Below are positions 1 through 64,000 of a stretch of 64,000 nucleotides of DNA, piece by piece; the stretch's first letter is position 1; the number at the start of each line of letters is the position of its first letter. Location of the stretch: assembly GCA_012728835.1 (NCBI GenBank), contig JAAYEJ010000011.1, positions 50,990 to 114,989 on the forward strand. Direction: 5' to 3'. The DNA is from Candidatus Brocadiaceae bacterium (lineage in GTDB: Bacteria; Planctomycetota; Brocadiia; SM23-32). A program made the position numbers and the translations under genes. The notes under the pieces were generated by a model. The model saw nothing but the letters and a program-made list of their open reading frames with translations. It was not told where the DNA came from and ran no database searches.

Positions 1-3
1 AGG

Positions 4-2484
4 ATGACGATGCACTGGATGGTCTGTGCGGCAGCGGTTGTCTGGCTGATGGCGGCGGGGGCGAGCGAGGACTTGGCCCCCTGGAAATCGAACACGCATC
101 CCTCTGATGCGGCCATGAGCCACGTCGAGGACGTCGCCGGCGCGCGGCACGAGTACGCCATCACCCAGGGCGGGACGATGGACGGCGAGAACTGCCGCCT
201 GCCCTACGGCGTCTGGGAGGGGCTGATCCGGCACTGGGAGTCCAACCGCTCCGTGCGCATCGAGAACGTGGGGCAGACGGACGTCGTCAACCCCTGGCTC
301 TCGAACGCCCGCAACAACTTCCGGAACCTCCAGGAAATCGCCCACGCCCCCCTGGAGCCGGGCATGAGCGACCGGGAGAGGGCGATCGCGATCTGGTACC
401 AGCAGATCACGAACCGCTACCACTGGCAGGGCGACAACAACGAACTGGGGGACCCCGTCCGCGTCTTCAACGTCTACGGGCACAACACCTGCGGGAACGA
501 CAGCATCGCGCTGGCCGGCCTCTGGCAGGCGGCCGGCCTGAGGGTCGCCCCCGCCCGCCCGCTCACGCACTGCATCTCCCAGGTCTTCTTCGACGGCCGC
601 TGGAACCTGCTCGACGGCGACATGCAGGGGTTCTACCTTCTGCGCGACAACGAGACGATCGCCAGCGAACAGGACCTGGTGCATGACCACGACCTGGTCA
701 AACGGACCCACACGGCGGGCATTCTGCACGCGAACTCCCGTTCGCAGGACGAGAGCCAGGCGTCCATCTTCGTCTACGAAGGAGAGGCCAAGGGCACACG
801 CAACAGCCGCCGGGACACGACCATGGACATGACGCTCCGCCCGGGCGAGGCGCTCACCTACCGCTGGGGCCACACCGAGCCGATCAAGTACCACGGCGTC
901 AGCACGCCGCGCTTCCCGACCGCAATACAGAACGGCCTGTGGGAGTATCGGCCGGACCTTTTCGGGGACGTCTGGCGTAGCGGCGCCCGGACGGTCGAGA
1001 GGATCCGGAACACCGCGGACGGCCTGGCCGCCGAGCCGGGAACGGTCGGGACGATCCTCTGGCGTATGGCCGCCCCGTATCCCTTCGTCGGCGGCCGCTA
1101 CGAGGTCGAGGGGAACGACGTGCGGGTGGCGGTCTCGACCGACGGCGAGCAGTGGCGGGACATGACCACGGGGATCCTCGACTACCAGTTCCCGTCCGAG
1201 CACGGGCCATACCACCAGTACTTCCTGCGCTGCCGCCTGGAAGGCGACGCGCGCCTGAAGTCCTTCGCCGTCATCAACGACATCCAGACGGCCCTGCCGG
1301 GCATGCCCGGGATGGTCGTGGGCGAGAACCGGTTCGTCTACACCGACGAGACCCCGGGCGAGCGCCGGGTACGCATCACGCACGGATGGGTCGAGCGCTC
1401 GGCCGGCCACCCGCCCGTCGCTCCCGCCGCCGCCGTCTTCCCCCCCGACGGAGCCGAGGTGAACGGCACGGACATCACCTTCCGCTGGCAGCCCGCCGCG
1501 GACCCGGACGGCGAGGCGATCGCCGACTACCACTGGGAACTGTCCGACCGGCCGGACATGCGCTGGCCGCTCTCGCCGAACTTCCGCAAGCTGATCTCGC
1601 GCACGCCCGACCGCGGCCACGCGCAGTACTCGCTCCCCTGCGTCGGCCTGTTGGCACCCGGACGCCCCTATTACTGGCGCGTGCGTGCACGGAGCGCGCA
1701 GGGTCTCTGGGGGCCCTGGAGCGAGACGTGGAGCTTCGTCAGCCACGCGCCGACGCCGCCGATCGCCGTAGCGCTCGATGTCGACGAGACGACGGGCGTC
1801 GGCACGCTCACGTGGAAGCCGAACCCGTCGGGCAACGCGCCGGCCACCTACCGCGTCTACGGCAGCGACGAGAAGGGCTTCTCGGTCAGCGACGAGCCGT
1901 ATCGCGTCAACCGGGGACAGACCCCGGAGGGGCTCCTGCCGGATCCCTTCCCGGCGAACTTCGTCGCCGAGACCGCCGAGACGCGCATGGCCGTGCTCGG
2001 CCGGGGGCTCGACCTGCCCAACGCGAACCGCGCGTGGTACCGGGTGGTGGCCGTCGACGCGAACGGGAAGCGGAGCTGGTCGTCCGCCTTCGCGGAGGCG
2101 CCGCGTCCGCTGGTCTACACGACCCCCGTGACGTCCGCCCGGGTGGGCACGCCCTACGTCTACCGGGCCGCCGCCGTGCGCTCCCTGGGCGACGCCCGCA
2201 ACCGCGGCCGTGCCGGTATGGGCTACTGGGACATCGAAGAGCCCGCGTTCTCCATCGAACAGGGCCCGGACTGGCTGACCGTCGACCCGGCCACCGGCCT
2301 CCTGACCGGCACGCCCCACACGCCCGGACGGGTGCCGGTCGTCCTGCGCGCCCTCATCGAGCGCGACGTGCCCATCCTCGACGAGGGCGCACTGGCCTGG
2401 GGCAACTACACGGTCACGAGCACCGAGCGGCGCCGGGTCGGCAGCGCCGTTCAGGAGTTCACAATCGACGTGGCGCCGCAGTAG
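4..2484 (+). CDS. Secreted multidomain protein: N-terminal signal peptide, transglutaminase-like core (putative Cys-His-Asp: YGHNTCGND ... THCISQVFFDGRWNLLDGD), then FN3-like and Ig-like domains. Paralog of 4666..7197.
   Basis: ORF 4..2484 is 826 aa. The N-terminus MTMHWMVCAAAVVWLMAAGA is signal-like. Large blocks are shared with the minus-strand ORF 4666..7350 (e.g. ESNRSVRIENVGQTDVVNPWLSNARNNF vs ESNRLVRMENVGTGDVVNPWLSNGRNNF; YRVYGSDEKGFSVSDEPY is identical in both). Confidence 0.6.
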   Translation: MTMHWMVCAAAVVWLMAAGASEDLAPWKSNTHPSDAAMSHVEDVAGARHEYAITQGGTMDGENCRLPYGVWEGLIRHWESNRSVRIENVGQTDVVNPWLSNARNNFRNLQEIAHAPLEPGMSDRERAIAIWYQQITNRYHWQGDNNELGDPVRVFNVYGHNTCGNDSIALAGLWQAAGLRVAPARPLTHCISQVFFDGRWNLLDGDMQGFYLLRDNETIASEQDLVHDHDLVKRTHTAGILHANSRSQDESQASIFVYEGEAKGTRNSRRDTTMDMTLRPGEALTYRWGHTEPIKYHGVSTPRFPTAIQNGLWEYRPDLFGDVWRSGARTVERIRNTADGLAAEPGTVGTILWRMAAPYPFVGGRYEVEGNDVRVAVSTDGEQWRDMTTGILDYQFPSEHGPYHQYFLRCRLEGDARLKSFAVINDIQTALPGMPGMVVGENRFVYTDETPGERRVRITHGWVERSAGHPPVAPAAAVFPPDGAEVNGTDITFRWQPAADPDGEAIADYHWELSDRPDMRWPLSPNFRKLISRTPDRGHAQYSLPCVGLLAPGRPYYWRVRARSAQGLWGPWSETWSFVSHAPTPPIAVALDVDETTGVGTLTWKPNPSGNAPATYRVYGSDEKGFSVSDEPYRVNRGQTPEGLLPDPFPANFVAETAETRMAVLGRGLDLPNANRAWYRVVAVDANGKRSWSSAFAEAPRPLVYTTPVTSARVGTPYVYRAAAVRSLGDARNRGRAGMGYWDIEEPAFSIEQGPDWLTVDPATGLLTGTPHTPGRVPVVLRALIERDVPILDEGALAWGNYTVTSTERRRVGSAVQEFTIDVAPQ

Positions 2485-2613
2485 AATCCGAATGACGGCC
2501 ACGAGGGGTCCAGCCGGCAAGGGGCGCCGGCAGGATGGGCCGGGCACGGTTGGATGACATGGGGCAGTGGAAGGAATCCGGGAGGGGAGGATCCGCACGG
2601 AGGAAACAGGGCG

Positions 2614-4653
2614 ATGCACGGGGCGGGGACGTGGCTTCTGGCGGCGTTGGCGGTGGTGGGGCTCCTTCCCGGCGGGGCGCGATCGGACGTTCGCGCGGCC
2701 GAGGAGCCGGAGATCGTGACGTTCTCCGGGCTGATCGTCGGGCCGGACGGCGCGCCCGTGCCGGACGCCGTTGTGGAGGCCCATCGCCTCGAGTACAGCG
2801 AGGATGAGGGGTTCACGAAGCCCGTCGATGTCCTCCGCGCGGACGCCGGGCGGTTCACATACGCGCTGCCGGCGGTTCCCGGCCGCTGGCCGGCGAGGGT
2901 CTCCTTCTACATCCGGGCCGACGGCCTGGCCCTGTTCCGCCTGGGATGGCTGCGGAACGCCGACGGCGAAGCGACCGTCACGCTGCCCAGAGCCGCGCGG
3001 CTGGCGGGGACGGTTGTGGACGAGGCCGGCAGACCGGTGCCGGGCGCGGAGGTGCGTGCGCTCCTTCAGACCCCGAAGTGCACCCGCAGATCGGACGCGG
3101 ATGATCAACCCCGGATCGAAGGCCTCCCGCCGTTCCGGGGGCTGACGGTGAAGACCGACGCCGACGGCCGATTCGCCTTCGCCAACATCCCGCCCGACGC
3201 CGGGGCGGAACTGATCGTCTCGGCGCCCGGCCTGGCAACGATCCAGACCGGGCCGAATTCGAGGCGTCCCCTCGATTTCCAGTTCGCCGCCGGACAGGAG
3301 GACATCCGGGTCGTGCTGCCGCCCGAGGCGGTCATCCGCGGCGTCGCCGTGGAGGCAGGGACCGGGAAGCCCGTCGAGGGGCTGGTCGTGCTGGTCGCCG
3401 GCCCCGTTCGACTGGGCAGCCGATGCGTCACGGGCCGGGACGGCACGTTCGAACTCACCGGGGTCGGCGTGGGGAAGCTGGCCCTCAGAGTCCCGGTGCC
3501 CCTGCATGACCGGCCCGGATGGGTGGTGCCGTACACGCCCGTGGAGGTGGAGCCCGGGCAGGTCCTCGAGGACTTCAAGATCGTATGCCATCGCGGCGGC
3601 GTCTTGAGCGTGAAGGTCATCGACGCGATCAGCCGCAAGCCGCTCGACTCGGCGAAGGTCACGGGCTACGAGGAGAACCGAAAGGGCTATATCTACGGGA
3701 CGACTCGCGCGGAGGGCGTGCACAACGAGCATCTGCAGCCGGGCGCGTACCGGCTGAAGGTCGAGAAGCTGGGCTATCGCGGCTTCTTCGAGCAGGAGAT
3801 CCAGGTCGAGGCCGCAAAGACCCATCGGCTCGTCGCGGAACTGATGCCGCCTCCCGAGGTCACCGGCATCGTGCTCGACCCGGCGGGCCGGCCGGTCGAG
3901 CACGCATTCGTGCAGATCCACCTGCTGGCAAGCGGGGTCTTCACGGACGAGGAGGGCCGGTTCGAGTTGACGGTCTCCGGGCACACGTGGGAGAGCGACC
4001 ATGAGTTCACCCTCCAGGCCACCCACGAGGAGCGCAAGCTGAGCGCCATCTACGACCTGGTCGGAGGGCCGCAGACGCTTCAAGTGACGATCCATCCGTA
4101 CCGGACGATCCGTGGGCGAATCGTCGACACCAAAGGGCGGCCCGTCCGGCAGGCGCGGGTCAATCTGCACTGGCGGCGCAAGACGCGCACCGGGAAGACG
4201 GATGACGAGGGACGTTACGAATTCGGCGGCCTGCCGCTGCCGTGCCCCGACCGGACGTTCCGCATGGAGGTGCAGGCCGCAGAACACCTTCCCGCCGCCC
4301 GGGACATGCCGATCGCACGGGCCGACGGGGAGCTGGTCGCGCTCGGGGACGTGGTGCTCGAGCTGGTCCCGCCCTCCGTCTCGGGCGTCGTGGTGAACCC
4401 GGCGGGCGAACCGGTCGTCAACGTACTTGTCGAGGCGTACTCCGAGGCGCTCCCCCCCATGGCGGGCCGTACGGACGCACGGGGGCGCTTCACGATCACG
4501 GACCTTCGGGAAGGCAAGGTATGGCTCTACATGCCGGAATGCCCCGCCCGGGATGAGGTCGAGGTCGAAGCGGGCGCGAGGAACGTCCGGCTCGAGTACT
4601 GGGGCGAAGGGCACACGAGACTGCCGATCCGCGGGTCGGGCAGGCTGCCCTGA
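2614..4653 (+). CDS. Secreted protein with at least 6 carboxypeptidase-regulatory-like (CarbopepD_reg) beta-sandwich repeats.
   Basis: ATG at 2614 is preceded by GGAGGAAAC. The N-terminus MHGAGTWLLAALAVVGLLPGGARSD is signal-like. A repeated motif G-x-V/I-V-D-x-x-G-R/K-P-V-x-x-A-x-V occurs at least 6 times (GTVVDEAGRPVPGAEVRA, GIVLDPAGRPVEHAFVQI, GRIVDTKGRPVRQARVNL, GVVVNPAGEPVVNVLVEA, ...). Confidence 0.6.
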   Translation: MHGAGTWLLAALAVVGLLPGGARSDVRAAEEPEIVTFSGLIVGPDGAPVPDAVVEAHRLEYSEDEGFTKPVDVLRADAGRFTYALPAVPGRWPARVSFYIRADGLALFRLGWLRNADGEATVTLPRAARLAGTVVDEAGRPVPGAEVRALLQTPKCTRRSDADDQPRIEGLPPFRGLTVKTDADGRFAFANIPPDAGAELIVSAPGLATIQTGPNSRRPLDFQFAAGQEDIRVVLPPEAVIRGVAVEAGTGKPVEGLVVLVAGPVRLGSRCVTGRDGTFELTGVGVGKLALRVPVPLHDRPGWVVPYTPVEVEPGQVLEDFKIVCHRGGVLSVKVIDAISRKPLDSAKVTGYEENRKGYIYGTTRAEGVHNEHLQPGAYRLKVEKLGYRGFFEQEIQVEAAKTHRLVAELMPPPEVTGIVLDPAGRPVEHAFVQIHLLASGVFTDEEGRFELTVSGHTWESDHEFTLQATHEERKLSAIYDLVGGPQTLQVTIHPYRTIRGRIVDTKGRPVRQARVNLHWRRKTRTGKTDDEGRYEFGGLPLPCPDRTFRMEVQAAEHLPAARDMPIARADGELVALGDVVLELVPPSVSGVVVNPAGEPVVNVLVEAYSEALPPMAGRTDARGRFTITDLREGKVWLYMPECPARDEVEVEAGARNVRLEYWGEGHTRLPIRGSGRLP

Positions 4654-4665
4654 CCGGCCGGGCCG

Positions 4666-7197
4666 TCATTCGCCGATCTCGATGGTGAAGCGCCGGGTGT
4701 CCGTCCCGACGCGTTCCGTGCCGCGCTCGATGACACGTTCGTTTCCCCAGACGAGGACTCCCGGATCGACCGTGCGCACTTGGCGGTCGATGGTGACCGT
4801 CACGACCACGTCCGCTCGGCCGGGAGCGTCGGGCGTGCCGCTCAGCCGGCCGGTGGCCGGGTCGATCGTGAGCCACGCCGGCCCCCGCTCCAGGGCGTAG
4901 ACCGGATGCTCGATGTCCCAGTAGCTCTTGGCCAGCCGGCCCTCGACCCGGTAGCACAGGTCGCCAAGGGAACGGGTCGCGGCGAGATCGCAGGTGTATT
5001 CCCGGCCCACGCGCGCCGTTGTGACGGGCGCGGTGTAGAGGACGGGCCGCGGCGCGGAGGCGTAGTCGGACGGGCCGCTGCGCTTCCCGTTCGCGTCGAC
5101 GGCCACCACGCGGTAGTAGGCCTTGTTGGCCGCCGGCAGGTCCACGCCCTCGCCGAGGACGGCCAGCTCGGTCGCCTCGGTCTCGGCGATGAAGTTGGCC
5201 GGGAAGGGCGAGGTCAGTTCCTTGCTCTCGCCCAGGTGGACGGGATACGGCTCATCGCTGACCGAGAAGCCCTTCTCGTCGCTGCCGTAGACGCGGTATC
5301 TCACCGGCGGGCGGCCGACCGGGTTCGGCTTCCAGGTCAGGACGCCGCGCCGCCCTTCCGCGTCGTAACCGAGTTGCACGTCCAGGGGATACGCGGGGCC
5401 GCGGGCGGTGAAGCTCCACGTCTCGCTCCAGGGCCCCCACACGCCGTGCTCGTCCTTCGCGCGGACCCGCCAGTAGTAGGTCTCGCCCGGCGTCAGCAAC
5501 CCGGGGGCGGGCAGCGTGAACTGCGCTCGGCCCCGGTCGCGCGTGCGCGAGATCAGCCGGTAGAAGTTCGTGGACAACGGCCAGCGGACGTCCAACCGGT
5601 CCGAAAGCTCGAAGTGGTAGTCGACGACGCGGTCGCCGTCGGGGTCCGGCGCGTCCTGCCACCGGAAGACGACGTCCGTGCCGTCCGTCTCGCCGCCCTC
5701 GGCCGGCGCGATGGGGGCCGGCGAGGCGCCCGGCGGACTCGAGGCCGAGCGCTCCACCCACTCGTGCGTGATGCGCACGGCGCGCTCGCCCGGCGTCTGG
5801 TCCGTGTAGACGAACGCGTTTGCACCGACGGCCATGCCGGGCAGCGCCAGGGGTGACATCTGCAGGTCGTTGACCACGGCCAGGCTCCTCAGCCGGGCGT
5901 CGCCGGACAGCGTGCAGCGGAGCCGGTAGCCGTAGCGCGGCGCCCCTCCCTGGGGCGGGAAGAAGGCGTTCAGGTCCGCGCCCTCCACGTCCTGCCAGGT
6001 CTCGCCGTCGAACGACAAGGCGAACCGCGCGCCGTTGCCCTCCGCCTCCAGGCGCCCGCCGACGAACACATAGGGCGCCTTCATCTCCCAGACGATCGTC
6101 CCGTCGCCTCCGGGGCCGGCCGACAGGCCGTTCGGCCCGGCCGCCACGTTGTCCGCAAGGGCCGCCCCGCGCCTCCACAGGTCGCCGGTCAGGTCGGGCC
6201 GGTACTCCCAGAGGCCGTTGCAGAACATGTAGGGGTAGAGGGGCTCGCGCAGGTAACGGTAGCGAAACGGCTCCCGCCGGCCCCATCGCCACACCAGCGC
6301 CTCGCCGGGGCGGAGCGTCATGTCCATGTTCGTCGCGCGTCGGTAGAGGCCGAACGCACGCTCGACCTCCACCTCGTGCGCGAAACAGGCGGCGAAGGAC
6401 TCGCGCAGGGCGCTGTGGTCGCCCAGCAGGATGCCGCTGCTGTGGGCGCGCTTGGCCAGGTCATGGTCGCGGGTGATCTCCGGCGCGTCCGCCACCGTCC
6501 GGTTGTCGCGCAGCAGGAACATCGTGTGCTGGTTCGCGTCCAGGTAGCGCCAGCCGCCGTCGAAAAACACCCGCGAGGTCGTGTGGCCCACGGTGGACCC
6601 GGACCCGTTGACCCGGAGTCCGGCCATGCTCAGCATCTGGGCGAAGTGCGAGGTGTTCGTGCCGCACATGTAGGCCGCGTAGATGTTGTAGATCCTCACG
6701 GGATCGGCGTCTTCGCCGCCCTCGGTCCCGCCGTGGTAGCGGTAACGGCACTCCTGGAACCAGATCGCCATGGCCTTCTCGCGGTCGGTCATGCCGGGCT
6801 CGACGGCGTTGTCAACGATCTCCTGCGGGGTGCGGAAGTTGTTGCGTCCGTTGGACAGCCAGGGGTTGACGACGTCGCCCGTGCCGACGTTCTCCATGCG
6901 CACGAGCCGGTTGGACTCCCAGGTCTGCTCCATCGCGCCTTCGCGGTTCATCCCCACGCTCAGGGGCGAGCGGCAGTTCGTGCCGTCCATCGTGCCGCCC
7001 TGGAGCACGGTGTACTCGTGCCGGCCGGCGCCGACGTCCTCCGAGTGCCGGCGGGGCACGTCGGAGGGATGGGCGTCCGAAGCCCACGGCTCCAGATGAG
7101 CCGCTCCGTCGTCTGCCTTCGCCCACATGCCCCGCCCTCCGCCGATGATCAGGAACGCAACGACCGCCGCCCTCAGAAGCCGCCGATAGGTCGCCAT
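4666..7197 (-). CDS. Secreted transglutaminase-like/FN3/Ig-like multidomain protein, paralog of 4..2484.
   Basis: Met 52 of ORF 4666..7350 (MATYRRLLRAAVVAFLIIGGG...) has a GGAGA RBS upstream, with ATG at 7197. The sequence is collinear with the 4..2484 product. The two genes are divergently arranged around the CarbopepD_reg gene. Confidence 0.6.
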   Translation of the reverse strand: MATYRRLLRAAVVAFLIIGGGRGMWAKADDGAAHLEPWASDAHPSDVPRRHSEDVGAGRHEYTVLQGGTMDGTNCRSPLSVGMNREGAMEQTWESNRLVRMENVGTGDVVNPWLSNGRNNFRTPQEIVDNAVEPGMTDREKAMAIWFQECRYRYHGGTEGGEDADPVRIYNIYAAYMCGTNTSHFAQMLSMAGLRVNGSGSTVGHTTSRVFFDGGWRYLDANQHTMFLLRDNRTVADAPEITRDHDLAKRAHSSGILLGDHSALRESFAACFAHEVEVERAFGLYRRATNMDMTLRPGEALVWRWGRREPFRYRYLREPLYPYMFCNGLWEYRPDLTGDLWRRGAALADNVAAGPNGLSAGPGGDGTIVWEMKAPYVFVGGRLEAEGNGARFALSFDGETWQDVEGADLNAFFPPQGGAPRYGYRLRCTLSGDARLRSLAVVNDLQMSPLALPGMAVGANAFVYTDQTPGERAVRITHEWVERSASSPPGASPAPIAPAEGGETDGTDVVFRWQDAPDPDGDRVVDYHFELSDRLDVRWPLSTNFYRLISRTRDRGRAQFTLPAPGLLTPGETYYWRVRAKDEHGVWGPWSETWSFTARGPAYPLDVQLGYDAEGRRGVLTWKPNPVGRPPVRYRVYGSDEKGFSVSDEPYPVHLGESKELTSPFPANFIAETEATELAVLGEGVDLPAANKAYYRVVAVDANGKRSGPSDYASAPRPVLYTAPVTTARVGREYTCDLAATRSLGDLCYRVEGRLAKSYWDIEHPVYALERGPAWLTIDPATGRLSGTPDAPGRADVVVTVTIDRQVRTVDPGVLVWGNERVIERGTERVGTDTRRFTIEIGE

Positions 7198-7399
7198 CGC
7201 AATCTCCGCTCGTGTGATTCCCGGGAGAGCGCACCGGGACCGGCCATCGTATCCCGCCCCGTCGCACAGCGCAACAAGACGCTCCGACTGCGCCGGTCGC
7301 GAACCGCCGCATGGGGGATGCCGGCGCCGAGTCAAGCCCCCGGGGGACATCCATGATCCAGCCGGAACGCCTTCAGCCGCTGGGCAACCGTGATGATCG

Positions 7400-7789
7400 A
7401 TGAGCGAAGGGAAGTCCGCCAGGCCCCGCGTCGGCGTGAGCGCCTGCCGGCTCGGGCAGAAGGTCCGCTACGACGGCGGGCACAAACAGGACCGCTTTCT
7501 GGCCGACACGTTCGGCCGGTTCGTCGATTGGGTGCCCGTGTGCCCGGAGGTGGAGAGCGGCCTGCCGGTCCCACGCGAATCGATGCACCTGGAGGGCGAC
7601 CCGGCCGCGCCGCGGCTCGTGACGACGCACACGCAGGTCGACCACACCGACAGGATACGGGACTGGACGAGGGGACGGCTGGATGATCTGGCATGCGTCG
7701 GCCTGTGCGGGTTCGTGTCCAAGACGAACTCGCTCAGTTCGGGCATGCACCCGCACCCGCTGGAGCTGAAGCTGCGCAACCACGCATGA
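7400..7789 (+). CDS. DUF523 family protein (TudS-like Fe-S desulfidase family).
   Basis: 129 aa. The N-terminal GVSACRLGQKVRYDGGHK matches the DUF523 signature (VSACLLG..C.YdGG). It is divergent from the 4666..7197 gene. Confidence 0.5.
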   Translation: MSEGKSARPRVGVSACRLGQKVRYDGGHKQDRFLADTFGRFVDWVPVCPEVESGLPVPRESMHLEGDPAAPRLVTTHTQVDHTDRIRDWTRGRLDDLACVGLCGFVSKTNSLSSGMHPHPLELKLRNHA

Positions 7790-7831
7790 CGCCGGCCCGA
7801 CCCACTGAGGCCCCGGCCCGCCGGGCCGGAC

Positions 7832-9265
7832 TCAGGCACCGGCCGGCGGCTGTGCGCCATCCCCTGCGGCAGGCGCCGGCTTCGTGGTGCTGCCCAGGTA
7901 GTCGGGCAGTTCGACGCCCGCCATGCCGGCCACGTCGTGCAGCGGCGGCAGGCTCCGGATGAGGCTGGAGAGGAAGTTGGCCGTGGACGAACCGCCGTCG
8001 CCGCCGGCACCGGCGCTGTCCCAGACGGTGATCTTGTCGATCTTGAGGTTCTTGATGGCCTCGACCTGACGCGCGACGACCTGCTCGATCTTCTCGACCA
8101 TCAAGAGGGTGGCGGCGGCACGCGCGTCGCCGCCGCAGCTCGCGACCATGTCGGCGTAGCCGGCGGCCTTGCTGTCCAGGACCTGCCGGATGCCCTTCGC
8201 CTCGGCTTCGTAGTTCATCAGGACGGCGTCGGCCGCGCCGCGGGCGATGCGCCGCTGCCGTTCGGCCTCGGCCTCGGCCGCGATCTCGACCTTGCGCTTC
8301 TCGATCTCCTCCTTGACGACCACGTCGGCGTTGAGTCGTTCGAGTTCGGCCTGGTACTGGGCCTTCTGGATCTCGACCATGGCCTCGCGTTTGGCGACCT
8401 CGCCGAGCCGCAGGGCGGCCGCTTCCTTGATCGCGAGCTGGGCGTTGACGTCGGCAATGTCCGCCTTGGCGGTGTTCTCGCCGGCGACGGCCTCGGCCTC
8501 CTGGCCCTGCACGTAGATGCGGCGATCGGCGTCGGCCTTCTTGCGCCCCTTGTCCGCCTGGGCTTCGTTCTCCGCCACGCGAATGGTCCTCTCGCGATCG
8601 GCCTCGGACTGGCCGATGGCGCCCATCTTCTCGTTGTCGGCCACGTCGATGCGGGCGCGGTTCACGGCCTCGGAGGCGGCCTTCTTGCCGATGCTCTCGA
8701 TGTACTCGGACTCGTCGGTGATGTCGGTGACGTTCACGTTGATCAGGTAGAGGCCGACCTTGTTGAGTTCCGGCTCGACGTTCTTGCGGATCGACTCCAG
8801 GAAGCTCTCGCGGTCCTGGTTGATCTGCTCGATGGTCAGCGAGGCAACCGTCAGACGGAGCTGGCCGAAGATGATCTCACGCGCCATCTCCTCGATCTCG
8901 CGCAGCCCGAGGTTGAGCAGGCGCTCGGCCGCGTTGCCCATGATGCCCTCCTGCGTGCTGATGGCCACGGTGAAGGTGCTGGGCACGTTGATGCGGATGT
9001 TCTGGAACGACAGGGCATTCTGCAGAGGGATGCCGATCGTCATCGGCGTGAGGCTGAGGAAACCGTAGTCGTGGATCAGAGGCCAGACGAACGCCGCCCC
9101 GCCGTGCAGACACCGGGCCGAGACGCCCGACCCGACCTTGCCGTAGACGACCAGGATCCGGTTGGACGGACACCGCTTGTAGCGCGCCGCCATGACCAGG
9201 AAGACCATCAGGGCGAGGCCGAGCAACGCACCGATACTCACGATAATCATCCCGCCCTCGGGCAT
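7832..9265 (-). CDS. Flotillin-like SPFH/band-7 protein (YqiK/FloA type).
   Basis: 477 aa. It has an N-terminal TM helix, an SPFH domain and a long Ala/Glu-rich coiled-coil (EAQADKGRKKADADRRIYVQGQEAEA...). The true start may instead be Met 6 (9250). It lies immediately downstream of the nfeD-like gene on the same strand. Confidence 0.7.
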   Translation of the reverse strand: MPEGGMIIVSIGALLGLALMVFLVMAARYKRCPSNRILVVYGKVGSGVSARCLHGGAAFVWPLIHDYGFLSLTPMTIGIPLQNALSFQNIRINVPSTFTVAISTQEGIMGNAAERLLNLGLREIEEMAREIIFGQLRLTVASLTIEQINQDRESFLESIRKNVEPELNKVGLYLINVNVTDITDESEYIESIGKKAASEAVNRARIDVADNEKMGAIGQSEADRERTIRVAENEAQADKGRKKADADRRIYVQGQEAEAVAGENTAKADIADVNAQLAIKEAAALRLGEVAKREAMVEIQKAQYQAELERLNADVVVKEEIEKRKVEIAAEAEAERQRRIARGAADAVLMNYEAEAKGIRQVLDSKAAGYADMVASCGGDARAAATLLMVEKIEQVVARQVEAIKNLKIDKITVWDSAGAGGDGGSSTANFLSSLIRSLPPLHDVAGMAGVELPDYLGSTTKPAPAAGDGAQPPAGA

Positions 9266-9291
9266 CTTCGCCTCCTCTGTCTATGCCGCAC

Positions 9292-9930
9292 TCACTGCCG
9301 GCCGTTGGAACCGGCGCCTTCCGCGCCATCCTGCACTCGCTCGACGATCAGTCGGTTGTCGGAGCCGATGCCCACGATCGTCACCCGTTCGCCCGTCGCA
9401 ATCGGCTCGCCGTCGCGTGCGACGGCGTCGACGTGCGTCAATCGCTGCTGCACCACGGCCTGGATCTGCCCCACTCCTGCGCGGGGAATGGTCAGGTAGA
9501 CCGAACCCTGCAGGCCGATCGCGTTGGACAGACGCACGTTGCCGCTGGACTGGAGGCGCAGCAGCAGGGCCACCAGCCGCGCGATCAGCCAGAAGGACGC
9601 CGCCCCGGCCAGGAGTGCCCCGACAATGGACAGGGCCGGGCCCCAGGCCGCCTCCTTGCGGAGCGTCAGCCCCACGAGCCCGAACATCATGATGAAGGCG
9701 GTCACACTCTGGACCGAGAGCATCCGGAAGAACGCGGACGAATCCGCCAGCGCCTCGCCGGCGCCGGCCTCCGCGTCGACCTCGACGTCGAAATCGGCGT
9801 CGACGTCGAGGTCCAGGTCGACATCGGCGTCCCCGCCGCCTCCGCCGAAGGCGAGCAGCGCCATGCGGATCAGGAACAGCCCGCCGCCGAAGGCGGCACA
9901 CGCCAGGAACACCCTGTCGATCGCCATCAT
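9292..9930 (-). CDS. NfeD-like membrane protein (YqiJ-type flotillin partner).
   Basis: Internal start MMAIDRVF is at 9930 with GGGAGA upstream. The protein is 212 aa with TM segments and a C-terminal OB-fold-like region (GERVTIVGIGSDNRLIVERV). The canonical nfeD-flotillin gene pair is present. Confidence 0.6.
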   Translation of the reverse strand: MMAIDRVFLACAAFGGGLFLIRMALLAFGGGGGDADVDLDLDVDADFDVEVDAEAGAGEALADSSAFFRMLSVQSVTAFIMMFGLVGLTLRKEAAWGPALSIVGALLAGAASFWLIARLVALLLRLQSSGNVRLSNAIGLQGSVYLTIPRAGVGQIQAVVQQRLTHVDAVARDGEPIATGERVTIVGIGSDNRLIVERVQDGAEGAGSNGRQ

Positions 9931-10087
9931 CGCCTGTCTCCCTGCAAACGGGCCGATGACCGGATGGCCATCCCGCAGGCATTGTAGCCGTCCCGGCACG
10001 GCCTGCAAGGGGAAAATCGCGCACTCGCTCCTGTATACGCGCGCCGCTGCCCTCGTATTCGGAATCGCCCCGCGCGGGCCGCCTATA

Positions 10088-10771
10088 ATGGAAAGAAGCG
10101 ACCCGCTCCGCCCGGAGGGAGAGAACGCCTTGCCCGCACAGCCTGCCGCCGACCCCAACGAGACCGCCAAACGACTGATGGACGTTCTGGGCGGCGTGCT
10201 GGGGCTGGCCCTGACGCTGCCGCTGGCGCCCTGGATCGCCCTGGCCATCCGGCTGGACTCGCCGGGCCCGGTGCTGTTCGGCCAGGACCGGGTGGGCCGG
10301 GGCGGCCGGCGCTTCCGCCTGTGGAAGTTCCGCACGATGTGCCGCGATGCCGAGGCCCGCAGGCCGGACCTGGAGGGGCGGAATGAGATGATCGGGCCCG
10401 CGTTCCGGATCACCGACGACCCGCGCGTCACCCGTGTGGGCCGGTTCCTGCGGCGGCACAACCTGGACGAGTTCCCACAGTTCTGGAACGTCCTGCGCGG
10501 CCAGATGAGCCTGGTGGGGCCGCGGCCGGCCACCCCCGACGAAGTCGCGGTCTACAACGAATGGCAGAGACGGCGCCTGGCTGTGCGGCCGGGCCTGACG
10601 GGGCTGGCGCAGGTCAGGGGGGGCGGAACGCTGCGCGATTTCGATGAGGTGGTGCGCCTCGATCTGGAGTACATCGCCCGCCGGTCGGCCGGGATGGACC
10701 TGGGGCTGATCCTGCGCACGCTGCCGACGCTCATCCGGGGCAAGGGGCGACCGCCAGCCGGTGCGCGATGA
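10088..10771 (+). CDS. Bacterial sugar transferase (small polyprenyl-phosphate hexose-1-phosphate transferase; WbaP/WcaJ C-terminal-domain type).
   Basis: 227 aa. It has one TM segment (LGGVLGLALTLPLAPWIALAIRL) followed by the conserved PGPVLFGQDRVGRGGRRFRLWKFRTM ... SLVGPRP ... PGLTGLAQV motifs. The start codon overlaps a TATAAT hexamer. Confidence 0.7.
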   Translation: MERSDPLRPEGENALPAQPAADPNETAKRLMDVLGGVLGLALTLPLAPWIALAIRLDSPGPVLFGQDRVGRGGRRFRLWKFRTMCRDAEARRPDLEGRNEMIGPAFRITDDPRVTRVGRFLRRHNLDEFPQFWNVLRGQMSLVGPRPATPDEVAVYNEWQRRRLAVRPGLTGLAQVRGGGTLRDFDEVVRLDLEYIARRSAGMDLGLILRTLPTLIRGKGRPPAGAR

Positions 10772-11201
10772 TGCGACGGGCCTGTTCGACGACCCGCACC
10801 AGGGCGGCGGCAGCGGGCGGCGACAGCGGCGCGCCGCACTCGAAGCTCTCCGCCCCTGCCACAAGCGCCACGGCCGGCGGATACTCGCCGTAGACGTCGC
10901 GTGCCAGCGCCAGCAGTCCGGACGGGTTCAGCCGGTGCAGGCAGAACGAGGGCCGGTCGTGCACGCATTCCACGTCGATGCAGTCCACCTCGCCCACGGG
11001 CAGATCGCAGGCGACGTCGATAAAGAGCACGAAACCGGCCGCCGCGACCTCCGCGGCCAGCTCCGGCGTCAACTGGCGGCACGGCAGCACGTGCACGCCG
11101 TCGCCCAGGCCGGCATGCAGCAGCTTCTGCGCCGCGTGCCAGCCCAGGCCGTCGTCGCCTCGCATCGCGTTTCCGAAGCCGATCACGAGCACACGGCTCA
11201 T
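10731..11201 (-). CDS. hoxW: [NiFe] hydrogenase maturation endopeptidase (HoxW/HycI family).
   Basis: 156 aa, MSRVLVIGFGNAMRGDDGLGWHAA... is typical of hydrogenase C-terminal processing proteases. It lies directly downstream of hoxH, and the stop and start codons overlap. Confidence 0.75.
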   Translation of the reverse strand: MSRVLVIGFGNAMRGDDGLGWHAAQKLLHAGLGDGVHVLPCRQLTPELAAEVAAAGFVLFIDVACDLPVGEVDCIDVECVHDRPSFCLHRLNPSGLLALARDVYGEYPPAVALVAGAESFECGAPLSPPAAAALVRVVEQARRIIAHRLAVAPCPG

Positions 11202-12628
11202 CAGTCGCGCCTCACCTGATCGCGCACCTCGCCGCCGGGGCCGACGAGCTGCACGAGCATGGGCATCTGGCCCAGGGCGTGGGTCGAACAGCTCAGGCAG
11301 GGGTCATAGGCCCGGATGACCGCCTCGACGCGGTTCAGCATGCCCTCGCTCAGCCGGTCCGGCTTGACGAAGTGTCGCGCCACCTGGAGGATGGACCGGT
11401 TCATGGCCAGGTTGTTGTGGCCGGTGGCGATGATCAGGTTGGCGGACTCCATGATGCCGTTCAGATCCGCACGGTAGTGGTGGATCAGGGTGCCGCGGGG
11501 CGCCTCGGAGATGCCCACGCCCTCGCGGGCGTTCGGCTCGGCGTGCGCACGCACGTGCGGGTCGCAGACGTCCGGGTGGTTCAGAAGCTCCTGAATGCCC
11601 TCGAGGCAGTGAAGCGCCTCGATGAGTCGCGCGTAGTGGTAATGGAAGGAGCTGGAGACCGGCCCGTCGCTGAGCGCGCGGAAGGCCTGCCGTTCGGCCT
11701 CCGCCAGCGGGGTGCTGATGCGGTCGGCCAGGTTGAGGCGCGCGAGCGGCCCGACGCGGTAGAGCCCTTCGGGATAGCCGCGGGGCTTGTAGTAGGGGAA
11801 CTTCAGGTAGGTCCAGGGCTCGACGGCCTCGTCCACGTAGTCGGCGTAGTCTGCGGCGGCCACGCCGTCGGCGGCCAGGCTCCCGTCGCTGTCGAGGATC
11901 CGGAGCCCGCCGTCGTAGAACTCCAGCGCGCCGCCCTCGCCCACCAGGCCGAGGTACAGGCTGGGGAAGTTGCCGAAGGTCTCGACCTCCTCCTGATGGC
12001 GGCGCACCAGCTCCTTGAGCAGGGCGAGCGCGCGCTGCGCAATCCCCATGGCCTCCGGCAGGCCGTCCAGTATCCGGGTGCGCACCTCGGGCGTCACGGG
12101 GTGGCTGACGCCGCCCGGAACGATCCACCGGGCATGGACGCGCTGGCCGGCCAGCCACTCGATGGCCTGCTGGCCGAACTGGCGCAGCCGGATGCCGTCA
12201 CGCGCCACGTCCTTGTGTGTGGCCATCACGCCGAACACGTTGCGCACGGCCGGGTCGGCATCCATGCCGAGCAGGAGGTCGGGGCTGGACAGGTGGAAGA
12301 AGCTCAGGGCGTGGCTCTGGACGATCTGCGCCATGTTGATGAGCCGTCGCACGCGCTGCCCCGCATCCGGGACGCGCACGGCGAGCAGGGCGTCGCACGC
12401 CTTGGACGACGCCATCAGGTGGGCGACGGGGCAGATGCCGCAGATGCGCGCGGTGATGGCGGGCATCTCATGGAACGGCCGCCCTTCGCAGAACTTCTCG
12501 AAGCCGCGCATCTGGGTGATGTGGAGCTGCGCGTCGTTGACCTTGCCGTCCTGCCCGACGTAGAGCGTGACCTTCGCATGCCCTTCGATACGCGTGATGG
12601 GATCGATGACGATCTTCTCGGCCATCAT
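11201..12628 (-). CDS. hoxH: Bidirectional NAD(P)-linked [NiFe] hydrogenase large subunit (group 3d).
   Basis: 475 aa. N-terminal RIEGH...RICGICPVAH (L1 motif with Ni-binding Cys pair) and C-terminal DPCLSCSTHALG (L2 motif), followed by a cleavable extension. Confidence 0.9.
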   Translation of the reverse strand: MMAEKIVIDPITRIEGHAKVTLYVGQDGKVNDAQLHITQMRGFEKFCEGRPFHEMPAITARICGICPVAHLMASSKACDALLAVRVPDAGQRVRRLINMAQIVQSHALSFFHLSSPDLLLGMDADPAVRNVFGVMATHKDVARDGIRLRQFGQQAIEWLAGQRVHARWIVPGGVSHPVTPEVRTRILDGLPEAMGIAQRALALLKELVRRHQEEVETFGNFPSLYLGLVGEGGALEFYDGGLRILDSDGSLAADGVAAADYADYVDEAVEPWTYLKFPYYKPRGYPEGLYRVGPLARLNLADRISTPLAEAERQAFRALSDGPVSSSFHYHYARLIEALHCLEGIQELLNHPDVCDPHVRAHAEPNAREGVGISEAPRGTLIHHYRADLNGIMESANLIIATGHNNLAMNRSILQVARHFVKPDRLSEGMLNRVEAVIRAYDPCLSCSTHALGQMPMLVQLVGPGGEVRDQVRRD

Positions 12629-12635
12629 ATTCCTC

Positions 12636-13166
12636 TCAGCCGAACCTGGCCCGGACGCCGAGGCCCGGGATCCGGCCCTGGACGACTTCGCTCAGGATGA
12701 AATGGATGAGGTCGGCACACGGCGGACAACCGGGGATGTACTCGTCCACCTTCACGAACCGGTGCAGCGGCTGGACCTGGGGGGAGAGGCGGGGCACGCC
12801 GGCGGCGGGGCCGGACGGCTTGCCCGGGGCGTCGGGGCCGTAGACGGCCTCCAGCATCTCCTGGACGTCGAGGGTGTTCCGCATGGCGGGCACGTTGCCG
12901 GTCACCGCGCAATCGCCCATGCTGATCAGGATCCGGGACCGCTCCCGCGCCTTGCGCAGCAGCTCTTCCTGTTCCTCGTTGCCGACACCGCCGGTGACGA
13001 CGACCACGTCGACGTCTTCGGGGAACTCCTTGCGATCGACCAGCGGGCTGCAGACCAGTTCAATCTGGCCGGCCAGCTCGATGAGCCGCTCGTCCATATC
13101 CAGGAACGACATATGGCAGCCCGAACAGGCTTCCAGCCAGACGGTCGCCATCCTGACGGGCGTCAT
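12636..13166 (-). CDS. hoxY: [NiFe] hydrogenase small (delta) subunit.
   Basis: 176 aa. [14 protein letters not shown] and [10 protein letters not shown] ... IPGCPP Cys motifs are typical of group 3 small subunits. Confidence 0.85.
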
Positions 13167-13912
13167 GGCGTCTCCTCCCGCATCGTGGTCAGGTACGGCA
13201 GGAACTCGCGCCGGCCCACTTCGGCGGCCGCCGTGCCCTTCTCAAACAGCGCGCCGGTCGGGCAGACCTGCACACACTTGCCGCAACCGGTGCACGTCTT
13301 GGACTCGCCCCAGGGGCCGTCGAAGTCGGTGATGACCCGCGATTCGATGCCGCGCCCCTTCACGCCCCAGGTGCGGGCGCCTTCGATCTCGGCGCAGACG
13401 CGCACACAGCGCATGCACAGGATGCAGCGGTTGTGGTCGATGGTGAACCGCTCGTGCGTGGCATCCACGCCCACACGCGGGTGCAGGTAGGCCACGCTGA
13501 CATGGTTCATGCCCAGGTCGCGGGCCAGCGTCTGCAGTTCGCAGTGGCCGTTGGCCACGCAGACGGCGCAGACGTGGTTGCGTTCGGCGAAGAACATCTC
13601 CAGGATCATGCGCCTGTACTTGTTGAGGCGCGGCGACTTCGTGATGACCTCCATCCCCTCGGCGACGCGGGTCACGCAGGCGGGCACCAGTCGCGGGCTG
13701 CCGACGATCTCCACCAGGCAGAGGCGGCAGGCGCCCACGCCGCTGAGGCCGTCCAGATGGCAGATCGCGGGGATGCAGATGTTGTGCTCGCGTGCGACCT
13801 CCAGGATGGTCTGATCTTCACGGCCGCTGACGTCGAGGCCGTCGATCTTGAGCGTCTTGACCGGCCGCGGAGCGCTCTCCGGGGTGACGGGATTCACGGG
13901 TGGAGTCTTCAT
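13163..13912 (-). CDS. hoxU: Hydrogenase diaphorase iron-sulfur subunit (NuoG-N-terminal-like, 2Fe-2S plus 4Fe-4S clusters).
   Basis: This is the C-terminal 249 aa of the fused 772-aa track ORF, starting MKTPPVNP (ATG 13912, overlapping the hoxF stop). It has 2Fe-2[16 protein letters not shown] and ferredoxin-like [11 protein letters not shown] / [12 protein letters not shown] motifs. Confidence 0.85.
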
Positions 13913-15558
13913 CGTTTGACCTCCCGGGCGCCGGCCATCCTGCACACGCCGGCCGGGCACGTGTGGTCCCGTATGTGAGCCACGTACTCGTCGCGGAAGT
14001 AGCGGAGCGTGCTCATCACGGGGTTCGGCGCCGTCTGACACAGGCCGCAGAGACTGGTATTGCGCGTCAAGTCGCAGAGGCTCTCGAGCATGTCCAGGTC
14101 CGCCATGGTCGCCAGCCCCCGGGTGATCCTGGTCAGCAGGAGATGCATCTGGGCCGTTCCCATGCGGCCGGGCAGGCACTTGCCGCACGCCTCCGTCTGG
14201 CAGAATTCCATGAAGTACCGGGCCACGTCCACCATGCAGGAGGTCTCGTCCATGACGATCATCCCGCCGGACCCCATGATGGAGCCCAGTTCCTTCAGCG
14301 ATTCGTAGTCGACCGGCCGGTCCAGATGCTCGGCGGGGATGCAGCCGCCGCTCGGGCCGCCGGTCTGAACGGCCTTGAACTGCCGGCCGTCGGGGATGCC
14401 TCCGCCGATGTCGAAGATGATCTCGCGCAGGGTCATGCCCATCGGGACCTCGATCAGGCCGGTGTTGTTGACGCGGCCGGCCAGGGCGAACACCTTGGTG
14501 CCCTTGCTCTTCTCGGTGCCGATGCCCGAATACCACGCGGCGCCCTTGCGCAGGATGGCGGGCACGGCGGCGAAGGTCTCGACGTTGTTGATCAGCGTCG
14601 GGCGGCCCCAGAGGCCGTAGTTGGCCGGATACGGAGGCCGCGGACGCGGCGTGCCCCGGCTGCCCTCGATCGAGGCCATCAGGGCGGTCTCCTCGCCGCA
14701 CACGAACGCCCCCGCTCCCAGCCGCATCTCGATCTCGAAGTTGAAGCCGGTCCCCAGGATCTGACTGCCCAGCAGGTTCAGGCTCCTGGCCTGCCGGATG
14801 GCCTTGCGGATGCGGCTGATGGCCAGGGGGTACTCCGCCCGCACGTAGATGAACCCCTGGGAGGCGCCGACCGCGTAGGCGGCGATGGCCATGCCCTCCA
14901 GGATCCGGTGCGGGTCGCTCTCCAGGATGCTGCGGTCCATGAACGCGCCGGGGTCGCCCTCGTCGGCGTTGCAGATGATGAACTTCTGGGCGCCGGGGGC
15001 CTTCGCCACGGTGCTCCACTTCAAACCCGTCGGGTAGCCCGCCCCGCCGCGTCCGCGCAGCCCGGCCACCGACACCTCGTTGAGCACATCGGCCGGGTCC
15101 ATCTCCGTCAGGACGCTGGCCAGGCCCTGGTAGCCGTCGACCCCGATGTAGTCCTGGACGTGCTCCGGCTCGATGCGTCCGCAGTTCTCCAGGGCGATCT
15201 TCGTCTGGCGCGCGAAGAACGTCGCATCGGCCTCCATGAGCAGGCGCGCCACCGGTTCGCCGTCCAGGCTCTCGATGATGTCGTCGGCGTCGTCGGGCGA
15301 GACGTTGCAGTAGATGTGCCCCGGAGGATCGACCGAGACGACCGGCCCGCCGGCGCACGGCCCCATGCACCCGACGCCCTTGACGCGCACGCGGGCGTCC
15401 AGCCCCCGGGCCTTCACCTTCTCGGCCAGGGCGGCCAGCACGCGGTCGCTGTGGGCGGACAGGCATCCGGCGGCGGTGCACACGTTAATGCAGCAGGCGA
15501 ACTTCGCCTCGTGCTCGCGCCGTTCCCGGCGCATTCGCTCCAGTTCGTCAGGCTTCAT
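13909..15558 (-). CDS. hoxF: Hydrogenase diaphorase NAD(P)H-binding flavoprotein subunit (NuoF-like).
   Basis: 549 aa. It has an N-terminal thioredoxin-like 2Fe-2S domain, the [17 protein letters not shown] motifs, and a C-terminal 4Fe-4S motif ([28 protein letters not shown]). Confidence 0.9.
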
Positions 15559-16048
15559 CGGCGATCATCCTCCGGATACGTCCCAGTACGTCCTCGGGCG
15601 TCAGCTTGCCGGCCACCTCGCCGTCGAAGGTCGCCGCCGGGGCCAGGCCGCAGGAGCCGAAGCACCGCGCGGTCAGCAGCGAAAGCTTGCCGTCGGCCGT
15701 CGTCTCGCCGGGCTTCAGGCCGTACTCCTGCTCCACGGCATCCAGAAGCGCCTGGGCGCCCTTGATGTAGCAGGCCGTGCCCGTGCACACCACGCACGCA
15801 TGCTCGCCCTTGGGCTTCAGCGTGAAAAAGTGGTAGAAGGTGGCCACGCCGTAGACGGCGCTGGGGGCCACGTGCAGGCTCGCCGCCACGTAGCGCAAGG
15901 CCTCGTCGTCGAGATAGCCGAATGCCTCCTGCACCGCGTGCAGGACCTCGATCAGCGCGTTCCGCTGGTAACCGAGGCGACGCATGGTCGCCGCAACGAT
16001 CTTCCACCGGCGGTCGTCCGAGGGGGGCTCGGGCCGCACAGAATCCAT
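15548..16048 (-). CDS. hoxE: Hydrogenase diaphorase 2Fe-2S subunit (NuoE-like).
   Basis: Internal Met (MDSVRPEPP) is at 16048. The 166-aa product has a thioredoxin-like fold, and the cluster Cys residues ([15 protein letters not shown]) are present. It is the first gene of the hoxEFUYHW operon. Confidence 0.8.
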
Positions 16049-16323
16049 GGCAGCGCTCCTCGCTCCGGAGTCGACGTTCGGAGCGGCGGATGGAGAGAAC
16101 GTTCGTGAAGTACGGACCTTTGTCGGCTCTGGACGGCCGCAGACAGGCGGGCAGTCAACCCGACCACTCATGGTATACAGCCCGGCCGACGGCTTCAAGG
16201 GAAAACGCCGGGATCGTCCGTGAGAATCCCCTCGGGTCGCCCCGCCCTATCCCCGGTCGCCGTTTGACTGCAGGGCCGGGCAGGGCTACGATGGGGGCTT
16301 CCCGCCGCACTGCTTCCGGGACC

Positions 16324-18279
16324 ATGTCGATGCGACTGAGGCTCCAGACTCGGGTCTTCCTGACCTTCGTGCTCGTGGTCGTGCTCTTCGTGCTCCTGTG
16401 CGCGGGGGCCGGCGCGATCATCATCGGGCGCACGGTCCTGGAGGAGGCCCAGCGGCGCGTCGGAGGCGATCTGCGATCGGCCTGGGCGGCAGTCAATGAC
16501 CGCAAGGAGAGCATGGGGCTCCTGATGGCCATGCTGGCCGGCGCCGAACCCATACGGGAGGCCTGCGTCAGCGCGAACCCGGCAACGTCGAGGATGCGTA
16601 TGGAGACGGCGCGCCGGCTGGGCGAGCTGGACTTCGTGTCGGTCGTCGACGCCGACGGACGCGTCGTGCTGCGCACCGTCGAACCCCACTCGCCCGGCGA
16701 CGACCTGTCGACCGATCCGTTCGTCTACCGGGCGCTTCGCGGCGAGACGCTGAGCGGATTCGCGATCCTCGAGCCCGAACGCCTGGAGGCCGAGGGACGC
16801 ACACTGGCCCGGCGCGCCTACATCGCCTTCGAGCCCACGCCGAAGGCCAAGCCGCGCCCCCAGGAGAGCGAGGCCGCCGGGATGGTCCTGATGGCCGCTG
16901 CGCCCATCCGGGACGACGGCGGGCGCATCCTCGGCGCCGTCTACGGCGGCGCACTGCTGAACCGGAACCACGACACGGTCGACGACATCCGCTCCACGGT
17001 CTTCGCCGACGAGACCTACAACGGGAAGCAGATCGGCGCCGTCACCGTCTTCCAGTGGGACGTCCGCATCGCCACCAACGTGTTCACCGCCGACGGCAAC
17101 CGCGCCATCGGCACGCGGGTGAGTTCGCAGGTGTATGACCAGGTGCTGGAGAACGGCCGGAGCTGGACGAGCCGCGCGTTCGTCGTGAACGACTGGTATC
17201 TGTCCGCCTACGATCCGATCCGGGACGTCGAAGGCCGCGTCATCGGCATCCTCTACGTCGGCGTGCTGGAGAGCCGGTTCAACGTGGTGCGCTCGCGCCT
17301 GTGGATGTTCTACGGGGCCCTCGCACTGGCGGCCGCCCTGCTGGTGCTCATCGTGGGCTACATCTTCTCGCGCCGCCTCACGCGGTCGCTGAGCGGGCTG
17401 GCCCGGGCCGCCGACCGCCTGGCCGCAGGGCGCCTGGACGTGCGCGTGCCGGAGCCGGCCGCCAATGACGAGGTGCGCGACCTGACGCGCGACTTCAACG
17501 CCATGGCCGACCGCCTGGAGGAACGCGAGGAACGCCTCCGGAACGCCAACGCCTCCCTGCAGAAGCTCAACTCCAGCTACCTGGAGATGCTCGGGTTCGT
17601 CTCCCACGAGCTGAAGAACACCCTCGGCGTCATCTACACCGCCGCACATGCGCTCTCCGAGGGGCTGGTCGGCCAACTCACCGAGCCCCAGGCCCGCATG
17701 GCCGGCAGCATCTGCCGCAGCATCGACACGGCCGTGAGCATGACGCGCAACTACCTGAGCCTGGCCCGCATCGAGAAGGGCGAGCTGGAGGTCGACCGGA
17801 AGCCCTGCGATTTCGTCCGCGACGTGGCCACCCCCGTGCTGGCCGAGTTCGCCCAGCCGATGGCCGACCACAAGGTCCGCCTCGTCAATGAACTGCCCCC
17901 CAGCGCCCCGCTGAAGGCCGACGCCAACCTGCTGTGCGTCGCCTTCCGGAACCTGATCGGCAATGCATTGAAATACGGTCGCCCAGCCGGGACAATACGC
18001 ATCGGCTTCTCCTCCGAACCCGACCGCTACCGCGTCGAGGTCTGGAACGACGGCCGAAGCATCCCGGCGGAGGAAGCCGAGCACATATTCCAGAAGTTCA
18101 CGCGCCTGTCCGACGACCCGGAGGCGGTCCGCAAGGGCACCGGGCTCGGGCTGTTCATCACCAGGGAGGTCGTCACGAAGCACGGCGGGGACATCTGGGC
18201 CGAACCGGGAAAGGGGGAAGGCACCAGCTTCGTCTTCACACTGCCCCGGGACGGTCAGCGAACCGATGCCGAAGTGTGA
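16324..18279 (+). CDS. Sensor histidine kinase: TM1, large periplasmic sensor domain (~280 aa), TM2, HAMP, HisKA, HATPase_c.
   Basis: Start MSMRLRLQTRVFLTFVLVVVLFVLL. A second TM segment at ~320, HAMP (RRLTRSLSGLARAADRLAAGRLDVRV), H-box LGFVSHELKNTL, and N/G boxes (NLIGNALKYG ... GTGLGLFITREVV). It is divergent from hoxE. Confidence 0.75.
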   Translation: MSMRLRLQTRVFLTFVLVVVLFVLLCAGAGAIIIGRTVLEEAQRRVGGDLRSAWAAVNDRKESMGLLMAMLAGAEPIREACVSANPATSRMRMETARRLGELDFVSVVDADGRVVLRTVEPHSPGDDLSTDPFVYRALRGETLSGFAILEPERLEAEGRTLARRAYIAFEPTPKAKPRPQESEAAGMVLMAAAPIRDDGGRILGAVYGGALLNRNHDTVDDIRSTVFADETYNGKQIGAVTVFQWDVRIATNVFTADGNRAIGTRVSSQVYDQVLENGRSWTSRAFVVNDWYLSAYDPIRDVEGRVIGILYVGVLESRFNVVRSRLWMFYGALALAAALLVLIVGYIFSRRLTRSLSGLARAADRLAAGRLDVRVPEPAANDEVRDLTRDFNAMADRLEEREERLRNANASLQKLNSSYLEMLGFVSHELKNTLGVIYTAAHALSEGLVGQLTEPQARMAGSICRSIDTAVSMTRNYLSLARIEKGELEVDRKPCDFVRDVATPVLAEFAQPMADHKVRLVNELPPSAPLKADANLLCVAFRNLIGNALKYGRPAGTIRIGFSSEPDRYRVEVWNDGRSIPAEEAEHIFQKFTRLSDDPEAVRKGTGLGLFITREVVTKHGGDIWAEPGKGEGTSFVFTLPRDGQRTDAEV

Positions 18280-18338
18280 CGAACGGCTCCTCAGAGACAC
18301 GCCCCGCGGACGACCATCCATGGGGAAGGAGGTGTGTC

Positions 18339-18719
18339 GTGGCCGCCAGGAAGGTCCTCCTCATAGACGATGAGAAGGAGTTCGTAGAGGTAACGAAGGT
18401 CCTGCTCGAGGCCAACGGCTTCGAGGTGGTGACCGCGTACGACGGCCAGAGCGGCACTCAGCAGGCCCTCGCCGAGAAGCCCGACGTGGTCGTGCTCGAC
18501 GTGATGATGGAGACGCGCACCGCCGGCTTCGACGTCGCCCGCCGGCTGCGGGCCAACGACGAGACCAAGGGCATCCCCATCATCATGCTGACGGCCGTCA
18601 ACCAGGAAGTGCCCTGGCGCTTCGAGCCGGACGACATCTGGCTGCCGGTCGACGTGTTCCTGGACAAGCCCGTGAGCCCGGAGCGCCTGCTGGCGGAAGC
18701 CAGAAAGGCCACCGGCTGA
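18339..18719 (+). CDS. Single-domain response regulator (CheY-like receiver, no output domain).
   Basis: GTG at 18339 lies 7 nt after GGAGG. KVLLIDDE ... VVLDVMM (phospho-Asp) ... IIMLTA ... LDKP. It lies directly downstream of the kinase. Confidence 0.65.
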   Translation: MAARKVLLIDDEKEFVEVTKVLLEANGFEVVTAYDGQSGTQQALAEKPDVVVLDVMMETRTAGFDVARRLRANDETKGIPIIMLTAVNQEVPWRFEPDDIWLPVDVFLDKPVSPERLLAEARKATG

Positions 18720-18740
18720 CCGCCTGGAGCCGACCGCGGA

Positions 18741-19442
18741 CTACCTGCCGGCCGGATCCCGCCCGGCCGGCGCCCCCGGAACGTAGCGCTCCGCCCGGTG
18801 GCGTACGATCTCCCCGCACGTCATGTAGATGACGTCCTCGGCGATGTTCGTGGCGTGGTCGGCGATCCGCTCCAGATGGCGGGCCACCGACAGGAGATGG
18901 ATCAGAGCCCCCATCTGCCCGGGATGCTCGCGGATCGCGTTCTGCACCTGCAGGTAGACGTCCCGGTTCATGGCATCGACCTCGTCGTCGGCCGCGCACA
19001 CCGTCCTGGCCAGCGCGGCGTCCAGGTTGACCAGCGCATCCAGGCTCTGCTTGACCATGGCCTGCGCGCCCTGGGCCATGGCGGCGAAGTCGAAGGGCCA
19101 GTCCACCCGGTCGTGCGTGGCCAGGTACTGCGCCCGCTCGGCGATGTTGACCGCCAGGTCGCCGATCCGCTCCAGGTCGCTGTTGATCTTCAGCACGGCC
19201 ACGATGAACCGCAGGTCGATGGCGACGGGCTGATGGAGGGCCAGGATCTTCAGGCACTCCTCCTCGACGTCCACCTCGGCGCGATCGACGTCCGGGTCCG
19301 AGTCGATGACGCGTTGCGCCAGGCGCTCGTCCCGCCGCTCCAGGGCCAGGACGGCGTTCCGCACGCCCTCTTCGACGAGCGCGCTCAGCGACAGCATCTG
19401 CTTCTTGAGACTCTCCAGCTCCCGGCGCAAATGGGCCGACAT
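18741..19442 (-). CDS. phoU: Phosphate transport system regulatory protein PhoU.
   Basis: 233 aa with two PhoU repeats (RIGDLAVNIAERA / RIADHATNIAEDV). It lies downstream of pstB on the same strand. Confidence 0.85.
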   Translation of the reverse strand: MSAHLRRELESLKKQMLSLSALVEEGVRNAVLALERRDERLAQRVIDSDPDVDRAEVDVEEECLKILALHQPVAIDLRFIVAVLKINSDLERIGDLAVNIAERAQYLATHDRVDWPFDFAAMAQGAQAMVKQSLDALVNLDAALARTVCAADDEVDAMNRDVYLQVQNAIREHPGQMGALIHLLSVARHLERIADHATNIAEDVIYMTCGEIVRHRAERYVPGAPAGRDPAGR

Positions 19443-19458
19443 GGCGCCTCCCTCCCCG

Positions 19459-20286
19459 CTATCCGAAACGCCCCGTGATGTAGTCCTCGGTCTCTTTCCG
19501 GCTCGGATTGGTGAATATCCGATCGGTCAACCCGTACTCCACCAACCGGCCCTCGTAGAAGAACGCCGTCAGGTCGCTGACACGGGCGGCCTGCTGCATG
19601 TTGTGCGTCACGATGATGATGGTGTACGCGCCCCGCAACTCGCCGATCAGGTCCTCGACCCGCGCCGTCGAACGCGGGTCGAGCGCCGAGGCCGGCTCGT
19701 CCATCAAGAGCACCTCCGGGTCCACGGCCAGGGCCCGCGCGATGCAGAGGCGCTGCTGCTGCCCGCCCGAGAGCGCCAGCGCGCTGTCGTTCAGCCGGTC
19801 CTTCACCTCCTCCCACAGGGCGGCCCGCACGAGACTGGCCTCGACGATCTCGTGGAGCCGGCGCCGGCCCCTGACCCCGTGCACACGAGGACCGTAGGCG
19901 ACGTTCTCAAAAACGCTCTTCGGGAATGGATTGGGCTTCTGGAAGACCATGCCCACGCGACGGCGCAGCAGGACCACGTCGACGTTCGGCGCATACAGAT
20001 CCTCGCCTTCGAGAGCGAGCAGACCTTCGGCGCGGCAGCCGGGAATCAGGTCGTTCATGCGGTTGATGGCCCGCAGGAACGTGCTCTTCCCGCAGCCGCT
20101 GGGGCCGATGATCGCCGTCACCCGGCCCTGGAGTATGGCCATGTCGACCGCCTTCACCGCCTCGTTGGCCCCGTAGTACACCGAGAACCCGCGGCTTGTG
20201 ACCACGGCATCGCCCGGAGCCGCAGAGGCGGAAGTCGTCGCATCGTCGGTCGATCGGTCCCTCGGCGCAGCCATGACACGATTCAC
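19459..20286 (-). CDS. pstB: Phosphate ABC transporter ATP-binding protein.
   Basis: Walker [10 protein letters not shown], signature [14 protein letters not shown], Walker B LLMDEP. The PstB-specific C-terminus is present. Confidence 0.9.
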
Positions 20287-20289
20287 GGA

Positions 20290-21636
20290 TCAACCCCTCA
20301 GTTTCCTGGTGACGCGGGCGCGCAGCACGACGGCCGCAGCATTCAGAAGCAGAACGACGCCGATCAAGGTCAGCACCATGCCATACTGCACGTGTCGGAT
20401 CTCGTCCACGGCGGCGTGCTCGGTGGCCAGGTTGTAGATGCTCCAGGGCAGCGCCGGCGTCGGGTGCGTGAAGACCTGCCGCAGCGTCGGCACCGCCCCC
20501 AGACTGACGGCCGCGGTGAAGATGATCGGCGCCGTCTCGCCCGCCGCCCGGCCCATGCTCAGGATGATGCTCGTCAGCACGCCGGGCAGGCAGGCCGGCA
20601 GGACGACGGTGAACGTCGTGCGCCACTTCGTCGCCCCCAGGCTCAGGGCGGCCTCCTTGTAGGTGGCCGGCACGGCACGCAATGCCTCTTCAGAGGCCCT
20701 GATGACGGTCGGCAGCACCAGGCAGGCCAGCGTGAGCGACCCGGCCAGCACGCTCCTGGACGGGGAGACCTGCAGGATGTTGATGAAGAACGCGCAACCG
20801 AACAGGCCGAACACGATGCTCGGCACACCGGCCAGCGTGTTGATGCAGGCGCGGATGGCGCTGATCCACCAGCCGCCTCCCGCGTATTCGGTCAGGTAGA
20901 CTGCCGACAGGATTCCCATCGGCCCGGCGACGAGCATCGCGCCGATCGTCAGGTAGAGGGTCCCCAGCACGGCCGGCCCGATGCCGCCGAAGAAATGCGA
21001 ATCCCGGGAGTCGTCCGTCAGGAACCGTCCGTAGAAGGTCAACCGCGGGCGGAGCATCTCCCGGGCATTCCCCTCGATGTGCGCGAAGATCGGCTCCAGC
21101 GAGGTGCCCCGGAACTGCTCGACCCGCGGCACGAGCACCTCCACGCCCATCTGCGCAGGATCGGAGTAGTCATAGGTCGTTGCGTAGAGCACCTCCCGCA
21201 GCTTCACCCGCGCCCGATCCCACCGAGTCTGGCCGTACTGCGCCCGGGGGAGCGCAGGCTGCGGCTCGCCCGGGAACGGCCCCAGCAGGGCGCGCAGCGC
21301 GGCCTTGAGTTCGTCGAGCCGTCCGCCGTACTCCCGGCGCTCGCCCCGGTCCATCTCACCCAACTCCTTTTCGAACTGTGCGATCGCCTCGTAGAGGGGC
21401 CTGCGCGCTTCAGCGGCCAGAGCCAGCTCCGCCCGGATCTCGTCGCGGTCCCCGCGGCCGAACAGCTCCAGCATCACGCGCCGATGCTCCACCGTGCCGC
21501 GGAACAGGAAGGCGCGTGACCCGCGCACGAACATCGGCCCGAGCAACACCGCCAGTGCCCCCGCCATGAGCAGGATCGCCATGACGCCGAGGCCGGAGAA
21601 GGCCCGGTCCATCGTCTTGCGGGTGCTCAGTTGCAC
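20290..21636 (-). CDS. pstA: Phosphate ABC transporter permease PstA (long-N-terminus type).
   Basis: 448 aa. It has the EAALSLGATKWRTTFTVVLP (EAA-loop) permease motif and follows pstC. Confidence 0.85.
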   Translation of the reverse strand: MQLSTRKTMDRAFSGLGVMAILLMAGALAVLLGPMFVRGSRAFLFRGTVEHRRVMLELFGRGDRDEIRAELALAAEARRPLYEAIAQFEKELGEMDRGERREYGGRLDELKAALRALLGPFPGEPQPALPRAQYGQTRWDRARVKLREVLYATTYDYSDPAQMGVEVLVPRVEQFRGTSLEPIFAHIEGNAREMLRPRLTFYGRFLTDDSRDSHFFGGIGPAVLGTLYLTIGAMLVAGPMGILSAVYLTEYAGGGWWISAIRACINTLAGVPSIVFGLFGCAFFINILQVSPSRSVLAGSLTLACLVLPTVIRASEEALRAVPATYKEAALSLGATKWRTTFTVVLPACLPGVLTSIILSMGRAAGETAPIIFTAAVSLGAVPTLRQVFTHPTPALPWSIYNLATEHAAVDEIRHVQYGMVLTLIGVVLLLNAAAVVLRARVTRKLRG

Positions 21637-21639
21637 GGC

Positions 21640-22791
21640 TCACTCCCCCGTCCTTCTCGAGCGGCGAATCGCCCATTCGCTCACCAGGTTGCAGACGAAC
21701 GAGATGGTCAGCAGGCACAGGGCCAGGGCGAACAGCACATGGTAGCGATCGGAGCCCGTGACGTGATCCGCCTCCCCCATGTCGCCGGCGATGGTGGCCG
21801 TCACGGTGCGCACCGGCGCGAGCACGTTCCACCACGGCGAGGGGATCTGCGCGGCGTTCCCCGAAGCCATCCAGACCACCATCGTCTCGCCGACCGCCCG
21901 CATCGCGCCCAGAAGCACCGCGGCCAGGATGCCGCTGCGGGCCGCGGGCACCACGACCTTCACCACCGTTTCCATGCGCGTGGCCCCGAGGCCGTAGCTC
22001 GCCTCGCGCAGTTCACGGCCCACGGTGCTGAGCGCGTCCTCGCAAACGCTCACCACCGTCGGCAGGGCCATGATCCCGAGGATGATCGAGACGTTCAACG
22101 CCGTCGTCCCACTGGCGATGGCCATGCCGTGCAGGGCGCGCGCCGCCGCCCCCACCGCCCCCAGGCAGGCCGCGCCGAACAGAACCCCGGCCGGCACCGC
22201 CACCGCCCGCCGCGCCCCCCCCCTCAAGCAGCCCGATGCCAGGTCGCCGAAGACGACGGCCGCCAGCACGGCGAGCGGCACGCCCACCACCAGCGTGCCC
22301 AGTGCCAGCACCCGTCCTCCGTGCTCCTGCAACAGCGGGGCGAACACGACCAGCGCGAAGAACCCGTAGGCGACCGACGGGATCGCGGCCAGGACCTCGA
22401 TCACCGGCTTGACGGCCTGCCGCAGGCCGAACGGAAGCACGTCGCTCAGGCAGACGGCCGCGGCGATTCCCATCGGGCCGGCCACGACCATGGCGCCGAA
22501 GGTCACCATCGCGCTGCCGTAGAACAGCGTCAGGGCCCCGAATTCAGCCGGCTCCCGCGAAGGATACCACCGGGTGCCGCCGAAGAACTCGCCCAGGCCG
22601 CGGGAGCGGAAGAACGGGAGGGCGTCCCGGATGATCGAGTGGAAGATGAAGAGGATCACCGTGGCCGAACCTACCGCGATGGCGAACAGGAACGCCTCCC
22701 CCGCAAAGGAGGCCAGCCGCGCAAGCCGGCCGGCCCTCCTCTCCCTGACCAGGGCGCGGGGGCGGTGATGCTTCATGCCCTTCCTCCTCAC
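21640..22791 (-). CDS. pstC: Phosphate ABC transporter permease PstC.
   Basis: 383 aa. EAA-like loop EASYGLGATRMETVVKVVVP. The start could instead be Met 6 (22776). Confidence 0.85.
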   Translation of the reverse strand: MRRKGMKHHRPRALVRERRAGRLARLASFAGEAFLFAIAVGSATVILFIFHSIIRDALPFFRSRGLGEFFGGTRWYPSREPAEFGALTLFYGSAMVTFGAMVVAGPMGIAAAVCLSDVLPFGLRQAVKPVIEVLAAIPSVAYGFFALVVFAPLLQEHGGRVLALGTLVVGVPLAVLAAVVFGDLASGCLRGGARRAVAVPAGVLFGAACLGAVGAAARALHGMAIASGTTALNVSIILGIMALPTVVSVCEDALSTVGRELREASYGLGATRMETVVKVVVPAARSGILAAVLLGAMRAVGETMVVWMASGNAAQIPSPWWNVLAPVRTVTATIAGDMGEADHVTGSDRYHVLFALALCLLTISFVCNLVSEWAIRRSRRTGE

Positions 22792-22818
22792 GACGTTCTC
22801 GAAGCCGCACCCGGGTGC

Positions 22819-23679
22819 TCAGCGGTAGTTCGTGACCGGCACGAACCCGAGCCCCTCGACGATCTCCTGCCCCTTCGGCGTCAGGTGCAGCGTGGTATAG
22901 GCGTAGAGGTGGCTTCCCAGCGTCGGGTAGCCGCTGGTGAACAGGAACAACGGCCGGGCGATCGGGTAGCGACCGTTGACCACGGTGGCCGGCGTCGCCT
23001 CGACGCCGTTGATCTGCAGGCTCTTCACGGTCCTGTCCACGAAGCCGAGCCCGACGAAGGCGACGGCCTGCCGGGTCGTCTGCACCCTGGAACGCGCGGC
23101 GCCGTTGCTGCCGACGTACTCGGTGCCGGCGCCCATCTTCTCATTGCCCATCACAAGGCCCTGGAAGGTCTCGTAGGTGCCGCTGTTCGTGTCGCGGCTG
23201 ACGGCCACGATGTCCAGGTTCGGGCCGCCCACCTGGCTCCAGTTCGTCACCCTGCCCGTGTAGATGTCCCGCACCTGCGCAACCGTCAACCCGGTGACGG
23301 GATTCGCAGGATGCACGATGACGGCGATCCCGTCCAGCGCCACGACGTGCGCCACCGGCATCACGCCCCCGTCGATGGCCGCCTTGAACTCGCTGTCCTT
23401 CATGAAGCGCGACATCATGGCGACGTCGCAGGTGCCGTTGACCAGGCTCTTGGCTCCGTTGCCGCTTCCGGACTCGCTGACCGACACCGTCTCCCCGGGG
23501 TTCTGCCGCATGTAGTGCTCAGCAAAGGCTTTGCCGATCGGTCCGACGGTCGTCGAGCCGTCCACGACGATGCTCTTCTTCTCCGCGTCCTGCCCGTGCA
23601 CGATCGCCCCCGTGCCCGCCAGGCCCAGGGCCAGGGCCACCAGAAGGCCACCGGCCAACACTCCCTGCCTCCGCTTCAT
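22819..23679 (-). CDS. pstS: Phosphate-binding periplasmic protein PstS.
   Basis: An internal Met of the 611-aa track ORF (MKRRQGVLAGGLLVALALGLAG...), with ATG at 23679 preceded by GGAGAGGAG. It is 286 aa with a signal peptide and the PstS fold motifs (GSGNGAKSL, SRDTNSGTYETF). Confidence 0.85.
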   Translation of the reverse strand: MKRRQGVLAGGLLVALALGLAGTGAIVHGQDAEKKSIVVDGSTTVGPIGKAFAEHYMRQNPGETVSVSESGSGNGAKSLVNGTCDVAMMSRFMKDSEFKAAIDGGVMPVAHVVALDGIAVIVHPANPVTGLTVAQVRDIYTGRVTNWSQVGGPNLDIVAVSRDTNSGTYETFQGLVMGNEKMGAGTEYVGSNGAARSRVQTTRQAVAFVGLGFVDRTVKSLQINGVEATPATVVNGRYPIARPLFLFTSGYPTLGSHLYAYTTLHLTPKGQEIVEGLGFVPVTNYR

Positions 23680-23804
23680 CCTGCAGCTCCTCTCCCGATG
23701 CCCGCCCTTCAGAAGTCTCGAGCGCGACCGCCGCGCCTGCAGTTGATTGTCTTGCGTCCCCGTTAGGATCGCCTTAAGACCACGTGACTTCTGCATTGCC
23801 GCCG

Positions 23805-23836
23805 GCCCTCCGTACAGCAGGAGCGGGCCCGGGCGG
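23805..23836. terminator. Perfect 14-bp GC stem-loop (GCAGGAGCGGGCCC-gggc-GGGCCCGCTCCTGC) flanked by a CTCCGTACA direct repeat. Likely an intrinsic terminator or insulator between the secretin operon and the pstS promoter.
   Basis: It is read directly from sequence. It lies ~40 nt downstream of the secretin-B stop (23874) and ~130 nt upstream of the pstS start. There is no U-tract, as is common in high-GC genomes. Confidence 0.45.
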
Positions 23837-23873
23837 GCCCGCTCCTGCGGCTCCGTACAAAGCCTGCGGCCGT

Positions 23874-25400
23874 TCAATCCGTGCCCAGAAGCCACATATC
23901 GAAGCCGTATGCCGTCTTCGGCAACGGCAGGTGCGCGTGCCGGAGCACCTGGGCGCGCACCAGTCTGTCCTCCTCGCGCGCCAGTTCCTTGTGCACCTCG
24001 CTGAACTGGACGACGCGGGGGTTGAGCACGATGACCATCTCGGTGGTGCGGCGGGAGTTCTTCTCGCTGCCGAACAGGTGACCCAGGACAGGAATGCTCC
24101 CCAGCAGCGGGATCCTGGCGGTGGACTTCACGTCCTCGGTGCGTTTGAGGCCGCCGATGCAGACCTCCATGCCATCGCGCATCAGGACGGTGCCGGCCAC
24201 GGCGTTGTTGCGGACCATCGGCGTGCCCGAGGGAGTCGCGCCGATGATGCCGTTCATTTCGACGGCGTAGAGCAGTTCGGTCGTCTCCAGGCCGATGTAC
24301 GGTGTCAGGCTGAGTTCCAGGCCGACCTGGACGTCGCCGTTTCGCGTCAGACACCGCCCCTCCCACACGTCGTCGACGAAGGAGGCGCTGTCGTCCGTGC
24401 CGTCGACGGCGCGCTGGTCCAGTTCGTCCGGGCAGATGTCGAAGTGCAGCACCTCGTCGGCTGCCGACAGCGTGCCCACCTCGCCATTGCGGACGTTCAG
24501 CCGCCCGCTGGTGACGAGGCGCGCGCGGCCCTTGCGCACCATGAAATCGACGAACTCCGAGGTGAGCACGAAGTTGAGGCCGGCGTAATGGCCGCTCGCT
24601 GCCTCGCTGGACCCCCACCGCACGCACTGGAAGAGGTCCCTGCCGGGGCCGCACTTCCAGGCCACGAAGTCCAGCCCGAGGCTCAGGTCGTTGGTCAGTT
24701 CCACCTCGTAGACGGCCACGTCGAGCAGCAACTGAGGCGGGAAGACGTCGACCTCTTCCGCAATCTGCACGTATCTGGCCACGCGTGTGGGCTCGCCGCG
24801 GCAGAATATGGAATTCGCCGTGGTGTCGATGATGATCGTGCCGCCGTCGCCTCCGGCCGGCACGCGGGCGATCGCGTCCAGGTCTGCGGCATCCCGGAAC
24901 CGCGCCCTGTAGTAGGCCTGCTGCGACCCGTCGACGTCTTCCTGGAGCCAGGCCACGTCGAGGGCCTTCAGGGCCTCCTCGATGTAGGGCAACTGGAACT
25001 CGGGGGCGATCACCTGCAGCCAGGCCTTGCCGGCCACCTTGTCACGGATCACCTCGGCGCGCCCGCCCTCCTTGGCCGTGATCGTCCGGAAGACGTTGCG
25101 GACCTCGCGCGCAGACGCATTGTGGATCGGGTAGACGCCCACGACGTAGTCGTTGACCAGGTTCTTCTGGTTGACGCGCAGGACCTTCACGGTTGCGTCC
25201 TCACGCGCGTCGATGTTGATCTGCTCGTCCTGGAAGACGTAGTTGTCGATGCCGCTGGCGGTCGCCGTCGGGCTCGGATCCCCGCGGCGATTGGCCACGC
25301 CGGAGGCCTCGTCGCTGCCGCCGGCCGATGCGGTTCCGGCGGCGAACAGGCAGATGCCGAGGGCCGCCATCAGGACTGCGTGTTTGCCCGTGCTGCTCAT
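23874..25400 (-). CDS. Secretin-family outer-membrane channel protein (GspD/PilQ superfamily), paralog B.
   Basis: ATG 25400 (Met 17 of the track ORF; GAGGAGG RBS), signal peptide MSSTGKHAVLMAALGICLFAAGTASA. The C-terminal secretin signature is ARIPLLGSIPVLGHLFGSEKNSRRTTEMVIVLNPRVV. Confidence 0.75.
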   Translation of the reverse strand: MSSTGKHAVLMAALGICLFAAGTASAGGSDEASGVANRRGDPSPTATASGIDNYVFQDEQINIDAREDATVKVLRVNQKNLVNDYVVGVYPIHNASAREVRNVFRTITAKEGGRAEVIRDKVAGKAWLQVIAPEFQLPYIEEALKALDVAWLQEDVDGSQQAYYRARFRDAADLDAIARVPAGGDGGTIIIDTTANSIFCRGEPTRVARYVQIAEEVDVFPPQLLLDVAVYEVELTNDLSLGLDFVAWKCGPGRDLFQCVRWGSSEAASGHYAGLNFVLTSEFVDFMVRKGRARLVTSGRLNVRNGEVGTLSAADEVLHFDICPDELDQRAVDGTDDSASFVDDVWEGRCLTRNGDVQVGLELSLTPYIGLETTELLYAVEMNGIIGATPSGTPMVRNNAVAGTVLMRDGMEVCIGGLKRTEDVKSTARIPLLGSIPVLGHLFGSEKNSRRTTEMVIVLNPRVVQFSEVHKELAREEDRLVRAQVLRHAHLPLPKTAYGFDMWLLGTD

Positions 25401-25444
25401 CTCGTCGCCTCCTCTTGCGGGTTCGGAGTCGGGAAGGGTGGAGG

Positions 25445-26914
25445 TCACTCGGTGCCCTCGCGGTCAAAGAGCCACTGATCGAATCCGGCTTCGGTGGCCG
25501 GCGTCTGCACGGGCACCCGGCGGCGGGCCCGCGCGCGGATCAGCGCCGCGTCGATCTCGGTGTTGGCCCCGCCCATGGCACCGAAATCCCGGACGACGGC
25601 CGCCGAGAGAACGACGACGACGTTGCGCCGTTTGACCAGGTTCTGCTCGCTGCCGAACAGCCATCCGAGGACGGGCAGGCTGCCCAGAACCGGGATCTTG
25701 TTGCTCTGCTGCACCATCATCTCGCGGCCGTAGCCGCCGAGGACGACCTCTTCGCCGTCCTTGACCCGCAGGGAGGTGTCGAAGCTGCGCGCCACGAGCT
25801 GGGGCCGGCCGGTCGAGTCGAACCCCGTGTGGCCGGTCACTTCCAGTTCCAGGTCCAGCGTCACCCCCTGCGTGCCGACCAGTGGCTGCACCTTCAGCCG
25901 GACGCCGGACCGGGCGCTGTCCAGGGCGCGCTCTCGCTGGTCGCCGACCACGACGCGGTCGTCCACGCCGGCCCGCAGGCTGGTCCGCCAGTAGAAGATG
26001 TGGTCGCCGACGTCGATGACGGCCGGCCTGTCGTGCCGCGAGATCACCTTGGCGCTCGTCAGCACGCGGGCTTTGTCCTTGGCCACGAGGAAATCGAAGA
26101 ACCCGCTGTGCATGTTGAGCCGGTAGCTGTAGTGGTTGCTCGGCCCGCCGATCGAGTACCCGGGCACGTCGTCGGTCTCGGAGAGGAAGCCGCCGGCAAA
26201 GAGTTCGCGGCCGGGCCCGTTCTTCCACGACACGTAGTCCAGCCCGAGCGCCGTGTCGTTCTCCACGTTCACCTCGTAGAGAGTCGCCTCGATCATCACC
26301 TGCGCCGGGGGCTGGTCCAGCTCCGGCAGCCATCGTTCGATATCCTCGATGGCGCTCGGCACATCCTGGAACAGGTAGGCATTGACCGGCAGGTCCGCCA
26401 CCTGGTCACCGGTGGCCCGGTTCGGCGAGAGCACGGCATTGACCAGGGCGACGAAGGACGGATCGGCCACGCTCCGGTGCCGGGGGCGGTAGTAGAGCGT
26501 CCTGTCGCCCGACGACGTCGTCAGGCCCGGCACGTCGATGACCTCCATCAGCCGGTCGAGATACGGGATCTGGTAGATGGGCACCATCACGACCGCCTTG
26601 CCGCTTCGGACCGACCCGTGAGGGTCCGCCGGATCTTCGGGCTTGCCGTAGAGGAACCAGGCCCCCTCCTCGATCTCCGTGCTGCGGCGGATGAAGCGAA
26701 TCACCTCGTACGGGTTCACGTTGTCCAGGTCGTAGACCTTCGGCACGTAGCGGTTCGTCTGCGCCTTGTTGGTGGTACGCAGCACCCGGATCAGCGTCGT
26801 GGGCGCTTCGCCGGGTGACCGGAACTCCGCCCCGACCTCGCCCTGGGCGGCCGCACAGGGAGCGGCGCACAGAGCCAGAAAGACCGCTGTGAAGAGAGCC
26901 CTCCGCTTCATCAA
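25445..26914 (-). CDS. Secretin-family outer-membrane channel protein, paralog A.
   Basis: 489 aa, signal peptide MMKRRALFTAVFLALCAAPCAAA. Secretin signature NKIPVLGSLPVLGWLFGSEQNLVKRRNVVVVLSAAVV. It shares a C-terminal GFDxWL tail with paralog B. Confidence 0.75.
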   Translation of the reverse strand: MMKRRALFTAVFLALCAAPCAAAQGEVGAEFRSPGEAPTTLIRVLRTTNKAQTNRYVPKVYDLDNVNPYEVIRFIRRSTEIEEGAWFLYGKPEDPADPHGSVRSGKAVVMVPIYQIPYLDRLMEVIDVPGLTTSSGDRTLYYRPRHRSVADPSFVALVNAVLSPNRATGDQVADLPVNAYLFQDVPSAIEDIERWLPELDQPPAQVMIEATLYEVNVENDTALGLDYVSWKNGPGRELFAGGFLSETDDVPGYSIGGPSNHYSYRLNMHSGFFDFLVAKDKARVLTSAKVISRHDRPAVIDVGDHIFYWRTSLRAGVDDRVVVGDQRERALDSARSGVRLKVQPLVGTQGVTLDLELEVTGHTGFDSTGRPQLVARSFDTSLRVKDGEEVVLGGYGREMMVQQSNKIPVLGSLPVLGWLFGSEQNLVKRRNVVVVLSAAVVRDFGAMGGANTEIDAALIRARARRRVPVQTPATEAGFDQWLFDREGTE

Positions 26915-27669
26915 TCCGTCCTTTCCTGAGGAGATTCGCCGATTTCGAGAGCCTTGACGACACCGCTGTACGCGTTGACGGTGAAGGCCGCAGGCGCGCT
27001 CAGCGGATCATCCTCCGCGCCCAGCAGGACAACCCACACGTAGAGGCCGGTCTCCCCCAGCGGCACCAGAACCGCCCGGGCCGGCACGGTCCCATCGGCC
27101 CCCCCCTTCTCCCTTGCCAGGGCGACGGCCTGTCGGCGGACAACGATGCCCGAATAGGGGTCTCGCTCGAACATCCGCTCGTGCGACACGGCGAACGGCG
27201 CCGGCTCGGAGTAGCAGGTCGACAGAGGCGGCGAACCGGCCTCGGCCCCGCGGCAGCCGCTCAGGCCGACCATGAGCCCCCACTCGCCCGCCTCATCCGT
27301 CAGATCGCAGAACAGGAACGTGCGCCCGGTGCTCTCCCCCGGAGAGATGAGGCGGGGCTGCCCGGCGGCCTGGTTGGGGAGCACGGGCCGGCGCACCAGG
27401 AGTTCTCCCACGCCCGGCCGGCCCCGGCGGAACTTCAGCCCGTCGTTGTCCAGAGAGGGCACGAGCAGATCGCAGGCGCCCACGTTCGTCACGCTCACGG
27501 CCGCCCTCACCGGCTCGCCCCGTGCGTAGGTCGCCGAATCCAGCGAGAGCCGCACCTCCGCCGCGTGATCCGGCGGCCTCGTTGCCGCACAACCGACGGA
27601 CGCCGCCAACGCGGCGACCACGGACAAGAGCACGACGACGGACCGAATGCTTCTGACTCCCGTGAACAT
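26911..27669 (-). CDS. Predicted lipoprotein (signal peptide plus lipobox VGC), unknown function. Candidate secretin-associated (pilotin-like) component.
   Basis: ATG at 27669 (AGGAGGG RBS). MFTGVRSIRSVVVLLSVVAALAASVGC. Its stop overlaps the secretin-A start (26911/26914). Confidence 0.5.
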   Translation of the reverse strand: MFTGVRSIRSVVVLLSVVAALAASVGCAATRPPDHAAEVRLSLDSATYARGEPVRAAVSVTNVGACDLLVPSLDNDGLKFRRGRPGVGELLVRRPVLPNQAAGQPRLISPGESTGRTFLFCDLTDEAGEWGLMVGLSGCRGAEAGSPPLSTCYSEPAPFAVSHERMFERDPYSGIVVRRQAVALAREKGGADGTVPARAVLVPLGETGLYVWVVLLGAEDDPLSAPAAFTVNAYSGVVKALEIGESPQERTD

Positions 27670-27851
27670 GCGTCCGAATCCCTCCTGACCAGCCACTGTG
27701 AGATGACCTGAACCGCCGGGGGCGACGGGGCCTCCCCGTGCCCAACCGTCTCCGACCGCGACGGATCGCGGGCTCGTTCGCCGTTCGCGCCAGGACGTGT
27801 CACAGACAAGGAGCGCGCCCGTGATCCCATGTCACGACTGCGTGCATGCCA

Positions 27852-28043
27852 TCAGGACGGCGCCGACTGCGCCGAGCAGCAACATGCCGGTCCCTTTGAT
27901 GACAGCTGCAGGGGCCAGTCCTTGAGCAGGTCCGACAGGCGGCGTCGGGAGTGCCGCCACGCGGAAAAGTGTACAATCGATGCCGCCCAAGCCGCAACCA
28001 AACCGAACGCGATCAGGGAACCCATCAGTGAGCAGTCCGGCAT
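27852..28043 (-). CDS. Candidate small single-TM membrane protein (63 aa).
   Basis: ATG 28043 is preceded by a very strong SD (GGAAGGAGGTGAAGGGAC-ATG). There is a hydrophobic helix LMGSLIAFGLVAAWAASIV. It sits in a local lower-GC patch between the phoBR remnant and the lipoprotein gene. Codon usage is weaker than in neighbours. Confidence 0.25.
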   Translation of the reverse strand: MPDCSLMGSLIAFGLVAAWAASIVHFSAWRHSRRRLSDLLKDWPLQLSSKGPACCCSAQSAPS

Positions 28044-28185
28044 GTCCCTTCACCTCCTTCCTCACGGACGCTCGTCGAGCGAGCGCGCCTGTTGCCGAAT
28101 GGAAGGTTAATGCAGGGATGTTAGGGCAGGATGGAGGGCGAATGAGATTCGCGGGAGGTCCACCGGCCCGGACGCGGGACGCGAT

Positions 28186-28905
28186 CTACGCCGGCAGGAC
28201 CAGGCAGAAGGTGCTGCCCTCCCCCACGCGGCTCTGCACCGTCACCTGCCCGCCGTGCACCCTCGCGATGTGCTGCACGATGGCCAGGCCCAGCCCCGTG
28301 CCGCCGAGCGCCCGGCTCCGCGACTTGTCCACGCAGTAGAACGGCTCGAAGATGCGCTCGAGATGCTCGCCCGGAATGCCGCAACCGTGGTCGCGCACGC
28401 AGATGCGCACCCGCGAGTCGGCCCGGTCGGCCTCCACGGTCACCGTGGCCCCGTCGGGGCTGTACTTGACGGCGTTGTCCAGCAGGTTGACCAGCGCCTG
28501 CTCGATCAGCCGCGGGTTCATGCGCGCCTCGAGCGACGGCGGGCAGGAGGACTCGATGCGGATCCGTCGGTCGCCGGCTCGAGGTTCGCAGTCGGCGATC
28601 GCCGCGCAGATGACCTCCGCCGGATCGGTCGGTCTGAGGTCGATGGCTTCGGCCGCGGCTTCCCGTTCGATGCGGTAGAGGGCCAGCAGGTCGTCGATGA
28701 TGCGCAGGTCGCGATCGACGGCGATGACGCCCTCGGCCATGCTGGCCAGCACCGCCTCGTGCTCCCGGTTCTGGCGGCTGACCGTCTCGATGTGCTCGCG
28801 CAGGCCGGCGGCCAGGACCTGGTAGCCTTCGCGGGCCAGGCTGTAGCTGACGAGCTGGACGATGTCCTCCTCGTCGTCGACGACCAGCACGCTTTCTCGG
28901 GCCAT
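28186..28905 (-). pseudogene. In-frame phoB-phoR fusion remnant: receiver N-terminus (~34 aa) joined to a PhoR-like PAS start, then jumping into the distal HisKA helix and an intact HATPase_c. It lacks the phospho-acceptor His and the receiver Asp.
   Basis: MARESVLVVDDEEDIVQLVSYSLAREGYQV (REC N-terminus); LASMAEGVIAVDRDLRII (PAS start); DDLLALYRIEREAAAE (end of HisKA); NLLDNAVKYSPDG...DHGCGIPGEHLERIFEPFYCVDKSRSRALGGTGLGLAIV (N, G1, F, G2 boxes). No H-box was found. Confidence 0.5.
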
Positions 28906-29004
28906 GGCGGCTCCCTGACCACAGGACGCTTGATGCCCTTCATCGTCGCGCCGGACGGTTAGGATACGACAAAGGCCGAGTCAAAGAACCGTGTGGCAGC
29001 CGCC

Positions 29005-32268
<3,264 letters not shown>

Positions 32269-32316
32269 GGCCGCGTCGAGTCCTTCACGAACAGCCGCGC
32301 GCAGGGTGGCGCACGG

Positions 32317-33363
32317 TCAACTGATCTCTTCGATGAACCGCCGCACGTGCGCGCTCACCTCGCCCGGCAGCGGCGCCGTCGGCATGAACTGGATCCCCGT
32401 CGCCGTGCCGTCCGCCGAACGGATCCCCTCCACCGTGCCGTCGTTGACGTTCTCCCACAGCAGTTCCGCCCGATCGCTTCCGCACACGCTCCGGCGTTCC
32501 AGCACGACGGTATGCCGCTGTCCGGTCACCAGTGTCGCGCCGTCGGCGAGACAGCGCACGGGGTAGTTGACCCCGTGATGGCCGCGCCTCAGGAACGTCA
32601 GCGCGCAGCCGAGCGCCATGCCCAGCGCCACCTGGCCGAGGCCCCACGCGAAGACGGGCACGCGGCCCAGAAGGCCCTTCAGTGCCTCCACAGCCGCCTC
32701 AGGCGGCCGCGCCAGGGCCGGCCCGTCGCTGACGAAGACCGCGGCCGGCCCCCCGCCCAGGACCTCGTCGGCACGGGCGTCCGCCGCGTGCAGCACGGGC
32801 GCACACACCTGCCGAAGCTGCGCCAGCTCCGAACGCCGGATGCCCAGGTCCAGCACGGCGGCCGCCGGCCCGTCGCCCTGCGCATCCCCGCACCCGCCGC
32901 CGGGCGCGCATGCCGGACGCTCCATTCCCGCCAGCGACCGGCGCAGGGCGTCCGCATCCTCCCCGGCCGGCGCGATGGCCGCGGCCATCTCGCCGTGTTC
33001 CCGCAGGTGGACGGCCAGGCCGCGCGTGTCGACGTCGGTCAGGCAGGGCACGCCATTGCGCTGCAGCAGGGCCGCGAAGTCCTCCTCGGCCCGCCAGTGG
33101 CTGCGGCACGGGCTGAGCACCTTGACCACCAGGCCCGCCGGCTGCACCCGCGGCGATTCGGCAAAGGTCTCCGCCGCCCCCACGTTGCCGACCTCCGGAT
33201 AGGTGAAGGCCAGCAGCAGACCGCGATACGCCGGGTCGGTGACCATCTCCTGGAAGCCGACGACCGCCGTGTTGGCGACCACCCAGCCCCGGGCCACCTT
33301 CGCCTCGCCGGCCAGTCGGCCGTTCAGACGGGTGCCGTCGGACAGCAGAATGTATCCGTCCAT
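32317..33363 (-). CDS. carA: Carbamoyl-phosphate synthase small subunit homolog with a catalytically dead glutaminase domain (Cys-His-Glu triad all substituted).
   Basis: The N-terminal CPSase_sm domain is conserved (GEVVFNTSMTGYQE-like VVANTAVVGFQEMVTDPAYRG). In the GATase region VFGICLGHQ is replaced by VFAWGLGQV (Cys to Gly), and FQGHPEASPGP is replaced by IQFMPTAPLPG (His to Met, Glu to Thr). Confidence 0.8.
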   Translation of the reverse strand: MDGYILLSDGTRLNGRLAGEAKVARGWVVANTAVVGFQEMVTDPAYRGLLLAFTYPEVGNVGAAETFAESPRVQPAGLVVKVLSPCRSHWRAEEDFAALLQRNGVPCLTDVDTRGLAVHLREHGEMAAAIAPAGEDADALRRSLAGMERPACAPGGGCGDAQGDGPAAAVLDLGIRRSELAQLRQVCAPVLHAADARADEVLGGGPAAVFVSDGPALARPPEAAVEALKGLLGRVPVFAWGLGQVALGMALGCALTFLRRGHHGVNYPVRCLADGATLVTGQRHTVVLERRSVCGSDRAELLWENVNDGTVEGIRSADGTATGIQFMPTAPLPGEVSAHVRRFIEEIS

Positions 33364-33426
33364 CTCTGTTCGCTCTCGGCTCTGTTGACGCTTCGGAAGG
33401 TCCCCACGCCGACCGCACGGTCGCCT

Positions 33427-34359
33427 TCAGACATACTCGACGGTCGCCGGCGGCTTCGGCGTCAGGTCGTACAGGCACCGGTTGACGCCCGGAAGGCTCG
33501 TGATGCGCGCGCAGATCCGTTCCAGGGTCTCCCAGGGCAGCCGAGTGGGCGTTGCCGTCCGCGCGTCCACGCTCTCGATGCAGCGGACGACGATGATCCG
33601 GCCGAACTCCCGCCTGCCGTCCCGGATGCCGGTGGCCTTGTCGTTCAGAAGGACGGCCAGGTACTGGAACGCCCCGCTGTCGGCCAGCTCCTCCTCCACG
33701 ACGGCCGTGGCCGCCCGCACGACATCCAGGCGCTCCTCGGTCACCTCGCCGACGATGCGCGCGGCCAGCGCCGGGCCGGGGAACGGTATGCGCTCGCTGA
33801 TCTCCGCCGGCAGGCCCACGAGCCGGGCCACCCGGCGCACGCCGTCCTTGCGCAGCGTCTTCAGGGGCTCCAGCACGCCGTAGCCGTAGGCGTCCTGAGG
33901 GTCGATCCCCACCTGCGACAGGATGTTGTGCTGGCGCTTGACGCCCGCGACGGTCTCCTCGATGTCCGTCAGGATCGTGCCGTGAATGAGGAACCGTGCG
34001 CCCGATTCCCGCACGATGCGCGAGAAGACGCGGGAGTAGAACGTCTCGGTGATCGCCCGGCGCTTCTCCTCCGGATCGGTCACCCCCCTCAGGGCGCCCA
34101 GGAACTCGGCGCGTGCGTCCACGAGCGTCACGGGGATGCCCATCCCGGCAAACACCGCCACGACGCGCTCCGGCTCCCCCTCGCGCATCAGCGCGCTGTC
34201 GATGAAGAACGTCTTGAGCCGCTCTCCCAGCGCCCGGTGACCGAGCACGGTGCAGACGGCGCTGTCGACGCCGCCGCTGAGGGCGTTCACGGCGATGCCG
34301 TCGCCCACGGTGTCACGGATCTCAGCGACCTGCTCGTCCACAAATGCCCGGTCGTCCAT
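33427..34359 (-). CDS. guaA: GMP synthase ATP-pyrophosphatase subunit (GuaA C-terminal domain only; no glutamine amidotransferase domain).
   Basis: ATG at 34359 (Met 41 of the track ORF; GGAGA RBS). PP-loop NALSGGVDSAV, and the GMP-synthase C-terminal dimerisation tail ...LTPKPPATVEYV (KPPATIEWE-like). It is 310 aa. Confidence 0.75.
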   Translation of the reverse strand: MDDRAFVDEQVAEIRDTVGDGIAVNALSGGVDSAVCTVLGHRALGERLKTFFIDSALMREGEPERVVAVFAGMGIPVTLVDARAEFLGALRGVTDPEEKRRAITETFYSRVFSRIVRESGARFLIHGTILTDIEETVAGVKRQHNILSQVGIDPQDAYGYGVLEPLKTLRKDGVRRVARLVGLPAEISERIPFPGPALAARIVGEVTEERLDVVRAATAVVEEELADSGAFQYLAVLLNDKATGIRDGRREFGRIIVVRCIESVDARTATPTRLPWETLERICARITSLPGVNRCLYDLTPKPPATVEYV

Positions 34360-34590
34360 CGCTGTCTCCTGCAGGTACACCGGCGGCCCAAGCGGATGTC
34401 TCACGGGTTCCGAGGGCGCGGCGATGGGCCCACGAGGTGCACCGCCCGCGCGGGAATTCACCCGGGGATGGTATCGCATTCGCCGCCGGGACGCAAGTCA
34501 CAGATCGGCATGGGATTGCGGCCCTCCGGCCGTCCGTGCCCGTCCGTGTGTGCGTTCGGGTTGCACGCCCGCCGGAGCACCGGCCGCCGC

Positions 34591-34619
34591 TTGACAGCAG
34601 GGCCCGTGGTGCGTAGAGT
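34591..34619 (+). promoter_or_regulatory. Sigma70-like promoter TTGACA-17-TAGAGT upstream of the 34681 membrane-protein gene, with two CGTCCGTG 10-mer units (34531-34550) positioned just upstream of the -35.
   Basis: Read from sequence: ttgaca at 34591-34596 and tagagt at 34614-34619, a 17-bp spacer, with GTG start 34681 after a GGAGG RBS. Confidence 0.45.
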
Positions 34620-34680
34620 CCTTGTTCCGTACCCCGGCATCCATCGAGGCCGCCCCCGGGGCCCCTGCGGAGGTCATCGC

Positions 34681-36603
34681 GTGAGCTGGCGCGCATTCGC
34701 GATCGGGCTGCTCGCCATCGTCGTCGTCTGCCTCGTCGAGGTCTACAGCGGCGTCGTCCACCCCTACGGAAGCATCACGGGCACCACCCTGCCCGCTGCG
34801 GCGGTGCTCGTGCTGGTCCTGCTGACCGTCGGCCTCAACCCCCTCATCGGCCTGGTGCGGCGTGGCTGGGCGTTCCGCCGGGCGGAGCTGATGGTCGTCT
34901 ACGCCATGGTCCTGTGCGCCTGCGTCGTGCCGGGCGACGGCTTGGGGGCGTTCTGGTACTCGGTGCTGGCGGGCGGCCCCTACATGGCGCGCCGGGCGGA
35001 CCTGCACTGGGAAGACACCGGCTCGCTGACGGTGATCAGCGAGGACCTGGTGCTGAGCAAGGACCCGAAGTCGGTCGCCGCCCTGCAGTACTTCGAAGGG
35101 ACCCGGGAGGGACGCGTCCCGTGGCGCATGTGGGTGCGCCCGATCGTCGCCTGGTCGGTCTTCTACCTGCCGATGTTCCTGGCCGTGCTGCTTCTGTGCG
35201 CGATCCTGAGGCGCCAGTGGGTGGAGGTGGAGCGCCTCATGTTCCCCCTGGCGCGCATTCCCCTGGAGTTCACCGAGGGGAGTGCGCGGGACGGCCTGCT
35301 GCCGGATTTGTTCGGCAACCGGGCGTTCCTCATGGGGCTGCTGGTGAGCGTCGGGTTCCGCTTCCTGCGCGCGGTGCCCCTGTTCTTCGACGCCGAACGC
35401 CGATGGGACCTGGCCCTGCCGCTGGCCGGCATCTTCTCAGGCACGCCGTTCGAGCTGATGAACTTCCACGACATCACGCTGAACTTCACGGCGATCGGGT
35501 TCGGATACCTCGTCCCGGCGGACGTCTCGCTGAGCGTGTGGTTCTTCTTCCTGTTCAGCCGCGTCGAACTGCGCGTCGCCCACAGCCTGAACATCACCAG
35601 CGCCCAGGGAGGCACCTACAGCAAGCTGATGAAGTGGCAGCAACTGGGCTCGAACCTCGTGTTCGTCATCGGCATGTTCTACGTCGCACGGCGCCATCTG
35701 TGGACGGTCCTGAAGAAGGCCCTCTTCCTCTCCCGCACAGACGAGGACGCCTCGGAACCCGTCAGCTACTTCTGGGCGTTCTGGGGCTTCCTGCTCGCCA
35801 TGGCCTTCTGTATCGGCTGGCACATGTACTACGACGTGCCGCTCTGGGTGGCCGCCTACGGCATGGCCCTGCTGTTCTGCTGGTTCCTGGCCTACGCCCG
35901 CGTGACGGCCCAGGGCGGGCTCTACATCGCGCGTCCGATGTGGTGGATCCAGGAGACCATCCACAGCACCACGGGCGCGCTCACCGGCAGCGGCGCCGTG
36001 CTGATGACGGCCCACGAGAACATGCTGATGTACGGCTCCAACATCATGCTCATGCCCGTCGCCATGGACGTCTTCCGCATCTCCGACGCCATCGGCCGGC
36101 GCAAGCGTCTGCTGGTCCCCGCCATCATGTGCGGATTCGTGGTGGCGATCGTCGTCACCTCGTACATGTTCCTGAAGATGGCCTACGGCGTCGGGGCCGT
36201 CAACTTCGCCTACTCCTGGGCGACCATGAACGTGCCCCGCTACGTCTTCGACTGGTCCCACGCGATCATCAAGCAGCCTCGCCAGCAGATGCACTTCTAC
36301 CCGGGCTCGTTCGCCTTCGGCTTCCTCCTGACCGGCTTCATCATGCTCATGCGGGGGCGCTTCTACTGGTGGCCCATCCATCCGATCGGCCTGCTGGCCT
36401 GCAACAGCTACGCGGCCCAGCGCATCTGGGTGCCCTTCTTCCTCGGCTGGCTGATCAAGACCCTCCTGATGAAGTTCTCCGGCGGCCAGAAACTGCGCAC
36501 CGTCCGCGTCTTCTTCATCGCCTACATCGTCAGCGAGATCACCCTCGGCGGCCTCTCGACCGCCGTGCGCATGATCTCCGGAGGAGCCGTCCCCGAGTTC
36601 TGA
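34681..36603 (+). CDS. Large polytopic membrane protein (640 aa, at least 12 predicted TM helices, Trp/Phe/Tyr-rich), unknown function.
   Basis: GTG 34681 lies 7 nt after GGAGG. It is the C-terminal part of the artefactual 2536-aa track ORF. Hydrophobic segments run throughout (AIGLLAIVVVCLVEVY, AAVLVLVLLTVGLNPLIGLV, FYLPMFLAVLLLCAIL, ...). Confidence 0.65.
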   Translation: MSWRAFAIGLLAIVVVCLVEVYSGVVHPYGSITGTTLPAAAVLVLVLLTVGLNPLIGLVRRGWAFRRAELMVVYAMVLCACVVPGDGLGAFWYSVLAGGPYMARRADLHWEDTGSLTVISEDLVLSKDPKSVAALQYFEGTREGRVPWRMWVRPIVAWSVFYLPMFLAVLLLCAILRRQWVEVERLMFPLARIPLEFTEGSARDGLLPDLFGNRAFLMGLLVSVGFRFLRAVPLFFDAERRWDLALPLAGIFSGTPFELMNFHDITLNFTAIGFGYLVPADVSLSVWFFFLFSRVELRVAHSLNITSAQGGTYSKLMKWQQLGSNLVFVIGMFYVARRHLWTVLKKALFLSRTDEDASEPVSYFWAFWGFLLAMAFCIGWHMYYDVPLWVAAYGMALLFCWFLAYARVTAQGGLYIARPMWWIQETIHSTTGALTGSGAVLMTAHENMLMYGSNIMLMPVAMDVFRISDAIGRRKRLLVPAIMCGFVVAIVVTSYMFLKMAYGVGAVNFAYSWATMNVPRYVFDWSHAIIKQPRQQMHFYPGSFAFGFLLTGFIMLMRGRFYWWPIHPIGLLACNSYAAQRIWVPFFLGWLIKTLLMKFSGGQKLRTVRVFFIAYIVSEITLGGLSTAVRMISGGAVPEF

Positions 36604-36706
36604 CGGCAGCGCCTGCGCTCCGGGCCGGACAGCCCCGTTCGGTTGACTCGCCCGCCCCGCACGCGGTACAAGGACGTTCGCACAGTCCTCTCGCTCGGAG
36701 CAGCCG

Positions 36707-37687
36707 ATGAGCCTGCCCATCAGCTTCATCGTGGACGACCCCGCCCCGCTGGTCAACGTCTACTGGTGGCACGTCGCCGCGCGGTCCGCCGACGGAACCG
36801 CCGTGCTCAAGTCCGGCGAGCCGGTCGTGCGCGACGTGCCCGTGGACTTCATCCGGCGCTTTGCCGACGTGGTCGAGCGGCACGGCCTGCGCGGCAAGTT
36901 CAGCGTCCTGCCCGTGCCCGCCGCACTCGGCCCCATCACCGAGGGCTGGCCCGGCTGTGACCGCCGGGGGCTGCAGGACTGGCTCTCCGTCGCCCGGGAA
37001 CGCATCGCCCCGCAGTTCGACATCACCCCCGAGATACTCACCCATGCCCGCGCCGTCGACCTCGACACGATGGACCCCCTGGACGAGAACGAGCGCGACT
37101 GGGCCTCCCACCAGACCCACGAAACGCTCACCCCCTACATCGCAAAGGCCCTGCAGATCCTCAAGGAAGCGGGCCTGGAGGCCACCGGGGTGACCTCGCC
37201 CTGGGACTTCGGACGCGAGGTCGAACCCGATTACCGCATCGCCATCCGCACGGCCATGAAGGAGGTCAACGGGCGCGATCGCGCCTGGTACTTCCTCCAC
37301 ACCGACACCCGCACGGTCGAGCCCCGCTCGGAGGTCGTCTGGCGCGACGGAGACGCATGGCTCGTCAGCCTCTGGTCGCGCTGCGACGACTACCTGTGGA
37401 ACACGATGGAGACGGCCCGCACCGACGATGCCTGCGTCCGCTCCGTCGCCGACCGGTTCCTGACGGACGACGGCGCCGGCGGCCGCCTGGCGGAGCTCCT
37501 GCAGGCCGGCGAACCGATCGTCTTCCACAGCCACTGGCAGAGCCTCTTCTCCAACGGCCGCGAAACCGGCCTGCGCATCCTCGACGAGGTCGGCCGCCGC
37601 ATCCGGCAGGCCTGGGGCGATCGGGTCACCTGGCTGAAGTGCAGCGACCTGGCCGCCCGGATTGCCGCCGGAAGCCCCCGCCGATAG
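36707..37687 (+). CDS. Hypothetical cytoplasmic protein (326 aa), possibly a divergent deacetylase/beta-alpha-barrel hydrolase fold.
   Basis: MSLPISFIVDDPAPLVNVYWWH ... ILTHAR ... GVTSPWDFG ... IVFHSHWQSL. It has no signal peptide. It shares the downstream context GATAGCCCCGG-CGTCCGTGCC with the following gene. Confidence 0.5.
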   Translation: MSLPISFIVDDPAPLVNVYWWHVAARSADGTAVLKSGEPVVRDVPVDFIRRFADVVERHGLRGKFSVLPVPAALGPITEGWPGCDRRGLQDWLSVARERIAPQFDITPEILTHARAVDLDTMDPLDENERDWASHQTHETLTPYIAKALQILKEAGLEATGVTSPWDFGREVEPDYRIAIRTAMKEVNGRDRAWYFLHTDTRTVEPRSEVVWRDGDAWLVSLWSRCDDYLWNTMETARTDDACVRSVADRFLTDDGAGGRLAELLQAGEPIVFHSHWQSLFSNGRETGLRILDEVGRRIRQAWGDRVTWLKCSDLAARIAAGSPRR

Positions 37688-37694
37688 CCCCGGC

Positions 37695-37834
37695 CGTCCG
37701 TGCCCGTCCGTGGCCGTCCGTGCCCGTCCGTGGCCGTCCGTGCCCGTCCGTAGCCGTCCGTGTGCGTCCGTGGCCGTCCGTGTGCGTCCGTGGCCGTCCG
37801 TGTGCGTCCGTGGCCGTCCGTGTGCGTCCGTGTG
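37695..37834 (+). repeat. Perfectly phased array of 14 tandem 10-bp units, CGTCCGTG plus 2 variable nt (cc/gc/tg/ag).
   Basis: It is read directly: cgtccgtgcc cgtccgtggc cgtccgtgcc cgtccgtggc cgtccgtgcc cgtccgtagc cgtccgtgtg cgtccgtggc cgtccgtgtg cgtccgtggc cgtccgtgtg cgtccgtggc cgtccgtgtg cgtccgtgtg. It begins 7 nt after the stop of the 36707 gene and ends ~37 nt before the -35 of the next promoter. Confidence 0.9.
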
Positions 37835-37870
37835 TGGCGGCGCCCCCGCCCGGCGGGCCGGCGGTTGTCA

Positions 37871-37899
37871 TTGACGGCCGGCCCCGCCGCCGGTAGATT
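37871..37899 (+). promoter_or_regulatory. Sigma70-like promoter TTGACG-17-TAGATT for the sialate O-acetylesterase gene.
   Basis: ttgacg at 37871-37876 and tagatt at 37894-37899, with ATG at 37941. Confidence 0.45.
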
Positions 37900-37940
37900 G
37901 CACGGCGGTCGGACCCGTACTCCCCAGGAGAGAATGCGCA

Positions 37941-39887
37941 ATGCGACTTCATGCGCTGTTCAGCGACAACATGGTCCTTCAGCGCGACGTCCCGGCACGC
38001 GTGTGGGGCTGCGACTCGCCCGGGCAGAAGGTTGCCGTCCGCGTCGGCAAGGCCACTGCCCGAGCGGTGGCCGGCCCGGACGGACGCTTCATGGCGCGGC
38101 TTCCGCGCCTGGCGGCCGGCGGACCGTTCACGATGGTCGTCGAGGGCTCGTCGAGCGTGACCGTGCGGAACGTCATGGTCGGGGAGGTGTGGCTCTGCTC
38201 CGGCCAGTCCAACATGCAGATGCGGGTCAGCGAGGCGAAGAACGCCGAGCGTGAGATCGCGCACGCCCGGCACCCGAATGTGCGCCTCTTCTCCGTGCCC
38301 ATAGCCGCCACGGTGGAGCCGGTGCTCGACGTGGACGCGTCGTGGCAGGTGTGCGCGCCCGAGACCGTCGCGTCCTTCAGCGCCGCCGCCTACTTCTTCG
38401 GGCGGGCGCTGCAGCGGAAGCTCGGCGTGCCCGTGGGGCTGATCCACAGTTCGCTCGGTGCCACGCGCATCGAGGCGTGGATGAGCCGCGAGGCACTCCT
38501 CGGCGACCCCGAGTGCGGGCGGGAAGTGGAGGAGTATGAGAAGAGCCTGCCCGACTTCGAGCGGCGGCTGGCCGAATACAGGGCCATCGTCGCCGCCGGC
38601 CCCGACAAGTACTACCCCGCCGACCCCGGCAACGTGGGCCACGGGCGCGGCTGGGCGGCGCCCGGCGCCGACTGCTCCGACTGGGGCGAGATGACGGCGC
38701 CCGGCTACTGGAACGCCCAGGGCATGGACTTCAGCGGCGTCCTCTGGTTCCGCAAGGAGGTGGAGATCCCCCGCAAGTGGGCCGGCCGCGACCTGCTGCT
38801 GGGCCTGGGCGCCCTGGACAAGACGGACACCACCTACTTCAACAACGTCAGGGTGGGCGGCATCGGCAAGGAGGACGACGACGCCTGGTGCCGCGACCGC
38901 GAGTACACCGTGCCGGCCGCGCTCGTCAAGCCCGGCCTCAACGTGATCGCCACACGCATCTACTCATGGGGTTTCGACGGCGGCTTCCGCGGCGGGTGGG
39001 ACAAGATGACGATCCGCCCCGCCGACGCGCCCCGGGCGCGCGGAATTTCGCTGGCCGGCACGTGGCGCTGCAAGGTAGAGCACAACTTCGGCAGGATCAC
39101 GGTCATGCGCGACCTGCCGCCCTGGGGGCCCGGCACCAGCAACTCGCCCTTCGCGCTCTTCAACGGCATGATCCGCCCGCTGATTCCCTATGGTATCCGA
39201 GGCGCCGTATGGCACCAGGGCGCCTCGAACCTGCGGCAGGCGTTCAAGTATCGGCGGCGGCTGGCCATGCTCATCCGCGACTGGCGCCGGCAGTGGCGCC
39301 GGCCCGACCTCTGGTTCAACGTAGTCCAGCAGGAGAACTACGGCCCGCTCGACCGCTTCCCGGTCGAGAGCGCGTACGCCGAACTGCGCGAGTCGCAGCT
39401 CAGGGCTCTGACGATCCCGCGCGTGTCGGTGACGGTGGCCATCGACATCGGGGGCGTCAACGAGGTGCATCCGCTCAACAAGCAGGAACTCGGGCGGCGC
39501 ATCGCGCTGGCGCTCCTGGGCACGACGTACGGCCGCAAGCGGCCGGCGCACTCGGGGCCCATCTACAGGTCGTACCGGCGCGTGGGCGGCACGATGCGGC
39601 TGAGCTTCGACCACGTGGACGGCGGCCTCGTGGCGAAGCGAGGCAAGCTGAAGGGCTTCGCCATCGCCGGCCCCGACCGCAGGTTCGTGTGGGCACAGGC
39701 CAGGATCGTGGGACGGTCGGTGGTGGTGTGGAGCGAGGACGTGCCGAAGCCGGCGGCCGTGCGCTACGGCTGGGGCGCCAACACGGACGGCAACCTCTAC
39801 AACAGGGCGGGCCTGCCGACCTGGCCCTTCCGGACGGACAGATGGCCCGGCCTCACCCGGAAGCGCCGCCGTCTCAACAACGGATAG
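37941..39887 (+). CDS. Sialate O-acetylesterase family protein (SASA/DUF303 SGNH-type carbohydrate esterase).
   Basis: 648 aa. MRLHALFSDNMVLQRD..., catalytic GEVWLCSGQSNM motif (SGNH Ser), then GATRIEAW, and a C-terminal beta-sandwich region. Confidence 0.75.
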   Translation: MRLHALFSDNMVLQRDVPARVWGCDSPGQKVAVRVGKATARAVAGPDGRFMARLPRLAAGGPFTMVVEGSSSVTVRNVMVGEVWLCSGQSNMQMRVSEAKNAEREIAHARHPNVRLFSVPIAATVEPVLDVDASWQVCAPETVASFSAAAYFFGRALQRKLGVPVGLIHSSLGATRIEAWMSREALLGDPECGREVEEYEKSLPDFERRLAEYRAIVAAGPDKYYPADPGNVGHGRGWAAPGADCSDWGEMTAPGYWNAQGMDFSGVLWFRKEVEIPRKWAGRDLLLGLGALDKTDTTYFNNVRVGGIGKEDDDAWCRDREYTVPAALVKPGLNVIATRIYSWGFDGGFRGGWDKMTIRPADAPRARGISLAGTWRCKVEHNFGRITVMRDLPPWGPGTSNSPFALFNGMIRPLIPYGIRGAVWHQGASNLRQAFKYRRRLAMLIRDWRRQWRRPDLWFNVVQQENYGPLDRFPVESAYAELRESQLRALTIPRVSVTVAIDIGGVNEVHPLNKQELGRRIALALLGTTYGRKRPAHSGPIYRSYRRVGGTMRLSFDHVDGGLVAKRGKLKGFAIAGPDRRFVWAQARIVGRSVVVWSEDVPKPAAVRYGWGANTDGNLYNRAGLPTWPFRTDRWPGLTRKRRRLNNG

Positions 39888-39909
39888 CCCCGGGCGTCCG
39901 TGCCCGGGG
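39888..39909. terminator. Bidirectional stem-loop CCCCGGGC-gtccgt-GCCCGGGG between convergent genes. The stem embeds another CGTCCGTGCC unit.
   Basis: It lies immediately after the TAG stop at 39885-39887 and 19 nt before the stop of the convergent hydrolase gene (39928). Confidence 0.5.
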
Positions 39910-39927
39910 GATGCCCGGGCGGCGCGG

Positions 39928-40950
39928 TCACGGCCGCAGCCAGCGGGCGATCCAGCGATAGGCGAACTCGCGCACGTCGTCCACCGTGTCGTGCCCGTCG
40001 CCGTGAGTCAGCGTGCAGAAGCACTCCGGGCGGCCCAGCAGGGCGTAGGCCCGCTGCCCGCGCACGTAACACTGGAAGTTGGCGTCCGCGTAGGGGTTAT
40101 GGGCGTCGTTGAACGGCTCCAGCAGCAGCAGCGGCCGGGGCGCGCACAGGGCGACCATGTCCTGGTAGTCGTAGAGCATCGTCCCGTGCGCCTCGCGCAT
40201 GTGCTCGATCCACCGCGGACTGGACCGCGTGGCCGGATGGCCCGAGACGAGCCGATAGACGTTGGTCAGGTTGGGGCTGACGCCCGTCGAGGGCACGGCG
40301 ACCGCGATGCGCTCGTCGAAGGCCGCCAGGAAGATGGCCATGCGGCCGCCCAAAGAGTTGCCGATGGTGCCGAACCCGCCCGGAGCGACGAAGGGCATCG
40401 TCTCCAGGGCGTCCAGCAGGCGGCGGCCTTCCCAGAGCCGCCGCCCGTCCAGCGACCACTCGGGATACTCGTCGTGGAGCCTCGCCATGGAGGCCATGTA
40501 GCGGGTGCGGATATCGCCCTCCGACAGGTCGCGCCCGCCCGTCAGCCGCTCGCCGAACTCGTAGATATCCGGCGCCACGGTGACGAAGCCCCTCCGCGCC
40601 AGATCGATCGCGTAGGCCCGGCGCGGCCGTTCGGTCGGGTTCAGAACGTTGTACTTGCCGTGCACGGTGTCGGTGCCATGCCAGACGACGACCGCCGGCG
40701 CCGGGGTCCGCTCATCGACCCCGTCCGGCAGGACGACCACGGCCGGCGCCCACTCGTCGGGCATGACGCGGACGCGGATCTTCCGGTGCCGGAGCCCGTA
40801 GTCCTCGTATTCCTCCGCGGGCTCCCAGGCAGGCTCGACGGCCACGTCCGGCGGCGTCCCCATCGAGGACATCACGCGGGCACGGATCCGCTCGCGGATC
40901 AAGGGCCACTCGTCGGGCCGGGTATCCTGCAACACCACATCGCGAAACAT
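39928..40950 (-). CDS. Alpha/beta-hydrolase (dienelactone hydrolase / acetyl-esterase-like).
   Basis: Met 79 of the track ORF (MFRDVVLQD; ATG 40950, GGAGCAGGAG upstream). Nucleophile elbow GNSLGG and an alpha/beta fold. It is 340 aa. Confidence 0.7.
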   Translation of the reverse strand: MFRDVVLQDTRPDEWPLIRERIRARVMSSMGTPPDVAVEPAWEPAEEYEDYGLRHRKIRVRVMPDEWAPAVVVLPDGVDERTPAPAVVVWHGTDTVHGKYNVLNPTERPRRAYAIDLARRGFVTVAPDIYEFGERLTGGRDLSEGDIRTRYMASMARLHDEYPEWSLDGRRLWEGRRLLDALETMPFVAPGGFGTIGNSLGGRMAIFLAAFDERIAVAVPSTGVSPNLTNVYRLVSGHPATRSSPRWIEHMREAHGTMLYDYQDMVALCAPRPLLLLEPFNDAHNPYADANFQCYVRGQRAYALLGRPECFCTLTHGDGHDTVDDVREFAYRWIARWLRP

Positions 40951-41162
40951 GGACGGCTCCTGCTCCTGGTGCGGCCGCGCCGGCCGGGGGCTTCGGGGCT
41001 TCCCTGCGACGAAGGGGCAGGCTACCAGAGATCGCCCGGCGGGGCAACCTCGCAGGGAAACGGACCCGTCCGGATGCCGCGGGCCCGGCCTCGGCGCTGG
41101 ACACGGGGCAGGCGTCTCGGTTACAAGTGGTGCACCCCCGTCCCTCTGTCGCGGCGGTCCCC

Positions 41163-42356
41163 ATGGAGCAACAGCGGCCACCATCCGTACGCTGGCTCAC
41201 GGCCAGCGTGTGCGCCTCCTTCCTGGTCTATGCCAGCACGCCCACGCTGCTGGCGGTATCCCTGAAGGCCATCGGCGCCGACCTGGGGCTCGGCTACGGC
41301 GCCCAGGGGGCGCTGGTCCTGGCCCGGTCGGTCGCCCTGGGGATCATCACGGTTCTGGCGGGCTTCCTCGCGGACCGCTGGGGCAAGCGCCTCATCCTGC
41401 CGGCCGCCATGCTGCTGGCGGCCGTCGGCATGCTCGTCGTCGGCGGCAGCACGGGGCTGGCGGGCCTGCTGGTGGGCGTCATGGTCACGAGTATCGGCCT
41501 GGGCGGCCTGGAGGCCCTTAACGGCGCCCTGGTCTCGGACCTCTATCCGCAGTCGGTGGACAGCCGCGTGAACGCCATCTTCGGCTTCTACCCGGTGGGC
41601 GTGGTCATCTCCTCGCTGGCCGTCGGCGCAGCACTTGACGCCGGCGTCGACTGGCGGGCGCCGTTCGCCCTGCTGGCGATCCCCTCCATCCTGGTGATGG
41701 CCATGTTCCGGCTGGGCCGCTATCCCGCATCGTCGTCGGCCGCCGGTGCGCGCCGCCTGACGGTGCGCGGCATTCTGGCCGACCCGCGCTTCTGGCTGCT
41801 CGCGGCGGTGATGCTGCTGACGGCCGGCGCCATGGGCTGCATGGTCTACTGGGGCCCGAGCTTCCTTCAGGACGAATACGGCACGTCGGCAAAGGTCGGC
41901 TCGGCGGCCCTGGCGGTCTTCATGGTCGCGATGGCGGTCGGGCGATTCGGCACGGGGGCGGCCACGCGCCTGGCGCCGCTGCTGCGCATCATGCTGGTGA
42001 TGGCCGTGCTCGGGGCCGGGGCCTCCCTGGGCGTGGTGCTGGTGGACCATGCGGCGGTCACCATCGTGCTGTATGGGGCGGCGGGCCTGGGGATCGCCTG
42101 CTTCTGGCCGGGGGTCGTGGCGCTGGCGGTCAGCCGCATCGGCGCCGGGTCCTCGGTGCTGCTGGCGATGGTCTGCAGCGTCGGCATCCTGGCCTTCGGC
42201 TTCATCCCGGCGGGCGTCGGCCTGCTGGCCGCCCGCTGGGGCCTGCGGGCCGCCCTGGGCGTCTGCCCCGTGTCCATGGTCCTGGCGGCCCTTCTCCTGG
42301 CCGGGCAGACCTGGTCGGAGGGCCGGGCGGCGGGCGTGGGACGCGGCAGCCATTGA
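41163..42356 (+). CDS. MFS transporter (12 TM).
   Basis: MFS signature LADRWGKRLIL between TM2 and TM3, and 12 hydrophobic segments. The start is assigned to MEQQRPP (41163), which is uncertain. Confidence 0.7.
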   Translation: MEQQRPPSVRWLTASVCASFLVYASTPTLLAVSLKAIGADLGLGYGAQGALVLARSVALGIITVLAGFLADRWGKRLILPAAMLLAAVGMLVVGGSTGLAGLLVGVMVTSIGLGGLEALNGALVSDLYPQSVDSRVNAIFGFYPVGVVISSLAVGAALDAGVDWRAPFALLAIPSILVMAMFRLGRYPASSSAAGARRLTVRGILADPRFWLLAAVMLLTAGAMGCMVYWGPSFLQDEYGTSAKVGSAALAVFMVAMAVGRFGTGAATRLAPLLRIMLVMAVLGAGASLGVVLVDHAAVTIVLYGAAGLGIACFWPGVVALAVSRIGAGSSVLLAMVCSVGILAFGFIPAGVGLLAARWGLRAALGVCPVSMVLAALLLAGQTWSEGRAAGVGRGSH

Positions 42357-42380
42357 GCCCCCGCCGGGCTTGTGCTATAG
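42352..42380 (+). promoter_or_regulatory. Sigma70-like promoter TTGAGC-17-TATAGT driving tRNA-Arg.
   Basis: ttgagc at 42352-42357 and tatagt at 42375-42380. The tRNA 5' end is ~20 nt downstream. Confidence 0.4.
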
Positions 42381-42399
42381 TCGGGGGCCTGCCGACGGC

Positions 42400-42475
42400 G
42401 CGCCGGTAGCTCAGGGGAGAGAGCAGCGGATTTCTAATCCGCCGGTCGGGGGTTCGAATCCCTCCCGGCGCGCCA
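42400..42475 (+). tRNA. tRNA-Arg (anticodon TCT).
   Basis: The cloverleaf was folded by eye: acceptor GCGCCGG/CCGGCGC, D-arm GCTCAGGGGAGAGAGC, anticodon stem GCGGA/TCCGC with loop TTTCTAA, T-arm GGTTCGAATCC, discriminator G and encoded CCA. Confidence 0.85.
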
Positions 42476-42811
42476 GCGGGTACGCGGGGGCCAGTGGAGC
42501 CCGCTCTCGCCCACCCAGACGGGGGGCCGACCAGTCGCGTTCCGGGTTGCACTGCGGCCAACGCTGTGCTATGATTCCGACTCGTCCTGGCCGGCCATCC
42601 GGCGCGGTGCCCTGCGCAGGACGGGTTTGCGTGTACCCCCGACAACCGCGCGTCGGTCTGCGGTGGGCGTAGTTTGCTCGGAGCGGAAGCAGAAGGAGTG
42701 AGTCTCGGGCGCCGTTGGGTCCCCGGAGCAGAGGCGCCCGTGCCGCGATGATCGCATCCTCGAGGCCGGTGCGTCGGCACCGGGCAGCGGGCAACCGGTC
42801 GAGGGATACGC

Positions 42812-44074
42812 ATGACTGGCGCAGGTTCGGACAACAGGGCTGCGGCCGTCACGGGCCTGGGGGCTGTGACGGCAATCGGGAACACCCTGGACGCGATCTC
42901 CTCCTCTCTCCAGGCCGGCAGGTCCGGCATCGTCCTTGACGAGGAGCGCCGCCGCAGGGGCTTCCGGTCGGCGCTGACCGGGCGCATTGCCGACTTCGAC
43001 CCGGCCCGTTGGGGACTCTCGCGCAAGATGCTCCGCACGATGTGTGAACCCGCACAGTATGCCTGCGCGGCCACCCGGGATGCGCTGCGCGATGCCGGCC
43101 TCGCCCCGGAGGACCTGCAGAACCCGAGGTGCGGGATCGTCTTCGGCAATGACAGCACCGTCAAGCCCGTCGTCGAGTCCGTCGACATCGTGCGCGAGCA
43201 GGGCGAGACGCATTTCATCGGTGGCGGACACATCTTCCGGGGCATGAACTCCACGGTCACGATGAACCTGTCCCCGCTCCTGGGGACGCAGGGCGCGAAC
43301 TGGACCGTCAGCGCCGCCTGTGCAAGCGGGGCGCACGCGATCGGCCAGGCGCTCATGCTGATCCGGTCGGGCCTGCAGAGCATCGTGCTGGCGGGCGGCG
43401 CTCAGGAGACCAACTGGGAGTCGATGGTCAGTTTCGACGCGTTGGGCGTCTTCTCGCTGAGGCAGGACGACCCGGAGCGGGCCTCGCGGCCCTTCGATGC
43501 CGATCGGGACGGCCTCGTCCCCAGCGGCGGCGCCGCGTGCCTGGTGCTCGAGGAGCTGGAGCACGCCCGCAAGCGCGGAGCCCGGATCTACGGCCTGGTC
43601 CGGGGCTACGGTTTCGCCTCGGACGGCAGCCACCTGACCAGGCCCACCGGAGACGGCGCCTTGCGCGCCATGGAAGCGGCCCTGGCGGACGCCCGGGTCT
43701 CCCCCGAGGACATCGACTACGTCAACGCGCACGCGACGTCGACGATCACGGGCGATCGAGCCGAGGCGGGCGCGATTGCCGCCCTGTTGGGTCCGGACGT
43801 GCCTGTCTCGTCAACGAAGTCCATGACGGGGCATGAGTGCTGGATGGGCGGGGCGAGTGAAGCGCTGTACGCCTGCCTGATGGCCCGGGACGGGTTCATT
43901 GCGCCCAACCTGAACTTCGGGCGCCTGGACGGCGACTGCCCGCCGATCAACGTTGTGGCCGAGACGCTCTCGCACCGGGTGCGTTGTGTGCTCTCGAACT
44001 CGTTCGGCTTTTCAGGGACGAACGCCTCGCTCGTGCTGGACTTCGCGGGAGTCGGGTCGTGGAGGGGCCGCTGA
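42812..44074 (+). CDS. Beta-ketoacyl-ACP synthase (FabF/B-like KS; ApeR-like initiating KS).
   Basis: 420 aa. Active-site SAACASGAHAIG, His motifs NAHATST and KSMTGHECWMGG, and a C-terminal SNSFGFSGTNASLVL. Confidence 0.85.
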   Translation: MTGAGSDNRAAAVTGLGAVTAIGNTLDAISSSLQAGRSGIVLDEERRRRGFRSALTGRIADFDPARWGLSRKMLRTMCEPAQYACAATRDALRDAGLAPEDLQNPRCGIVFGNDSTVKPVVESVDIVREQGETHFIGGGHIFRGMNSTVTMNLSPLLGTQGANWTVSAACASGAHAIGQALMLIRSGLQSIVLAGGAQETNWESMVSFDALGVFSLRQDDPERASRPFDADRDGLVPSGGAACLVLEELEHARKRGARIYGLVRGYGFASDGSHLTRPTGDGALRAMEAALADARVSPEDIDYVNAHATSTITGDRAEAGAIAALLGPDVPVSSTKSMTGHECWMGGASEALYACLMARDGFIAPNLNFGRLDGDCPPINVVAETLSHRVRCVLSNSFGFSGTNASLVLDFAGVGSWRGR

Positions 44075-44195
44075 CGAGCCCGTGCATCCGAACCGGCCAC
44101 CGCGCACGTGCATCAGTGAGGTGCTCGGGCCGGGGGCGCGGGTCCTCGCGGCCACGGACAGCAGAGGCGTGGAACAGTGAAAGGTACTGGCGGCA

Positions 44196-44456
44196 ATGCC
44201 GGAACGGGACGTGGTTGAGCGCGTGAACAAGCTGCTCGTCGAAGGCTTCGAGTTGGAGGAAGGCGTGCTCGCCCCCGCCGCCCTCATCCATGAGGACCTC
44301 GGCCTCGACAGCCTCGACACCGTCGATCTGGTTGTGGCGCTCGAGCGGGAGTTCGCCTGCCGGATCAGTGAGGAGCAGGCGCGTGCCATGCGGAGCCTCG
44401 AGGACATCTACCGGCACATACGGTTGCGCGTGGGCTGTCAGGAAGGAAGGGACTGA
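44196..44456 (+). CDS. Acyl carrier protein.
   Basis: 86 aa, with the phosphopantetheine site LGLDSLDTVDLVVALEREF. Confidence 0.85.
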   Translation: MPERDVVERVNKLLVEGFELEEGVLAPAALIHEDLGLDSLDTVDLVVALEREFACRISEEQARAMRSLEDIYRHIRLRVGCQEGRD

Positions 44457-44458
44457 CC

Positions 44459-45415
44459 TTGACTCCGGGTGTCCGTGCCGAGCAGGTACCCGCCCGCCGT
44501 CGCGCTCGTTCCTGGACGGGCAGAAGGCGCGGAGGAGTCGCCGGCAACTGGGCATTCACCGCGCTCGTCCGCTCGGGGGGCCTGTGGCCGGCCTATGCGC
44601 TCCTGGCATTCGTCGCGGCGTACTTCGTGGCGTTCGCGCCCGCGGCGCGGCGGGCCTCCGCCGCATACCGTCGGCGCATCGGGTTCCGCCAGGGCTCCTG
44701 GCCGTCGCGGCTCTGGGGCGCATATTGCCACTTCTTCCGCTTCGGCCAGATACTGCTGGACCGCTATGCGTTCGCCTCGGGCCATGCGGACTGGTTCCGT
44801 TTCGAGTTCATCGGTGAGGCACACGTCCGGTCCGCCCTGGCCAGGGGCAAGGGCGTCATCCTCATCAGCGCGCACTGCGGCAACTGGGAGGCGGCCGGGC
44901 ACTTCCTGCGGGCGCTCGACGTGCCCGTCAACATCGTCGGCTACGAGGGAGAACGGGCCGACATCCGGAGCGTCTACGAGCGGGCGGGGAGCGACCGGCT
45001 CCTCAACCTGGTCAACGCGGACGGGTCTCTGGAGACGGTCGCCGTCATCACTGCGGCACTGCGCCGGGGCGAGGTGGTTGCGATGCTGGCCGACCGGCTT
45101 CTGGACGAGAGCGGCGTGGTGGTGCCGTTCCTCGGTGCGCCCGCGCGCTTCCCGGGAGGGCCGTACGTGCTCGCGGCGCTCAGCGGTGCTCCGCTCATCC
45201 ACGCCTTCGCCATGCGGGAGGGCATGCGCCGCTACCGCGTCGTGGGGTATCCTCCCGAGGAGGTGCTCGCACCCGACGAGGGAGGCTGTCGCGAGGCCGT
45301 CAGGGAGCATGCGCGCAGGTTCGTGGCGCGCCTCGAGAGCGTGCTGCGGGAGCATCCCCTTCAGTGGCACAACTTCTTTGACTTCTGGCGCGACGACGAG
45401 GAAGGAGTCGCCTGA
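44459..45415 (+). CDS. Lysophospholipid/lipid-A-type acyltransferase (LpxL/HtrB-like LPLAT; ApeD-like).
   Basis: N-terminal TM, catalytic H(X)4D motif SAHCGNWE, and a lauroyl/myristoyl acyltransferase fold. Its TGATG stop/start overlaps the next gene. Confidence 0.75.
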   Translation: MTPGVRAEQVPARRRARSWTGRRRGGVAGNWAFTALVRSGGLWPAYALLAFVAAYFVAFAPAARRASAAYRRRIGFRQGSWPSRLWGAYCHFFRFGQILLDRYAFASGHADWFRFEFIGEAHVRSALARGKGVILISAHCGNWEAAGHFLRALDVPVNIVGYEGERADIRSVYERAGSDRLLNLVNADGSLETVAVITAALRRGEVVAMLADRLLDESGVVVPFLGAPARFPGGPYVLAALSGAPLIHAFAMREGMRRYRVVGYPPEEVLAPDEGGCREAVREHARRFVARLESVLREHPLQWHNFFDFWRDDEEGVA

Positions 45416-46812
45416 TGGGAGCGAACGAGGTGAGAGCCCCGGCTGTGAAACCGATCGCCGGGACGGAGTTCTCGCCGCGCGAGATCGAGGACGCTGTGCG
45501 CAGAGGGGGCCTGCTCTCCCTGGAACTCGAGATGACGCGTGCCTGCAACCTGCGGTGCATCTACTGCTACGCGCAGGCCGGCGAGCCGATGGAGAACGAG
45601 ATCCGCTTCGAGGAACTCGTCGATGCGGTGCAGCAGGCAACCGACCTGGGCGCGCGCAAGATGGTGGTCCTGGGAGGTGGGGAGCCGTGCCTCTATCGCG
45701 AGTTCCGGCGCCTTGTCGACTACCTGGCCGACCTGGACACCGTGGTGGAGGTCTTCACGAATGGGACGCTGATCGACCGGGACCTGGCCGGCTTCCTCTA
45801 CGACCGCGGCGTCTCCGTGGTGGTGAAGCGCAACAGCGGCGATCCGCAGACGCAGGACGCGCTGGCGGGGTCCCCGGGGACCTTCGATCAGATCCGCAAC
45901 GGACTCAACCTGCTGCTGGAGGCCGGCTACCCGGACGAGAACCACGGGATGGGCGTCCAGACGGTCATATGCCGCCGGAACCTGGCCGAGATCCCCCAGT
46001 TGTGGCGATGGGCACGCCGGCGCGGGATCACGCCCTACTTCGAGTGCATGACGCTTCAGGGACGCGCTGCGCACACCGAGAGCCTCCACGTCACCACGGC
46101 GGAGGTCCGCCGGGTTTTTGCGGAGCTCTGCCGCATCGACCGGGAGGAGTTCGGCCTCGCGTGGACTCCTCACCCGCCCCTGGTGGCTCTGAGCTGTTCG
46201 CGGCACCTCTACAGCATGGTCGTCAAGGCCAACGGCGATCTGTATCCCTGCGTCGGCGTGACCATCCCCGTCGGGAACATCCGACGCGAGCGGCTTGCCG
46301 ACGTCATACGCAACAGCCCGGTCATCGATGACCTGCGGCACGTCTATGAGAGGATCAAGGGGCCCTGCCGCAACTGCCGCTACAACGGCCTCTGCTACGG
46401 CTGCCGCGGGAACGCCTACCAGTTGACGGGCGACTACCTGGCGTCCGATCCCTGCTGCTGGGTGCCGGGTGAGGCCGCCGAAGAGGCGCAGGAGGACGGA
46501 TGCGCCGAGGAGTGCTCCCGGGGGCCTGCGTCGGAACCGAACGTGCTCTGCCGGAGCCTGTGCGACTTCATGCGGACGCAGCTCGTGGCCGAGGGCGTCG
46601 TGTTCGATGAGGACACGTCGTTCGCGGCCGTCGGGCTGGACTCGCTTGGTCTCATGGAACTCCTGCTGTTCGTTGAGAGGCGGTTCGGCGTCGAGGTGCC
46701 GGAAGCGGAGCTGACGCGTGCAAACCTGCACTCCGTACGGGCATTCGCCGAGTGTGTTGGGAGACTCTCCGGACTCGGCACGGCTGCGAGCGGCGAGGCG
46801 GGAGGACCATGA
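45415..46812 (+). CDS. Radical SAM enzyme with SPASM/twitch auxiliary-cluster domain, fused to a C-terminal acyl/peptidyl carrier-protein domain.
   Basis: CNLRCIYC (CxxxCxxC), a Gly-rich SAM motif VVLGGGEP, auxiliary Cys cluster CRNCRYNGLCYGCRGNAY, and a C-terminal carrier domain AAVGLDSLGLMELLLFVERRFGVEVPEAEL with Ser in the DSL motif. Confidence 0.75.
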   Translation: MGANEVRAPAVKPIAGTEFSPREIEDAVRRGGLLSLELEMTRACNLRCIYCYAQAGEPMENEIRFEELVDAVQQATDLGARKMVVLGGGEPCLYREFRRLVDYLADLDTVVEVFTNGTLIDRDLAGFLYDRGVSVVVKRNSGDPQTQDALAGSPGTFDQIRNGLNLLLEAGYPDENHGMGVQTVICRRNLAEIPQLWRWARRRGITPYFECMTLQGRAAHTESLHVTTAEVRRVFAELCRIDREEFGLAWTPHPPLVALSCSRHLYSMVVKANGDLYPCVGVTIPVGNIRRERLADVIRNSPVIDDLRHVYERIKGPCRNCRYNGLCYGCRGNAYQLTGDYLASDPCCWVPGEAAEEAQEDGCAEECSRGPASEPNVLCRSLCDFMRTQLVAEGVVFDEDTSFAAVGLDSLGLMELLLFVERRFGVEVPEAELTRANLHSVRAFAECVGRLSGLGTAASGEAGGP

Positions 46813-48158
46813 CCGTTCAGATGTGCCAACAGCCCCTGACCGGCGGCGACTACTTCGTTCTGGCCATCGATCACGAGATGCGCCGCGCCGGGATGCACGG
46901 GAACACCTGCCGTGCATTCGTGCATCTGGACGGCAGGGCGGAGGCGGAGGGACTGCGCGCCGCCATCCGGGCCTCCGGGCTGGCCGACTGGCTGGCGGGC
47001 GCGCACGTCGGCCGGGCGGCATCCGCCGGCGAGCCCGTCTGGCAATGGTCGCCCGACGTGGGGGACGTGCCGATCGAGGAGTGCTCGGTCCCCGCGGACT
47101 GGGGCGTCGGGCCGGACCTGCCGCCCCTGGCGCCGCAGGAGGACCTCCGCCCGGACGTGCCGCCCAACGTGCGGTTCCGCCTGATGCACCGGCCGGACGG
47201 CACGAGCGTTCTCGTCCTGCTCTGGCAGCATGCACTGATGGATGCCCACGGGGCCGAACTGCTGCTGCAGCACATCAGCGCCGCCGGGGCCGGCGCATCG
47301 CCCGCAACGCGCGATGTGTTGGGTCTCGGCCACGCCGCCCGGGCGGACGGCGCGGCGGCCGGCCCGCCCACACCGGGCGCAGCGGGTGCTGCGTGGCATC
47401 ATTGCATGTCATTCGTCGGCGACGTGAGCCGCCTGCCCGTGGCCTCGGTCACGCCCTGCGCCCCGGGGGGTGCCGGCGGTCGCAACCGCTTCCGGCGAAT
47501 CCGGTTCGACAGGGCGGAGTCGGACGCCATCCGGGCGAGGATCGAGGGTACAGGCGCGACGGTTGCCCGGAGCGTGTTCTGCATGGCCGTCTGCATGCGT
47601 GCACTCCAGGGCGTGCTTGCGGAGCGGTCGGTCGAGCCGGCCGCGTTCCTGGTGCCCGTGCCTCACGAGCGGCGGAAGGCAGGGGCGGCCGGGCCCATCT
47701 GCTCGAACCGCATCTCCTTCCTGTTCTACCGCGCCGAGCCGGCGGACATGGTGTCGCTGGAGGGCCTGATCGCGTCGCTCGTGAGACAGATGAGAAGCCA
47801 GGTGCGCGCCGGCATCCCGGCCTCGTTCGAGCAGGCGATGGAGGTGTTCCGCCGCGTGCCGCTCGGCGCCTACTCCCGCGTCGTGCACGGCCCCTCAGCC
47901 GGCCAGGTGGCCAGCTTCTTCTTCTCGGACACCGGGGACAGCTTCCGGGACGCCCCGAGGTTCCTCGGCGCCCGCATTCGGGACGTCCTTCACGTGCCGC
48001 CCGTCCCGTTCCCACCGGGCGTCGCGATCGTCGCCGGCCAGTTCGGCGATCGGTTGAGCATCGTGCTCTCATGGGTCGAGGGCTGCCTCGATTCCGGCGA
48101 GGTCGACATGCTGGAGCGGGCCATCCGTTCGCAGATGCTGGGCGGAGGGGCCTCATGA
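46809..48158 (+). CDS. Condensation-domain-like / WS-DGAT-like CoA-dependent acyltransferase superfamily protein.
   Basis: ATG 46809 follows GGAGG and overlaps the upstream stop (ATGA). It has an HHxxxDG-like motif WQHALMDAHG and is 449 aa. Confidence 0.55.
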   Translation: MTVQMCQQPLTGGDYFVLAIDHEMRRAGMHGNTCRAFVHLDGRAEAEGLRAAIRASGLADWLAGAHVGRAASAGEPVWQWSPDVGDVPIEECSVPADWGVGPDLPPLAPQEDLRPDVPPNVRFRLMHRPDGTSVLVLLWQHALMDAHGAELLLQHISAAGAGASPATRDVLGLGHAARADGAAAGPPTPGAAGAAWHHCMSFVGDVSRLPVASVTPCAPGGAGGRNRFRRIRFDRAESDAIRARIEGTGATVARSVFCMAVCMRALQGVLAERSVEPAAFLVPVPHERRKAGAAGPICSNRISFLFYRAEPADMVSLEGLIASLVRQMRSQVRAGIPASFEQAMEVFRRVPLGAYSRVVHGPSAGQVASFFFSDTGDSFRDAPRFLGARIRDVLHVPPVPFPPGVAIVAGQFGDRLSIVLSWVEGCLDSGEVDMLERAIRSQMLGGGAS

Positions 48159-49546
48159 GGTTCCTCATGGTCTCGGGCAACCAGGAGCAGCTTCCGTTCC
48201 CCGTCGCCCCGCTCGGGGCGCTCTGTGTCGCGGGATCGCTCCAGGAAGCGGGCCATTCGGTCGATCTGGTCGACCTCTGCTTCGCCCGCTCGCCCTGCGA
48301 GGACCTGCGGACCGTCCTCCAGGAGGGCGGGTATGACGCCGTGGGCCTGAGCATCCGGAACCTGGACAACTGCCTCTACGGCAACCCGGTGTCCTATTTC
48401 GACCAGTTCCGCCGATTGGCCGAGACGGTCAGGGCCGCCGCCGACGTGCCGCTGATCCTCGGAGGCAGCGGGTTCTCCGCCGCCAGCCGCGGGTGGATCG
48501 AGCGCCTGGACGCCTTCTGCGGCATCATCGGCGAAGGAGAGCGGGCCCTCCCGCAGGTTCTGGAGGCCCTCGACCGGGGCGAGGAGCCCGATGCCGTGCC
48601 GAACGTCATCCGGCGCGGGCAGACGCGGCCGCCCACCCCGGTGCTCGACATCGACCTGGACTGCATCCCGCTGCCGGCCCACGAGCACTGCGACTACGAG
48701 CAGTACCTGTCGCGCGGCGGCTTCGTCGGCGTGCAGGCAAAGCGCGGCTGCCCCTTCCATTGTATCTATTGCACCTACCCCTTGCTGGAGGGGTGCTCCT
48801 ACCGGGTCCGCCACCCCGAGCGCGTCGTGGACGAGATCGCCACGGTGCACCAGTCCACCGGGGCGGGCTACTACTTCTTCACCGACAGCGTCTTCAACGC
48901 GCCGCGCGACCATGCTCTGGCCATCTGCCGCGAGATAGCCCGGCGGGGGCTGCGGGTTCAGTGGATGAGCTACTGCAACCCCGTCGGCTTCGACAGGGAA
49001 CTGGCGCACGCCATGGCGGAGGCGGGCTGCATCGGCGTGGAGTTCGGCCTCGACGCGGTCACCGACAAGATGCTGCTCGCCATGGGCAAGCCGTTCGGCC
49101 TGGACGAGATTCGCGTCAGCCTGGAGGCGGCGGCGCACGCGCGCATTCCCTTCGCCGTGCACCTGCTCTTCGGCGGGCCCGGTGAGGACGTTGCGGATGT
49201 CGAGGACGCCCAGGAGTTCCTGGACTCCTGCGCGGCGCCGGACGCCGTGTTCGCCTCCGTCGGCATCCGCCTCTACGCGGACACCCCGGCCGAGAGGATC
49301 GCGCGTGAACTGGGAGCGCTCGCCGCGGACGCGGATCTGTTCGAGCCGGTCTACTTCGTGTCCGAGGGACTCGGCAAGGACCCGGTGGGCGTTCTGGACG
49401 GCATCGCCCGTCGCCGGCCGGCCTGGTCCACCCAGGCGGACTGGCAGCGCCCCGTCCTGCAGGTCGCTCAGCGTCTGGCCAACCGCAACGGCGAACGCCC
49501 CCAGTGGCGTCACATCCGGGACTACGGGGAGTACCTGCGATGGTGA
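48155..49546 (+). CDS. B12-binding radical SAM enzyme (class B; methylase or C-C bond forming), copy 1.
   Basis: It has an N-terminal cobalamin-binding Rossmann-like domain, a radical-SAM CPFHCIYCTYP motif, and an ATGA overlap with the upstream gene. It is 463 aa. Confidence 0.75.
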   Translation: MRFLMVSGNQEQLPFPVAPLGALCVAGSLQEAGHSVDLVDLCFARSPCEDLRTVLQEGGYDAVGLSIRNLDNCLYGNPVSYFDQFRRLAETVRAAADVPLILGGSGFSAASRGWIERLDAFCGIIGEGERALPQVLEALDRGEEPDAVPNVIRRGQTRPPTPVLDIDLDCIPLPAHEHCDYEQYLSRGGFVGVQAKRGCPFHCIYCTYPLLEGCSYRVRHPERVVDEIATVHQSTGAGYYFFTDSVFNAPRDHALAICREIARRGLRVQWMSYCNPVGFDRELAHAMAEAGCIGVEFGLDAVTDKMLLAMGKPFGLDEIRVSLEAAAHARIPFAVHLLFGGPGEDVADVEDAQEFLDSCAAPDAVFASVGIRLYADTPAERIARELGALAADADLFEPVYFVSEGLGKDPVGVLDGIARRRPAWSTQADWQRPVLQVAQRLANRNGERPQWRHIRDYGEYLRW

Positions 49547-49661
49547 GGAGGACATCCTGCAGCGGGCCGGCGGCGGGGATGGTCGGGACGATGGGCGCGC
49601 TCTGCTGCCGGAGCACCGGACAGCCGGCAGGCGTGGCGGGCGGCGGCCGGAGGATCGGCGG

Positions 49662-51101
49662 ATGAGCACCTATCAACTGCTGCGGCACTCGGCGGAGGCG
49701 TGGGGACGACGGCCGGCCGTGATCGACCGGCACGGGCGGATTGACTACCACACGCTCTTCGCGCAGGTCGAGGACGTCCGCCGGCAGCTCCGGGGCCTGG
49801 GGGTCGGGCCCGGGCACGGCGTGGGGATCATGGCACCGAACGGACGCTCCTTCATCATCGGCGCCTTCGCCGCGACGGGGTGCGGCGCCACGATGCTGCC
49901 GATGTCGCCGACGCTTCGGCAGACGGAGCTTGACGGATTCCTTCGCGACGTGCGGGTGCACGCGATTCTGGGCCAGGGGCTTGCCTTCCGGCCTGAGGAC
50001 GGCCGGTCGTCCCAGGTAGACGTGCCGGGCGTCGGGCCGATGCCGTTCACGTGGACGGACGCGCCGCGCAACAGGCCGTGCGTGGAGTTCGTGCCGGACG
50101 CGGCCTTCGTCCGCCTGACCTCCGGCACCACGGGGCGGGCGAAGGGCGTGGTGCTCTCCCACCGGAGTGTGATCGAGCGAACGGCCGCCGCCAACCGCGC
50201 GCTGGGTCTGTCGTGCGAGGACACGGTGGTCTGGGTCCTCCCGATGGCATTCCATTTCTTCGTCTCGATCGTGCTGTACCTGCGCGTCGGGGCGGCCATC
50301 GTCGTGTGTGCCGACCACCTTGCCGAGACCGTCCTGGAGGACGCCAACCGCCACGGGGGGACGTTCCTGTACGCGGCGCCCGTCCATTACCGCCTGCTGG
50401 TCGCCGAGGCGTCCGGCGCACGGTTCCGGACGGTGCGCAGGGCGCTGTCGACGGCGGTGGGCCTGCCTCTGGAGGTGGCCCACGGGTTCCGCGAGCGGTT
50501 CGGGTTCCCCCTTGCCCAGGCGTACGGGGTGATCGAGGTGGGGCTGCCGCTGGTGAACCTGGAGCGGCCCGAGGAGAGGCCGGGCTCCGTGGGGCGTCCG
50601 CTGCCGGACTGGGAGGTGGCCATCGTCGGCCTGGACGCAGCGCCCCTGCCCCCCGGGGAGGTGGGGCAGTTGGCGCTGCGTGGGCCGGGCCTGTTCGAGG
50701 GCTACCTGAGCCCCCCGACCAGGAGGGTCGACGTCCTGCACGACGGGTGGTTCATGACGGGCGACATGGCCTGGCGGGATGAGGAGGGCTTTGTTACGAT
50801 AGCGGGCCGCTGCAAGTCCATGATCAACGTTGGCGGCAACAAGGTCTTCCCGGAAGAAGTGGAGCATGTGCTGGGCATGCACCCCGCCGTCCGGGCATGC
50901 CGCGTACGGGCCGAGCCGCACCAACGGCTCGACGAGGTCGTCCATGCCGACGTGGTCCTTGCGGATCCGTGCCGACCCGTGGACGCCGAGGAACTCGTCG
51001 CCTTCTGCCGCCGCCGCCTGTCGAGTTTCAAGGTGCCCGGCTCGATCACCTTCGTCCCGGCGATCACGGAGACCGCCAGCGGCAAGCCCTTTCGTTACTG
51101 A
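49662..51101 (+). CDS. Acyl-AMP ligase / AMP-dependent synthetase (ApeH-like adenylating enzyme).
   Basis: ATG 49662 follows GGAGG. It has the adenylation motifs LTSGTTGRAKGV (A3), YGVIEVG (A5) and TGDMAWRDEEGFVTIAGRCKSMINVGGNKV (A7-A8). It is 479 aa. Confidence 0.8.
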   Translation: MSTYQLLRHSAEAWGRRPAVIDRHGRIDYHTLFAQVEDVRRQLRGLGVGPGHGVGIMAPNGRSFIIGAFAATGCGATMLPMSPTLRQTELDGFLRDVRVHAILGQGLAFRPEDGRSSQVDVPGVGPMPFTWTDAPRNRPCVEFVPDAAFVRLTSGTTGRAKGVVLSHRSVIERTAAANRALGLSCEDTVVWVLPMAFHFFVSIVLYLRVGAAIVVCADHLAETVLEDANRHGGTFLYAAPVHYRLLVAEASGARFRTVRRALSTAVGLPLEVAHGFRERFGFPLAQAYGVIEVGLPLVNLERPEERPGSVGRPLPDWEVAIVGLDAAPLPPGEVGQLALRGPGLFEGYLSPPTRRVDVLHDGWFMTGDMAWRDEEGFVTIAGRCKSMINVGGNKVFPEEVEHVLGMHPAVRACRVRAEPHQRLDEVVHADVVLADPCRPVDAEELVAFCRRRLSSFKVPGSITFVPAITETASGKPFRY

Positions 51102-51170
51102 CAAGGGCCGATACATGTCCTCCAGGGCTCTGCACCGTCAGCCCGGCCGGGCACATAGGGGAACGGTTGC

Positions 51171-52595
51171 ATGAAGATACTGCTGGTCAAGCCGGCGCCG
51201 CGGCTCGATACCGTCCGAAGTGTCCACGGGCTGGTCTTCCTGGAGCCGATTGAACTCGGCTACGTCGCGGCGGCCGTGCCGGCGGGGCATGACGTGAAGA
51301 CGCTCGACCTCCGCATGGCGCGTCGGCCGGGCCAGGCGTTCACTCGAACACTGCGCTCCTACCGGCCGGACGTGGTCGGCCTTTCCGGATACACGCACGA
51401 GGCGCGGCAGGTCGTCGCCCTCGCCGGCGCGGTGCGCCGGACGCTGCCGGGGGCCAGGGTCGTCGTCGGCGGCCACCACGCCACCGTCTCACCCGAGACC
51501 TACAACGTGCCGGACGTCGACGCGATCGTCCGCGGCGAGGGATGCGCTCCCTTCCGAGCCGTGATCGAGGCCCTCGCCGCCGGCCGGGCACCGTCCGGAA
51601 TCGTCAACGTGATGCTCCCCGGGGCGGACTTCGACGCGGGCGAGGCCGCCCGGCTGCCGGTCTACCCCGATCTGGACGGCCTGCCCGTTCCGCGGCGGGA
51701 CCTGTGGGACCCGGCGGCGTACTTCTGCGTCTGGCCGTCGGAGAGGCACCCCCGCGGTCAGACGATCTTCCCGCCCGTGGCGCTGGTGCGCTCGTCCTTC
51801 GGCTGCCACATGGACTGTTCGTTCTGCGTCGTGCCCCGGCTCTGCCGGCACCGCCACATGACCCGTTCGCCGGAACTGGTGGCGGAGGAGATTGCTTCGG
51901 TTGCCGCGAGCCACATCTACTTCTGCGACGACGAAACGTTCCTGGACCACGATCACGCCCGCCGATTGGCCCAGGCGATCCGCGAAAGGGGCATCCGGAA
52001 GCACTACTTCGCCTGGGCGCGTTCGACCTCCGTCGTCCGTGCGCCGGAGCTGTTCCGGCAGTGGCACCAGATCGGGCTGGACGCCGTCTTCCTCGGGTTC
52101 GAGGCCGTGACCGACGAGGAACTGCAGGCCATCTCGAAGCACGGGACGGTTGCGGACAACGTGCGCGCCCACGAGACGCTGCGGGAGATGGGCGTGGCCG
52201 TGCAGGGCGGCTTCATGGTGCGCCCCGACTTCGGGCGCGCGGAGTTCGACAGGCTGCGACAGACGATCGTCCAGATGCCGCCGGCGCAGATCACCCTGAC
52301 GGTCTACACGCCGTCTCCGCTGAGCCCGGCCTGGTCCGCCGAGAGCGCGGAGTTCGTGTGCGACCCGTTCGACCTGCACGATTGCATGCACCCGCTCACG
52401 CCCACCGTTCTGCCGCTGAAGGAGTTCTACGAGCAGTTCGCGTCGCTGGTGTGGGACGGCGCCCGGAAGACGCCTTTCCAGACCCAGCGGAGCCGCATAC
52501 CGCGCCGCGATCTGGTGCGCCTCTGGTGGAGCGCCACCGGCTACGTGCGCAGCATAAGGAAGGCCTACCGGGACTTCCCCAAGGAGCTGTGGTGA
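51171..52595 (+). CDS. B12-binding radical SAM enzyme, copy 2.
   Basis: It has an N-terminal B12-binding domain (MKILLVKPAP... GLSGYTHEA...), a CHMDCSFCVVP radical-SAM motif, and is 474 aa. Confidence 0.75.
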   Translation: MKILLVKPAPRLDTVRSVHGLVFLEPIELGYVAAAVPAGHDVKTLDLRMARRPGQAFTRTLRSYRPDVVGLSGYTHEARQVVALAGAVRRTLPGARVVVGGHHATVSPETYNVPDVDAIVRGEGCAPFRAVIEALAAGRAPSGIVNVMLPGADFDAGEAARLPVYPDLDGLPVPRRDLWDPAAYFCVWPSERHPRGQTIFPPVALVRSSFGCHMDCSFCVVPRLCRHRHMTRSPELVAEEIASVAASHIYFCDDETFLDHDHARRLAQAIRERGIRKHYFAWARSTSVVRAPELFRQWHQIGLDAVFLGFEAVTDEELQAISKHGTVADNVRAHETLREMGVAVQGGFMVRPDFGRAEFDRLRQTIVQMPPAQITLTVYTPSPLSPAWSAESAEFVCDPFDLHDCMHPLTPTVLPLKEFYEQFASLVWDGARKTPFQTQRSRIPRRDLVRLWWSATGYVRSIRKAYRDFPKELW

Positions 52596-52601
52596 CGTGC
52601 G

Positions 52602-53096
52602 ATGGACCCGTATCCCCCTGTAGCTGCGACGGGATGCACGATGCGGCGACCGCCCCAGGGAAGGTACCTCGAGCACCGGACCCACGTGCGCGTGCGGTTC
52701 CAGGAAGTGGATTCGCTACAGGTCGTGTGGCACGGGCACTACCTGAGCTACTTCGAAGACGTGCGGGTGGCCCTGGGCCGCCGGTACGGGCTCCGGTACG
52801 ACGACATCCGCAACGCCGGCCTGCGCGCTCCGGTCGTCCACCTTTCGTGCGACTTCCTGGCTCCCGCGCGCTTCGACGATGAACTCGAGCTGAGAGCCCG
52901 ACTCTTCGAGCGCGAGGAGGCCAAGATCGAGTTTCACTACGAGGTCTTCAACGTCGGCACGGCCGCGCTGCTGGCCACGGGCCGGACCGTCCAGGTCTTC
53001 ACCGACGAACGCGATGAGTTGCTGCTGACCCTGCCGCCGTTCATGTGCGCGTTCTACGAACGGTGGCGGGACACGATGCAGGGAAGCCATGGATGA
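52602..53096 (+). CDS. Hot-dog fold acyl-CoA/ACP thioesterase (YbgC/4HBT-like; ApeK-like).
   Basis: VRVRFQEVDSLQVVWHGHYLSYFEDVR is the classic YbgC-type motif. It is 164 aa, and the start could instead be the downstream Met. Confidence 0.7.
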   Translation: MDPYPPVAATGCTMRRPPQGRYLEHRTHVRVRFQEVDSLQVVWHGHYLSYFEDVRVALGRRYGLRYDDIRNAGLRAPVVHLSCDFLAPARFDDELELRARLFEREEAKIEFHYEVFNVGTAALLATGRTVQVFTDERDELLLTLPPFMCAFYERWRDTMQGSHG

Positions 53097-54270
53097 TCGC
53101 TGTGCCATCATAGGGGCGGACGTCGTCAACGCACTCGGCCTGGGAGCGGAGCAGGTCTGGGCCGCAATGATGGATGGTGTCTGCGGCATCCGCCCGTTGA
53201 GGCGGTTCCCCCGCGGGAAGTACGCCACGGACTTCGCCGGCGAACTGACGCCCGACACGGTAGAGGAATTGCGGGCCTCGGATGGCGGCGAATCCGGCGG
53301 CCTGGCGTTCCCGATGGCCCTGTATGTGGCGCGGCGTGCCCTCTCCTGCACCTCGGCGGCGCACCGGCGGGCTGGGGCGGTCGGGCTCGTCCTGTCAACG
53401 ACCAAGGCGGAGATGGGCGACCTGGAGCGGCTGGCGACGGGCTCCGACGCCCCCGCCAATCCGCGCTACAATCCGTATTCCCTGGCCTGCGACGTTGCGC
53501 GCGCGCTGGGCATCGGGGGGCCGGTGCTGGCGGTGTCGAACGCCTGTGCCTCGGGCCTCATCGCGATGGTGGAGGCCGCGCGGATTTTGGAGCGCGGCGA
53601 GGCCGACGCGGTGCTCGTCGTGGGCGTGGACGTGCTCACGGACTTCGTCCTGTCGGGCTTCTCCGCGTTCCGTGCTCTCAGTCCGCAGCCGTGTCGCCCC
53701 TACGATGCCGACCGGGACGGGCTGTCGCTGGGAGAGGGGGCGGGCGCGCTGTGTCTTGCGCGCGAGCCGGCGGAGGGCGAGCACGCCCTGGCCGAGCTTG
53801 CGGGGTGGGGTATCTCGAACGACGCCAACCACATCACGGCGCCCTCGCGCACGGGCGACGGCCTGCGGAACGCCGTGGGCAGTGCGCTTGTTCGGGCCGG
53901 CATGGAGTGCTACGATGTCCATTACGTCAACGGCCACGGCACCGGCACGGTCTACAACGACGCGATGGAGGCCAGGGCCCTGTGCGATGCCCTGGCGGGG
54001 TGCCCCGTTCCCGTCAGTTCGATGAAGGGCTACTTCGGCCACACGCTGGGTGCGGCGGGCGTCATCGAGGCGGCCATCTGCCTCACCGCACTGCGGGAAC
54101 GGACCGTCCCGGCTTCCCTGGGGCTGAGCACGCCCGGTGTCGGCCGGCCGCTCCGCGTCGCCAGGAGTCCCCTTGCCCTCGGCGAGATGGAGAACGTCCT
54201 CTCGGTCAAGTCCGGCTTCGGCGGTGTGAATGCCGCAGTGATCCTCAGCAGGCCCGGGGGCGGTCGATGA
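53089..54270 (+). CDS. Beta-ketoacyl synthase (KS; ApeC-like elongating KS).
   Basis: Active-site VSNACASGLIAM, with NGHGTGT and GHTLGAAG His motifs. It is 393 aa and overlaps its neighbours at both ends. Confidence 0.85.
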   Translation: MDDRCAIIGADVVNALGLGAEQVWAAMMDGVCGIRPLRRFPRGKYATDFAGELTPDTVEELRASDGGESGGLAFPMALYVARRALSCTSAAHRRAGAVGLVLSTTKAEMGDLERLATGSDAPANPRYNPYSLACDVARALGIGGPVLAVSNACASGLIAMVEAARILERGEADAVLVVGVDVLTDFVLSGFSAFRALSPQPCRPYDADRDGLSLGEGAGALCLAREPAEGEHALAELAGWGISNDANHITAPSRTGDGLRNAVGSALVRAGMECYDVHYVNGHGTGTVYNDAMEARALCDALAGCPVPVSSMKGYFGHTLGAAGVIEAAICLTALRERTVPASLGLSTPGVGRPLRVARSPLALGEMENVLSVKSGFGGVNAAVILSRPGGGR

Positions 54271-55064
54271 AGGACGTTGTAATCACTGATTGCGCATGCG
54301 TGGCCGAGGACGGCTTCGGCAACCGCCGTACGTGGCAGTCCTGGGACGGTGCGGCGCCCGGCGCCGACGACCTGCGCTGGAGCATGTTCTCAGAGACGCC
54401 CTTTGACGCGTTCCGGCGCCTGGATGCCCTCTGCAGGTACGCGCTCTCGGCGGTCGAACTGCTGACCTTGCCCCCGCCGGCGGCCGGCGGCCGGCGGCCC
54501 GACCTTGGCCTCTGCCTGGGCACCCAGTACGGATCCCTGGACGCGGACATTGCCTTCATCCGGACGGCGAACAACGCCTCCGGCCCCAGCCCGAGGTTGT
54601 TCACCTACACGCTGCCCAGCACGGCGCTGGGCGAGATCGCCATACGGCACCGGATCACCGGGCCGAACCTGTGCGTTCTGTGCGGGCCGGACAGCGGCAT
54701 GGCCGCCCTGCGCGAGGGGACCTTCATGGTCGCCGACGGGACCGTGGCGGGATGCGTCTGCCTCGGGTGCGATGCCGTCTCGATGCCGGTGGCCGGCCGG
54801 TCGGTGGGCTACGCTTACGCATTTGTGCTGGAACGGGCGCCCGCAGCGTGCGAGCGCGAAGGACCGCTGGCCCGCCTCATACCCGGCGATGCGGGATGCA
54901 CGCCGGCGCGGTGCGTTGCGGCCCACGACGCTCTGCCGGCGCTGTTCCGCTACGTAGCTTCCTCGGCGCGGCCGGCCGGTGAACCCCCTTGTGAGTCACT
55001 GTGCCTGCGAGCCGCTGCGCACCCGGCGGCGCCGTGCCTCCTATGCAACCTGGACGCGGGATAG
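54267..55064 (+). CDS. Short KS-like partner lacking the active-site Cys (chain-length-factor-like; ApeO-like).
   Basis: 265 aa with a KS N-terminal-like fold, and LCLGTQYGSL where the Cys-containing motif would be. It has an ATGA overlap with the upstream KS. Confidence 0.6.
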   Translation: MKDVVITDCACVAEDGFGNRRTWQSWDGAAPGADDLRWSMFSETPFDAFRRLDALCRYALSAVELLTLPPPAAGGRRPDLGLCLGTQYGSLDADIAFIRTANNASGPSPRLFTYTLPSTALGEIAIRHRITGPNLCVLCGPDSGMAALREGTFMVADGTVAGCVCLGCDAVSMPVAGRSVGYAYAFVLERAPAACEREGPLARLIPGDAGCTPARCVAAHDALPALFRYVASSARPAGEPPCESLCLRAAAHPAAPCLLCNLDAG

Positions 55065-55068
55065 AGCA

Positions 55069-55342
55069 GATGCCAGATATCGTCGAGGATCTCAAGGAGC
55101 AGGTCATCAAGGCGTTGAACCTGCGGGACGTGACGCCGGAAGACATCGACCCCGACGCGCCGCTGTTCGGCGAGGGACTGGAACTCGACTCCATCGACGC
55201 GCTCGAGATCGTCGTCATGCTCGAGAAGCGCTACGGCATACGCGTCGAGGACATGGACGTCGCCCGTCAGGCGTTCCGTTCCGTGAACGCCCTGGCGGAG
55301 TTCGTCACGGAGAACAGGGAGTCGTGCGAACAGACCGAGTAG
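55069..55342 (+). CDS. Acyl carrier protein (second ACP).
   Basis: 91 aa, with LELDSIDALEIVVMLEKRYG. Confidence 0.8.
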
Positions 55343-56526
55343 CCATCACGGGCATCGGCATCGTCTCGGCTGCGGGATGGACGCCGGAGGAGTTGTGGTC
55401 TGCCATCGAGGCGGAGCGGTCTGGGCTGGGACGCCTGACGCTCTTCGACTCGCCGCGCTGCGGCCACGTGCCCGTGGGGCAGGTGATCGGCGATCCGGCC
55501 GCAAGGAGCGGCCTGTCGCGGGGGTCGCGGACCGATCACTTCGCCGTCTGCGCCGCCCGCGACGCGCTCGAAGACTCGGGACTGCGGGAGCCGGGCCCGG
55601 CGGCGGACCGCCGCCGAATGGGCGTCGTCCTCGGCGGCACAACGGGGGGAATGCTCAGCACCGAGGCCTTCCTGCAGAAGCTGCTGCTGGACGAGGCGTT
55701 CGACGCGGCTCTGCTGCGCGATCACCAGTGTTGCGCCGCCACAGAGGCCGTCGCTGCCGGCCTGCAGTTGCGGGGGTTCCGAGCCACCGTCTCCGACGCA
55801 TGCGCATCCAGCAACGCGGCCGTCGCGATCGGCTGCGACGTCCTGCGGTCCGGCGAGGCCGACGTCATGCTCGCCGGCGGGGCGGATTCGCTCACGCGGC
55901 TGACGCTGAACGGCTTCTGCTCGCTCCTGAACGTCTCGCACGAGGGCGCCCGGCCCTTCGATGCCGAACGGTCGGGGCTGAGCCTCGGCGAGGGGGCCGG
56001 AATGCTCGTGCTGGAGCGGGAGGAGGCAGCCGTTGCCCGCGGTGCCCGCATCTACGGCCTGGTCGCCGGCTACGGCAGCACCTGCGACGCGAACCACCTG
56101 ACGGCGCCGATGCCCGACGGCTCGGCGGCCGCAAACGCCATGCGGCGAGCGCTGGAGATGGCGGGGATTGCGCCGGCTGCCGTCGACTACGTGAACGCCC
56201 ACGGCACGGGCACGGTGACGAACGACCTTGCCGAGGCACGCGCGCTGCGGGCGGTCTTCGGCAGTCGCCCCCCCGCCGTGTCCTCGACCAAGCGGTTCTT
56301 CGGCCACACGCTGGGGGCCGCCGGCGCGATGGAGGCGGTTGTCTGCGTCCTCGCCATGCAGAGACAACGGTTCCCGGCCAACCTGGGCTTCCGCACAATG
56401 GACGCCGAGGTCGGCTTCGCCCCCGTTGCACACACGTGCGACGGCACGATCCGGGCAATCGTGACGAACTCGTTCGGCTTCGGCGGCAACAACTGCTCGC
56501 TGGTCATCTGTGGACGGGAGGCATAG
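55324..56526 (+). CDS. Beta-ketoacyl synthase (KS).
   Basis: GTG 55324. Active-site SDACASSNAAV, with NAHGTGT and GHTLGAAG His motifs. It is 400 aa. Confidence 0.8.
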   Translation: MRTDRVAITGIGIVSAAGWTPEELWSAIEAERSGLGRLTLFDSPRCGHVPVGQVIGDPAARSGLSRGSRTDHFAVCAARDALEDSGLREPGPAADRRRMGVVLGGTTGGMLSTEAFLQKLLLDEAFDAALLRDHQCCAATEAVAAGLQLRGFRATVSDACASSNAAVAIGCDVLRSGEADVMLAGGADSLTRLTLNGFCSLLNVSHEGARPFDAERSGLSLGEGAGMLVLEREEAAVARGARIYGLVAGYGSTCDANHLTAPMPDGSAAANAMRRALEMAGIAPAAVDYVNAHGTGTVTNDLAEARALRAVFGSRPPAVSSTKRFFGHTLGAAGAMEAVVCVLAMQRQRFPANLGFRTMDAEVGFAPVAHTCDGTIRAIVTNSFGFGGNNCSLVICGREA

Positions 56527-57672
56527 ATGACGTCGCCGGGGCCGGGCAGGCACGCGGGTGTGAGCATCTGCGGCATGGGGCTCGTGCTGCCGGGCCCGAC
56601 GCCGGGCATGCTGCCGTCCGTGCCGTCGCCCCGGCTGGCCGCGGGGCCCGTGTACTCCTGCCGCGAACTGCCGGCCCTGCCGCCCCGGTACGCCAGAGCG
56701 CTGCGACGGCTGTGCCGTGCGGACCACCTGGCCCTGGCCGCAGCCGTGCAGGCTGTCGGGGACCGTGGCGGTCAGGAAGGCCCGGACGACGAGACCGCCG
56801 TGTGCGTGGGGACGGGGATGGGCGTTGTGGGCGCGACGGCGGCCTTCCTGGAGAGCATGGTCGAGGAGAACGAGGGCAACCCCAAGCCGACGGCCTTCAC
56901 CAACTCCCTCCACAACGTCCCGGCCGCTCAGATCGCCGTCTACCTCGGGCTGCGCGGCCCGAACAACACCTTCATCCACGGGTCCGTCTCCTTCGAACTC
57001 GCACTGTGGCGGGCGCTGCGGATGATGGAGACCGGGCAGGCCCGGCGGGCCGTCGTCGTCGGCGTTGACGAGGCCAGCCCCTACGTCGTCACCGCCGGGC
57101 AGCGCCGGGGCTGGTTCCGCGGCGACGGCGCCTCGCTGGATCCCATGGCGGGGTCGGCGGCGCGTGTGCGCGGGACGGTGCCGGGGGAAGGCGCCGGCGC
57201 CCTGCTGCTCTGCCGCGAGTCCGATGCCCCGCAGGGCCGCCGTGAGGCACGCCTGGCCGGGCTCCGGATCGAGCCGCCGGCCGATCCGCGCATCGCCGTG
57301 CGCGACCCGGACGCCGAGGCGGAGTTCGTGGTCGACGCCCTCGAATCAGCCGGGGTCGCGATGGAGGATGTCGATCTGCTCCTGCTGGGCGCGAACGGCG
57401 ATTGCCGGATCGACGACGCCCACCGCCGCGTGGTCGGTGCTCTTGCACGGTCCGGCCGCGTGTCGTGCGGCGTGTTCAAGTCCTCCTGCGGCGAGTTCTG
57501 TGCCGCCGCAGCGGTGGGCGTCGTGCTCGGCGCCATGGCCGTGCGGGACGGGGCACTGGCGCCCGCGATCCGGCTCCTGGGGCGGCCCGTCCGGGCCCGT
57601 GCCGTCTCCTGCGTGGCATGCTATAACCTGTATGAGACGGGCTACCGCAGCCTCTGCGTGGTGAAGGCATGA
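56527..57672 (+). CDS. KS-like protein without catalytic Cys (chain-length-factor-like partner).
   Basis: 381 aa. It has a KS fold, but the active-site region reads AFTNSLHNVPAAQIAV (no Cys). It directly follows the KS with no gap. Confidence 0.65.
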   Translation: MTSPGPGRHAGVSICGMGLVLPGPTPGMLPSVPSPRLAAGPVYSCRELPALPPRYARALRRLCRADHLALAAAVQAVGDRGGQEGPDDETAVCVGTGMGVVGATAAFLESMVEENEGNPKPTAFTNSLHNVPAAQIAVYLGLRGPNNTFIHGSVSFELALWRALRMMETGQARRAVVVGVDEASPYVVTAGQRRGWFRGDGASLDPMAGSAARVRGTVPGEGAGALLLCRESDAPQGRREARLAGLRIEPPADPRIAVRDPDAEAEFVVDALESAGVAMEDVDLLLLGANGDCRIDDAHRRVVGALARSGRVSCGVFKSSCGEFCAAAAVGVVLGAMAVRDGALAPAIRLLGRPVRARAVSCVACYNLYETGYRSLCVVKA

Positions 57673-58451
57673 ATCGCTTCGGAGTCGCAACGCTTGCCGT
57701 CCTGGCCTGCTGGGCCGGCGTCGTCCTGGCTCTGGACGGGGCCGCGCGCTGGTGGGTCGGCGGCGCCCTGACGGTGGCGTACCTCGTCGCACTCGGCGTC
57801 GGCGTGGCCTTCCCCCGGGCCGGGTTCTTCTGCCGGGCCTTCTGCCGCGGGGATGCGGCGCGCCGGCAGGTGGCGTTCACGTTCGACGACGGTCCGGATC
57901 CGGCCGCGACCCCCGCGCTGCTGGACCTGCTGAGGGAGCAGCGCGTGCCCGCCGCCTTCTTCTGCATCGGGCAGAAGGCGCAGGAGCACCCCGACGTGGT
58001 CCGGCGCGCGGTGAGGGAGGGGCACGTGGTCGGCAACCACACGTTCCGGCACAGCCCGTGGACGAACTTCCTGTCCGCGCATGGCCTGCTGCGCGAGATC
58101 GGGCGTGCCCAGGACGCCCTGGGGCTGGTCGTCGGCCGCCGGCCCCGCTATCTGCGCAGTCCGGTGGGGCTGACGAACCCCCGCTTCCCCGGGGCGCTCT
58201 GCCGATCCGGGACGACCTTCATCGGTTGGGACGTGCGGTCGCTGGACCGGGGCGCCGCGCCCGACGCCGTGGTGGCGCGGGTGTGCAGGAAGGCGCGCCC
58301 CGGCAGCGTCTTGCTGATGCACGACGGCGGCGCGGACGCCGAGGCGCTGGTCGAGGCCGTGTCCCGGATCATCGCGCAGCTCAGGGACCGGGGCTATGCA
58401 TTCGTCGCCCTGGAGGACATGGGCGCCGGCCCGCCCTACGTGGACGGATGA
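57669..58451 (+). CDS. NodB-type polysaccharide deacetylase family protein (membrane-anchored).
   Basis: N-terminal TM, then motifs FTFDDGP, VGNHTFRHS, and RSPVG ... LLMHDG. Confidence 0.75.
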   Translation: MNRFGVATLAVLACWAGVVLALDGAARWWVGGALTVAYLVALGVGVAFPRAGFFCRAFCRGDAARRQVAFTFDDGPDPAATPALLDLLREQRVPAAFFCIGQKAQEHPDVVRRAVREGHVVGNHTFRHSPWTNFLSAHGLLREIGRAQDALGLVVGRRPRYLRSPVGLTNPRFPGALCRSGTTFIGWDVRSLDRGAAPDAVVARVCRKARPGSVLLMHDGGADAEALVEAVSRIIAQLRDRGYAFVALEDMGAGPPYVDG

Positions 58452-58488
58452 CGCGGCGGCGACACGGCGTTTCAACGGGAGAAAGCAC

Positions 58489-59295
58489 ATGCACGCAGAT
58501 CATCGGAGACGGCTGCCCGCAGTCCTCGGCCTTCTGTTCGCGGCCGTGTTCGCCGTGTCTGCGCCGCTCGGGCATGCGGCAGATGCGGAAGGGATGGTCG
58601 GGGCGGCGCCGCGTTCGCTCAGCGGCGAGGAGGTGGCGGAGCTGCTCAAGAGACTGGAGACCAGGCTTCAGAGCACGTCGTCTCTGAGGGCGGACTTCAT
58701 CCAGGAGAAGCACATGAGCATCTTCACGGACGTCCTGACGGCGCGCGGGACGCTGCTGTTCGAACGCCCGAACGCCGTGCGGTTCGAGATGATCGAACCG
58801 TTCCGCTCGGTGCTCGTCGCCAGGGGGAGGGCCGTCGCGAAGTACGAGTGCGTGGAGGGCCGCTGGGAGAAACTGGACCCCGCCGCCGCATCGGCCATGA
58901 AGGCGGTGACGGACCAGATGATCCTGTGGCACGGGGGATCGCTCCAGGAGCAGAAGGGCGCCTACGACATCGGCGCCGTCCGGGCCGAACACACCACGAT
59001 CGTGCTGACGCCGCGCGACCGGGAGGTGCGCGAGTACATCGGCGCCGTGGAACTCACGCTGGACGAAGAGGAGAGCTACTTCCAATGCGTGACGATCCGC
59101 GAGAGCGGAGGCGATTACACGTGCATGCGCTTCGCGCGGCCGGCGCGCAACCTCAGCATCCCCAAGGCGGTGTTCGACCCGGCGCTTGACGAGCCGGTCC
59201 GGCTCGAAGACGTCATGCCGTCTCCCCCGACCGCGCCGGACCCGCAGCCCCCGCCGGCGCCGCGAGCCGATCAGGGCGCGGCGCCCGACTCCTGA
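58489..59295 (+). CDS. LolA-like outer-membrane lipoprotein carrier family protein (ApeL/ApeN-like), with a Pro-rich C-terminal tail.
   Basis: ATG 58489 (GGGAGA). It has a signal peptide LPAVLGLLFAAVFAVSAPLGHA and a LolA-like beta-barrel region (FIQEKHMSIFTDVLTARGTLLFERPNAVRFEM). Confidence 0.6.
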   Translation: MHADHRRRLPAVLGLLFAAVFAVSAPLGHAADAEGMVGAAPRSLSGEEVAELLKRLETRLQSTSSLRADFIQEKHMSIFTDVLTARGTLLFERPNAVRFEMIEPFRSVLVARGRAVAKYECVEGRWEKLDPAAASAMKAVTDQMILWHGGSLQEQKGAYDIGAVRAEHTTIVLTPRDREVREYIGAVELTLDEEESYFQCVTIRESGGDYTCMRFARPARNLSIPKAVFDPALDEPVRLEDVMPSPPTAPDPQPPPAPRADQGAAPDS

Positions 59296-60056
59296 ACCGG
59301 TGTGACGGCCCCGGCTTGCGCGAGCGTGAGGACGCGGACAGTCGCCTCGTAGCCGCCACGGCGGTCGGCGATCCTGATCGTCCGTGGGATCGGCTGCGGC
59401 CATGCGGTGAGGACCTCGTGGTCCGAGAACTCAATCCTGTGGCGCCATCTGCCGTTGCGCGCGGCTTCGACGTAGCGGATCAGGCGGCGGCTCACGGCGT
59501 CAAACGTGAAGACGCGTTGCCCGCCGTCCGGGGTCGATTCGGCGAACCCCACCTCGTCGGGGCCGAAGCGGGAGAGGCGGGCGTCGGGTGACGGCCTGGC
59601 GAAGAAGAGGCGCTCCATGGTCCGGACGGCGTTCTCGGCGAAGCGGTCCGCCGGGAAGCCCGGCGCGGCCCTCAGCAGCTTGAGCGTGTCCCCCGGGGAC
59701 TGTTCGGCGGCGAAGACCGTCGTCCCCACGTCGGTGAGCGCGAGCAACCGGACGTAGCCCGGCGTCTCGCACGCCACGAGGCCGCTGAGTGTGAGCCCCC
59801 GCCCGCGGACCGTGAGCAGCACCCGGTGTTGTGTGGAGAACCGGCGCGGGTAGGCGGCATCCAGGGCGCCGCGCAGCTCGGCCGCAAGCGCCCCGTCATC
59901 CAGCGGCTGTCCCGGCAGGGGAGCCGTCCGGCAGCCCTGCGCCGCGAGCGCGGCCAGCAGCGTCAGCAGGCAACCGCTCAACGCCCGCACCTGGAACACG
60001 CGCTTCTCCCATCGCAGAAGGCACACGCCGGCGGGCGGCGCCATGACGCCCGACAC
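59271..60056 (-). CDS. Predicted lipoprotein (lipobox LAAQGC), possibly a LolB/LolA-fold partner.
   Basis: 261 aa ORF; the start is uncertain. It is convergent with, and slightly overlaps, the LolA-like gene. Confidence 0.45.
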   Translation of the reverse strand: MSGVMAPPAGVCLLRWEKRVFQVRALSGCLLTLLAALAAQGCRTAPLPGQPLDDGALAAELRGALDAAYPRRFSTQHRVLLTVRGRGLTLSGLVACETPGYVRLLALTDVGTTVFAAEQSPGDTLKLLRAAPGFPADRFAENAVRTMERLFFARPSPDARLSRFGPDEVGFAESTPDGGQRVFTFDAVSRRLIRYVEAARNGRWRHRIEFSDHEVLTAWPQPIPRTIRIADRRGGYEATVRVLTLAQAGAVTPVQESGAAP

Positions 60057-60059
60057 GGT

Positions 60060-60794
60060 TCAGTAGATGCCCCCGTTCACGCCGATCACCTGGCCGGTGA
60101 TGTACGCCGCCTCGTCCGAGCACAGGAAGACGACCAGCGACGCCACCTCCTCAGCCGTTCCGAGGCGGCCCACCGGCACCTTGTCGGCCACGGCCTCCTT
60201 GTCCAGGCCCTCCAGCATCTCGGTGTCGATGTAGCCGGGCGCGACGGCGTTCACGGTCACGTGCCGTCTGGCCACCTCCTTGGCCAGCGCCTGCGTGGCG
60301 CCGATGAGGCCGGCCTTCGACGCCGCGTAGGCGACCTGCCCCGGCAGGCCGGACTGCCCCGAGGTGCTGGAGATGCTGACGATCCGGCCGGACCGCCTGA
60401 GGACCATCTCCTTGACCACGGGCTGCGTCACGTTGAAGAACCCGGTCAGGTTCACGTCCAGCAGGCGCTGCCATTCGTCGTGCTTCATCCACACCATCAG
60501 CATGTCGCTGCGGATGCCGGCGTTGTTCACCAGTATGTCGATGCGGGCATGGCATTCGATGACGCCCTGCACGGCCCGGTTGGCCGCCTCGCTGTCCGCG
60601 ACGTCGAACGGCAGCAGCTCGCCGGTGCCGCCGGCGGCCTCGACCTGCTGCAGGGCCTCCTCGGCCGAGTCCCGGCGGGTGCGGTAGTTGATGAGCACGT
60701 GCCTGCCGGTTCGGGCGAGGGCCACGGCAATGGCACGCCCGATCCCGCGGCCGGCTCCCGTCACCAGTGCGACCTGTCGCTGCGCGTCACCCAT
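60060..60794 (-). CDS. fabG: 3-oxoacyl-ACP reductase (SDR; FabG/ApeQ-like).
   Basis: TGAGRGIGRAIA NAD(P)-binding motif, NNAG, and catalytic S...YAASKAG. It is 244 aa. Confidence 0.85.
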   Translation of the reverse strand: MGDAQRQVALVTGAGRGIGRAIAVALARTGRHVLINYRTRRDSAEEALQQVEAAGGTGELLPFDVADSEAANRAVQGVIECHARIDILVNNAGIRSDMLMVWMKHDEWQRLLDVNLTGFFNVTQPVVKEMVLRRSGRIVSISSTSGQSGLPGQVAYAASKAGLIGATQALAKEVARRHVTVNAVAPGYIDTEMLEGLDKEAVADKVPVGRLGTAEEVASLVVFLCSDEAAYITGQVIGVNGGIY

Positions 60795-60901
60795 CGCTCT
60801 TGTCCCGTGTCCCTCGCTGTATGAGCAGGCTCAGGTCGGCTGCCGTGAGACCTCGTCCTTTCCATGCATCGCGGTAACGTTAGCGCAAAGCGTCGCCGCG
60901 G

Positions 60902-62587
60902 TCAACGCCTCCCGGCGGCCCGGGCGAGCAGGGCCCGGAGCCTCTCCCTCTCCGTCCCGAACGCAGGACACAGCTCCTGCGCCGTGCGGAGGTGCTCGCG
61001 CGCCTCGTCCCATTCACCGCAGTCGAGCGCGATCTGCCCGAGTCCCAGGTGGGGGGCATACCACACCGGGTTCAGATCGACGGCCCTGCGGAGGCGCCGC
61101 CGGGCCTCTTCGCTGTCGCCGTCATCCACGAGGTCCGCGGCCTGCATGAGGAGCGTCTTCGCCTCGCGGGCACGTTCCAGAGAGCCATCGGTCAGCATGG
61201 GGTCGGCGCCGATGGCCTCGGCGTCGGCCGGCTGCCCGAAGGAATCCAGACCGAACGGGACATAGGCGCCGAGCTGATGGGGGCCGGCCGACACCCAGAT
61301 CACGCCGGCCGTGGCGTCCACAACGACCGAGTGCGTCGTCGCCAGCGAGTTGACCGCCGCCGGATGTCCCAGCGACGGGGCCGGCATCCCCTTCACCGCT
61401 CGGTCGCGCAGGAGGCCCGCCACGTCCGCCGGCGTGAGCGGTTCCCGCCGGCTCGACAGAAGCTCCGTGATGCGGTCGTAGCGGGTCAGGGTGGTCCCTT
61501 CGGCCATGTAGTCCGTGTTGGCCGAGTCGTCCTTGAGTCGGTCCGTCACGAAGTGGTTCGACGACACGAGGAAGCACCCTTCGGGCTGCAGGACCGAGCA
61601 CCGGGACGGCGTCTTCTCCACGATGACGGCTCTGCCCGTCTTGCCGTCTGCCAGCAGGTAGCAGTCGGAGACGAAGACCGTGCTGCCCTCGATGATCCGG
61701 ACGCCCTCCTGGATTGTCGACGCGTGCTGCATGACCTCGCGCATGACGAGGCTGACGGGCGTTCCGATCCGACGCGTGTCCGTGGAGCGGGCGGCGTTGA
61801 TGCTGATGAACAGGTGCGCGTCATTCAGCCCCGTGACGACGCCGATCAGACCCGGCCAGGCGACCGACACGTAGCCGAAGCCCTCGTCGGGGACAACGCG
61901 CGCCACGCTCTTCCTCTCGTCGAATCCCGGCCCGGCGTCGAAGTCGAAGTTCCGGCCGATCAGGAGATGGCCGTCCCGCGTTGCCTCGCCCCATGCGGCA
62001 AAGGAAGTGCATCCGACCATCGGCAGGCCCATGACGGCGTGCGCGATGTCATGCGCGGCATGGTAGTTGAGCACGCGGTGGTAGAGGTGGCCGATCTCGG
62101 GGAACGGGTCCTCCGACCCCATCGTGAGGCCCAGCATCTCCATCTGGAAGCGCGGGGCCACGTGATCGGGCAGGTCCCGGTTGCGGATCAGGACGTACTT
62201 CCTCAGCAGCCACAGGCCGATGCGCGAGGGGACGTGCTCCTTGATCGTCTCCAGCAACTCCGCTTCCTGCTCCTTCAGGATGTCCCGTGTCAGCGACGCG
62301 TGGCAGTACCCGAGCGTGAACGGATCGCCGGCCAGGTACATGTGCATGATGCCGTCGCGCTTCGCCAGCCGGGCCGGACCGATCCGGAGCACGCCGTCGG
62401 CCTCGTGGACCTGCTGCCGGAGGATGGGGGGCGAGCCTTCCAGCGCGGGTGGGCGGGCGAAGCAGACCCAGTCCACAGCCCTCGACGCGAGGCAGACCAG
62501 CAGAACGAGCGTGGCCAGGACGATGCCCGCTCGGCGAAGCCTGCGCTTCCACCTGGAGCGCGGTCTGCTCCCGTCTGCACCTGCCAT
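60902..62587 (-). CDS. Peptidase C45 / acyl-CoA:6-APA acyltransferase-like Ntn-hydrolase with C-terminal TPR repeats.
   Basis: Met 29 start with an N-terminal TM anchor. The autoproteolytic nucleophile context is MVGCTSFAAWG, and the C-terminus has TPR-like helices. Coordinates follow the ORF track. Confidence 0.6.
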   Translation of the reverse strand: MAGADGSRPRSRWKRRLRRAGIVLATLVLLVCLASRAVDWVCFARPPALEGSPPILRQQVHEADGVLRIGPARLAKRDGIMHMYLAGDPFTLGYCHASLTRDILKEQEAELLETIKEHVPSRIGLWLLRKYVLIRNRDLPDHVAPRFQMEMLGLTMGSEDPFPEIGHLYHRVLNYHAAHDIAHAVMGLPMVGCTSFAAWGEATRDGHLLIGRNFDFDAGPGFDERKSVARVVPDEGFGYVSVAWPGLIGVVTGLNDAHLFISINAARSTDTRRIGTPVSLVMREVMQHASTIQEGVRIIEGSTVFVSDCYLLADGKTGRAVIVEKTPSRCSVLQPEGCFLVSSNHFVTDRLKDDSANTDYMAEGTTLTRYDRITELLSSRREPLTPADVAGLLRDRAVKGMPAPSLGHPAAVNSLATTHSVVVDATAGVIWVSAGPHQLGAYVPFGLDSFGQPADAEAIGADPMLTDGSLERAREAKTLLMQAADLVDDGDSEEARRRLRRAVDLNPVWYAPHLGLGQIALDCGEWDEAREHLRTAQELCPAFGTERERLRALLARAAGRR

Positions 62588-62734
62588 CACTCGTGCGGCC
62601 CCTTCAGGGAGCTGGGCGCCTGCCCCTGTGAGACAGGCCGCCATTATCGGAGAAGGGCCGACCCCCGTCAACGCCGTGCGACATCCGGCAGAGCGTCTCG
62701 TGCGGCGCGTCCTTCGAGAGCGACCCCGCCGCGA

Positions 62735-63997
62735 CTACGTCGCATGGCGTGGAGTCCTCTTCACGAAGACCGTGGTCCCATCCGAGCCGTTGCCGACGGC
62801 CGGCTGCTCCTCCCAGGGCATCAGCCCTGCGTCCGCGAACGCCTGCACGCAGGAATTGCGTGCGCAACGACGGTCACGCGTGTGCCCGTTCCGGCCGCCC
62901 GCGAGTGCGCACAGCCATCGCGTCAACGCCGCCAGGGGGTGCCTCAGGAAACGCGGCCCGTCCAGGTCGCGGAACACGACCCGGCCGTTGTCCCGCAAGG
63001 CGGCCGCAGCCCTGGCGATCACGCGGCGCCGGTCCTCCGGCGGGCGGCCGCGAAGCGCGTCCACCAGGAGGACGACGTCGGACTCGGGAAGCGGGCATTC
63101 CAGGGGATCGGCGTGGCAGAACCGCACGCTCTGCGACGGGGACACCGTGCTCGCCGCCACCGCGATCTTGCGTTCGTCGGCGTCAATGGCAGCGATCCGG
63201 CGGCGCGGCGACCTGCGCGCCAGTATGTTCGACAGCAGGCCGTATCCGCAGCCGATGTCGAGAACGGCGGCGTCCCCGGGGACCATGTCGTCGATGCACC
63301 GGCACAGGGGATCGAACCGAAGCCTCCACGCGACGTGCCTCTCCGCGCACGCTCCGCGATAGCGGTAGAGGGCGCGCACGTTCCGCCGGAACGCCGGACC
63401 GGCCTGGGAGAGCCGCCGGTCCTCGTCCTGCTGAGCGAGGAGCCTTCCTTTGACCTCCCGCCCGAGGGCCCGGGCGCCCCCGGCGTAGTCGAACGTCTGG
63501 GGCGTGACTCGCGGCAGGACCCGGACGATGCAGTGGTGGTCGCCGATCCAGGCGGCATTGCGCGCCAGGCAGGATCGCGTGTCGGTGAGCAGCACGGGGA
63601 TGACGTCGCTGCCCGTGCGACACGCCAGCTCGAACGCCCCCTTGTGGAACCGCTGCATGCGGCCGTCCGACGAACGCGTTCCCTCGGGAAAGACGACCAC
63701 GCAGACGCCCCGGGACAGCGCGTTCGCGGCGTCTCGGAGGAAGCTCTCCGGCTCGCCGGGCGCGGGGCAGACATAGCCCGCGCTGCGGACGAGACGCCCC
63801 ATCAGCGGGGCGTTCCAGACCCACGGCTTGACCACCATGACCATCTCGGTGGGCAACGCCAGCAGCATCATGATGTCCGAGCCCGAGTTGTGGTTGCTGA
63901 CCAGGACCCCGGGCTTGCGGAGCGCCTCGGCATCCGCGTCGACGTACACTCGCCTGCTGCCGAGGTACGGCAGGAACCGCACAACGGTCGCGGCCAT
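62735..63997 (-). CDS. Fusion of 1-acyl-glycerol-3-phosphate-type acyltransferase (PlsC/LPLAT) and class I SAM-dependent methyltransferase. It may be 5'-truncated by the window edge.
   Basis: N-terminal half: H(X)4D VSNHNSGSDI and FPEGTRS. C-terminal half: SAM-binding VLDIGCGYGLLS. The ORF reaches the window end at 63997. Confidence 0.65.
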   Translation of the reverse strand: MAATVVRFLPYLGSRRVYVDADAEALRKPGVLVSNHNSGSDIMMLLALPTEMVMVVKPWVWNAPLMGRLVRSAGYVCPAPGEPESFLRDAANALSRGVCVVVFPEGTRSSDGRMQRFHKGAFELACRTGSDVIPVLLTDTRSCLARNAAWIGDHHCIVRVLPRVTPQTFDYAGGARALGREVKGRLLAQQDEDRRLSQAGPAFRRNVRALYRYRGACAERHVAWRLRFDPLCRCIDDMVPGDAAVLDIGCGYGLLSNILARRSPRRRIAAIDADERKIAVAASTVSPSQSVRFCHADPLECPLPESDVVLLVDALRGRPPEDRRRVIARAAAALRDNGRVVFRDLDGPRFLRHPLAALTRWLCALAGGRNGHTRDRRCARNSCVQAFADAGLMPWEEQPAVGNGSDGTTVFVKRTPRHAT

Positions 63998-64000
63998 CAG

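Follow-up and report, generated by a model that had tools for sequence, protein, structure and literature searches.

A conserved lipoprotein and paired-secretin module between phosphate regulation and phosphate transport genes in a Brocadiaceae bacterium

Gene content of the locus and features of the encoded proteins

The 64 kb stretch of DNA analysed here (the window) carries at positions 23874-27669 three co-directional open reading frames that encode a lipoprotein and two secretins, A and B; these and all other features described below lie on the minus strand. The first-pass annotation had described a lipoprotein gene and two secretin paralogues at this site, and both the reading frames and a search with the Pfam profile PF00263, which it had proposed, bear this out. 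The accessory lipoprotein (26911..27669; 252 aa) has a signal peptide and a lipobox in which AALAASVG precedes Cys27. It is followed by secretin A (25445..26911; 488 aa; PF00263 97 bits), the representative of the first-position class, and by secretin B of the second-position class (23874..25400; 508 aa; PF00263 74 bits, Secretin_N 38.6 bits). The coding signal is strong in all three genes (GC3 0.84-0.91). The stop codon of the lipoprotein gene and the start codon of secretin A overlap (TGATG), and according to gene calls the two reading frames run 4 nt into each other in several close relatives. For secretin B, the ATG 45 nt past the stop codon of A is a more likely start than the overlapping GTG, which would place 16 acidic residues before the signal peptide; the JGI annotation picks the same ATG. 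A pairwise alignment of A and B spans 458 residues with 31% identity (E 3e-56).

Secretin A consists of a Sec signal peptide, a conserved LRTTNKAQTNRYVPKVY motif, two ring-type N domains, a WKNGPGR motif, the secretin domain, and a GFDQWL tail, and B has the same architecture. The GFDxWL end common to both proteins, which had been noted earlier as unusual, is a signature that marks the family in both of its paralogue classes. The AlphaFold2 model of A contains only two beta-alpha-beta-beta-alpha N domains between signal peptide and secretin domain, profile searches detected no STN/N0 domain in A or B, and the second N domain of A aligns to the repeated N domains of GspD, with the best match to the copy just before the secretin domain. 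No space thus remains for an N0 docking domain, and both secretins appear to lack it. The long beta-hairpins in the monomer model are those usual for a gated double barrel, with no sign that the pore is constitutively open or selective for anions.

The best fold and sequence matches of A and B are GspD/PulD structures (PDB 5wq8, 5zdh, 6hcg), with T2SS GspD structures as top Foldseek matches of the A model (~15% identity, E 1e-18). Shared features are the secretin domain with its IPxLGxxPxLGxLF loop, the ring-type N domains in front of it, and a C-terminal tail past the barrel. Yet A and B differ from GspD/PulD not only in their low identity, the apparent absence of N0, the restriction to two N domains, and the WKNGPGR motif, but also in always occurring as two paralogues with no gsp genes nearby. 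Although relatives are publicly labelled GspD/PulD, the scores of A and B are far below the cut-offs of the equivalog models for GspD (TIGR02517; 117 and 99 versus 351), PilQ (86 and 65 versus 284), SctC (76 and 62 versus 238), and MshL (92 and 72 versus 250), and likewise far below that of the HofQ model. About 140 profile positions, including the WKNGPGR motif, are specific to this twin-secretin family.

The earlier suggestion that the lipoprotein is a pilotin found no support, as it matches no pilotin family. We obtained no Pfam or NCBIfam match for this protein, and its AlphaFold2 model (pLDDT 81) combines an Ig-like beta-sandwich (residues ~37-165) with a small alpha/beta PepSY-like domain (~178-241), whose fold matches are generic Ig-like proteins and the PepSY domain of YpeB. 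A secretin complex of Deinococcus radiodurans, DR_0774 (PDB 8co1), contains a bound IPT/TIG accessory protein; because Ig-like folds are generic this fold match is only a lead, and unlike the A/B pair, DR_0774 is a single secretin of much larger size.

Directly downstream of the secretin genes lies an intact pst-phoU block (18741..23679) encoding a high-affinity phosphate importer, with pstS (22819-23679), pstC (21640-22791), pstA (20290-21636), pstB (19459-20286), and phoU (18741-19442; PhoU Pfam match). On the other side, a phoB-phoR remnant (28186..28905) forms an in-frame deletion fusion of 239 aa, so that the placement of the module between the pst operon and a phoBR remnant proved correct. 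An alignment with the complete PhoB and PhoR proteins encoded at a related locus (L011) shows that the remnant joins PhoB ~20-50, PhoR ~238-273, and PhoR 413-588. Missing from it are the receiver Asp, DNA-binding domain, sensor/transmembrane part, and HisKA. HATPase_c is its sole Pfam match, it resembles PhoR/PnpS, and an identical copy is present in two independent metagenome assemblies (ENA, JGI). Between the remnant and the lipoprotein gene, a small open reading frame (orf63; 27852..28043) encodes 63 aa with one hydrophobic helix and no Pfam match. It has a strong Shine-Dalgarno sequence and was called as a gene by the JGI and ENA pipelines; its status is uncertain, and in relatives the same Shine-Dalgarno sequence directly precedes the lipoprotein gene. 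A GC-rich extended hairpin without a T-tract (23798..23870; -57.1 kcal/mol, z -4.0) starts directly past the stop codon of secretin B, and its folding stability was reached by none of 200 shuffled sequences. It is probably a terminator, an attenuator, or an RNA-stabilising element that separates the secretin operon from pstS.

Conservation of the module and absence of secretion machinery

We compared 80 related loci, with duplicates removed, from Planctomycetota, Sumerlaeota, and Lentisphaerota. Wherever the available sequence is long enough, an A-type match is followed by a B-type match, and at 73 of the 80 loci gene calls yield two neighbouring secretin genes in the same orientation, in most cases separated by less than 112 nt. 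The nearest neighbour of each sequence shares its positional type in 112 out of 112 cases, which indicates that the split between A and B is ancient; identity amounts to 37-39% inside a class and 28% between classes. Local tandem duplication is therefore rejected as an origin of the pair. A lipoprotein homologue is located directly upstream of the secretin pair at 50 of the 80 loci, with a lipobox in 32 of these 50 homologues; lipoprotein and secretins thus co-occur in relatives, and the trio is a conserved module across three phyla. The universal pairing in fixed order and the ancient split make it plausible that A and B form one mixed (heteromeric) ring, for which we consider the odds to be even.

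The module had been regarded as an orphan because no cognate machinery was seen nearby, and this holds for a much larger sample. A Pfam analysis of every sizeable open reading frame in the 64 kb window revealed no ATPase, platform, pilin, or alignment genes of T2SS, T4P, T3SS, or Tad systems, and no T2SS_E, T2SSF, PilMNO, or GspC-type family. Nor did we find secretion ATPase, platform, pseudopilin-operon, or GspC/PilP-like genes in ~74 related neighbourhoods, a survey that covered the recurrent neighbour clusters and a scan of the 25 commonest families of 230 flanking proteins. Prepilin-like genes occur within 10 kb of the pair at six Sumerlaeota loci, and a T2SS or T4P locus devoid of its own secretin may exist elsewhere in this genome or in those of the relatives.

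Linkage to phosphate regulation

The first-pass annotation had hinted at a historic link to Pho regulation. The link is stronger than that, with synteny of phoBR and pst in two phyla and Pho-box-like repeats upstream of the module. The order phoB-phoR-lipoprotein-A-B-pstSCAB-phoU recurs in relatives with 42-63% identity, and orthologues of PstS at the same position are 59-71% identical. The complete series from response regulator and histidine kinase through lipoprotein, A, B, pstS, pstC, pstA, and pstB to phoU is present at L007, L011, L012, L013, L017, and L018; L010 and L019 start no earlier than the module itself and cover the pst side of this order. In Sumerlaeota, L051 has response regulator, histidine kinase, lipoprotein, A, B, and a PstS-like gene, and L042 has lipoprotein, A, B, pstS, pstC, pstA, and pstB. 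The Pho-linked loci are mostly from one Planctomycetota clade, and most Sumerlaeota pairs and all Lentisphaerota pairs do not adjoin pst.

Direct repeats resembling a Pho box (CTTAAGGC-gat-CCTAACGG; 23760..23778), spaced by 11 bp, precede the ATG of pstS by ~85-100 nt and represent the only YTAA-N7-YTAW match on either strand of the window. Two half-sites (CCTAACAT and ATTAACCT; 28104..28125) precede orf63 and the lipoprotein operon with a spacing of 14 bp, whereas relatives carry 11-bp-spaced repeats at the equivalent position. A third site, CCTAAC (28958..28963), is found 53 nt upstream of the start of the phoBR remnant. YCTAAC occurs only three times in the window, and each of these sites precedes pstS, the module, or the phoBR remnant (chance probability ~2.5e-7). 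In relatives, the target intergenic regions, 4.2 kb in total, contain 11 of the 21 YCTAAC sites (P 4.5e-16). The 11-bp-spaced form is enriched upstream of lipoprotein and pstS genes, with 8 occurrences in 5.0 kb of target DNA versus 4 in 48 kb of non-coding sequence elsewhere (Fisher P 2e-6), and L051 has four consecutive 11-bp repeats. The repeats match the consensus CTTAACCT of the cyanobacterial SphR Pho box with its 8+3 bp periodicity (PMC1906773) and are putative PhoB sites. In the source organism the regulation of the module may be altered, owing to the destruction of the cognate phoBR and to a half-site spacing that deviates by 3 bp; the three genes themselves are intact.

Possible roles of the paired secretins

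In the Pho-linked clade, we consider it highly probable that the trio forms a conserved, autonomous module that is controlled by Pho. Our full interpretation, to which we assign a probability of about 0.4, is that this autonomous outer-membrane module serves phosphate acquisition, including inward transport. As a member of the Pho regulon, encoded between phoBR and pstSCAB-phoU, it would be transcribed from a promoter with the Pho-box-like repeats. A and B would cooperate, a single mixed ring being the likeliest arrangement, with the dedicated lipoprotein assembling or modulating it, and under phosphate limitation this gate would pass phosphate or small phosphorus compounds to periplasmic PstS, presumably without an inner-membrane partner. 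To our knowledge, no secretin has been described for small-solute uptake and every characterised secretin works with an inner-membrane machine, and this missing precedent weakens the proposed uptake of small solutes, as do the gated barrel of the monomer model and the prepilin-like genes near some pairs. If correct, the interpretation would represent a new use of the secretin pore family.

The module would fill the place held in Proteobacteria by phosphate-starvation porins such as OprP/OprO of Pseudomonas aeruginosa, which are encoded by tandem paralogues, and PhoE of Escherichia coli. These, too, are outer-membrane channels whose genes are controlled together with Pst, and we propose them as functional analogues; they are trimeric 16-stranded beta-barrels, in contrast to multimeric secretins, and the likeness thus concerns the proposed function only and not family membership. 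Porins are among the standard members of the Pho regulon (PMC1906773).

An export route is possible, though it seems to us the less likely direction: A and B might serve as the way out through the outer membrane for a T2SS-like or pilus-like machine encoded elsewhere, through which phosphate starvation would lead to the release or surface exposure of phosphatases, phosphodiesterases, PstS/DING-like proteins, or the lipoprotein itself. The fold of both secretins is closest to GspD of the T2SS, secretin genes are sometimes unlinked from their own machines, and the Pho linkage fits export equally well. The Hxc system of P. aeruginosa, a Pho-regulated T2SS with the secretin HxcQ and the substrate LapA, provides a secretin that serves phosphate scavenging under phosphate-starvation control; it is however a complete T2SS cluster with one self-lipidated secretin, whereas the module has no machine, two secretins, and a separate lipoprotein. 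In Caulobacter crescentus, the lipoprotein ElpS is made and secreted during phosphate starvation (PMC2996285). Hxc and ElpS are precedents for Pho-regulated secretion through secretins, which counts against uptake. ElpS is a substrate, whereas the lipoprotein of the module is conserved across contexts unrelated to phosphate, a pattern more in keeping with a structural partner than with a variable substrate. A gene for an NPP-type phosphodiesterase adjoins the module at L004 and is found within a few genes of it at L031 and L034, and the L051 pair is followed only by a PstS-like gene; both observations fit export. Machine genes are nevertheless missing from the ~74 neighbourhoods in three phyla, N0, which couples secretins to inner-membrane partners, appears to be absent, and several pairs per genome are found in unrelated contexts. 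A non-canonical, non-protein cargo of secretins is known from the GspD/PilQ 'slime nozzles' of myxobacteria and cyanobacteria (PMC12475490), which act in export and are single canonical secretins with no Pho link, in this respect unlike A and B.

It is rather unlikely that A and B are ordinary secretins of the organism's own T4P or T2SS whose position beside pst is inherited synteny without functional meaning, as the public GspD/PulD labels, the concentration of Pho-linked loci in one Planctomycetota clade, and the pairs away from pst in the two other phyla might suggest. Their scores far below every curated cut-off argue against this, as do the obligate pairing and dedicated lipoprotein, which are foreign to known pilus and T2SS secretins, the recurrence of the phoBR-module-pstS order in a second phylum, and the location of Pho-box-like repeats before the module itself and not before pstS alone. 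Still less probable is a gated portal for macromolecular phosphorus such as extracellular DNA or polyphosphate. Secretins are the only outer-membrane channels that we know to admit DNA, the Pho linkage would fit, a phosphodiesterase gene neighbours the pair at some loci, and PilQ/HofQ set a precedent for inward traffic. However, PilQ/HofQ require a retractile pilus and competence proteins and carry AMIN and N0 domains, A and B score far below the respective cut-offs, no competence pilus, ComEA, or ComEC gene was found near the pair at any locus, and urea, amino-acid, and solute importers are ill-suited neighbours for DNA uptake. We regard it as very improbable that the module is a relic unused since the loss of phoBR and turning into pseudogenes: while the reduction of phoBR to an in-frame remnant, the 14 bp instead of 11 bp spacing, and the extra small reading frame between promoter region and lipoprotein gene are compatible with decay, the three genes are full length with high GC3, all family motifs are intact, the sequence is identical in independent assemblies from different samples, and pstSCAB-phoU is intact as well.

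Outside the Pho-linked loci, a transporter gene is present within two genes of the pair at roughly one fifth of the loci, a rough count that is not clearly above that for random positions. Hints at a role in nutrient uptake more generally come from a Sumerlaeota MAG with three pairs, located next to pst (L042), next to a urea-type ABC importer (L076), and at a further site (L025), and from other pairs that adjoin genes for urea carboxylase and allophanate hydrolase, for Liv-type ABC importers, or for a sodium:solute symporter.

The two secretins and their lipoprotein

The first-pass annotation had described a lipoprotein gene followed by two tandem secretin genes at window positions 23874-27669, and this arrangement was confirmed: three ORFs are present, both secretins have secretin Pfam matches, and GFDxWL ends both proteins. 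All three ORFs are co-directional on the minus strand and show a strong codon-position bias (GC3 0.84-0.91; the window has a G+C content of about 70%). The first gene (26911-27669) encodes a protein of 252 aa whose N-terminus, MFTGVRSIRSVVVLLSVVAALAASVG followed by C, is a signal peptide with a lipobox, and which is identical to a public hypothetical protein (locus tag GXY85_01485). Its stop codon overlaps the start codon of secretin A (25445-26911; 488 aa, with a Sec signal peptide) in the sequence TGATG. The 488-aa form with an ATG start is the one on record for secretin A; an exact-sequence look-up of a 489-aa form starting at TTG gave no match. For secretin B (23874-25400; 508 aa), the most probable start is an ATG located 45 nt past the secretin A stop codon, in agreement with the JGI gene call. 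The two secretins are 31% identical across 458 residues, and DNA identical to the locus is present in both ENA and JGI metagenome assemblies.

Both proteins belong to the secretin superfamily, with PF00263 scores of 97.1 (A) and 74.2 bits (B) against a Pfam gathering cut-off of 27.5 bits; for Secretin_N (cut-off 28.2 bits), B passes with 38.6 bits and A stays below with 21.4 bits. The HMM searches proposed in the first-pass annotation thus upheld the secretin identity, but they yielded no subfamily assignment, as all scores fell below the respective cut-offs: TIGR02517 for T2SS GspD (A 117.1, B 98.8 bits; equivalog cut-off 351), TIGR02515 for PilQ (86 and 65; cut-off 284), the MshL model (92 and 72; cut-off 250), TIGR02516 for T3SS SctC (76 and 62; cut-off 238) and the HofQ model (67 and 38; cut-off 554). 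The scores for GspD, PilQ, MshL and SctC are about three to five times under the cut-offs, and no AMIN or PilMNOP families were found with Pfam in A, B or the neighbours of the module. A and B are bona fide secretins outside every defined functional class (GspD, PilQ, MshL, SctC, HofQ).

In the AF2 monomer model of secretin A (mean pLDDT 65), two beta-alpha-beta-beta-alpha N domains (residues 55-125 and 137-198) are followed by a secretin domain with long hairpins and a IPVLGSLPVLGWLF loop. The best Foldseek matches of this model are T2SS GspD structures (E about 1e-18, about 15% identity). In a profile search against PDB sequences, the second N domain resembled the repeated N domains of GspD, best the one preceding the GspD secretin domain, while only the C-terminal half of the barrel aligned and about 140 family-specific positions remained unmatched. 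No STN/N0 families were detected in A or B at E<=0.01, and the roughly 145 residues between signal peptide linker and barrel, modelled as two N domains, leave no space for N0. From sequence and model, both secretins thus appear to lack the GspC-docking N0 domain as well as the N0-N1-N2-N3 architecture.

A database search with secretin A retrieved 277 relatives from Planctomycetota and Sumerlaeota, the named ones being annotated as GspD/PulD or hypothetical protein. A scan with one genome per species found 512 relatives, and 77 of these loci were retrieved, from Planctomycetota (Brocadiia-like and Phycisphaerae-like), Sumerlaeota and Lentisphaerota/Victivallis. A search with the N-terminal and middle segments of A, which are specific to this family, recovered no more than 452 of 1.84 billion cluster representatives at E<=1e-3; the subfamily is small and lineage-restricted. 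In 73 of 80 non-duplicate loci, two secretin genes were called side by side and in the same direction, in most cases with an overlap or a gap below 112 nt; the remaining seven have a single called secretin gene, and at least some of these lie at contig ends or are mis-called. Gene calls are noisy in low-GC loci, and our statements on pairing and synteny therefore also rest on tblastn, which gave an A-like match and then a B-like one wherever a locus offered sufficient sequence.

The first- and second-position genes form anciently separated classes. We aligned 112 sequences and applied distance clustering and a nearest-neighbour test; the nearest neighbour belonged to the same positional class for 112 of 112 sequences. 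In Planctomycetota and Sumerlaeota the two positions form two clean clusters (49 and 51 sequences), Lentisphaerota have separate first and second clusters of their own, and identity is 37-39% within classes and 28% between them. Because nearest neighbours, clusters and identities all split by positional class, the duplication giving rise to A and B is older than the dispersal of the pair over these phyla, with both copies kept together in fixed order, a pattern expected of mutually dependent subunits. Of the A-type sequences, 53 of 55 contain a WK(N)GPG motif, as do 52 of 57 of the B-type, and the GF(D/E)xW tail is common to both classes; A-type sequences additionally show a near-invariant LRTTNKAQTNRYVPKVY motif.

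The lipoprotein gene travels with the pair: a homologue is located directly upstream of A in 50 of the 80 loci, in Planctomycetota and Sumerlaeota alike, and in several close relatives the two ORFs overlap by 4 nt according to the gene calls. This bears out the co-occurrence in relatives on which the first-pass annotation had staked its proposal. A lipobox is recognisable in 32 of these 50 homologues. The lipoprotein had also been put forward as a candidate pilotin; with its lipobox and its position upstream of A it does correspond to a small outer-membrane lipoprotein encoded with a secretin, but neither its sequence nor its fold matches the known pilotins (PulS/GspS, AspS, MxiM/ExsB or the TPR proteins PilF/PilW/TadD). 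The conserved GFDxWL tail of the secretins is a candidate for a lipoprotein- or pilotin-type binding site. In two Victivallis loci (L085, L086), no lipoprotein homologue was detectable beside the pair.

Putative phosphate-regulon setting of the module

In the window, the module is followed by pstS, pstC, pstA, pstB and phoU and preceded by a 239-aa kinase-like ORF and then carB. The order response regulator, histidine kinase, lipoprotein, A, B, pstS, pstC, pstA, pstB, phoU is found in six related planctomycetotal loci (L007, L011, L012, L013, L017, L018), and in two more (L010, L019), whose sequence begins at the module or later, the pst side is present. Secretin A of these eight loci is 42-63% identical to that of the window, and PstS is 59-71% identical in seven of them, the copy in L017 being divergent. 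In Sumerlaeota, one locus (L051) comprises a response regulator, a PhoR-like histidine kinase, the lipoprotein, A, B and a PstS-like gene, and another (L042) the lipoprotein, A, B, pstS, pstC, pstA and pstB. Linkage to phoBR/pstSCAB-phoU therefore extends over the window, eight planctomycetotal and two sumerlaeotal loci, and together with box-like repeats found upstream in the relatives it substantiates the link to Pho regulation at which the first-pass annotation had hinted.

Counting both strands, the hexamer YCTAAC occurs at only three sites in the 64-kb window, compared to nine expected; all three have the orientation of the genes and fall in promoter regions, those of pstS, the lipoprotein operon and the phoBR remnant, and the chance of such a placement is about 2.5e-7. 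In ten relatives, 11 of 21 YCTAAC sites are located in the regions upstream of lipoprotein or pstS genes, which total 4.2 kb (binomial P 4.5e-16), where they form direct repeats at 11-bp spacing, for example TCCTAACGGGA-TCCTAACACTC in L012, or four consecutive 11-bp repeats in L051. The looser pattern YTAA-N7-YTAW matched 8 times in 5.0 kb of target DNA versus 4 times in 48 kb of other non-coding DNA (Fisher P 2e-6), and its single match in the window lies upstream of pstS. The strict form CCTAAC-N5-CCTAAC, allowing 3 mismatches, was not enriched in the window (14 matches versus 16 expected); what carries the signal is how rare YCTAAC is and where it occurs, together with the looser pattern at 11-bp spacing. 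A scan for consensus sigma-70 promoters and terminators gave nothing useful in this high-GC organism.

In units and spacing, the 11-bp-spaced repeats near the module and pstS match the cyanobacterial SphR Pho box, which consists of tandem 8-bp CTTAACCT units with 3-bp linkers (PMC1906773). Judging by this likeness to CTTAACCT, we infer that the repeats may be bound by PhoB. On the grounds of the conserved phoBR/pst synteny and the shared upstream repeats, the module is regarded as a putative Pho-regulon operon in this clade. Directly past the secretin B stop codon there is a GC hairpin (-57 kcal/mol, z -4), and because this structure is very stable, a separate box-controlled promoter is probable for pstS. 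In a 61%-identical relative (L004; 8511-9255 and 13238-14743) the module is not located beside pst; its upstream region contains a sigma-70-like promoter (TTGACA-17-TATGCT) and the palindrome CGTTACCAAAAGTAACG rather than Pho-box repeats, and an NPP-type phosphodiesterase gene is convergent just downstream of the module.

Several changes are peculiar to the organism studied here. The kinase-like ORF upstream of the module (28186-28905, minus strand) is a phoBR remnant, a 239-aa in-frame ORF which arose by two deletions and joins residues ~20-50 of PhoB with residues ~238-273 and 413-588 of PhoR. It has neither the receiver aspartate nor the DNA-binding domain, and the sensor and the phospho-accepting HisKA are lost as well, so that no signalling residue is left and the cognate phoBR of the module is inactivated; the remnant is identical in two independent metagenome assemblies (ENA, JGI). 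In the relatives, 11-bp-spaced YTAA repeats are found upstream of the lipoprotein gene, whereas the half-sites in the window, CCTAACAT and ATTAACCT, are 14 bp apart, the pstS box being intact. In addition, a small ORF (27852-28043, minus strand; 63 codons, one hydrophobic helix) sits between the half-sites and the lipoprotein gene. It has a strong GGAAGGAGGTG Shine-Dalgarno sequence, which in relatives directly precedes the lipoprotein gene, and may be an insertion or partial duplication of the operon 5' end. With phoBR collapsed, the half-site spacing shifted and the small ORF interposed, the regulation of the module may be altered in this organism. A Cache-HAMP histidine kinase gene (15922-18279, plus strand) adjoins phoU; its start is probably further downstream than that of the longest ORF, which overlaps the neighbouring NuoE-like gene.

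Genomic neighbourhoods and possible function

The first-pass annotation had called the operon an orphan, and this description holds for the window as well as for about 74 related neighbourhoods. Pfam searches of all sizeable ORFs in the 64-kb window detected no secretion or pilus ATPase, platform, pilin or alignment protein and no T3SS genes, and neither gspC-M nor gspE/F was found in the window or among the neighbours at the ~74 loci. In an all-against-all clustering of about 1,200 neighbour proteins, the only recurrent neighbours besides the lipoprotein were two-component genes, pst genes and a few families of metabolic proteins or transporters; among the cluster representatives, Pfam detected no T2SS_E, T2SSF, PilM/N/O, GspC or similar families. 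The same families were also absent from the 25 commonest ones encoded within two genes either side of the module at the ~74 loci (117 upstream and 113 downstream proteins). In six Sumerlaeota loci a prepilin-like gene lies within 10 kb of the pair; we do not count this as a sign of a pilus, as only pilin-like N-termini and no machinery genes were present.

Sumerlaeota genomes hold the module in two or three copies whose surroundings differ (pst genes, a urea-type ABC importer, and others). For example, MAG SRP304446_co1_162 encodes three pairs, of which L042 adjoins pst, L076 lies upstream of a urea-type ABC importer and L025 is located elsewhere, and two copies (L061, L068) are located on one 6.0-Mb chromosome. 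Further pairs are placed after genes of Liv-type ABC importers (L068, L077) or after a sodium:solute symporter gene (L045, L053), and in the two Victivallis loci (L085, L086; ~2700-8100) the pair lies directly after urea carboxylase, allophanate hydrolase and alpha/beta-hydrolase genes in one orientation. Components of ABC importers are the commonest family of downstream neighbours (BPD_transp_1 14 of 113, PBP_like_2 8), mostly pst genes; a general enrichment of importers beside the pair was given less weight, because outside the Pho-linked loci their frequency is not clearly above chance.

Gene content and synteny lend good support to a conserved, autonomous three-gene outer-membrane module, in which two presumably interdependent secretins and a lipoprotein would act together under Pho control in this clade. 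Our main reading, to which we assign a probability of roughly 0.4, is that this Pho-controlled module serves phosphate uptake as an outer-membrane gate, which would admit phosphate or small phosphorus compounds to PstS. The main rival, export of phosphate-scavenging proteins by way of machinery encoded elsewhere, seems to us somewhat less likely. It has a precedent in the Hxc system. A second precedent for export is ElpS (PMC2996285). We favour the uptake gate because no inner-membrane partner is encoded nearby, because the docking domain seems to be missing, because the module lies between the regulator and the periplasmic binding protein like the phosphate porins of Proteobacteria, and because paralogous copies in one genome adjoin different importers. 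Against uptake, we know of no secretin involved in small-solute transport into the cell, and the secretin A model looks like a normal gated barrel. The likeness to OprP, OprO and PhoE, which are trimeric 16-stranded beta-barrel porins, concerns the proposed function only, whereas the fold of A and B is that of a secretin.

Lesser weight is given to three further explanations. A and B might be ordinary pilus or T2SS secretins unlinked from their machinery. The pair might also be a portal for DNA or polyphosphate, or the module a decaying relic; its phoBR genes are inactivated in the window, and the lipoprotein, both secretins and pstSCAB-phoU are intact.

Beyond phosphate uptake, A and B could form an obligate hetero-oligomeric ring which, with the lipoprotein, would be a machine-free, regulated outer-membrane nutrient gate, for phosphate here and for urea, amino acids or other solutes through the paralogues; this wider proposal we hold only tentatively and find somewhat less probable than the phosphate gate itself.

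The secretin fold is already known; the novelty lies in the combination of subunits, in the accessory protein, and in the autonomy and regulatory setting of the module. Our literature searches on orphan, tandem or heteromeric secretins, on secretins of Planctomycetes or Sumerlaeota, and on secretins and phosphate starvation found no description of the module, that is, of the paired secretins, the lipoprotein, or a secretin within a phoBR-pst cluster. To our knowledge, every characterised secretin is a homo-oligomer serving an inner-membrane machine (T2SS, T3SS, type IV or Tad pilus, phage assembly). The always-paired and anciently split duo with its own lipoprotein would differ from these in that it has no machine nearby in ~74 neighbourhoods from three phyla, apparently no docking domain, and a Pho-regulon wiring, and it would thus add a new architectural and functional class to the secretin family. 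Should the module serve export instead, an exit formed by two Pho-regulated secretins and a new accessory lipoprotein would be new as well. Uptake, if proven, would be a categorically new function for the secretin fold. Classical porins are little known in Planctomycetota and their relatives, and the module is a candidate route for phosphate, perhaps also for other nutrients, across the outer membrane of these poorly understood diderm phyla; the wider nutrient-gate proposal, if true, would mean a porin-like system of secretin fold in Planctomycetota, Sumerlaeota and Lentisphaerota.

Other gene clusters in the window

A large lipid or aryl-polyene-like biosynthetic cluster occupies positions 42812-63997 and includes several ketoacyl synthases, a LolA-like protein, an AMP-ligase, a thioesterase, a FabG-like reductase, acyltransferases and a methyltransferase, as well as two radical-SAM enzymes, of which one is SPASM-type and includes a carrier-protein domain and the other is B12-binding. 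At 11201-16198 (minus strand), genes for the large and small subunits of a NiFe-hydrogenase are located beside NuoE-, NuoF- and NuoG-like diaphorase genes, an arrangement suggestive of a bidirectional, NAD(P)-linked hydrogenase. Positions 34681-36603 (plus strand), beside guaA-like and carA/carB genes, encode a multi-pass membrane protein of 640 aa with DUF6785 and DUF6784 domains. Finally, two large paralogous Ig/FN3-rich proteins are encoded on opposite strands at 4-7350, around a protein with five CarboxypepD_reg repeats.

Follow-up and report, generated by a model that had tools for sequence, protein, structure and literature searches.

A probable phoB-phoR fusion remnant in the regulator slot of a Planctomycetota Pho locus

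What has become of the phosphate regulator at a Pho locus that keeps its transporter genes? In the stretch of DNA analyzed here (64,000 nucleotides from a Candidatus Brocadiaceae bacterium, hereafter the window), an open reading frame (ORF) at 28186..28905 on the minus strand, with an ATG start and 239 aa followed by a stop codon, opens like the response regulator PhoB and ends like the histidine kinase PhoR. An earlier note made from the sequence alone had read it as a degenerate fusion left by two in-frame deletions of a phoBR operon. It rested in part on two peptides, quoted as a receiver N-terminus and the start of a PhoR-like PAS domain, and both are indeed found in the ORF; the minus-strand placement corrects the note. 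Is the ORF such a remnant, or a genuine atypical protein? We conclude, with a probability of roughly 86%, that it is what two deletions left of the organism's orthologous phoB-phoR operon, a remnant unable to signal.

Three pieces of PhoB and PhoR in one reading frame

The ORF has the composition of a real gene, with a GC content of 0.74/0.46/0.90 at the three codon positions in a window of 69.7% GC. ENA and JGI gene calls give the full 239 aa, and the NCBI annotation starts at an internal methionine, Met56, to yield a 184-aa 'hypothetical protein GXY85_01490' (28186-28740, minus strand; P0001). In Pfam, residues 130-238 (28192-28518) match HATPase_c with an E value of 1.4e-31, which bears out the complete C-terminal HATPase_c domain described earlier, and all four boxes of the catalytic and ATP-binding (CA) domain are kept: N (NLLDNAVKYS), G1 (DHGCGI), F (FEPFY) and G2 (GGTGLGL). 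Response_reg is matched in part only, residues 6-42 aligning with profile positions 1-38 at a score of 14.8 bits (cutoff 30.2), and HisKA, PAS, HAMP and Trans_reg_C give no Pfam match in the protein even at E<=1. The best NCBIfam models are PnpS (NF046044) and the proteobacterial PhoR (TIGR02966), with scores of 182.9 and 161.9 that both fall below the respective equivalog cutoffs of 400 and 334.2.

Pairwise alignment to PhoB and PhoR, which the earlier note had proposed as a way to map the breakpoints, resolved the protein into three colinear pieces separated by two junctions. The first piece (residues 1-30; 28816..28905, minus strand) corresponds to beta1, alpha1 and the start of beta2 of the PhoB receiver. 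It is identical at 25 of 30 positions (83%) to PhoB of a related contig, L095, and 80% identical to the phoB' fragment of another, L094, with 81% nucleotide homology that runs in continuously from the upstream gene carB. Its best PDB match is the receiver of B. subtilis PhoP (1mvo), residues 4-33 aligning with residues 4-33 at an E value of 8.5e-6. The acidic DD pair at residues 10-11 is kept. The homology to PhoB stops at residue 30, and the phospho-acceptor Asp (about position 53) is gone; the receiver is thus cut mid-domain after about 30 residues and is not the whole foldable receiver seen in hybrid histidine kinases.

The second piece (residues 35-70; 28696..28803, minus strand) is the PhoR linker that follows HAMP together with the first part of the PAS domain. 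Residues 34-70 are identical at 29 of 37 positions (78%) to the linker and PAS start of PhoR from contig L091, and residues 31-70 are 53% identical to residues 38-77 of protein P0002. The third and longest piece (residues 71-239; 28189..28695, minus strand) comprises helix 2 of the PhoR dimerization domain (DHp) and the complete CA domain, and is 66-70% identical to PhoR of L091 and L089 and 56-59% identical to P0002 and PhoR of L001. Comparison with full-length kinases used residues 71-239 only; a whole-protein MAFFT alignment misplaced the N-terminus onto the H-box.

What is missing can be read from the same alignments. PhoB lacks its receiver from beta2 onward, including the phospho-acceptor Asp, and its DNA-binding domain. 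PhoR lacks the transmembrane, sensor and HAMP region, the PAS core, and DHp helix 1 with the H-box stretch RDFxAxVSHELRTP. With PhoB homology ending at residue 30 and the H-box deleted, both phospho-acceptors, the receiver Asp and the kinase His, are absent, as the earlier note had claimed.

The MAFFT placement also raises a different reading of the N-terminal part, in which residues 14-70 would be a complete but degenerate DHp of a point-mutated pseudo-kinase, its His changed to Tyr (DIVQLVSYSL versus DFVANVSHEL), behind a short N-terminal tail. A colinear BLASTP alignment of query residues 14-239 to residues 151-372 of P0004 agrees with this placement, but the missing HisKA match does not, nor do the origins of the segments: the PhoB identity of residues 1-30 continues at the nucleotide level into carB, and the 78% identity of residues 34-70 to the PhoR linker and PAS start compares with a match of 5/10 to the H-box. 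The geometry of the two repeats described below, moreover, explains the junction exactly. The segment identities refute a degenerate DHp at residues 14-70, and we regard the pseudo-kinase reading as very improbable.

The locus in relatives and across assemblies

Orthologous loci were retrieved by using the neighboring lipoprotein as a query, and then the intact PhoR of L091. In five of them (L095, L096, L001, L091 and L089), the slot occupied by the remnant is exactly that of phoBR. The 29-kb JGI contig L095 carries a guaA-like gene, carA, carB, phoB (229 aa), phoR (589 aa), pstS-C-A-B and phoU, followed by the genes of a receiver-only regulator and a Cache-HAMP kinase in convergent orientation. 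This is the neighborhood of the window, with phoBR intact. Its proteins are 86% (carB), 73% (PstS), 81% (PstC), 80% (PstA), 88% (PstB) and 81% (PhoU) identical to those of the window. L096 has phoB-phoR-pstS at the locus. L001, which carries phoB, phoR (588 aa), a small PAS ORF, a lipoprotein gene, two secretin genes and pstSCAB-phoU, is colinear with the window from 28905 down to 18741, and in L091 and L089 an intact phoR lies directly upstream of the lipoprotein gene. PhoR has the domain order HAMP-PAS-HisKA-HATPase in these relatives. The window itself holds no second copy of phoBR, and a tblastn search with L001 PhoB finds no DNA-binding domain anywhere in it. A scan of a genome collection yielded no sequence identical to the window, its sole match being the distant relative L001. 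That the Pho two-component regulator has been lost with Pst and PhoU retained, as the earlier note had it, stands for this locus only. The gene context given there is correct for the downstream pstS-C-A-B-phoU on the same strand and incorrect in making the ORF the first gene of its same-strand run, since the guaA-like gene, carA and carB precede it.

The earlier note had further suggested that control of the Pho regulon was taken over by the kinase and CheY-like pair beside phoU. A kinase with Cache, HAMP, HisKA and HATPase domains and a receiver-only regulator are encoded there in the window (15922-18719, plus strand) and in L095 (14718-17107, minus strand), converging on phoU in both; the comparison was made in L095, as the L001 locus ends too soon after phoU. 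The two pairs are 74% (kinase) and 82.5% (receiver) identical, and the regulator has no DNA-binding output domain. Since the pair coexists with an intact phoBR in L095, its presence in the window is no evidence of a takeover, and the suggestion is unsupported. The pair is an ancestral, conserved neighbor of the Pho locus.

Several features of the neighborhood vary among these loci. Between phoR and pstS lies a cassette of a lipoprotein gene (no Pfam match) and two short genes of the secretin family in tandem (489 and 524 aa), found at 23874-27696 (minus strand) in the window, at 3239-7132 in L001 and at 1839-3616 in L091, where at least the lipoprotein and first secretin genes are present before the contig ends. 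It is absent from L096 and from L095, even though PhoR of L095 is 97% identical to that of L091, and this distribution marks the cassette as a variable insert inside the Pho locus. We speculate that it might encode an outer-membrane channel linked to phosphate uptake. A small PAS-only ORF lies between phoR and a small membrane-protein gene in L089 (1164-1574, 136 aa) and in L001 (2531-3010, 159 aa). A tblastn search finds no counterpart of the L001 protein in the window, the interval of just 208 nt that separates phoR from the lipoprotein gene in L091 contains no called gene, and L094 has no room for such an ORF before its small membrane ORF.

The small membrane-protein gene itself, which in the window lies between the remnant and the lipoprotein gene (27832-28043, minus strand), carries a frameshift when compared with L089 and L090. 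Those relatives encode a 70-aa protein with two transmembrane helices; its residues 10-51 correspond to a 63-aa ORF of the window (27852-28043) and its residues 49-70 to a different frame, ending at 27832 (IKGTGMLLLGAVGAVLMACTQS). All independent assemblies show the same shift, close to 27890-27900.

On the other side of the remnant, the guaA-like gene upstream of carA (33427-34479, minus strand) has a GMP_synt_C domain and a weak NAD_synthase match with no glutamine-amidotransferase domain; it is called at 310 aa with the same domains in L082 and L095. The GATase match of carA (32317-33363, minus strand) is comparatively weak, at an E value of 6.6e-10. A 2536-aa ORF on the plus strand (28993-36603), picked by its GC3, was rejected as a gene. 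It lies opposite carB, carA and the guaA-like gene (29005-34479), in antisense orientation, and extends past them; most likely it is open only because stop codons are rare at about 70% GC.

Since the window derives from a metagenome-assembled genome, the fusion might be an assembly artefact in which an intact phoBR region was collapsed or mis-joined. Its recurrence speaks against this. The complete gene, identical over its 239 aa, is present in five other assemblies from different ENA (ERZ764825, ERZ778039) and JGI (3300009607, 3300009659, 3300009647) samples, in each case between carB and the small ORF and lipoprotein gene, and all five reproduce both junctions. On a sixth contig (JGI 3300009770), which begins within the gene a little past junction 1, the portion present matches perfectly, junction 2 included. 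Over window positions 26900-29300 (2.4 kb), nucleotide identity in the five is 99.96-100%, and the few SNPs among the assemblies all fall outside the gene. No intact allele above 70% identity is present among 5.8 billion proteins. Repeats as short as those at the two junctions (9 nt and about 5-7 nt) are also far below the k-mer lengths typically used in assembly. The collapse that the earlier note had named as a possible refutation was thus not found, and we consider an artefact highly improbable. The assemblies represent one near-clonal population (99.93-100% identity), so the invariance of the sequence among them carries no evolutionary information.

The same database searches address whether the ORF belongs to a genuine conserved family of this length and architecture, another outcome that the earlier note had said would overturn its reading. 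The only identical entry among the 5.8 billion proteins is P0001, the gene itself, from the 'Candidatus Brocadiaceae bacterium' MAG; all other matches there are full PAS-HisKA-HATPase kinases at no more than 60% identity. A metagenome scan with the protein returned no close relative (best match 52% identity). Querying 1.84 billion representatives with residues 1-75, which span both junctions, found no protein that shares both. An open reading frame is all that favors such a family; none of these protein searches found a homologue with the two junctions, and the closest relatives carry full-length genes at the same locus, which makes it extremely improbable.

Two junctions and the deletions behind them

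Junction 1 (residues 31-34, L-A-A-G; 28804..28815, minus strand) was located by codon comparison with L095 phoB and with phoR of L095 and L091. It joins phoB codon ~30 to phoR codon ~234, with a loss of about 1.3 kb (~1301 nt in L095 coordinates). At this point L095 phoB reads GTC GGC TGC GCG GCC and phoR of L095 and L091 reads ATG GCG GCG AGC CTG CGC. Past PhoB Val30, the remnant follows PhoR Met234-Ala-Ala-Ser-Leu-Arg, reading Leu-Ala-Ala-Gly-Leu-Arg. The string GCGGC is present at the junction point in both parental genes, and the exact crossover would fall inside the 12 nt of the junction.

Junction 2 (28696..28704, minus strand; gatgatgcg on the plus strand) is a single copy of the 9-nt direct repeat CGCATCATC, which encodes R68-I69-I70. 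Intact phoR of L091 and L095 carries CGCATCATC twice, in the same codon phase and 147 codons apart; in L095 PhoR, the copies occupy codons 271-273 in the PAS domain and codons 418-420 in DHp helix 2. In the remnant, a single copy is left and the 432 nt between the two are gone, a deletion of exactly 441 nt (147 codons). The two deletions together removed about 1.7 kb. Because both copies share a codon phase, deletion 2 necessarily keeps the reading frame, and deletion 1 had a 1-in-3 chance of fusing the frames openly.

These observations suggest the following course. Deletion 1 would have removed phoB from codon ~31 onward, with the receiver Asp and the DNA-binding domain, its stop codon, the spacer, and phoR codons 1 to ~233, with TM1, the sensor, TM2 and HAMP. 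Its ends would have joined at a short GC-rich Ala-Ala string, bringing phoR into the phoB reading frame. Deletion 2 would have arisen between the two in-phase CGCATCATC repeats, whether by replication slippage or by illegitimate recombination, taking the PAS core and the DHp helix 1 that carries the phospho-acceptor His. The remnant keeps the start codon and ribosome-binding site of phoB. The two in-frame deletions of a phoBR operon proposed in the earlier note are in this way borne out by the origins of the segments, the positions of the junctions and the repeat structure of the intact relatives.

A second, more extreme deletion of phoBR is present at the same site in L094, a 1.5-kb JGI contig of 68% GC in which the intergenic region is the same and the C-terminus of carB is 84% identical to that of the window. 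Here, phoB codons 1-30 are followed by a piece of PhoB around residues 80-100 and then by the last 22 phoR codons out of frame, and this tail is followed by the start of the small membrane ORF. The breakpoints differ from those of the window, which keeps PhoR parts absent from L094, and L094 in turn keeps a PhoB part absent from the window. Neither remnant is nested in the other, so neither can derive from the other. By carB, the window, L094 and the intact L095 are roughly equidistant, with L094 slightly closer in nucleotide identity to L095 (86.0%) than to the window (83.2%). The simplest reading is that the window and L094 represent two independent losses of phoBR.

In-frame fusions of PhoB' and 'PhoR with other breakpoints were also the top two matches of the junction-spanning search. 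P0128 has its junction within L092 481-1072, where the PAS start is followed by another deletion and a change of frame, and P0127 within L093 287-943, ending in an apparent premature stop. Like the remnant, both place a truncated receiver N-terminus in frame with an internal part of PhoR; unlike it, they come from unrelated organisms (GC 42% and 54%, respectively) and from single short Logan contigs, with no junction in common. They may be genuine sporadic accidents of the kind seen here, or errors introduced by assembly at low coverage.

Retained sequence, function and known systems

We then considered the state of what the deletions left. A conservation-outlier test considered 50 positions with an invariance of at least 95%, and the remnant departs from the family at 3 of them (R188P, R191C and K211Q). 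These were rejected as signs of decay: all three recur in the intact PhoR of L091, and the first two in that of L089, which has R at the third. Relative-rate tests with L001 as outgroup were not significant (19:14, p=0.49; 16:10, p=0.33), and synonymous sites are saturated at the 66-70% amino acid identity that separates the remnant from its nearest relatives. The retained part is 59% identical to L001, a value close to that of the neighboring secretins and somewhat below those of the pst genes and phoU (cluster range 45-79%). The term "degenerate" used in the earlier note thus holds for the deletions and not for the retained residues, in which neither the outlier nor the relative-rate test detects decay. 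This absence of detectable decay indicates that both deletions are probably recent. The open frame, the intact CA motifs and the lack of detectable acceleration in divergence are equally compatible with recent deletion and with continued selection.

Upstream, a MAFFT alignment of the window with L094, L095 and L096 reveals a putative sigma70-like phoB promoter element (28956..28984, minus strand), for which a promoter function is suggested by consensus. It reads TTGACA-17 nt-TAACAT in the three relatives and TTGACT-17 nt-TAACCG in the window, which alone among the four loci departs from TTGACA/TAACAT and has lost the final T of the -10 hexamer. A consensus scan for promoters and terminators over 27500-29300 returned nothing at its threshold. 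A Shine-Dalgarno-like GGGAG (28911..28915, minus strand) lies upstream of the ATG and is inherited from phoB; L094 has GGGAA and L095 GGGAG at this place. A candidate Pho box (TTGAC-N7-TTGTC), seen upstream of the remnant and of L095 phoB, was dropped: it is not conserved in L094 and L096 and is absent upstream of the pst genes.

Two nearby changes, the frameshifted small membrane ORF and the altered -10 hexamer, were counted as collateral decay in favor of a remnant; the single open frame after both deletions and the full set of ATP-binding motifs in the CA domain were counted against it. The latter two observations, together with the retained start codon and Shine-Dalgarno sequence, the lack of detectable accelerated divergence and the invariance across assemblies, are also what a neofunctionalized small protein would offer. 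The fusion would then be expressed and useful as a free CA domain tethered to DHp helix 2, which might have a modulating effect in trans on a different histidine kinase, or else act on Pst/PhoU. Nevertheless, the in-frame outcome was automatic for one deletion and a one-in-three event for the other, and invariance within one near-clonal population is uninformative. No other organism in the database searches has the architecture, and the related L094 lineage has done away with the entire CA domain, which shows that this domain is dispensable in the clade. The -10 hexamer is weakened relative to three relatives, and a canonical dimeric four-helix bundle cannot form without DHp helix 1. Neofunctionalization is, in our judgment, unlikely. 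Its more specific form, in which the 239-aa protein is made as a stand-alone ATP-binding kinase module that titrates or acts in trans on a sensor kinase or on Pst/PhoU, its state reflecting selection and not recency, we rate as unlikely too, if anything slightly more so.

We therefore return to the ORF as a phoBR remnant. A product with neither Asp nor His, no dimerization hairpin and no DNA-binding domain would support neither phosphotransfer nor transcriptional control, and the remnant is probably without function. In this one Planctomycetota population, the Pho two-component regulator encoded at the locus has been lost and pstSCAB-phoU kept, a loss that may reflect a relaxed need for Pho induction. 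The independent loss in a related lineage hints, if modestly, that selection on Pho induction is relaxed or negative in the clade. A milder adaptive view, in which the loss of PhoBR would be adaptive and convergent in phosphate-rich habitats, fits the independent deletion in L094.

A comparable outcome is known from marine picocyanobacteria, in which the equivalent pair (sphSR) is lost or frameshifted while the pst genes persist: Prochlorococcus CCMP1375 and Synechococcus CC9311 and CC9902 have no sphR, sphS is frameshifted in MIT9313, and these losses have been linked to phosphate availability (PMC1906773). The present case differs in lying in the Planctomycetota and in consisting of two deletions that leave an open fused frame, not a frameshift or a clean absence. 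A search of the literature on phoBR pseudogenes and on secretins in the Pho loci of Planctomycetes found no direct precedent for this fusion.

Against PhoB/PhoP regulators of the OmpR family, the first 30 residues, start codon, Shine-Dalgarno sequence and promoter region of the remnant are orthologous to phoB of the relatives. Unlike these regulators, the remnant has only beta1-alpha1 and the start of beta2, with no phospho-acceptor Asp and no winged-helix domain. The PhoR/PnpS kinases (TIGR02966, NF046044) are the source of the C-terminal 170 residues and of the 36-residue linker and PAS-start piece, and these PhoR-derived parts are 59-70% identical to orthologues in related Planctomycetota. 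Unlike those kinases, the remnant lacks the transmembrane, sensor and HAMP regions, the PAS core and the H-box His, scores less than half of both equivalog cutoffs, and is predicted to be unable to autophosphorylate. The case matters chiefly for annotation: domain-based pipelines could mistake it for a histidine kinase, and it should be flagged as a phoBR remnant. As for its origin, deletion between short direct repeats by replication slippage or illegitimate recombination is well known, and junction 2, a clean natural example involving 9-nt repeats, bears its textbook signature with nothing unusual about it. Altogether, the remnant is ordinary gene decay, unusually well resolved, and adds no new mechanism or class of system to those known.

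Follow-up and report, generated by a model that had tools for sequence, protein, structure and literature searches.

The CarA homologue encoded in this DNA has lost its whole catalytic triad and its glutamine site, and is maintained by selection beside an intact carB. Together the two genes most likely encode a bacterial, two-subunit analogue of the animal carbamoyl-phosphate synthase (CPS) I, which as judged from its sequence would use free ammonia and which is apparently undescribed. Carbamoyl phosphate feeds arginine as well as pyrimidine biosynthesis, and in Bacteria the nitrogen of CPS is accepted to be derived from glutamine. To our knowledge, textbooks state that the bacterial enzyme does not take up free ammonia directly.

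We will call window the whole 64-kb stretch of DNA which was analysed. It has a G+C content of about 70% and its NiFe-hydrogenase-like genes, found elsewhere in the stretch, are features of an anaerobe. The genes of interest are guaA-C, carA and carB, which are co-directional and lie on the minus strand (Table 1). GuaA-C ends 63 nt upstream of carA and carB begins 48 nt downstream of it. The carA reading frame has an ATG start and a TGA stop at 32317-32319. The frame of guaA-C extends mechanically to 34479, but its homologues start at Met41, at nucleotide 34359, and the gene caller also gives a protein of 310 aa. We found no terminator-like or promoter-like sites between the three genes, and no Rfam element or regulatory RNA in the module they form. 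This is an operon-like module, as the initial annotation had proposed for carA and carB. Within the window about 45 candidate genes were scanned with Pfam, and neither another carA nor a further GATase gene was detected; none was found either in the 10-kb flanks of the related loci described below.

Table 1. Position of the genes, domains and motifs discussed in the text
Feature	Product or description	Position	Strand	Basis or remark
guaA-C	Stand-alone GMP-synthase ATP-pyrophosphatase/dimerisation subunit, 310 aa	33427..34359	-	First gene of the module
carA	Triad-less CarA homologue, 348 aa + stop	32317..33363	-	Pfam, NCBIfam, HMMER alignment
carB	Intact large subunit of CPS, 1087 aa	29005..32268	-	NF003671, Pfam
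N-terminal domain of carA	CPSase small-chain domain, CarB-docking, residues 1-140	32944..33363	-	PF00988
Linker of carA	Weakly conserved linker between the domains, residues 141-166	32866..32943	-	Identity, dN/dS, pLDDT
Pseudo-glutaminase domain of carA	Class-I GATase-like domain, residues 167-348	32320..32865	-	PF00117
FAWGLGQV	Elbow that carries the nucleophile in E. coli (FGICLGHQ), here Gly241 for Cys269	32629..32652	-	HMMER alignment, DNA
IQFMPT	Site of the His/Glu motif of E. coli (FQGHPE), here Met327 for His353, Thr329 for Glu355	32377..32394	-	HMMER alignment, DNA

The protein was aligned by HMMER with E. coli CarA (PDB 1c30_B and others; E about 2e-45), and both catalytic motifs are ungapped in this alignment. 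Besides the replacement of C269 by G241, of H353 by M327 and of E355 by T329, the elbow has Q244 for H272 and V245 for Q273, and both motifs were confirmed at the DNA level. Further changes at the glutamine site are S47 to A45, G243 to A, N311 to R283, G313 to T285 and F314 to V286. They include, with Q273, all the residues which we take from known structures to bind glutamine in E. coli CarA (S47, Q273, N311, G313 and F314). The initial annotation had claimed that Cys, His and Glu are all replaced and had proposed this alignment as a check; the claim stands. A misaligned or shifted triad is ruled out by the ungapped alignment and by that of the family, where the position of the nucleophile is Gly in 120 of the 120 closest relatives. 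The small subunit is thus, as far as its sequence tells, almost certainly dead as a glutaminase: a predicted pseudo-enzyme, which should neither bind nor hydrolyse glutamine.

In other respects it is a full-length CarA homologue, with the N-terminal domain specific to CarA and a class-I amidotransferase fold. PF00988 (CPSase_sm_chain) is covered over its whole model by residues 6-130 (E 8.8e-35), and PF00117 (GATase) matches residues 191-328 (E 6.6e-10). Its scores are below the curated cut-offs of TIGR01368 (206.5 vs 307.35 bits) and NF009475 (214.5 vs 221 bits). From 17 family members AlphaFold2 gave a model with pLDDT 89.7 and pTM 0.90, in which the linker is the block of lowest pLDDT. The best match of this model in the PDB, found with Foldseek, is E. 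coli CarA itself (1c30_B, TMq 0.91, E 4e-31), and the next one is the N-terminal moiety of the human ammonia-specific CPS1 (TMq 0.82). The model agrees with the retention of both domains noted in the initial annotation: the fold is kept, and the glutaminase chemistry is predicted to be lost.

The same state is widespread. The identical protein is found at NCBI as GXY85_01500, a 'hypothetical protein' from a MAG labelled Candidatus Brocadiaceae bacterium, and it is present on 15 contigs from several assemblies. Proteins without the triad form about 90 clusters at 90% identity (P0001-P0090), which are 44-77% identical. When one genome of each GTDB species was scanned, 23 loci were found, all of them in uncultured Planctomycetota; these species-level MAGs are labelled Brocadiaceae, Brocadiia (SM23_32 included) or Planctomycetota. 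Throughout the family the position of E. coli C269 is Gly (90 of 90), that of H353 is I, M, V, T or L, and that of E355 is mostly A. At the glutamine site we find V for both Q273 and F314, T or S for G313, and R for N311 in 86 of the 90 clusters.

Selection acts on the domain which has lost its chemistry. For pairs with unsaturated dS, the pseudo-glutaminase domain has dN/dS values of 0.13-0.20, as low as those of the N-terminal domain (0.13-0.34, with a mean family identity of 64%). Only the linker is relaxed (mean identity 31%, dN/dS about 0.3-0.7). The pseudo-glutaminase domain is under purifying selection. Its invariant residues all come from canonical CarA motifs, namely SDGP, GLG, RGHHGxN, QxH and DGxxEG; the family alignment shows no new conserved motif in this domain and no new conserved polar or catalytic residue.

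The order of the genes is also conserved. In every related locus with downstream sequence carB directly follows carA, and guaA-C is found immediately upstream in 19 of the 22 informative loci. No other conserved neighbour was found in the related loci. Among them CarB is 72-81% and GuaA-C 73-80% identical, while the small subunit, with 50-64%, evolves faster. A sister group of more than 90 clusters, about 40% identical to the protein of the window, has the same guaA-C/carA/carB synteny, including a case in a contig of 5.97 Mb (GCA_041320515.1). In all its members the elbow reads GIGLGHQ, with Gly for Cys; His353 is kept and the position of E355 is variable. These proteins are named 'glutamine-hydrolyzing' by PGAP despite the missing Cys. 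In a distant contig of 781 kb (L089) there is no carA at all: carB follows guaA-C after 45 nt, and two glutamate dehydrogenase genes are found nearby. We thus have a graded series: the sister group lacks the Cys, the family of the window the whole triad, and L089 any gene for a small subunit. The GuaA-C of L089 is 77% identical to that of the window. The CarB of this contig, however, is only 52% identical, so that L089 belongs to a lineage of its own and does not continue the series as a further step.

Outside this group of loci, a full HMMER search was carried out with the protein of the window against 1.84 billion representatives. Among the 150 best matches there are 135 full-length proteins, of which 87 lack the complete C/H/E triad, mostly with Gly for Cys; since the query is itself degenerate, this proportion is biased and is no estimate of prevalence. 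Examples beyond the Planctomycetota come from MAGs of Christensenellales and Sporomusaceae (Firmicutes). The triad-less carA is found there in the pair carA-carB, in the arrangement argD-carA-carB-argF and in the pyr operon pyrB-pyrC-(pyrF)-carA-carB-pyrK-pyrD-pyrE. Such ordinary pyr and arg operons indicate that in several lineages it occupies the place of a working carA. A neighbour-joining tree, which is crude and made from a sample biased towards the degenerate query, requires at least 16 changes in the state of the triad.

The first gene of the module deserves a separate comment. GuaA-C scores 313.5 bits with TIGR00884 (guaA_Cterm; cut-off 338.75) and has the Pfam domains GMP_synt_C and NAD_synthase, with no GATase domain. 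It is currently named 'ExsB family transcriptional regulator'. Its lack of a glutaminase had been taken in the initial annotation as a hint of glutamine-independent nitrogen assimilation, but this suggestion is weak: stand-alone proteins of 310 aa, about 78% identical, are abundant in MAGs of Planctomycetota and Lentisphaerae, and a common form of this kind says little on glutamine independence. It is the normal form of a two-subunit GMP synthase, in which the ATP-pyrophosphatase stands alone and the glutaminase is encoded elsewhere (PMC10526850). In this respect GuaA-C is like the archaeal-type enzymes of P. horikoshii and M. jannaschii, with an ATPPase and dimerisation subunit of about 310 aa; it differs from them in being bacterial and conserved beside carA and carB. 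In vitro, the archaeal-type subunits are able to accept external ammonia (PMC10526850). The same review describes bacterial GMP synthases as two-domain proteins, and the two-subunit form thus appears to be under-recognised in Bacteria.

The large subunit is intact. CarB scores 1587.6 bits with NF003671 (cut-off 599), and all its Pfam domains are present: both ATP-grasp halves, the oligomerisation domain and the MGS-like allosteric domain. Its residues 1-400 give 734 bits with E. coli CarB. The ammonia gate, C232/A251/A314 in E. coli, is T232/A251/A314 here and invariant in the family. The positions which line the tunnel in the small subunit have not been kept. G293 is V in the window and A or V in the family; the equivalents of A309 (Q, H, E and others) and of G359 (Q, R, E and others) are highly variable and often bulky, so that a delivery of ammonia from the former glutaminase pocket seems unlikely. 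According to the title of PDB entry 1M6V, the tunnel of the E. coli enzyme is broken by the change G359F. E. coli CarB alone carries out an ammonia-dependent synthesis of carbamoyl phosphate, according to work of Trotta et al. (1971) to which PMC8121099 refers. Human CPS1 cannot use glutamine because its Cys is replaced; Gln318, in the place of G293 of E. coli, blocks the old tunnel, and it has been proposed that external ammonia follows an alternative path to the conserved gate, which corresponds to C232/A251/A314 of E. coli CarB (PMC4655335).

The loss of the triad and of the glutamine site suggests that the enzyme of the window most likely uses ammonia, and we consider it probable, though well short of certain, that it is an ammonia-dependent CPS with a small subunit whose role is structural or allosteric. 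The N-terminal domain would dock on CarB and the amidotransferase fold would be kept with no binding or hydrolysis of glutamine. The synthesis of carbamoyl phosphate would then consume free ammonia, bicarbonate and 2 ATP. The way of ammonia to the carboxyphosphate site would lead through the conserved gate of CarB and not through the vestigial pocket, with an entry probably nearer to the subunit interface or in CarB. The small subunit may have been kept because the stability of CarB, its assembly or its catalytic or allosteric competence depends on it. The result would be a two-subunit bacterial counterpart of animal CPS I which has arisen by convergent evolution. A structural or allosteric subunit had already been suggested in the initial annotation; it fits the purifying selection found on the dead domain, and gains strength from the Cys-less syntenic sister group, from the guaA-C/carB pair without carA and from the triad-less genes in pyr and arg operons. 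Known bacterial CPSs have a poor affinity for ammonia. An enzyme which depends on it would thus need either a high ambient ammonium or an adaptation that cannot be seen in the sequence.

Several other readings have to be weighed against a structural subunit. The name 'hypothetical protein' and the scores below both NCBIfam cut-offs might suggest a pseudogene or an artefact of sequencing or assembly. This is refuted by the 15 identical contigs, by 21 orthologous reading frames from species-level MAGs which are all intact and have a constant length (348-358 aa) and by dN/dS values far under 1, and the AlphaFold2 model is confident; together with the 90 clusters, the 23 MAGs and the synteny, they leave a practically null probability for an error or a decaying gene. 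Hardly more credible is the recovery of glutaminase activity through another nucleophile. Most family members do have a Cys one residue upstream, at the position of I268 of E. coli (xxCGLGHV). In the window this residue is Trp, which refutes such a role in its own protein, and in close relatives it is W, F, Y, L, A, S, N, T, V or I; a position so variable is not that of a replacement nucleophile. Nor does the upstream Cys re-form the register of the G-x-C-x-G elbow, and with His353 and Glu355 the residues that bind glutamine have disappeared too. A new function of the former pocket, which would bind or cleave another nitrogen donor or sense a new ligand that regulates CarB, is a somewhat less remote proposal, but still very improbable. 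The conservation of the domain (dN/dS about 0.15), the Arg which replaces N311 in 86 of 90 clusters and the nearly invariant motifs RGHHGxN and QRH(T/S)V are in its favour. However the invariant residues are all inherited from canonical CarA, no nucleophile is present at the positions of the triad, which are occupied by Gly or by aliphatic or small residues, and the variable, often bulky residues at A309 and G359 would make a delivery of ammonia from the pocket unlikely. The idea that CarA was repurposed for another nitrogen donor, also put forward in the initial annotation, finds no support in the family: no polar or catalytic residue has become newly conserved, and the triad and tunnel positions are hydrophobic or variable.

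A dual system is a more serious alternative, which we nevertheless judge to be unlikely. A canonical carA or carAB elsewhere in the genome might feed this CarB with ammonia derived from glutamine, or might work at low ammonium with the pair of the window as an isozyme for high ammonium. There are precedents: B. thetaiotaomicron relies on a canonical CarAB when ammonium is low and on an orphan CarB2 when it is high, and many Firmicutes have two CPSs (PMC8121099). The scans of the window and of the flanks of related loci gave neither a second carA nor another GATase gene, and the dead gene, which fills the canonical place beside carB, is subject to purifying selection in over 20 species. Its conservation would be odd if another CarA used the same docking surface. 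The isozyme version is in any case compatible with an ammonia-dependent enzyme in the window. In its widest form the preferred reading would make this pair the only CPS of the lineage, obligately dependent on ammonia, a convergent 'CPS I' and one case of a broad, unrecognised class of triad-less enzymes, encoded in pyr, arg and guaA-C/carB operons of many uncultured anaerobes (Planctomycetota, Christensenellales, Sporomusaceae and others). We put forward this wider statement tentatively, as a possibility which falls somewhat short of an even chance.

The question has a general interest. According to a paper of 2021, every eubacterial CPS known to date depends on glutamine, and an ammonium-dependent bacterial CPS is a gap in knowledge (PMC8121099); glutamine is used by all types of CPS except CPS1 (PMC4655335). 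The literature searched, which did not extend to subscription journals, gave no account of a bacterial CarA that lacks the triad. If the broad class is real, the rule that bacterial CPSs depend on glutamine does not hold. A triad-less small subunit maintained by selection, with an intact CarB, offers a concrete object to test for an ammonium-dependent CPS in Bacteria and a natural model for the retention of a dead glutaminase domain in enzymes of the CPS I type. Several annotations should be corrected: the Cys-less proteins called 'glutamine-hydrolyzing', the 'hypothetical' small subunit of the window and the GuaA-C named as an ExsB family regulator. In metabolic models of MAGs, a triad-less CarA might serve as a marker of ammonium-rich anaerobic lifestyles.

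We may finally compare this system with those already known. With E. coli CarAB (CPS II; PDB 1JDB, 1C30) it shares the two-gene arrangement, the domain architecture and the fold (TMq 0.91), but C269, H353, E355, S47, Q273, N311, G313 and F314 are all replaced in its small subunit. The orphan CarB2 of B. thetaiotaomicron (BT3866; Liu et al. 2021, PMC8121099) is also a bacterial CarB apparently without a glutaminase. It has been proposed as an ammonium-dependent CPS from fitness data, in an anaerobe of an ammonium-rich habitat (PMC8121099), whereas our case is built from sequence. CarB2 has no small subunit, while here a dead one is conserved beside carB; a comparable orphan carB was seen just in the distant contig L089, directly after guaA-C. 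The closest parallel is animal mitochondrial CPS I (human CPS1, PDB 5DOT/5DOU). It also has an inactive glutaminase-like domain joined to an N-terminal domain of the CarA type, with its Cys replaced. In both enzymes the residue equivalent to G293 of E. coli is larger (Gln318 in CPS1, Val or Ala here), which may affect the old tunnel, and the gate of the synthetase is conserved. However CPS I is a fused polypeptide of 1500 residues, which needs N-acetylglutamate and keeps its His and Glu, with a change of Cys to Ser only. In the system described here the two subunits are encoded by separate genes, the whole triad and the glutamine-binding residues are gone, and the origin is bacterial and independent.

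CarA homologues without the Cys-His-Glu triad are also found in the normal carA slot of other operons, with Gly in place of Cys. We have found them in pyrimidine operons with the order pyrB-pyrC-[pyrF]-carA-carB-pyrK-pyrD-pyrE, in an arginine cluster (argD-carA-carB-argF) and as a plain carA-carB pair; their hosts are metagenome-assembled genomes (MAGs) which include Sporomusaceae and Christensenellales. The complete triad is absent in 87 of the 135 full-length proteins among the best 150 representative matches, a sample which is biased towards the query. In the sister group, the next-closest CarA homologues, the nucleophile position is Gly in all proteins and the position of E355 is variable. 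PGAP labels them as 'glutamine-hydrolyzing carbamoyl-phosphate synthase small subunit'; this label is probably a propagating annotation error.

In the large subunit of the window, Thr takes the place of C232, an ammonia-gate residue in E. coli CarB. Thr also occupies this position in the sister group and in all 19 family loci where it can be read; the CarBs of Christensenellales and of locus L089 have Cys here.

Features in the window and in the loci compared
Feature	Location	Strand
Hydrogenase-like genes	window 11201-15558	-
pstC, pstA, pstB, phoU and the genes that follow	window 18741-27696	-
239-aa ORF, directly downstream of carB	window 28186-28905	-
carB	window 29005-32268	-
Stand-alone GMP-synthase ATPPase subunit (GuaA-C), 310 aa; relatives P0378-P0497	window 33427-34359	-
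Sigma-70-like match	window 34591-34619	+
DUF6785/DUF6784 membrane protein, 640 aa	window 34681-36603	+
Large lipid or polyketide-type cluster	window 42812-63997	
Triad-less carA (Gly for Cys) in normal carA slot	L091:3787-9035; L092:2899-12563; L093:4629-11339; L086:8001-12302	
guaA-C and orphan carB (JGI Ga0416708_000001, 781-kb contig)	L089:6001-10179	
Sister-group CarA homologues	P0091-P0120, P0284-P0377; L084, L085, L088	

Stand-alone GuaA-C proteins of 310 aa with about 78% identity abound in MAGs of Planctomycetota and Lentisphaerae; in NCBI they are often labelled 'ExsB family transcriptional regulator'. According to a 2023 review (PMC10526850), the GMP synthases of bacteria are two-domain only. 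In L089 the GuaA-C has 77% identity to that of the window; an orphan carB comes next, 45 nt further on, with no carA at this pair. The encoded CarB has 1066 aa and 52% identity to the window CarB. Within 6 kb there are pyrG and two glutamate dehydrogenase genes.

In the ORF next to carB, about 30 residues which resemble the beginning of a response-regulator receiver precede a HATPase_c domain, and a HisKA domain is absent; the ORF may be what remains of a sensor kinase after truncation or fusion. The DUF6785/DUF6784 gene is transcribed divergently from guaA-C and is preceded by the only sigma-70-like match of the region.

Elsewhere in the window, two tandem secretin genes and an ORF of 261 aa that matches no Pfam family come after the phosphate-transport genes. 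The hydrogenase-like genes resemble a NiFe-hydrogenase large subunit, a NuoB-like small subunit (Oxidored_q6) and a NuoF-like flavoprotein, which suggests that the hydrogenase is soluble and bidirectional and that the lifestyle is anaerobic. The large cluster contains three ketosynthase-like genes and genes for an ACP, a FabG-type reductase, an AMP-ligase, a thioesterase, a radical-SAM/SPASM/ACP fusion, a B12-binding radical SAM protein, a lipid A-type acyltransferase, an acyltransferase-methyltransferase fusion, a LolA-like protein and a polysaccharide deacetylase. In this it recalls clusters of the aryl-polyene or ladderane type.

Follow-up and report, generated by a model that had tools for sequence, protein, structure and literature searches.

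What does a run of fourteen phased 10-bp repeats in front of an esterase gene represent? The possible answers range from an ordinary minisatellite through an operator, a dispersed element or an RNA signal to an artefact of assembly. The main tandem array is located at positions 37695-37834 on the plus strand of the 64-kb window (the whole stretch of DNA analyzed here) and comprises 14 units of 10 bp, 140 bp in all, each consisting of the octamer CGTCCGTG and a 2-nt spacer. Thirteen units carry CGTCCGTG itself, and one, at 37745-37752, carries the G>A variant CGTCCGTA. The period is exactly 10 bp, which confirms the fourteen perfectly phased units described in the first-pass annotation; TRF gave a score of 198 for period 10 and a better one for period 20 (score 233, 96% matches). 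Two blocks make up the array: block 1 (37695-37754) has three 20-bp copies of CGTCCGTGCC CGTCCGTGGC with the spacers CC/GC, and block 2 (37755-37834) has four 20-bp copies of CGTCCGTGTG CGTCCGTGGC with the spacers TG/GC. The presence of two homogeneous 20-bp blocks points to a recent duplication of 20-bp double units. The unit also contains an internal CCGT CCGT repeat, reported by TRF as a row of period 4. All copies had been placed on one face of the DNA, which is only approximately so: at 10.5 bp per turn a period of 10.0 bp drifts by about 17 degrees per unit, arithmetically about 240 degrees across 14 units. The array is not palindromic, and it is not accompanied by an inverted partner with CACGGAC units on the 5' side of the GTCCGTG units. 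Its plus strand RNA is less structured than shuffled sequences (z = +2.4), and its minus strand RNA is weakly structured (z = -3.9).

The array starts 7 bp past the stop codon of the gene 36707-37687 (plus strand), which encodes a 326-aa protein that belongs to no Pfam family. Downstream of it, a carbohydrate esterase of the sialate O-acetylesterase (SASA) family is encoded (37941-39887, plus strand; PF03629, E = 9e-16), with the Shine-Dalgarno sequence AGGAGAG ahead of the ATG at 37941. Homologues of the 326-aa protein are equal in length, which fixes the gene ends and places the array outside the 36707-37687 gene; a coding repeat of the flanking genes was rejected on this basis. The first gene of the cluster (34681-36603, plus strand) encodes a membrane protein with DUF6785 and DUF6784 domains. 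Only two sigma-70-like sites were detected between 34300 and 40100, with 0.2 expected in shuffles: TTGACG-17-TAGATT at 37871-37899 (plus strand) for the SASA esterase gene and TTGACA-17-TAGAGT at 34591-34619 (plus strand) for the DUF6785/DUF6784 gene. The -35 hexamer of the esterase promoter follows the end of the array by 38 bp, close to the approximately 37 bp reported before, and the array would span roughly -72 to -211 from the predicted transcription start of the esterase gene.

The promoter of the DUF6785/DUF6784 gene begins 42 bp past the last exact unit of a mini-array (34521-34560, plus strand), where two tandem units had already been noticed. Its exact units, at 34531-34538 and 34541-34548, are followed by TGTG and the degenerate unit CGTTCGGG. 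Aligned with the mini-array, edges included, a main array reduced to two units matches it at 27 of 28 bases (CCGGCCGTCCGTGCCCGTCCGTGTGTG), and the same alignment puts the -35 and -10 hexamers of both promoters in register. The mini-array looks like a collapsed two-unit form of the main array. A third site follows the stop codon TAG of the esterase gene: the hairpin CCCCGGG-CGTCCGTG-CCCGGGG (39885-39910, plus strand) carries a single unit, at 39895, as its loop. It folds with -21.5 kcal/mol (39889-39910), is located between convergent esterase genes and matches the main array at its left edge (37685-37706) in 21 of 22 bases; the genes 36707-37687 and 37941-39887 indeed end in a common 3' context, TAGCCCCGG[C/G]CGTCCGTGCCCG, as the first-pass annotation had proposed. 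The same annotation had seen a terminator in this hairpin. The unit does form a hairpin loop, but a T-run is absent, and no terminator-like site was found anywhere between 34300 and 40100. The main array was likewise rejected as an intrinsic terminator, since it is unstructured and the region is without a terminator-like site.

Outside the array, CGTCCGTG is present 13 times in the 64-kb window, compared to 8.3 ± 2.7 copies expected, and the 7-mer core is present 24 times, compared to 20 ± 4.6. At least seven of the 13 copies (at 3942, 5673, 24392, 39782, 52034, 58725 and 59379) are located inside ORFs with a coding GC3 signature. The idea that the octamer recurs only in intergenic DNA therefore had to be given up, as had that of the CGTCCGTGAG 10-mers at 16215 and 28063 as motif relatives: these are isolated single units without further similarity and were treated as chance occurrences. 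The only relatives of the array within the window are the two-unit mini-array at 34531-34548 and the hairpin-loop unit at 39895. Counted in this way, the motif is present in all three intergenic regions of the DUF6785/326-aa/SASA cluster and absent from the other 58 kb.

Four other assemblies have contigs with a gene for the same, fully identical 326-aa protein. There, the flanks of the array are identical to those in the window and the array comprises 14, 12, 14 and 12 units, so that the copy-number variation for which a check had been suggested was found; the alleles are read from short-read assemblies, in which a collapse could mimic the difference between 12 and 14 in one shorter allele. 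In both 12-unit alleles a TG/GC double unit is missing; two spacer substitutions are also seen in one. A fifth contig breaks off inside the array. No array was found downstream of orthologous genes at 69-82% identity, the neighbourhoods and synteny of which also differ. The copy-number differences together with the arrayless orthologues show that the array in the window is a young, slippage-expanded and copy-number-polymorphic tandem repeat. It has the traits of a VNTR or minisatellite, namely near-identical head-to-tail units, a higher-order structure, a variable copy number and absence from relatives. A metagenome scan with the flank pattern of the array returned only single-unit chance matches and a few look-alike hairpins, and was insensitive, overlooking a JGI contig in which the pattern is known to be present.

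The same repeat is found far beyond this organism. We scanned one genome per species with a pattern of three units (CGTCCGTG-N2, three times) and obtained at least 120 loci across at least 10 phyla, a count that is not compelling by itself because a crude extrapolation allows tens per average octamer, and part of which is perhaps convergent, as short homogeneous Streptomyces arrays may be independent slippage products. Carriers among the matches listed belong to the Acidobacteriota (Thermoanaerobaculia), Lentisphaerota (Victivallales), Hydrogenedentota, Planctomycetota, Verrucomicrobiota, Armatimonadota, Nitrospirota (Nitrospiraceae), Sumerlaeota, Myxococcota and Chloroflexota and include some actinomycetes; several MAGs among these matches have three to four array loci each. 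Such arrays are also present in long-read chromosomes and in isolate genomes. In the matches listed, array length ranges from 3 to 19 units with a mode of 4, and the 14 units of the window are the second largest number.

The case for a family is made by the fixed core and spacing combined with free spacers, by multiple loci per genome, by a hairpin form and by the link to a gene. In 906 kb of retrieved loci, arrays with the CGTCCGTG core were found 145 times at period 10, once at period 9 and never at period 11, and all other octamers together formed no more than two arrays of period 10. Spacers are non-uniform within 56 of 125 arrays, and TC, TT, CC and CT account for 78% of them; CC, GC and TG, which alternate regularly in the window array, are all minor types in the family. 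Viral contigs contained nine stretches of the motif, compared to 3, 0 and 0 for three composition-matched control octamers, and the control arrays have uniform spacers, which is what pure slippage predicts. The consensus core and the period were also recovered independently from the gene linkers described below, and the window matches all eight core bases. In core and in its exact 10-bp period, the window unit is the same element as the cross-phylum CGTCCGTG/CACGGACG, the family arrays of which have pyrimidine-rich spacers on the GTCCGTG strand.

The surroundings of the arrays show little regularity. Neighbouring genes of the at least 120 loci are functionally unrelated, and those that recur, besides the gene for a four-helix-bundle protein, encode kinases, response regulators and transporters of generic kinds. 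The direct-only arrays favour neither a context (divergent, convergent, co-directional) nor an orientation (11, 12, 15 and 12). Promoter-like sites are rare near the arrays of the 120 loci and face them as often as they point away. The arrays are not associated with tRNA genes, the covariance models of Rfam 15 gave no match on the arrays of the window and 25 related loci, and the element is essentially absent from the PLSDB plasmids. A literature search with sequence and family names retrieved no description of the repeats or of a repeat-encoded linker; the phased-array family is undescribed so far, while the kinds it would belong to, dispersed repeats and protein-site arrays, are known.

The family takes three forms: inverted arrays within a four-helix-bundle-suffix gene together with a direct array upstream of it, intergenic hairpin elements, and direct-only arrays. 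Reverse-complement units were found within 250 bp of 41 of 122 arrays, and about two thirds of the family arrays are without an inverted partner. Around 33 arrays are ordered as CACGGAC units, a loop of 10-60 nt and GTCCGTG units, while the opposite order was seen in two (L055 and L091). The intergenic array-loop-array hairpin elements are discrete, 110-150 bp long and located between ordinary genes; they often begin just past stop codons, with U-containing tails after them, and no target-site duplication is visible at their edges. Two of them fold to -76 and -105 kcal/mol (z = -8.9 and -12.8) with very long stems. The spacers of the two arms are not complementary in register beyond what shuffling gives (85 paired positions versus 89 ± 4.7), which argues against pure selection for a hairpin, without proving recognition by a protein. 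On one Pseudomonadota contig (L107), four hairpin elements are present in 4 kb, one between each gene pair, and have only the arrays in common, plus the loop in two of the four.

An all-against-all comparison of the ORFs at 120 loci identified one gene family that is physically tied to the arrays, annotated as four helix bundle suffix domain-containing protein. In six loci the array either lies within this gene or immediately precedes it. The protein has TIGR02436/PF05635 at its N-terminus and TIGR04258 at its C-terminus, and the hairpin element is the translated linker between the PF05635 and TIGR04258 domains. The CACGGAC arm encodes peptides of the type HG..RT.TD. and the GTCCGTG arm those of the type VR..PC.SV.; because 10 nt is no multiple of 3, the linker units are read in all three frames. 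Among the best 120 homologues of one such protein, the first signature was found in 97, the second in 89 and both in 72. Four genes retrieved by protein id all contain the internal hairpin and have one to four CACGGAC units 25-170 bp before the start codon. With the earlier loci added to these four, the upstream array is present in all eight complete genes; these upstream arrays are usually in CACGGAC sense orientation and adjoin the Shine-Dalgarno sequence. Two genes belong to Type I restriction-modification operons, where they are flanked by hsdS and hsdR and stop codons overlap with start codons, and one adjoins an MmeI-type enzyme. No reverse transcriptase and no template/variable repeat pair were found near the genes.

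Comparison of eight of these genes revealed that four-fold degenerate sites of the conserved domain are 46% identical, while several exact heptamers persist in the linker of six. Heptamers that survive where four-fold sites are saturated indicate that the nucleotides and not the peptide are constrained or continually homogenised. In an AlphaFold model (pLDDT 81), three helices are followed by the disordered residues 130-163, which are encoded by the array, and the 'suffix' is helix 4. The closest solved structure is 2RLD of the S23 family, returned with chains up to E. At E <= 1e-30, the four-helix-bundle-suffix family accounts for 735 clusters in a set of 50%-identity representatives. PF05635 is regarded as a homologue of Avd, which serves diversity-generating retroelements as accessory protein (PMC10053308). 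The four-helix-bundle-suffix gene is absent from the 64-kb window, and in the genomes that bear it no solo arrays were found in the 10-kb flanks of the gene. The link between this gene and the dispersed arrays is only suggestive.

Several known systems share features with the array and its family. Like mycobacterial MIRU-VNTRs and promoter-proximal contingency SSRs, the window array has head-to-tail copies, higher-order units and copy-number differences between populations, is intergenic near a promoter and is absent in related species; unlike them, its core and phase are found across phyla and inside a conserved gene. Contingency loci were rejected as a class, since the array starts 7 bp after a stop codon and ends 38 bp upstream of a -35 hexamer. 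It is located neither between -35 and -10 nor in an ORF, and the classical on/off mechanism is inapplicable at a site upstream of -35. REP/REPIN elements with their RAYTs and MITEs such as Correia and ERIC are also short, dispersed and intergenic, with hairpin doublets, local clusters, discrete boundaries and several copies per genome. The present family differs in its elements, which consist of phased 7-8-nt cores separated by free spacers and not of a single long palindrome, in a core that is shared across phyla where REP sequences are species-specific, and in its only associated gene, which encodes an Avd-like four-helix bundle. Membership in the REP/REPIN-RAYT class was rejected because the window array is not palindromic, the GT[AG]G head is absent and no RAYT or transposase is recurrent in 120 loci. 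The hairpin relatives have inverted arrays but no target-site duplication and the window array has neither, so that the MITE class was rejected as well. The REP-like dispersed element considered at first is supported on other grounds and at another scale than those put forward, by the phased arrays, which form a dispersed family in many phyla including intergenic hairpins, but not by the single octamers of the window, which are chance.

MraZ boxes, the CtsR heptad repeats (7+3+7) and the decamers or 11-mers bound by OmpR, PhoB, TorR and ArcA resemble the family in a 7-8-bp core per approximately one helical turn, in spacers of fixed length and free sequence, and in the 3-5 units that are typical of family arrays. 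In contrast to these operators, the family has no consistent promoter position or cognate regulator, reaches 19 units, and occurs in an inverted hairpin form and in coding sequence. Membership in the class of transcription-factor operator arrays is not supported, as promoter position is inconsistent across the 120 loci and the array has no regulator gene next to it. The spacing does not fit sigma-54 or ECF promoter arrays, and CRISPR, iterons, DNA uptake sequences and attC sites were also considered for the array and rejected. CsrB/RsmZ sponge RNAs likewise hold many GGA-containing motifs (CACGGACG versus CANGGANG, on the minus strand of the window array), but the strict 10-nt spacing, the location of the motifs outside loops and the lack of a detectable promoter or terminator, of an orientation bias and of an Rfam match are points in which the array differs from them. 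Avd is a pentameric nucleic-acid-binding barrel, and the intervening sequences of 23S rRNA in which S23p proteins are encoded have inverted repeats at their ends. The array-carrying gene belongs to the same four-helix-bundle family (PF05635) as these proteins; it differs from them in its location in restriction-modification operons and in the repeat-encoded insertion between helices 3 and 4, which is specific to the 'suffix' subfamily.

We consider it slightly better than an even bet (probability about 0.55) that the window array is a slippage-expanded, polymorphic solo member of the cross-phylum phased-array family, the units of which most likely serve as phased recognition sites for an oligomeric nucleic-acid-binding protein. 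Locally, the array grew by slippage of 20-bp double units from a two-unit seed like the copy at 34531. That family units may be phased recognition sites is suggested by cores and spacing that are kept while spacers vary, and by cores that persist where synonymous sites are saturated. The prime candidate for the binder would be the four-helix-bundle-suffix protein, a solved relative of which was crystallised with five chains; 3-5 units per arm would suit a pentamer. Solo arrays might then be copies of, or extra sites for, the four-helix-bundle-suffix system. At the esterase locus, any effect of the array would probably be a modulation of the promoter that depends on occupancy or geometry. Such a local role is possible, and near-neutral over-expansion at this locus is at least as likely as a role as operator, considering that the pattern is missing in other genomes, the orthologous loci are arrayless and the length is extreme and variable. 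In a bolder proposal, which we put forward tentatively, the oligomeric Avd-like four-helix-bundle-suffix protein would have its cognate nucleic-acid sites in the CACGGACG/CGTCCGTG arrays, in a partnership comparable to that of RAYT and REP. Cassettes in restriction-modification operons would have spread horizontally across at least 10 phyla and seeded hairpin and direct arrays. Since the unit is 10 nt long, gain or loss of one unit in the linker shifts the frame, and the repeats could thereby also act as an on/off switch for the gene and for the downstream hsdR, which is translationally coupled to it.

A simpler account, somewhat unlikely in our view, is a functionless neutral minisatellite that slippage expanded from a CCGTCCGT direct repeat, itself present by chance in GC-rich intergenic DNA, and that resembles arrays of other phyla by coincidence or convergent slippage. 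The homogeneous 20-bp blocks, the copy-number differences, the absence in relatives and the internal CCGT CCGT repeat of the unit are all consistent with it, as are the arrays that control 8-mers form in viral contigs and the indifference of direct-only arrays to gene context and orientation. It does not readily explain why the window array equals the family consensus, itself derivable independently from the linkers, in eight core bases and period, or why a second site with another spacer pattern and a third, solo unit share its flanks within 5.4 kb. Nor does it account for family arrays that hold core and spacing and vary the spacers, unlike the controls, or for the CGTCCGTG core providing nearly all period-10 arrays in the retrieved loci. 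An operator or upstream activating sequence, at which a transcription factor binds the phased units at both promoters and co-regulates the DUF6785/326-aa/SASA cluster, with the unit in the terminator loop marking the cluster end, appears doubtful. Operators of the OmpR/PhoB, CtsR and MraZ types typically consist of phased direct repeats, and it is true that both cluster promoters, with strong sigma-70-like -35 elements, follow an array by 38-42 bp, that their upstream regions align in register, and that the motif is confined to the three intergenic regions of the cluster. This gives the initial proposal of an operator or activating site local support; across the 120 loci, however, promoter-like sites are rare and undirected and no consistent relation to promoter, orientation or gene class is seen, with functionally unrelated neighbours. 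Furthermore, the orthologous genes in relatives are arrayless, no regulator gene is adjacent, and 14 sites drifting by 240 degrees round the helix are abnormal for an operator; the clustering can also be explained by local duplication, as seen in L107, L020 and L033.

An RNA element is less probable still. It would be transcribed as GUCCGUG repeats in a 3' UTR or intercistronic region, or as antisense CACGGACG, and would act as a sponge, pairing partner, RNase III or termination signal. The very stable stems of the hairpin relatives, their frequent position right after stop codons with U-containing tails, and the CACGGAC sense orientation of most arrays upstream of the four-helix-bundle gene, by the Shine-Dalgarno sequence, would suit such a role, as would CACGGACG, which we take to fit the published CsrA consensus CANGGANG. 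The window array, however, has no complementary arm and a plus strand less structured than shuffled sequence, the region has no terminator-like site, and neither the window nor the 25 related loci gave an Rfam match. A promoter or terminator of an antisense small RNA is not evident, and direct-only arrays do not show the orientation bias to be expected of a co-transcribed element. That the array is an assembly artefact, a repeat collapsed or expanded relative to what the organism really carries, is hardly credible: although its 140 bp are about the length of a short read, one contig stops inside it and assemblies disagree between 12 and 14 units, it is found at this very position in five independent assemblies from different samples, which agree in the flanks and in the block structure. 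Point differences are present in one of the shorter alleles as well, and similar arrays are present in long-read chromosomes and isolate genomes.

Taken alone, the array would be an ordinary hypervariable repeat, useful as a strain marker and perhaps able to tune one esterase promoter. As a member of the family, it belongs to a phased motif that is conserved across phyla both in a coding linker and in dispersed intergenic elements, a dual conservation that points to selection on the nucleic acid itself or to continual homogenisation. Judged from sequence comparisons, the motif would be the first concrete candidate ligand for the large, function-unknown Avd-like/23S-IVS four-helix-bundle family, which would thereby be tied to restriction-modification operons.

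Several arrays of the family (the same core at a 10-bp phase) in other genomes are clustered or belong to larger units. Four hairpin elements, each built as array, loop and inverted array, lie within 4 kb at one locus (L107:4032-7930), one per intergenic gap and one within the four-helix-bundle gene, and two of the four have a near-identical loop in common. On a Verrucomicrobia contig (L033:57-94 and L033:5761-5788) and on a viral contig (L132:36-63), arrays were found with identical left and right flanks; here the array is a piece of a longer dispersed repeat. Flanks are also conserved within single MAGs, in L022, L031 and L099 of one Lentisphaerae MAG and in L054 and L084 of another MAG. These flanks contain GC-rich palindromes (GCCGCG...CGCGGC; CCGCCGCG.TAGCGGCG), which points to composite elements specific to each genome.

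Family arrays also have different short tandem repeats, such as (GGTGAGGA)4 and units of 12 bp, as direct neighbours (L091:~6420-6470, L045, L049 and L116:2751-2820), and the intergenic regions holding these arrays seem to be generally repeat-prone. The match in L021, on a contig labelled Metamycoplasmataceae with a GC content of 0.49, falls within an extended microsatellite of (CCGT)n / CGTCCGTGTC. It probably reflects contamination or a simple-sequence locus rather than a member of the array family.

Hairpins of the form CCCCGG-N-CGTCCGTG-CCCGGGG were detected in three unrelated metagenome contigs (L147, L165 and L172); they resemble the hairpin at window position 39889, most of the match being imposed by the search pattern itself. 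JGI contig Ga0123328_1002940 (L002) holds the pattern twice and was absent from the matches of the metagenome scan; the collection scanned is non-exhaustive.

Within the window, the DUF6785 membrane-protein gene contains a 24-bp tandem repeat of 2.3 copies (35999-36054). An open frame of 2536 aa on the plus strand (28993-36603) runs antisense across carB, carA and the GMP-synthase-like gene and then merges with the real DUF6785 gene. As a gene it was rejected as a high-GC artefact, and it calls for caution in ORF-based gene calling in this region.

Genes for four-helix-bundle-suffix proteins are also housed in restriction-modification loci (L142:4662-13857, L145:6245-13728 and L143:7070-10678). 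In L142 and L145 the gene is flanked by hsdS and hsdR with overlapping stop and start codons, and in L143 it is immediately preceded by an MmeI-type enzyme. The array in front of one such gene is itself preceded, at a distance of ~100 bp, by a tRNA-Ala gene (L113:2010-2086), a single occurrence of a context that is typical of integration sites.

In some representatives of this protein family (P0262, P0270 and P0272) the suffix domain is out of frame right after the repeat-encoded linker, exactly the outcome that gain or loss of a 10-nt unit would have; the shift could reflect phase variation, pseudogenisation or sequencing error. More distant subfamilies (P0299, P0325, P0312, P0254, P0290 and P0389) differ in their linker repeats, which are likewise short (SDRSD..., ST.ST...). 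It therefore seems that the linker of these proteins is repeat-prone in general, with subfamily-specific units.
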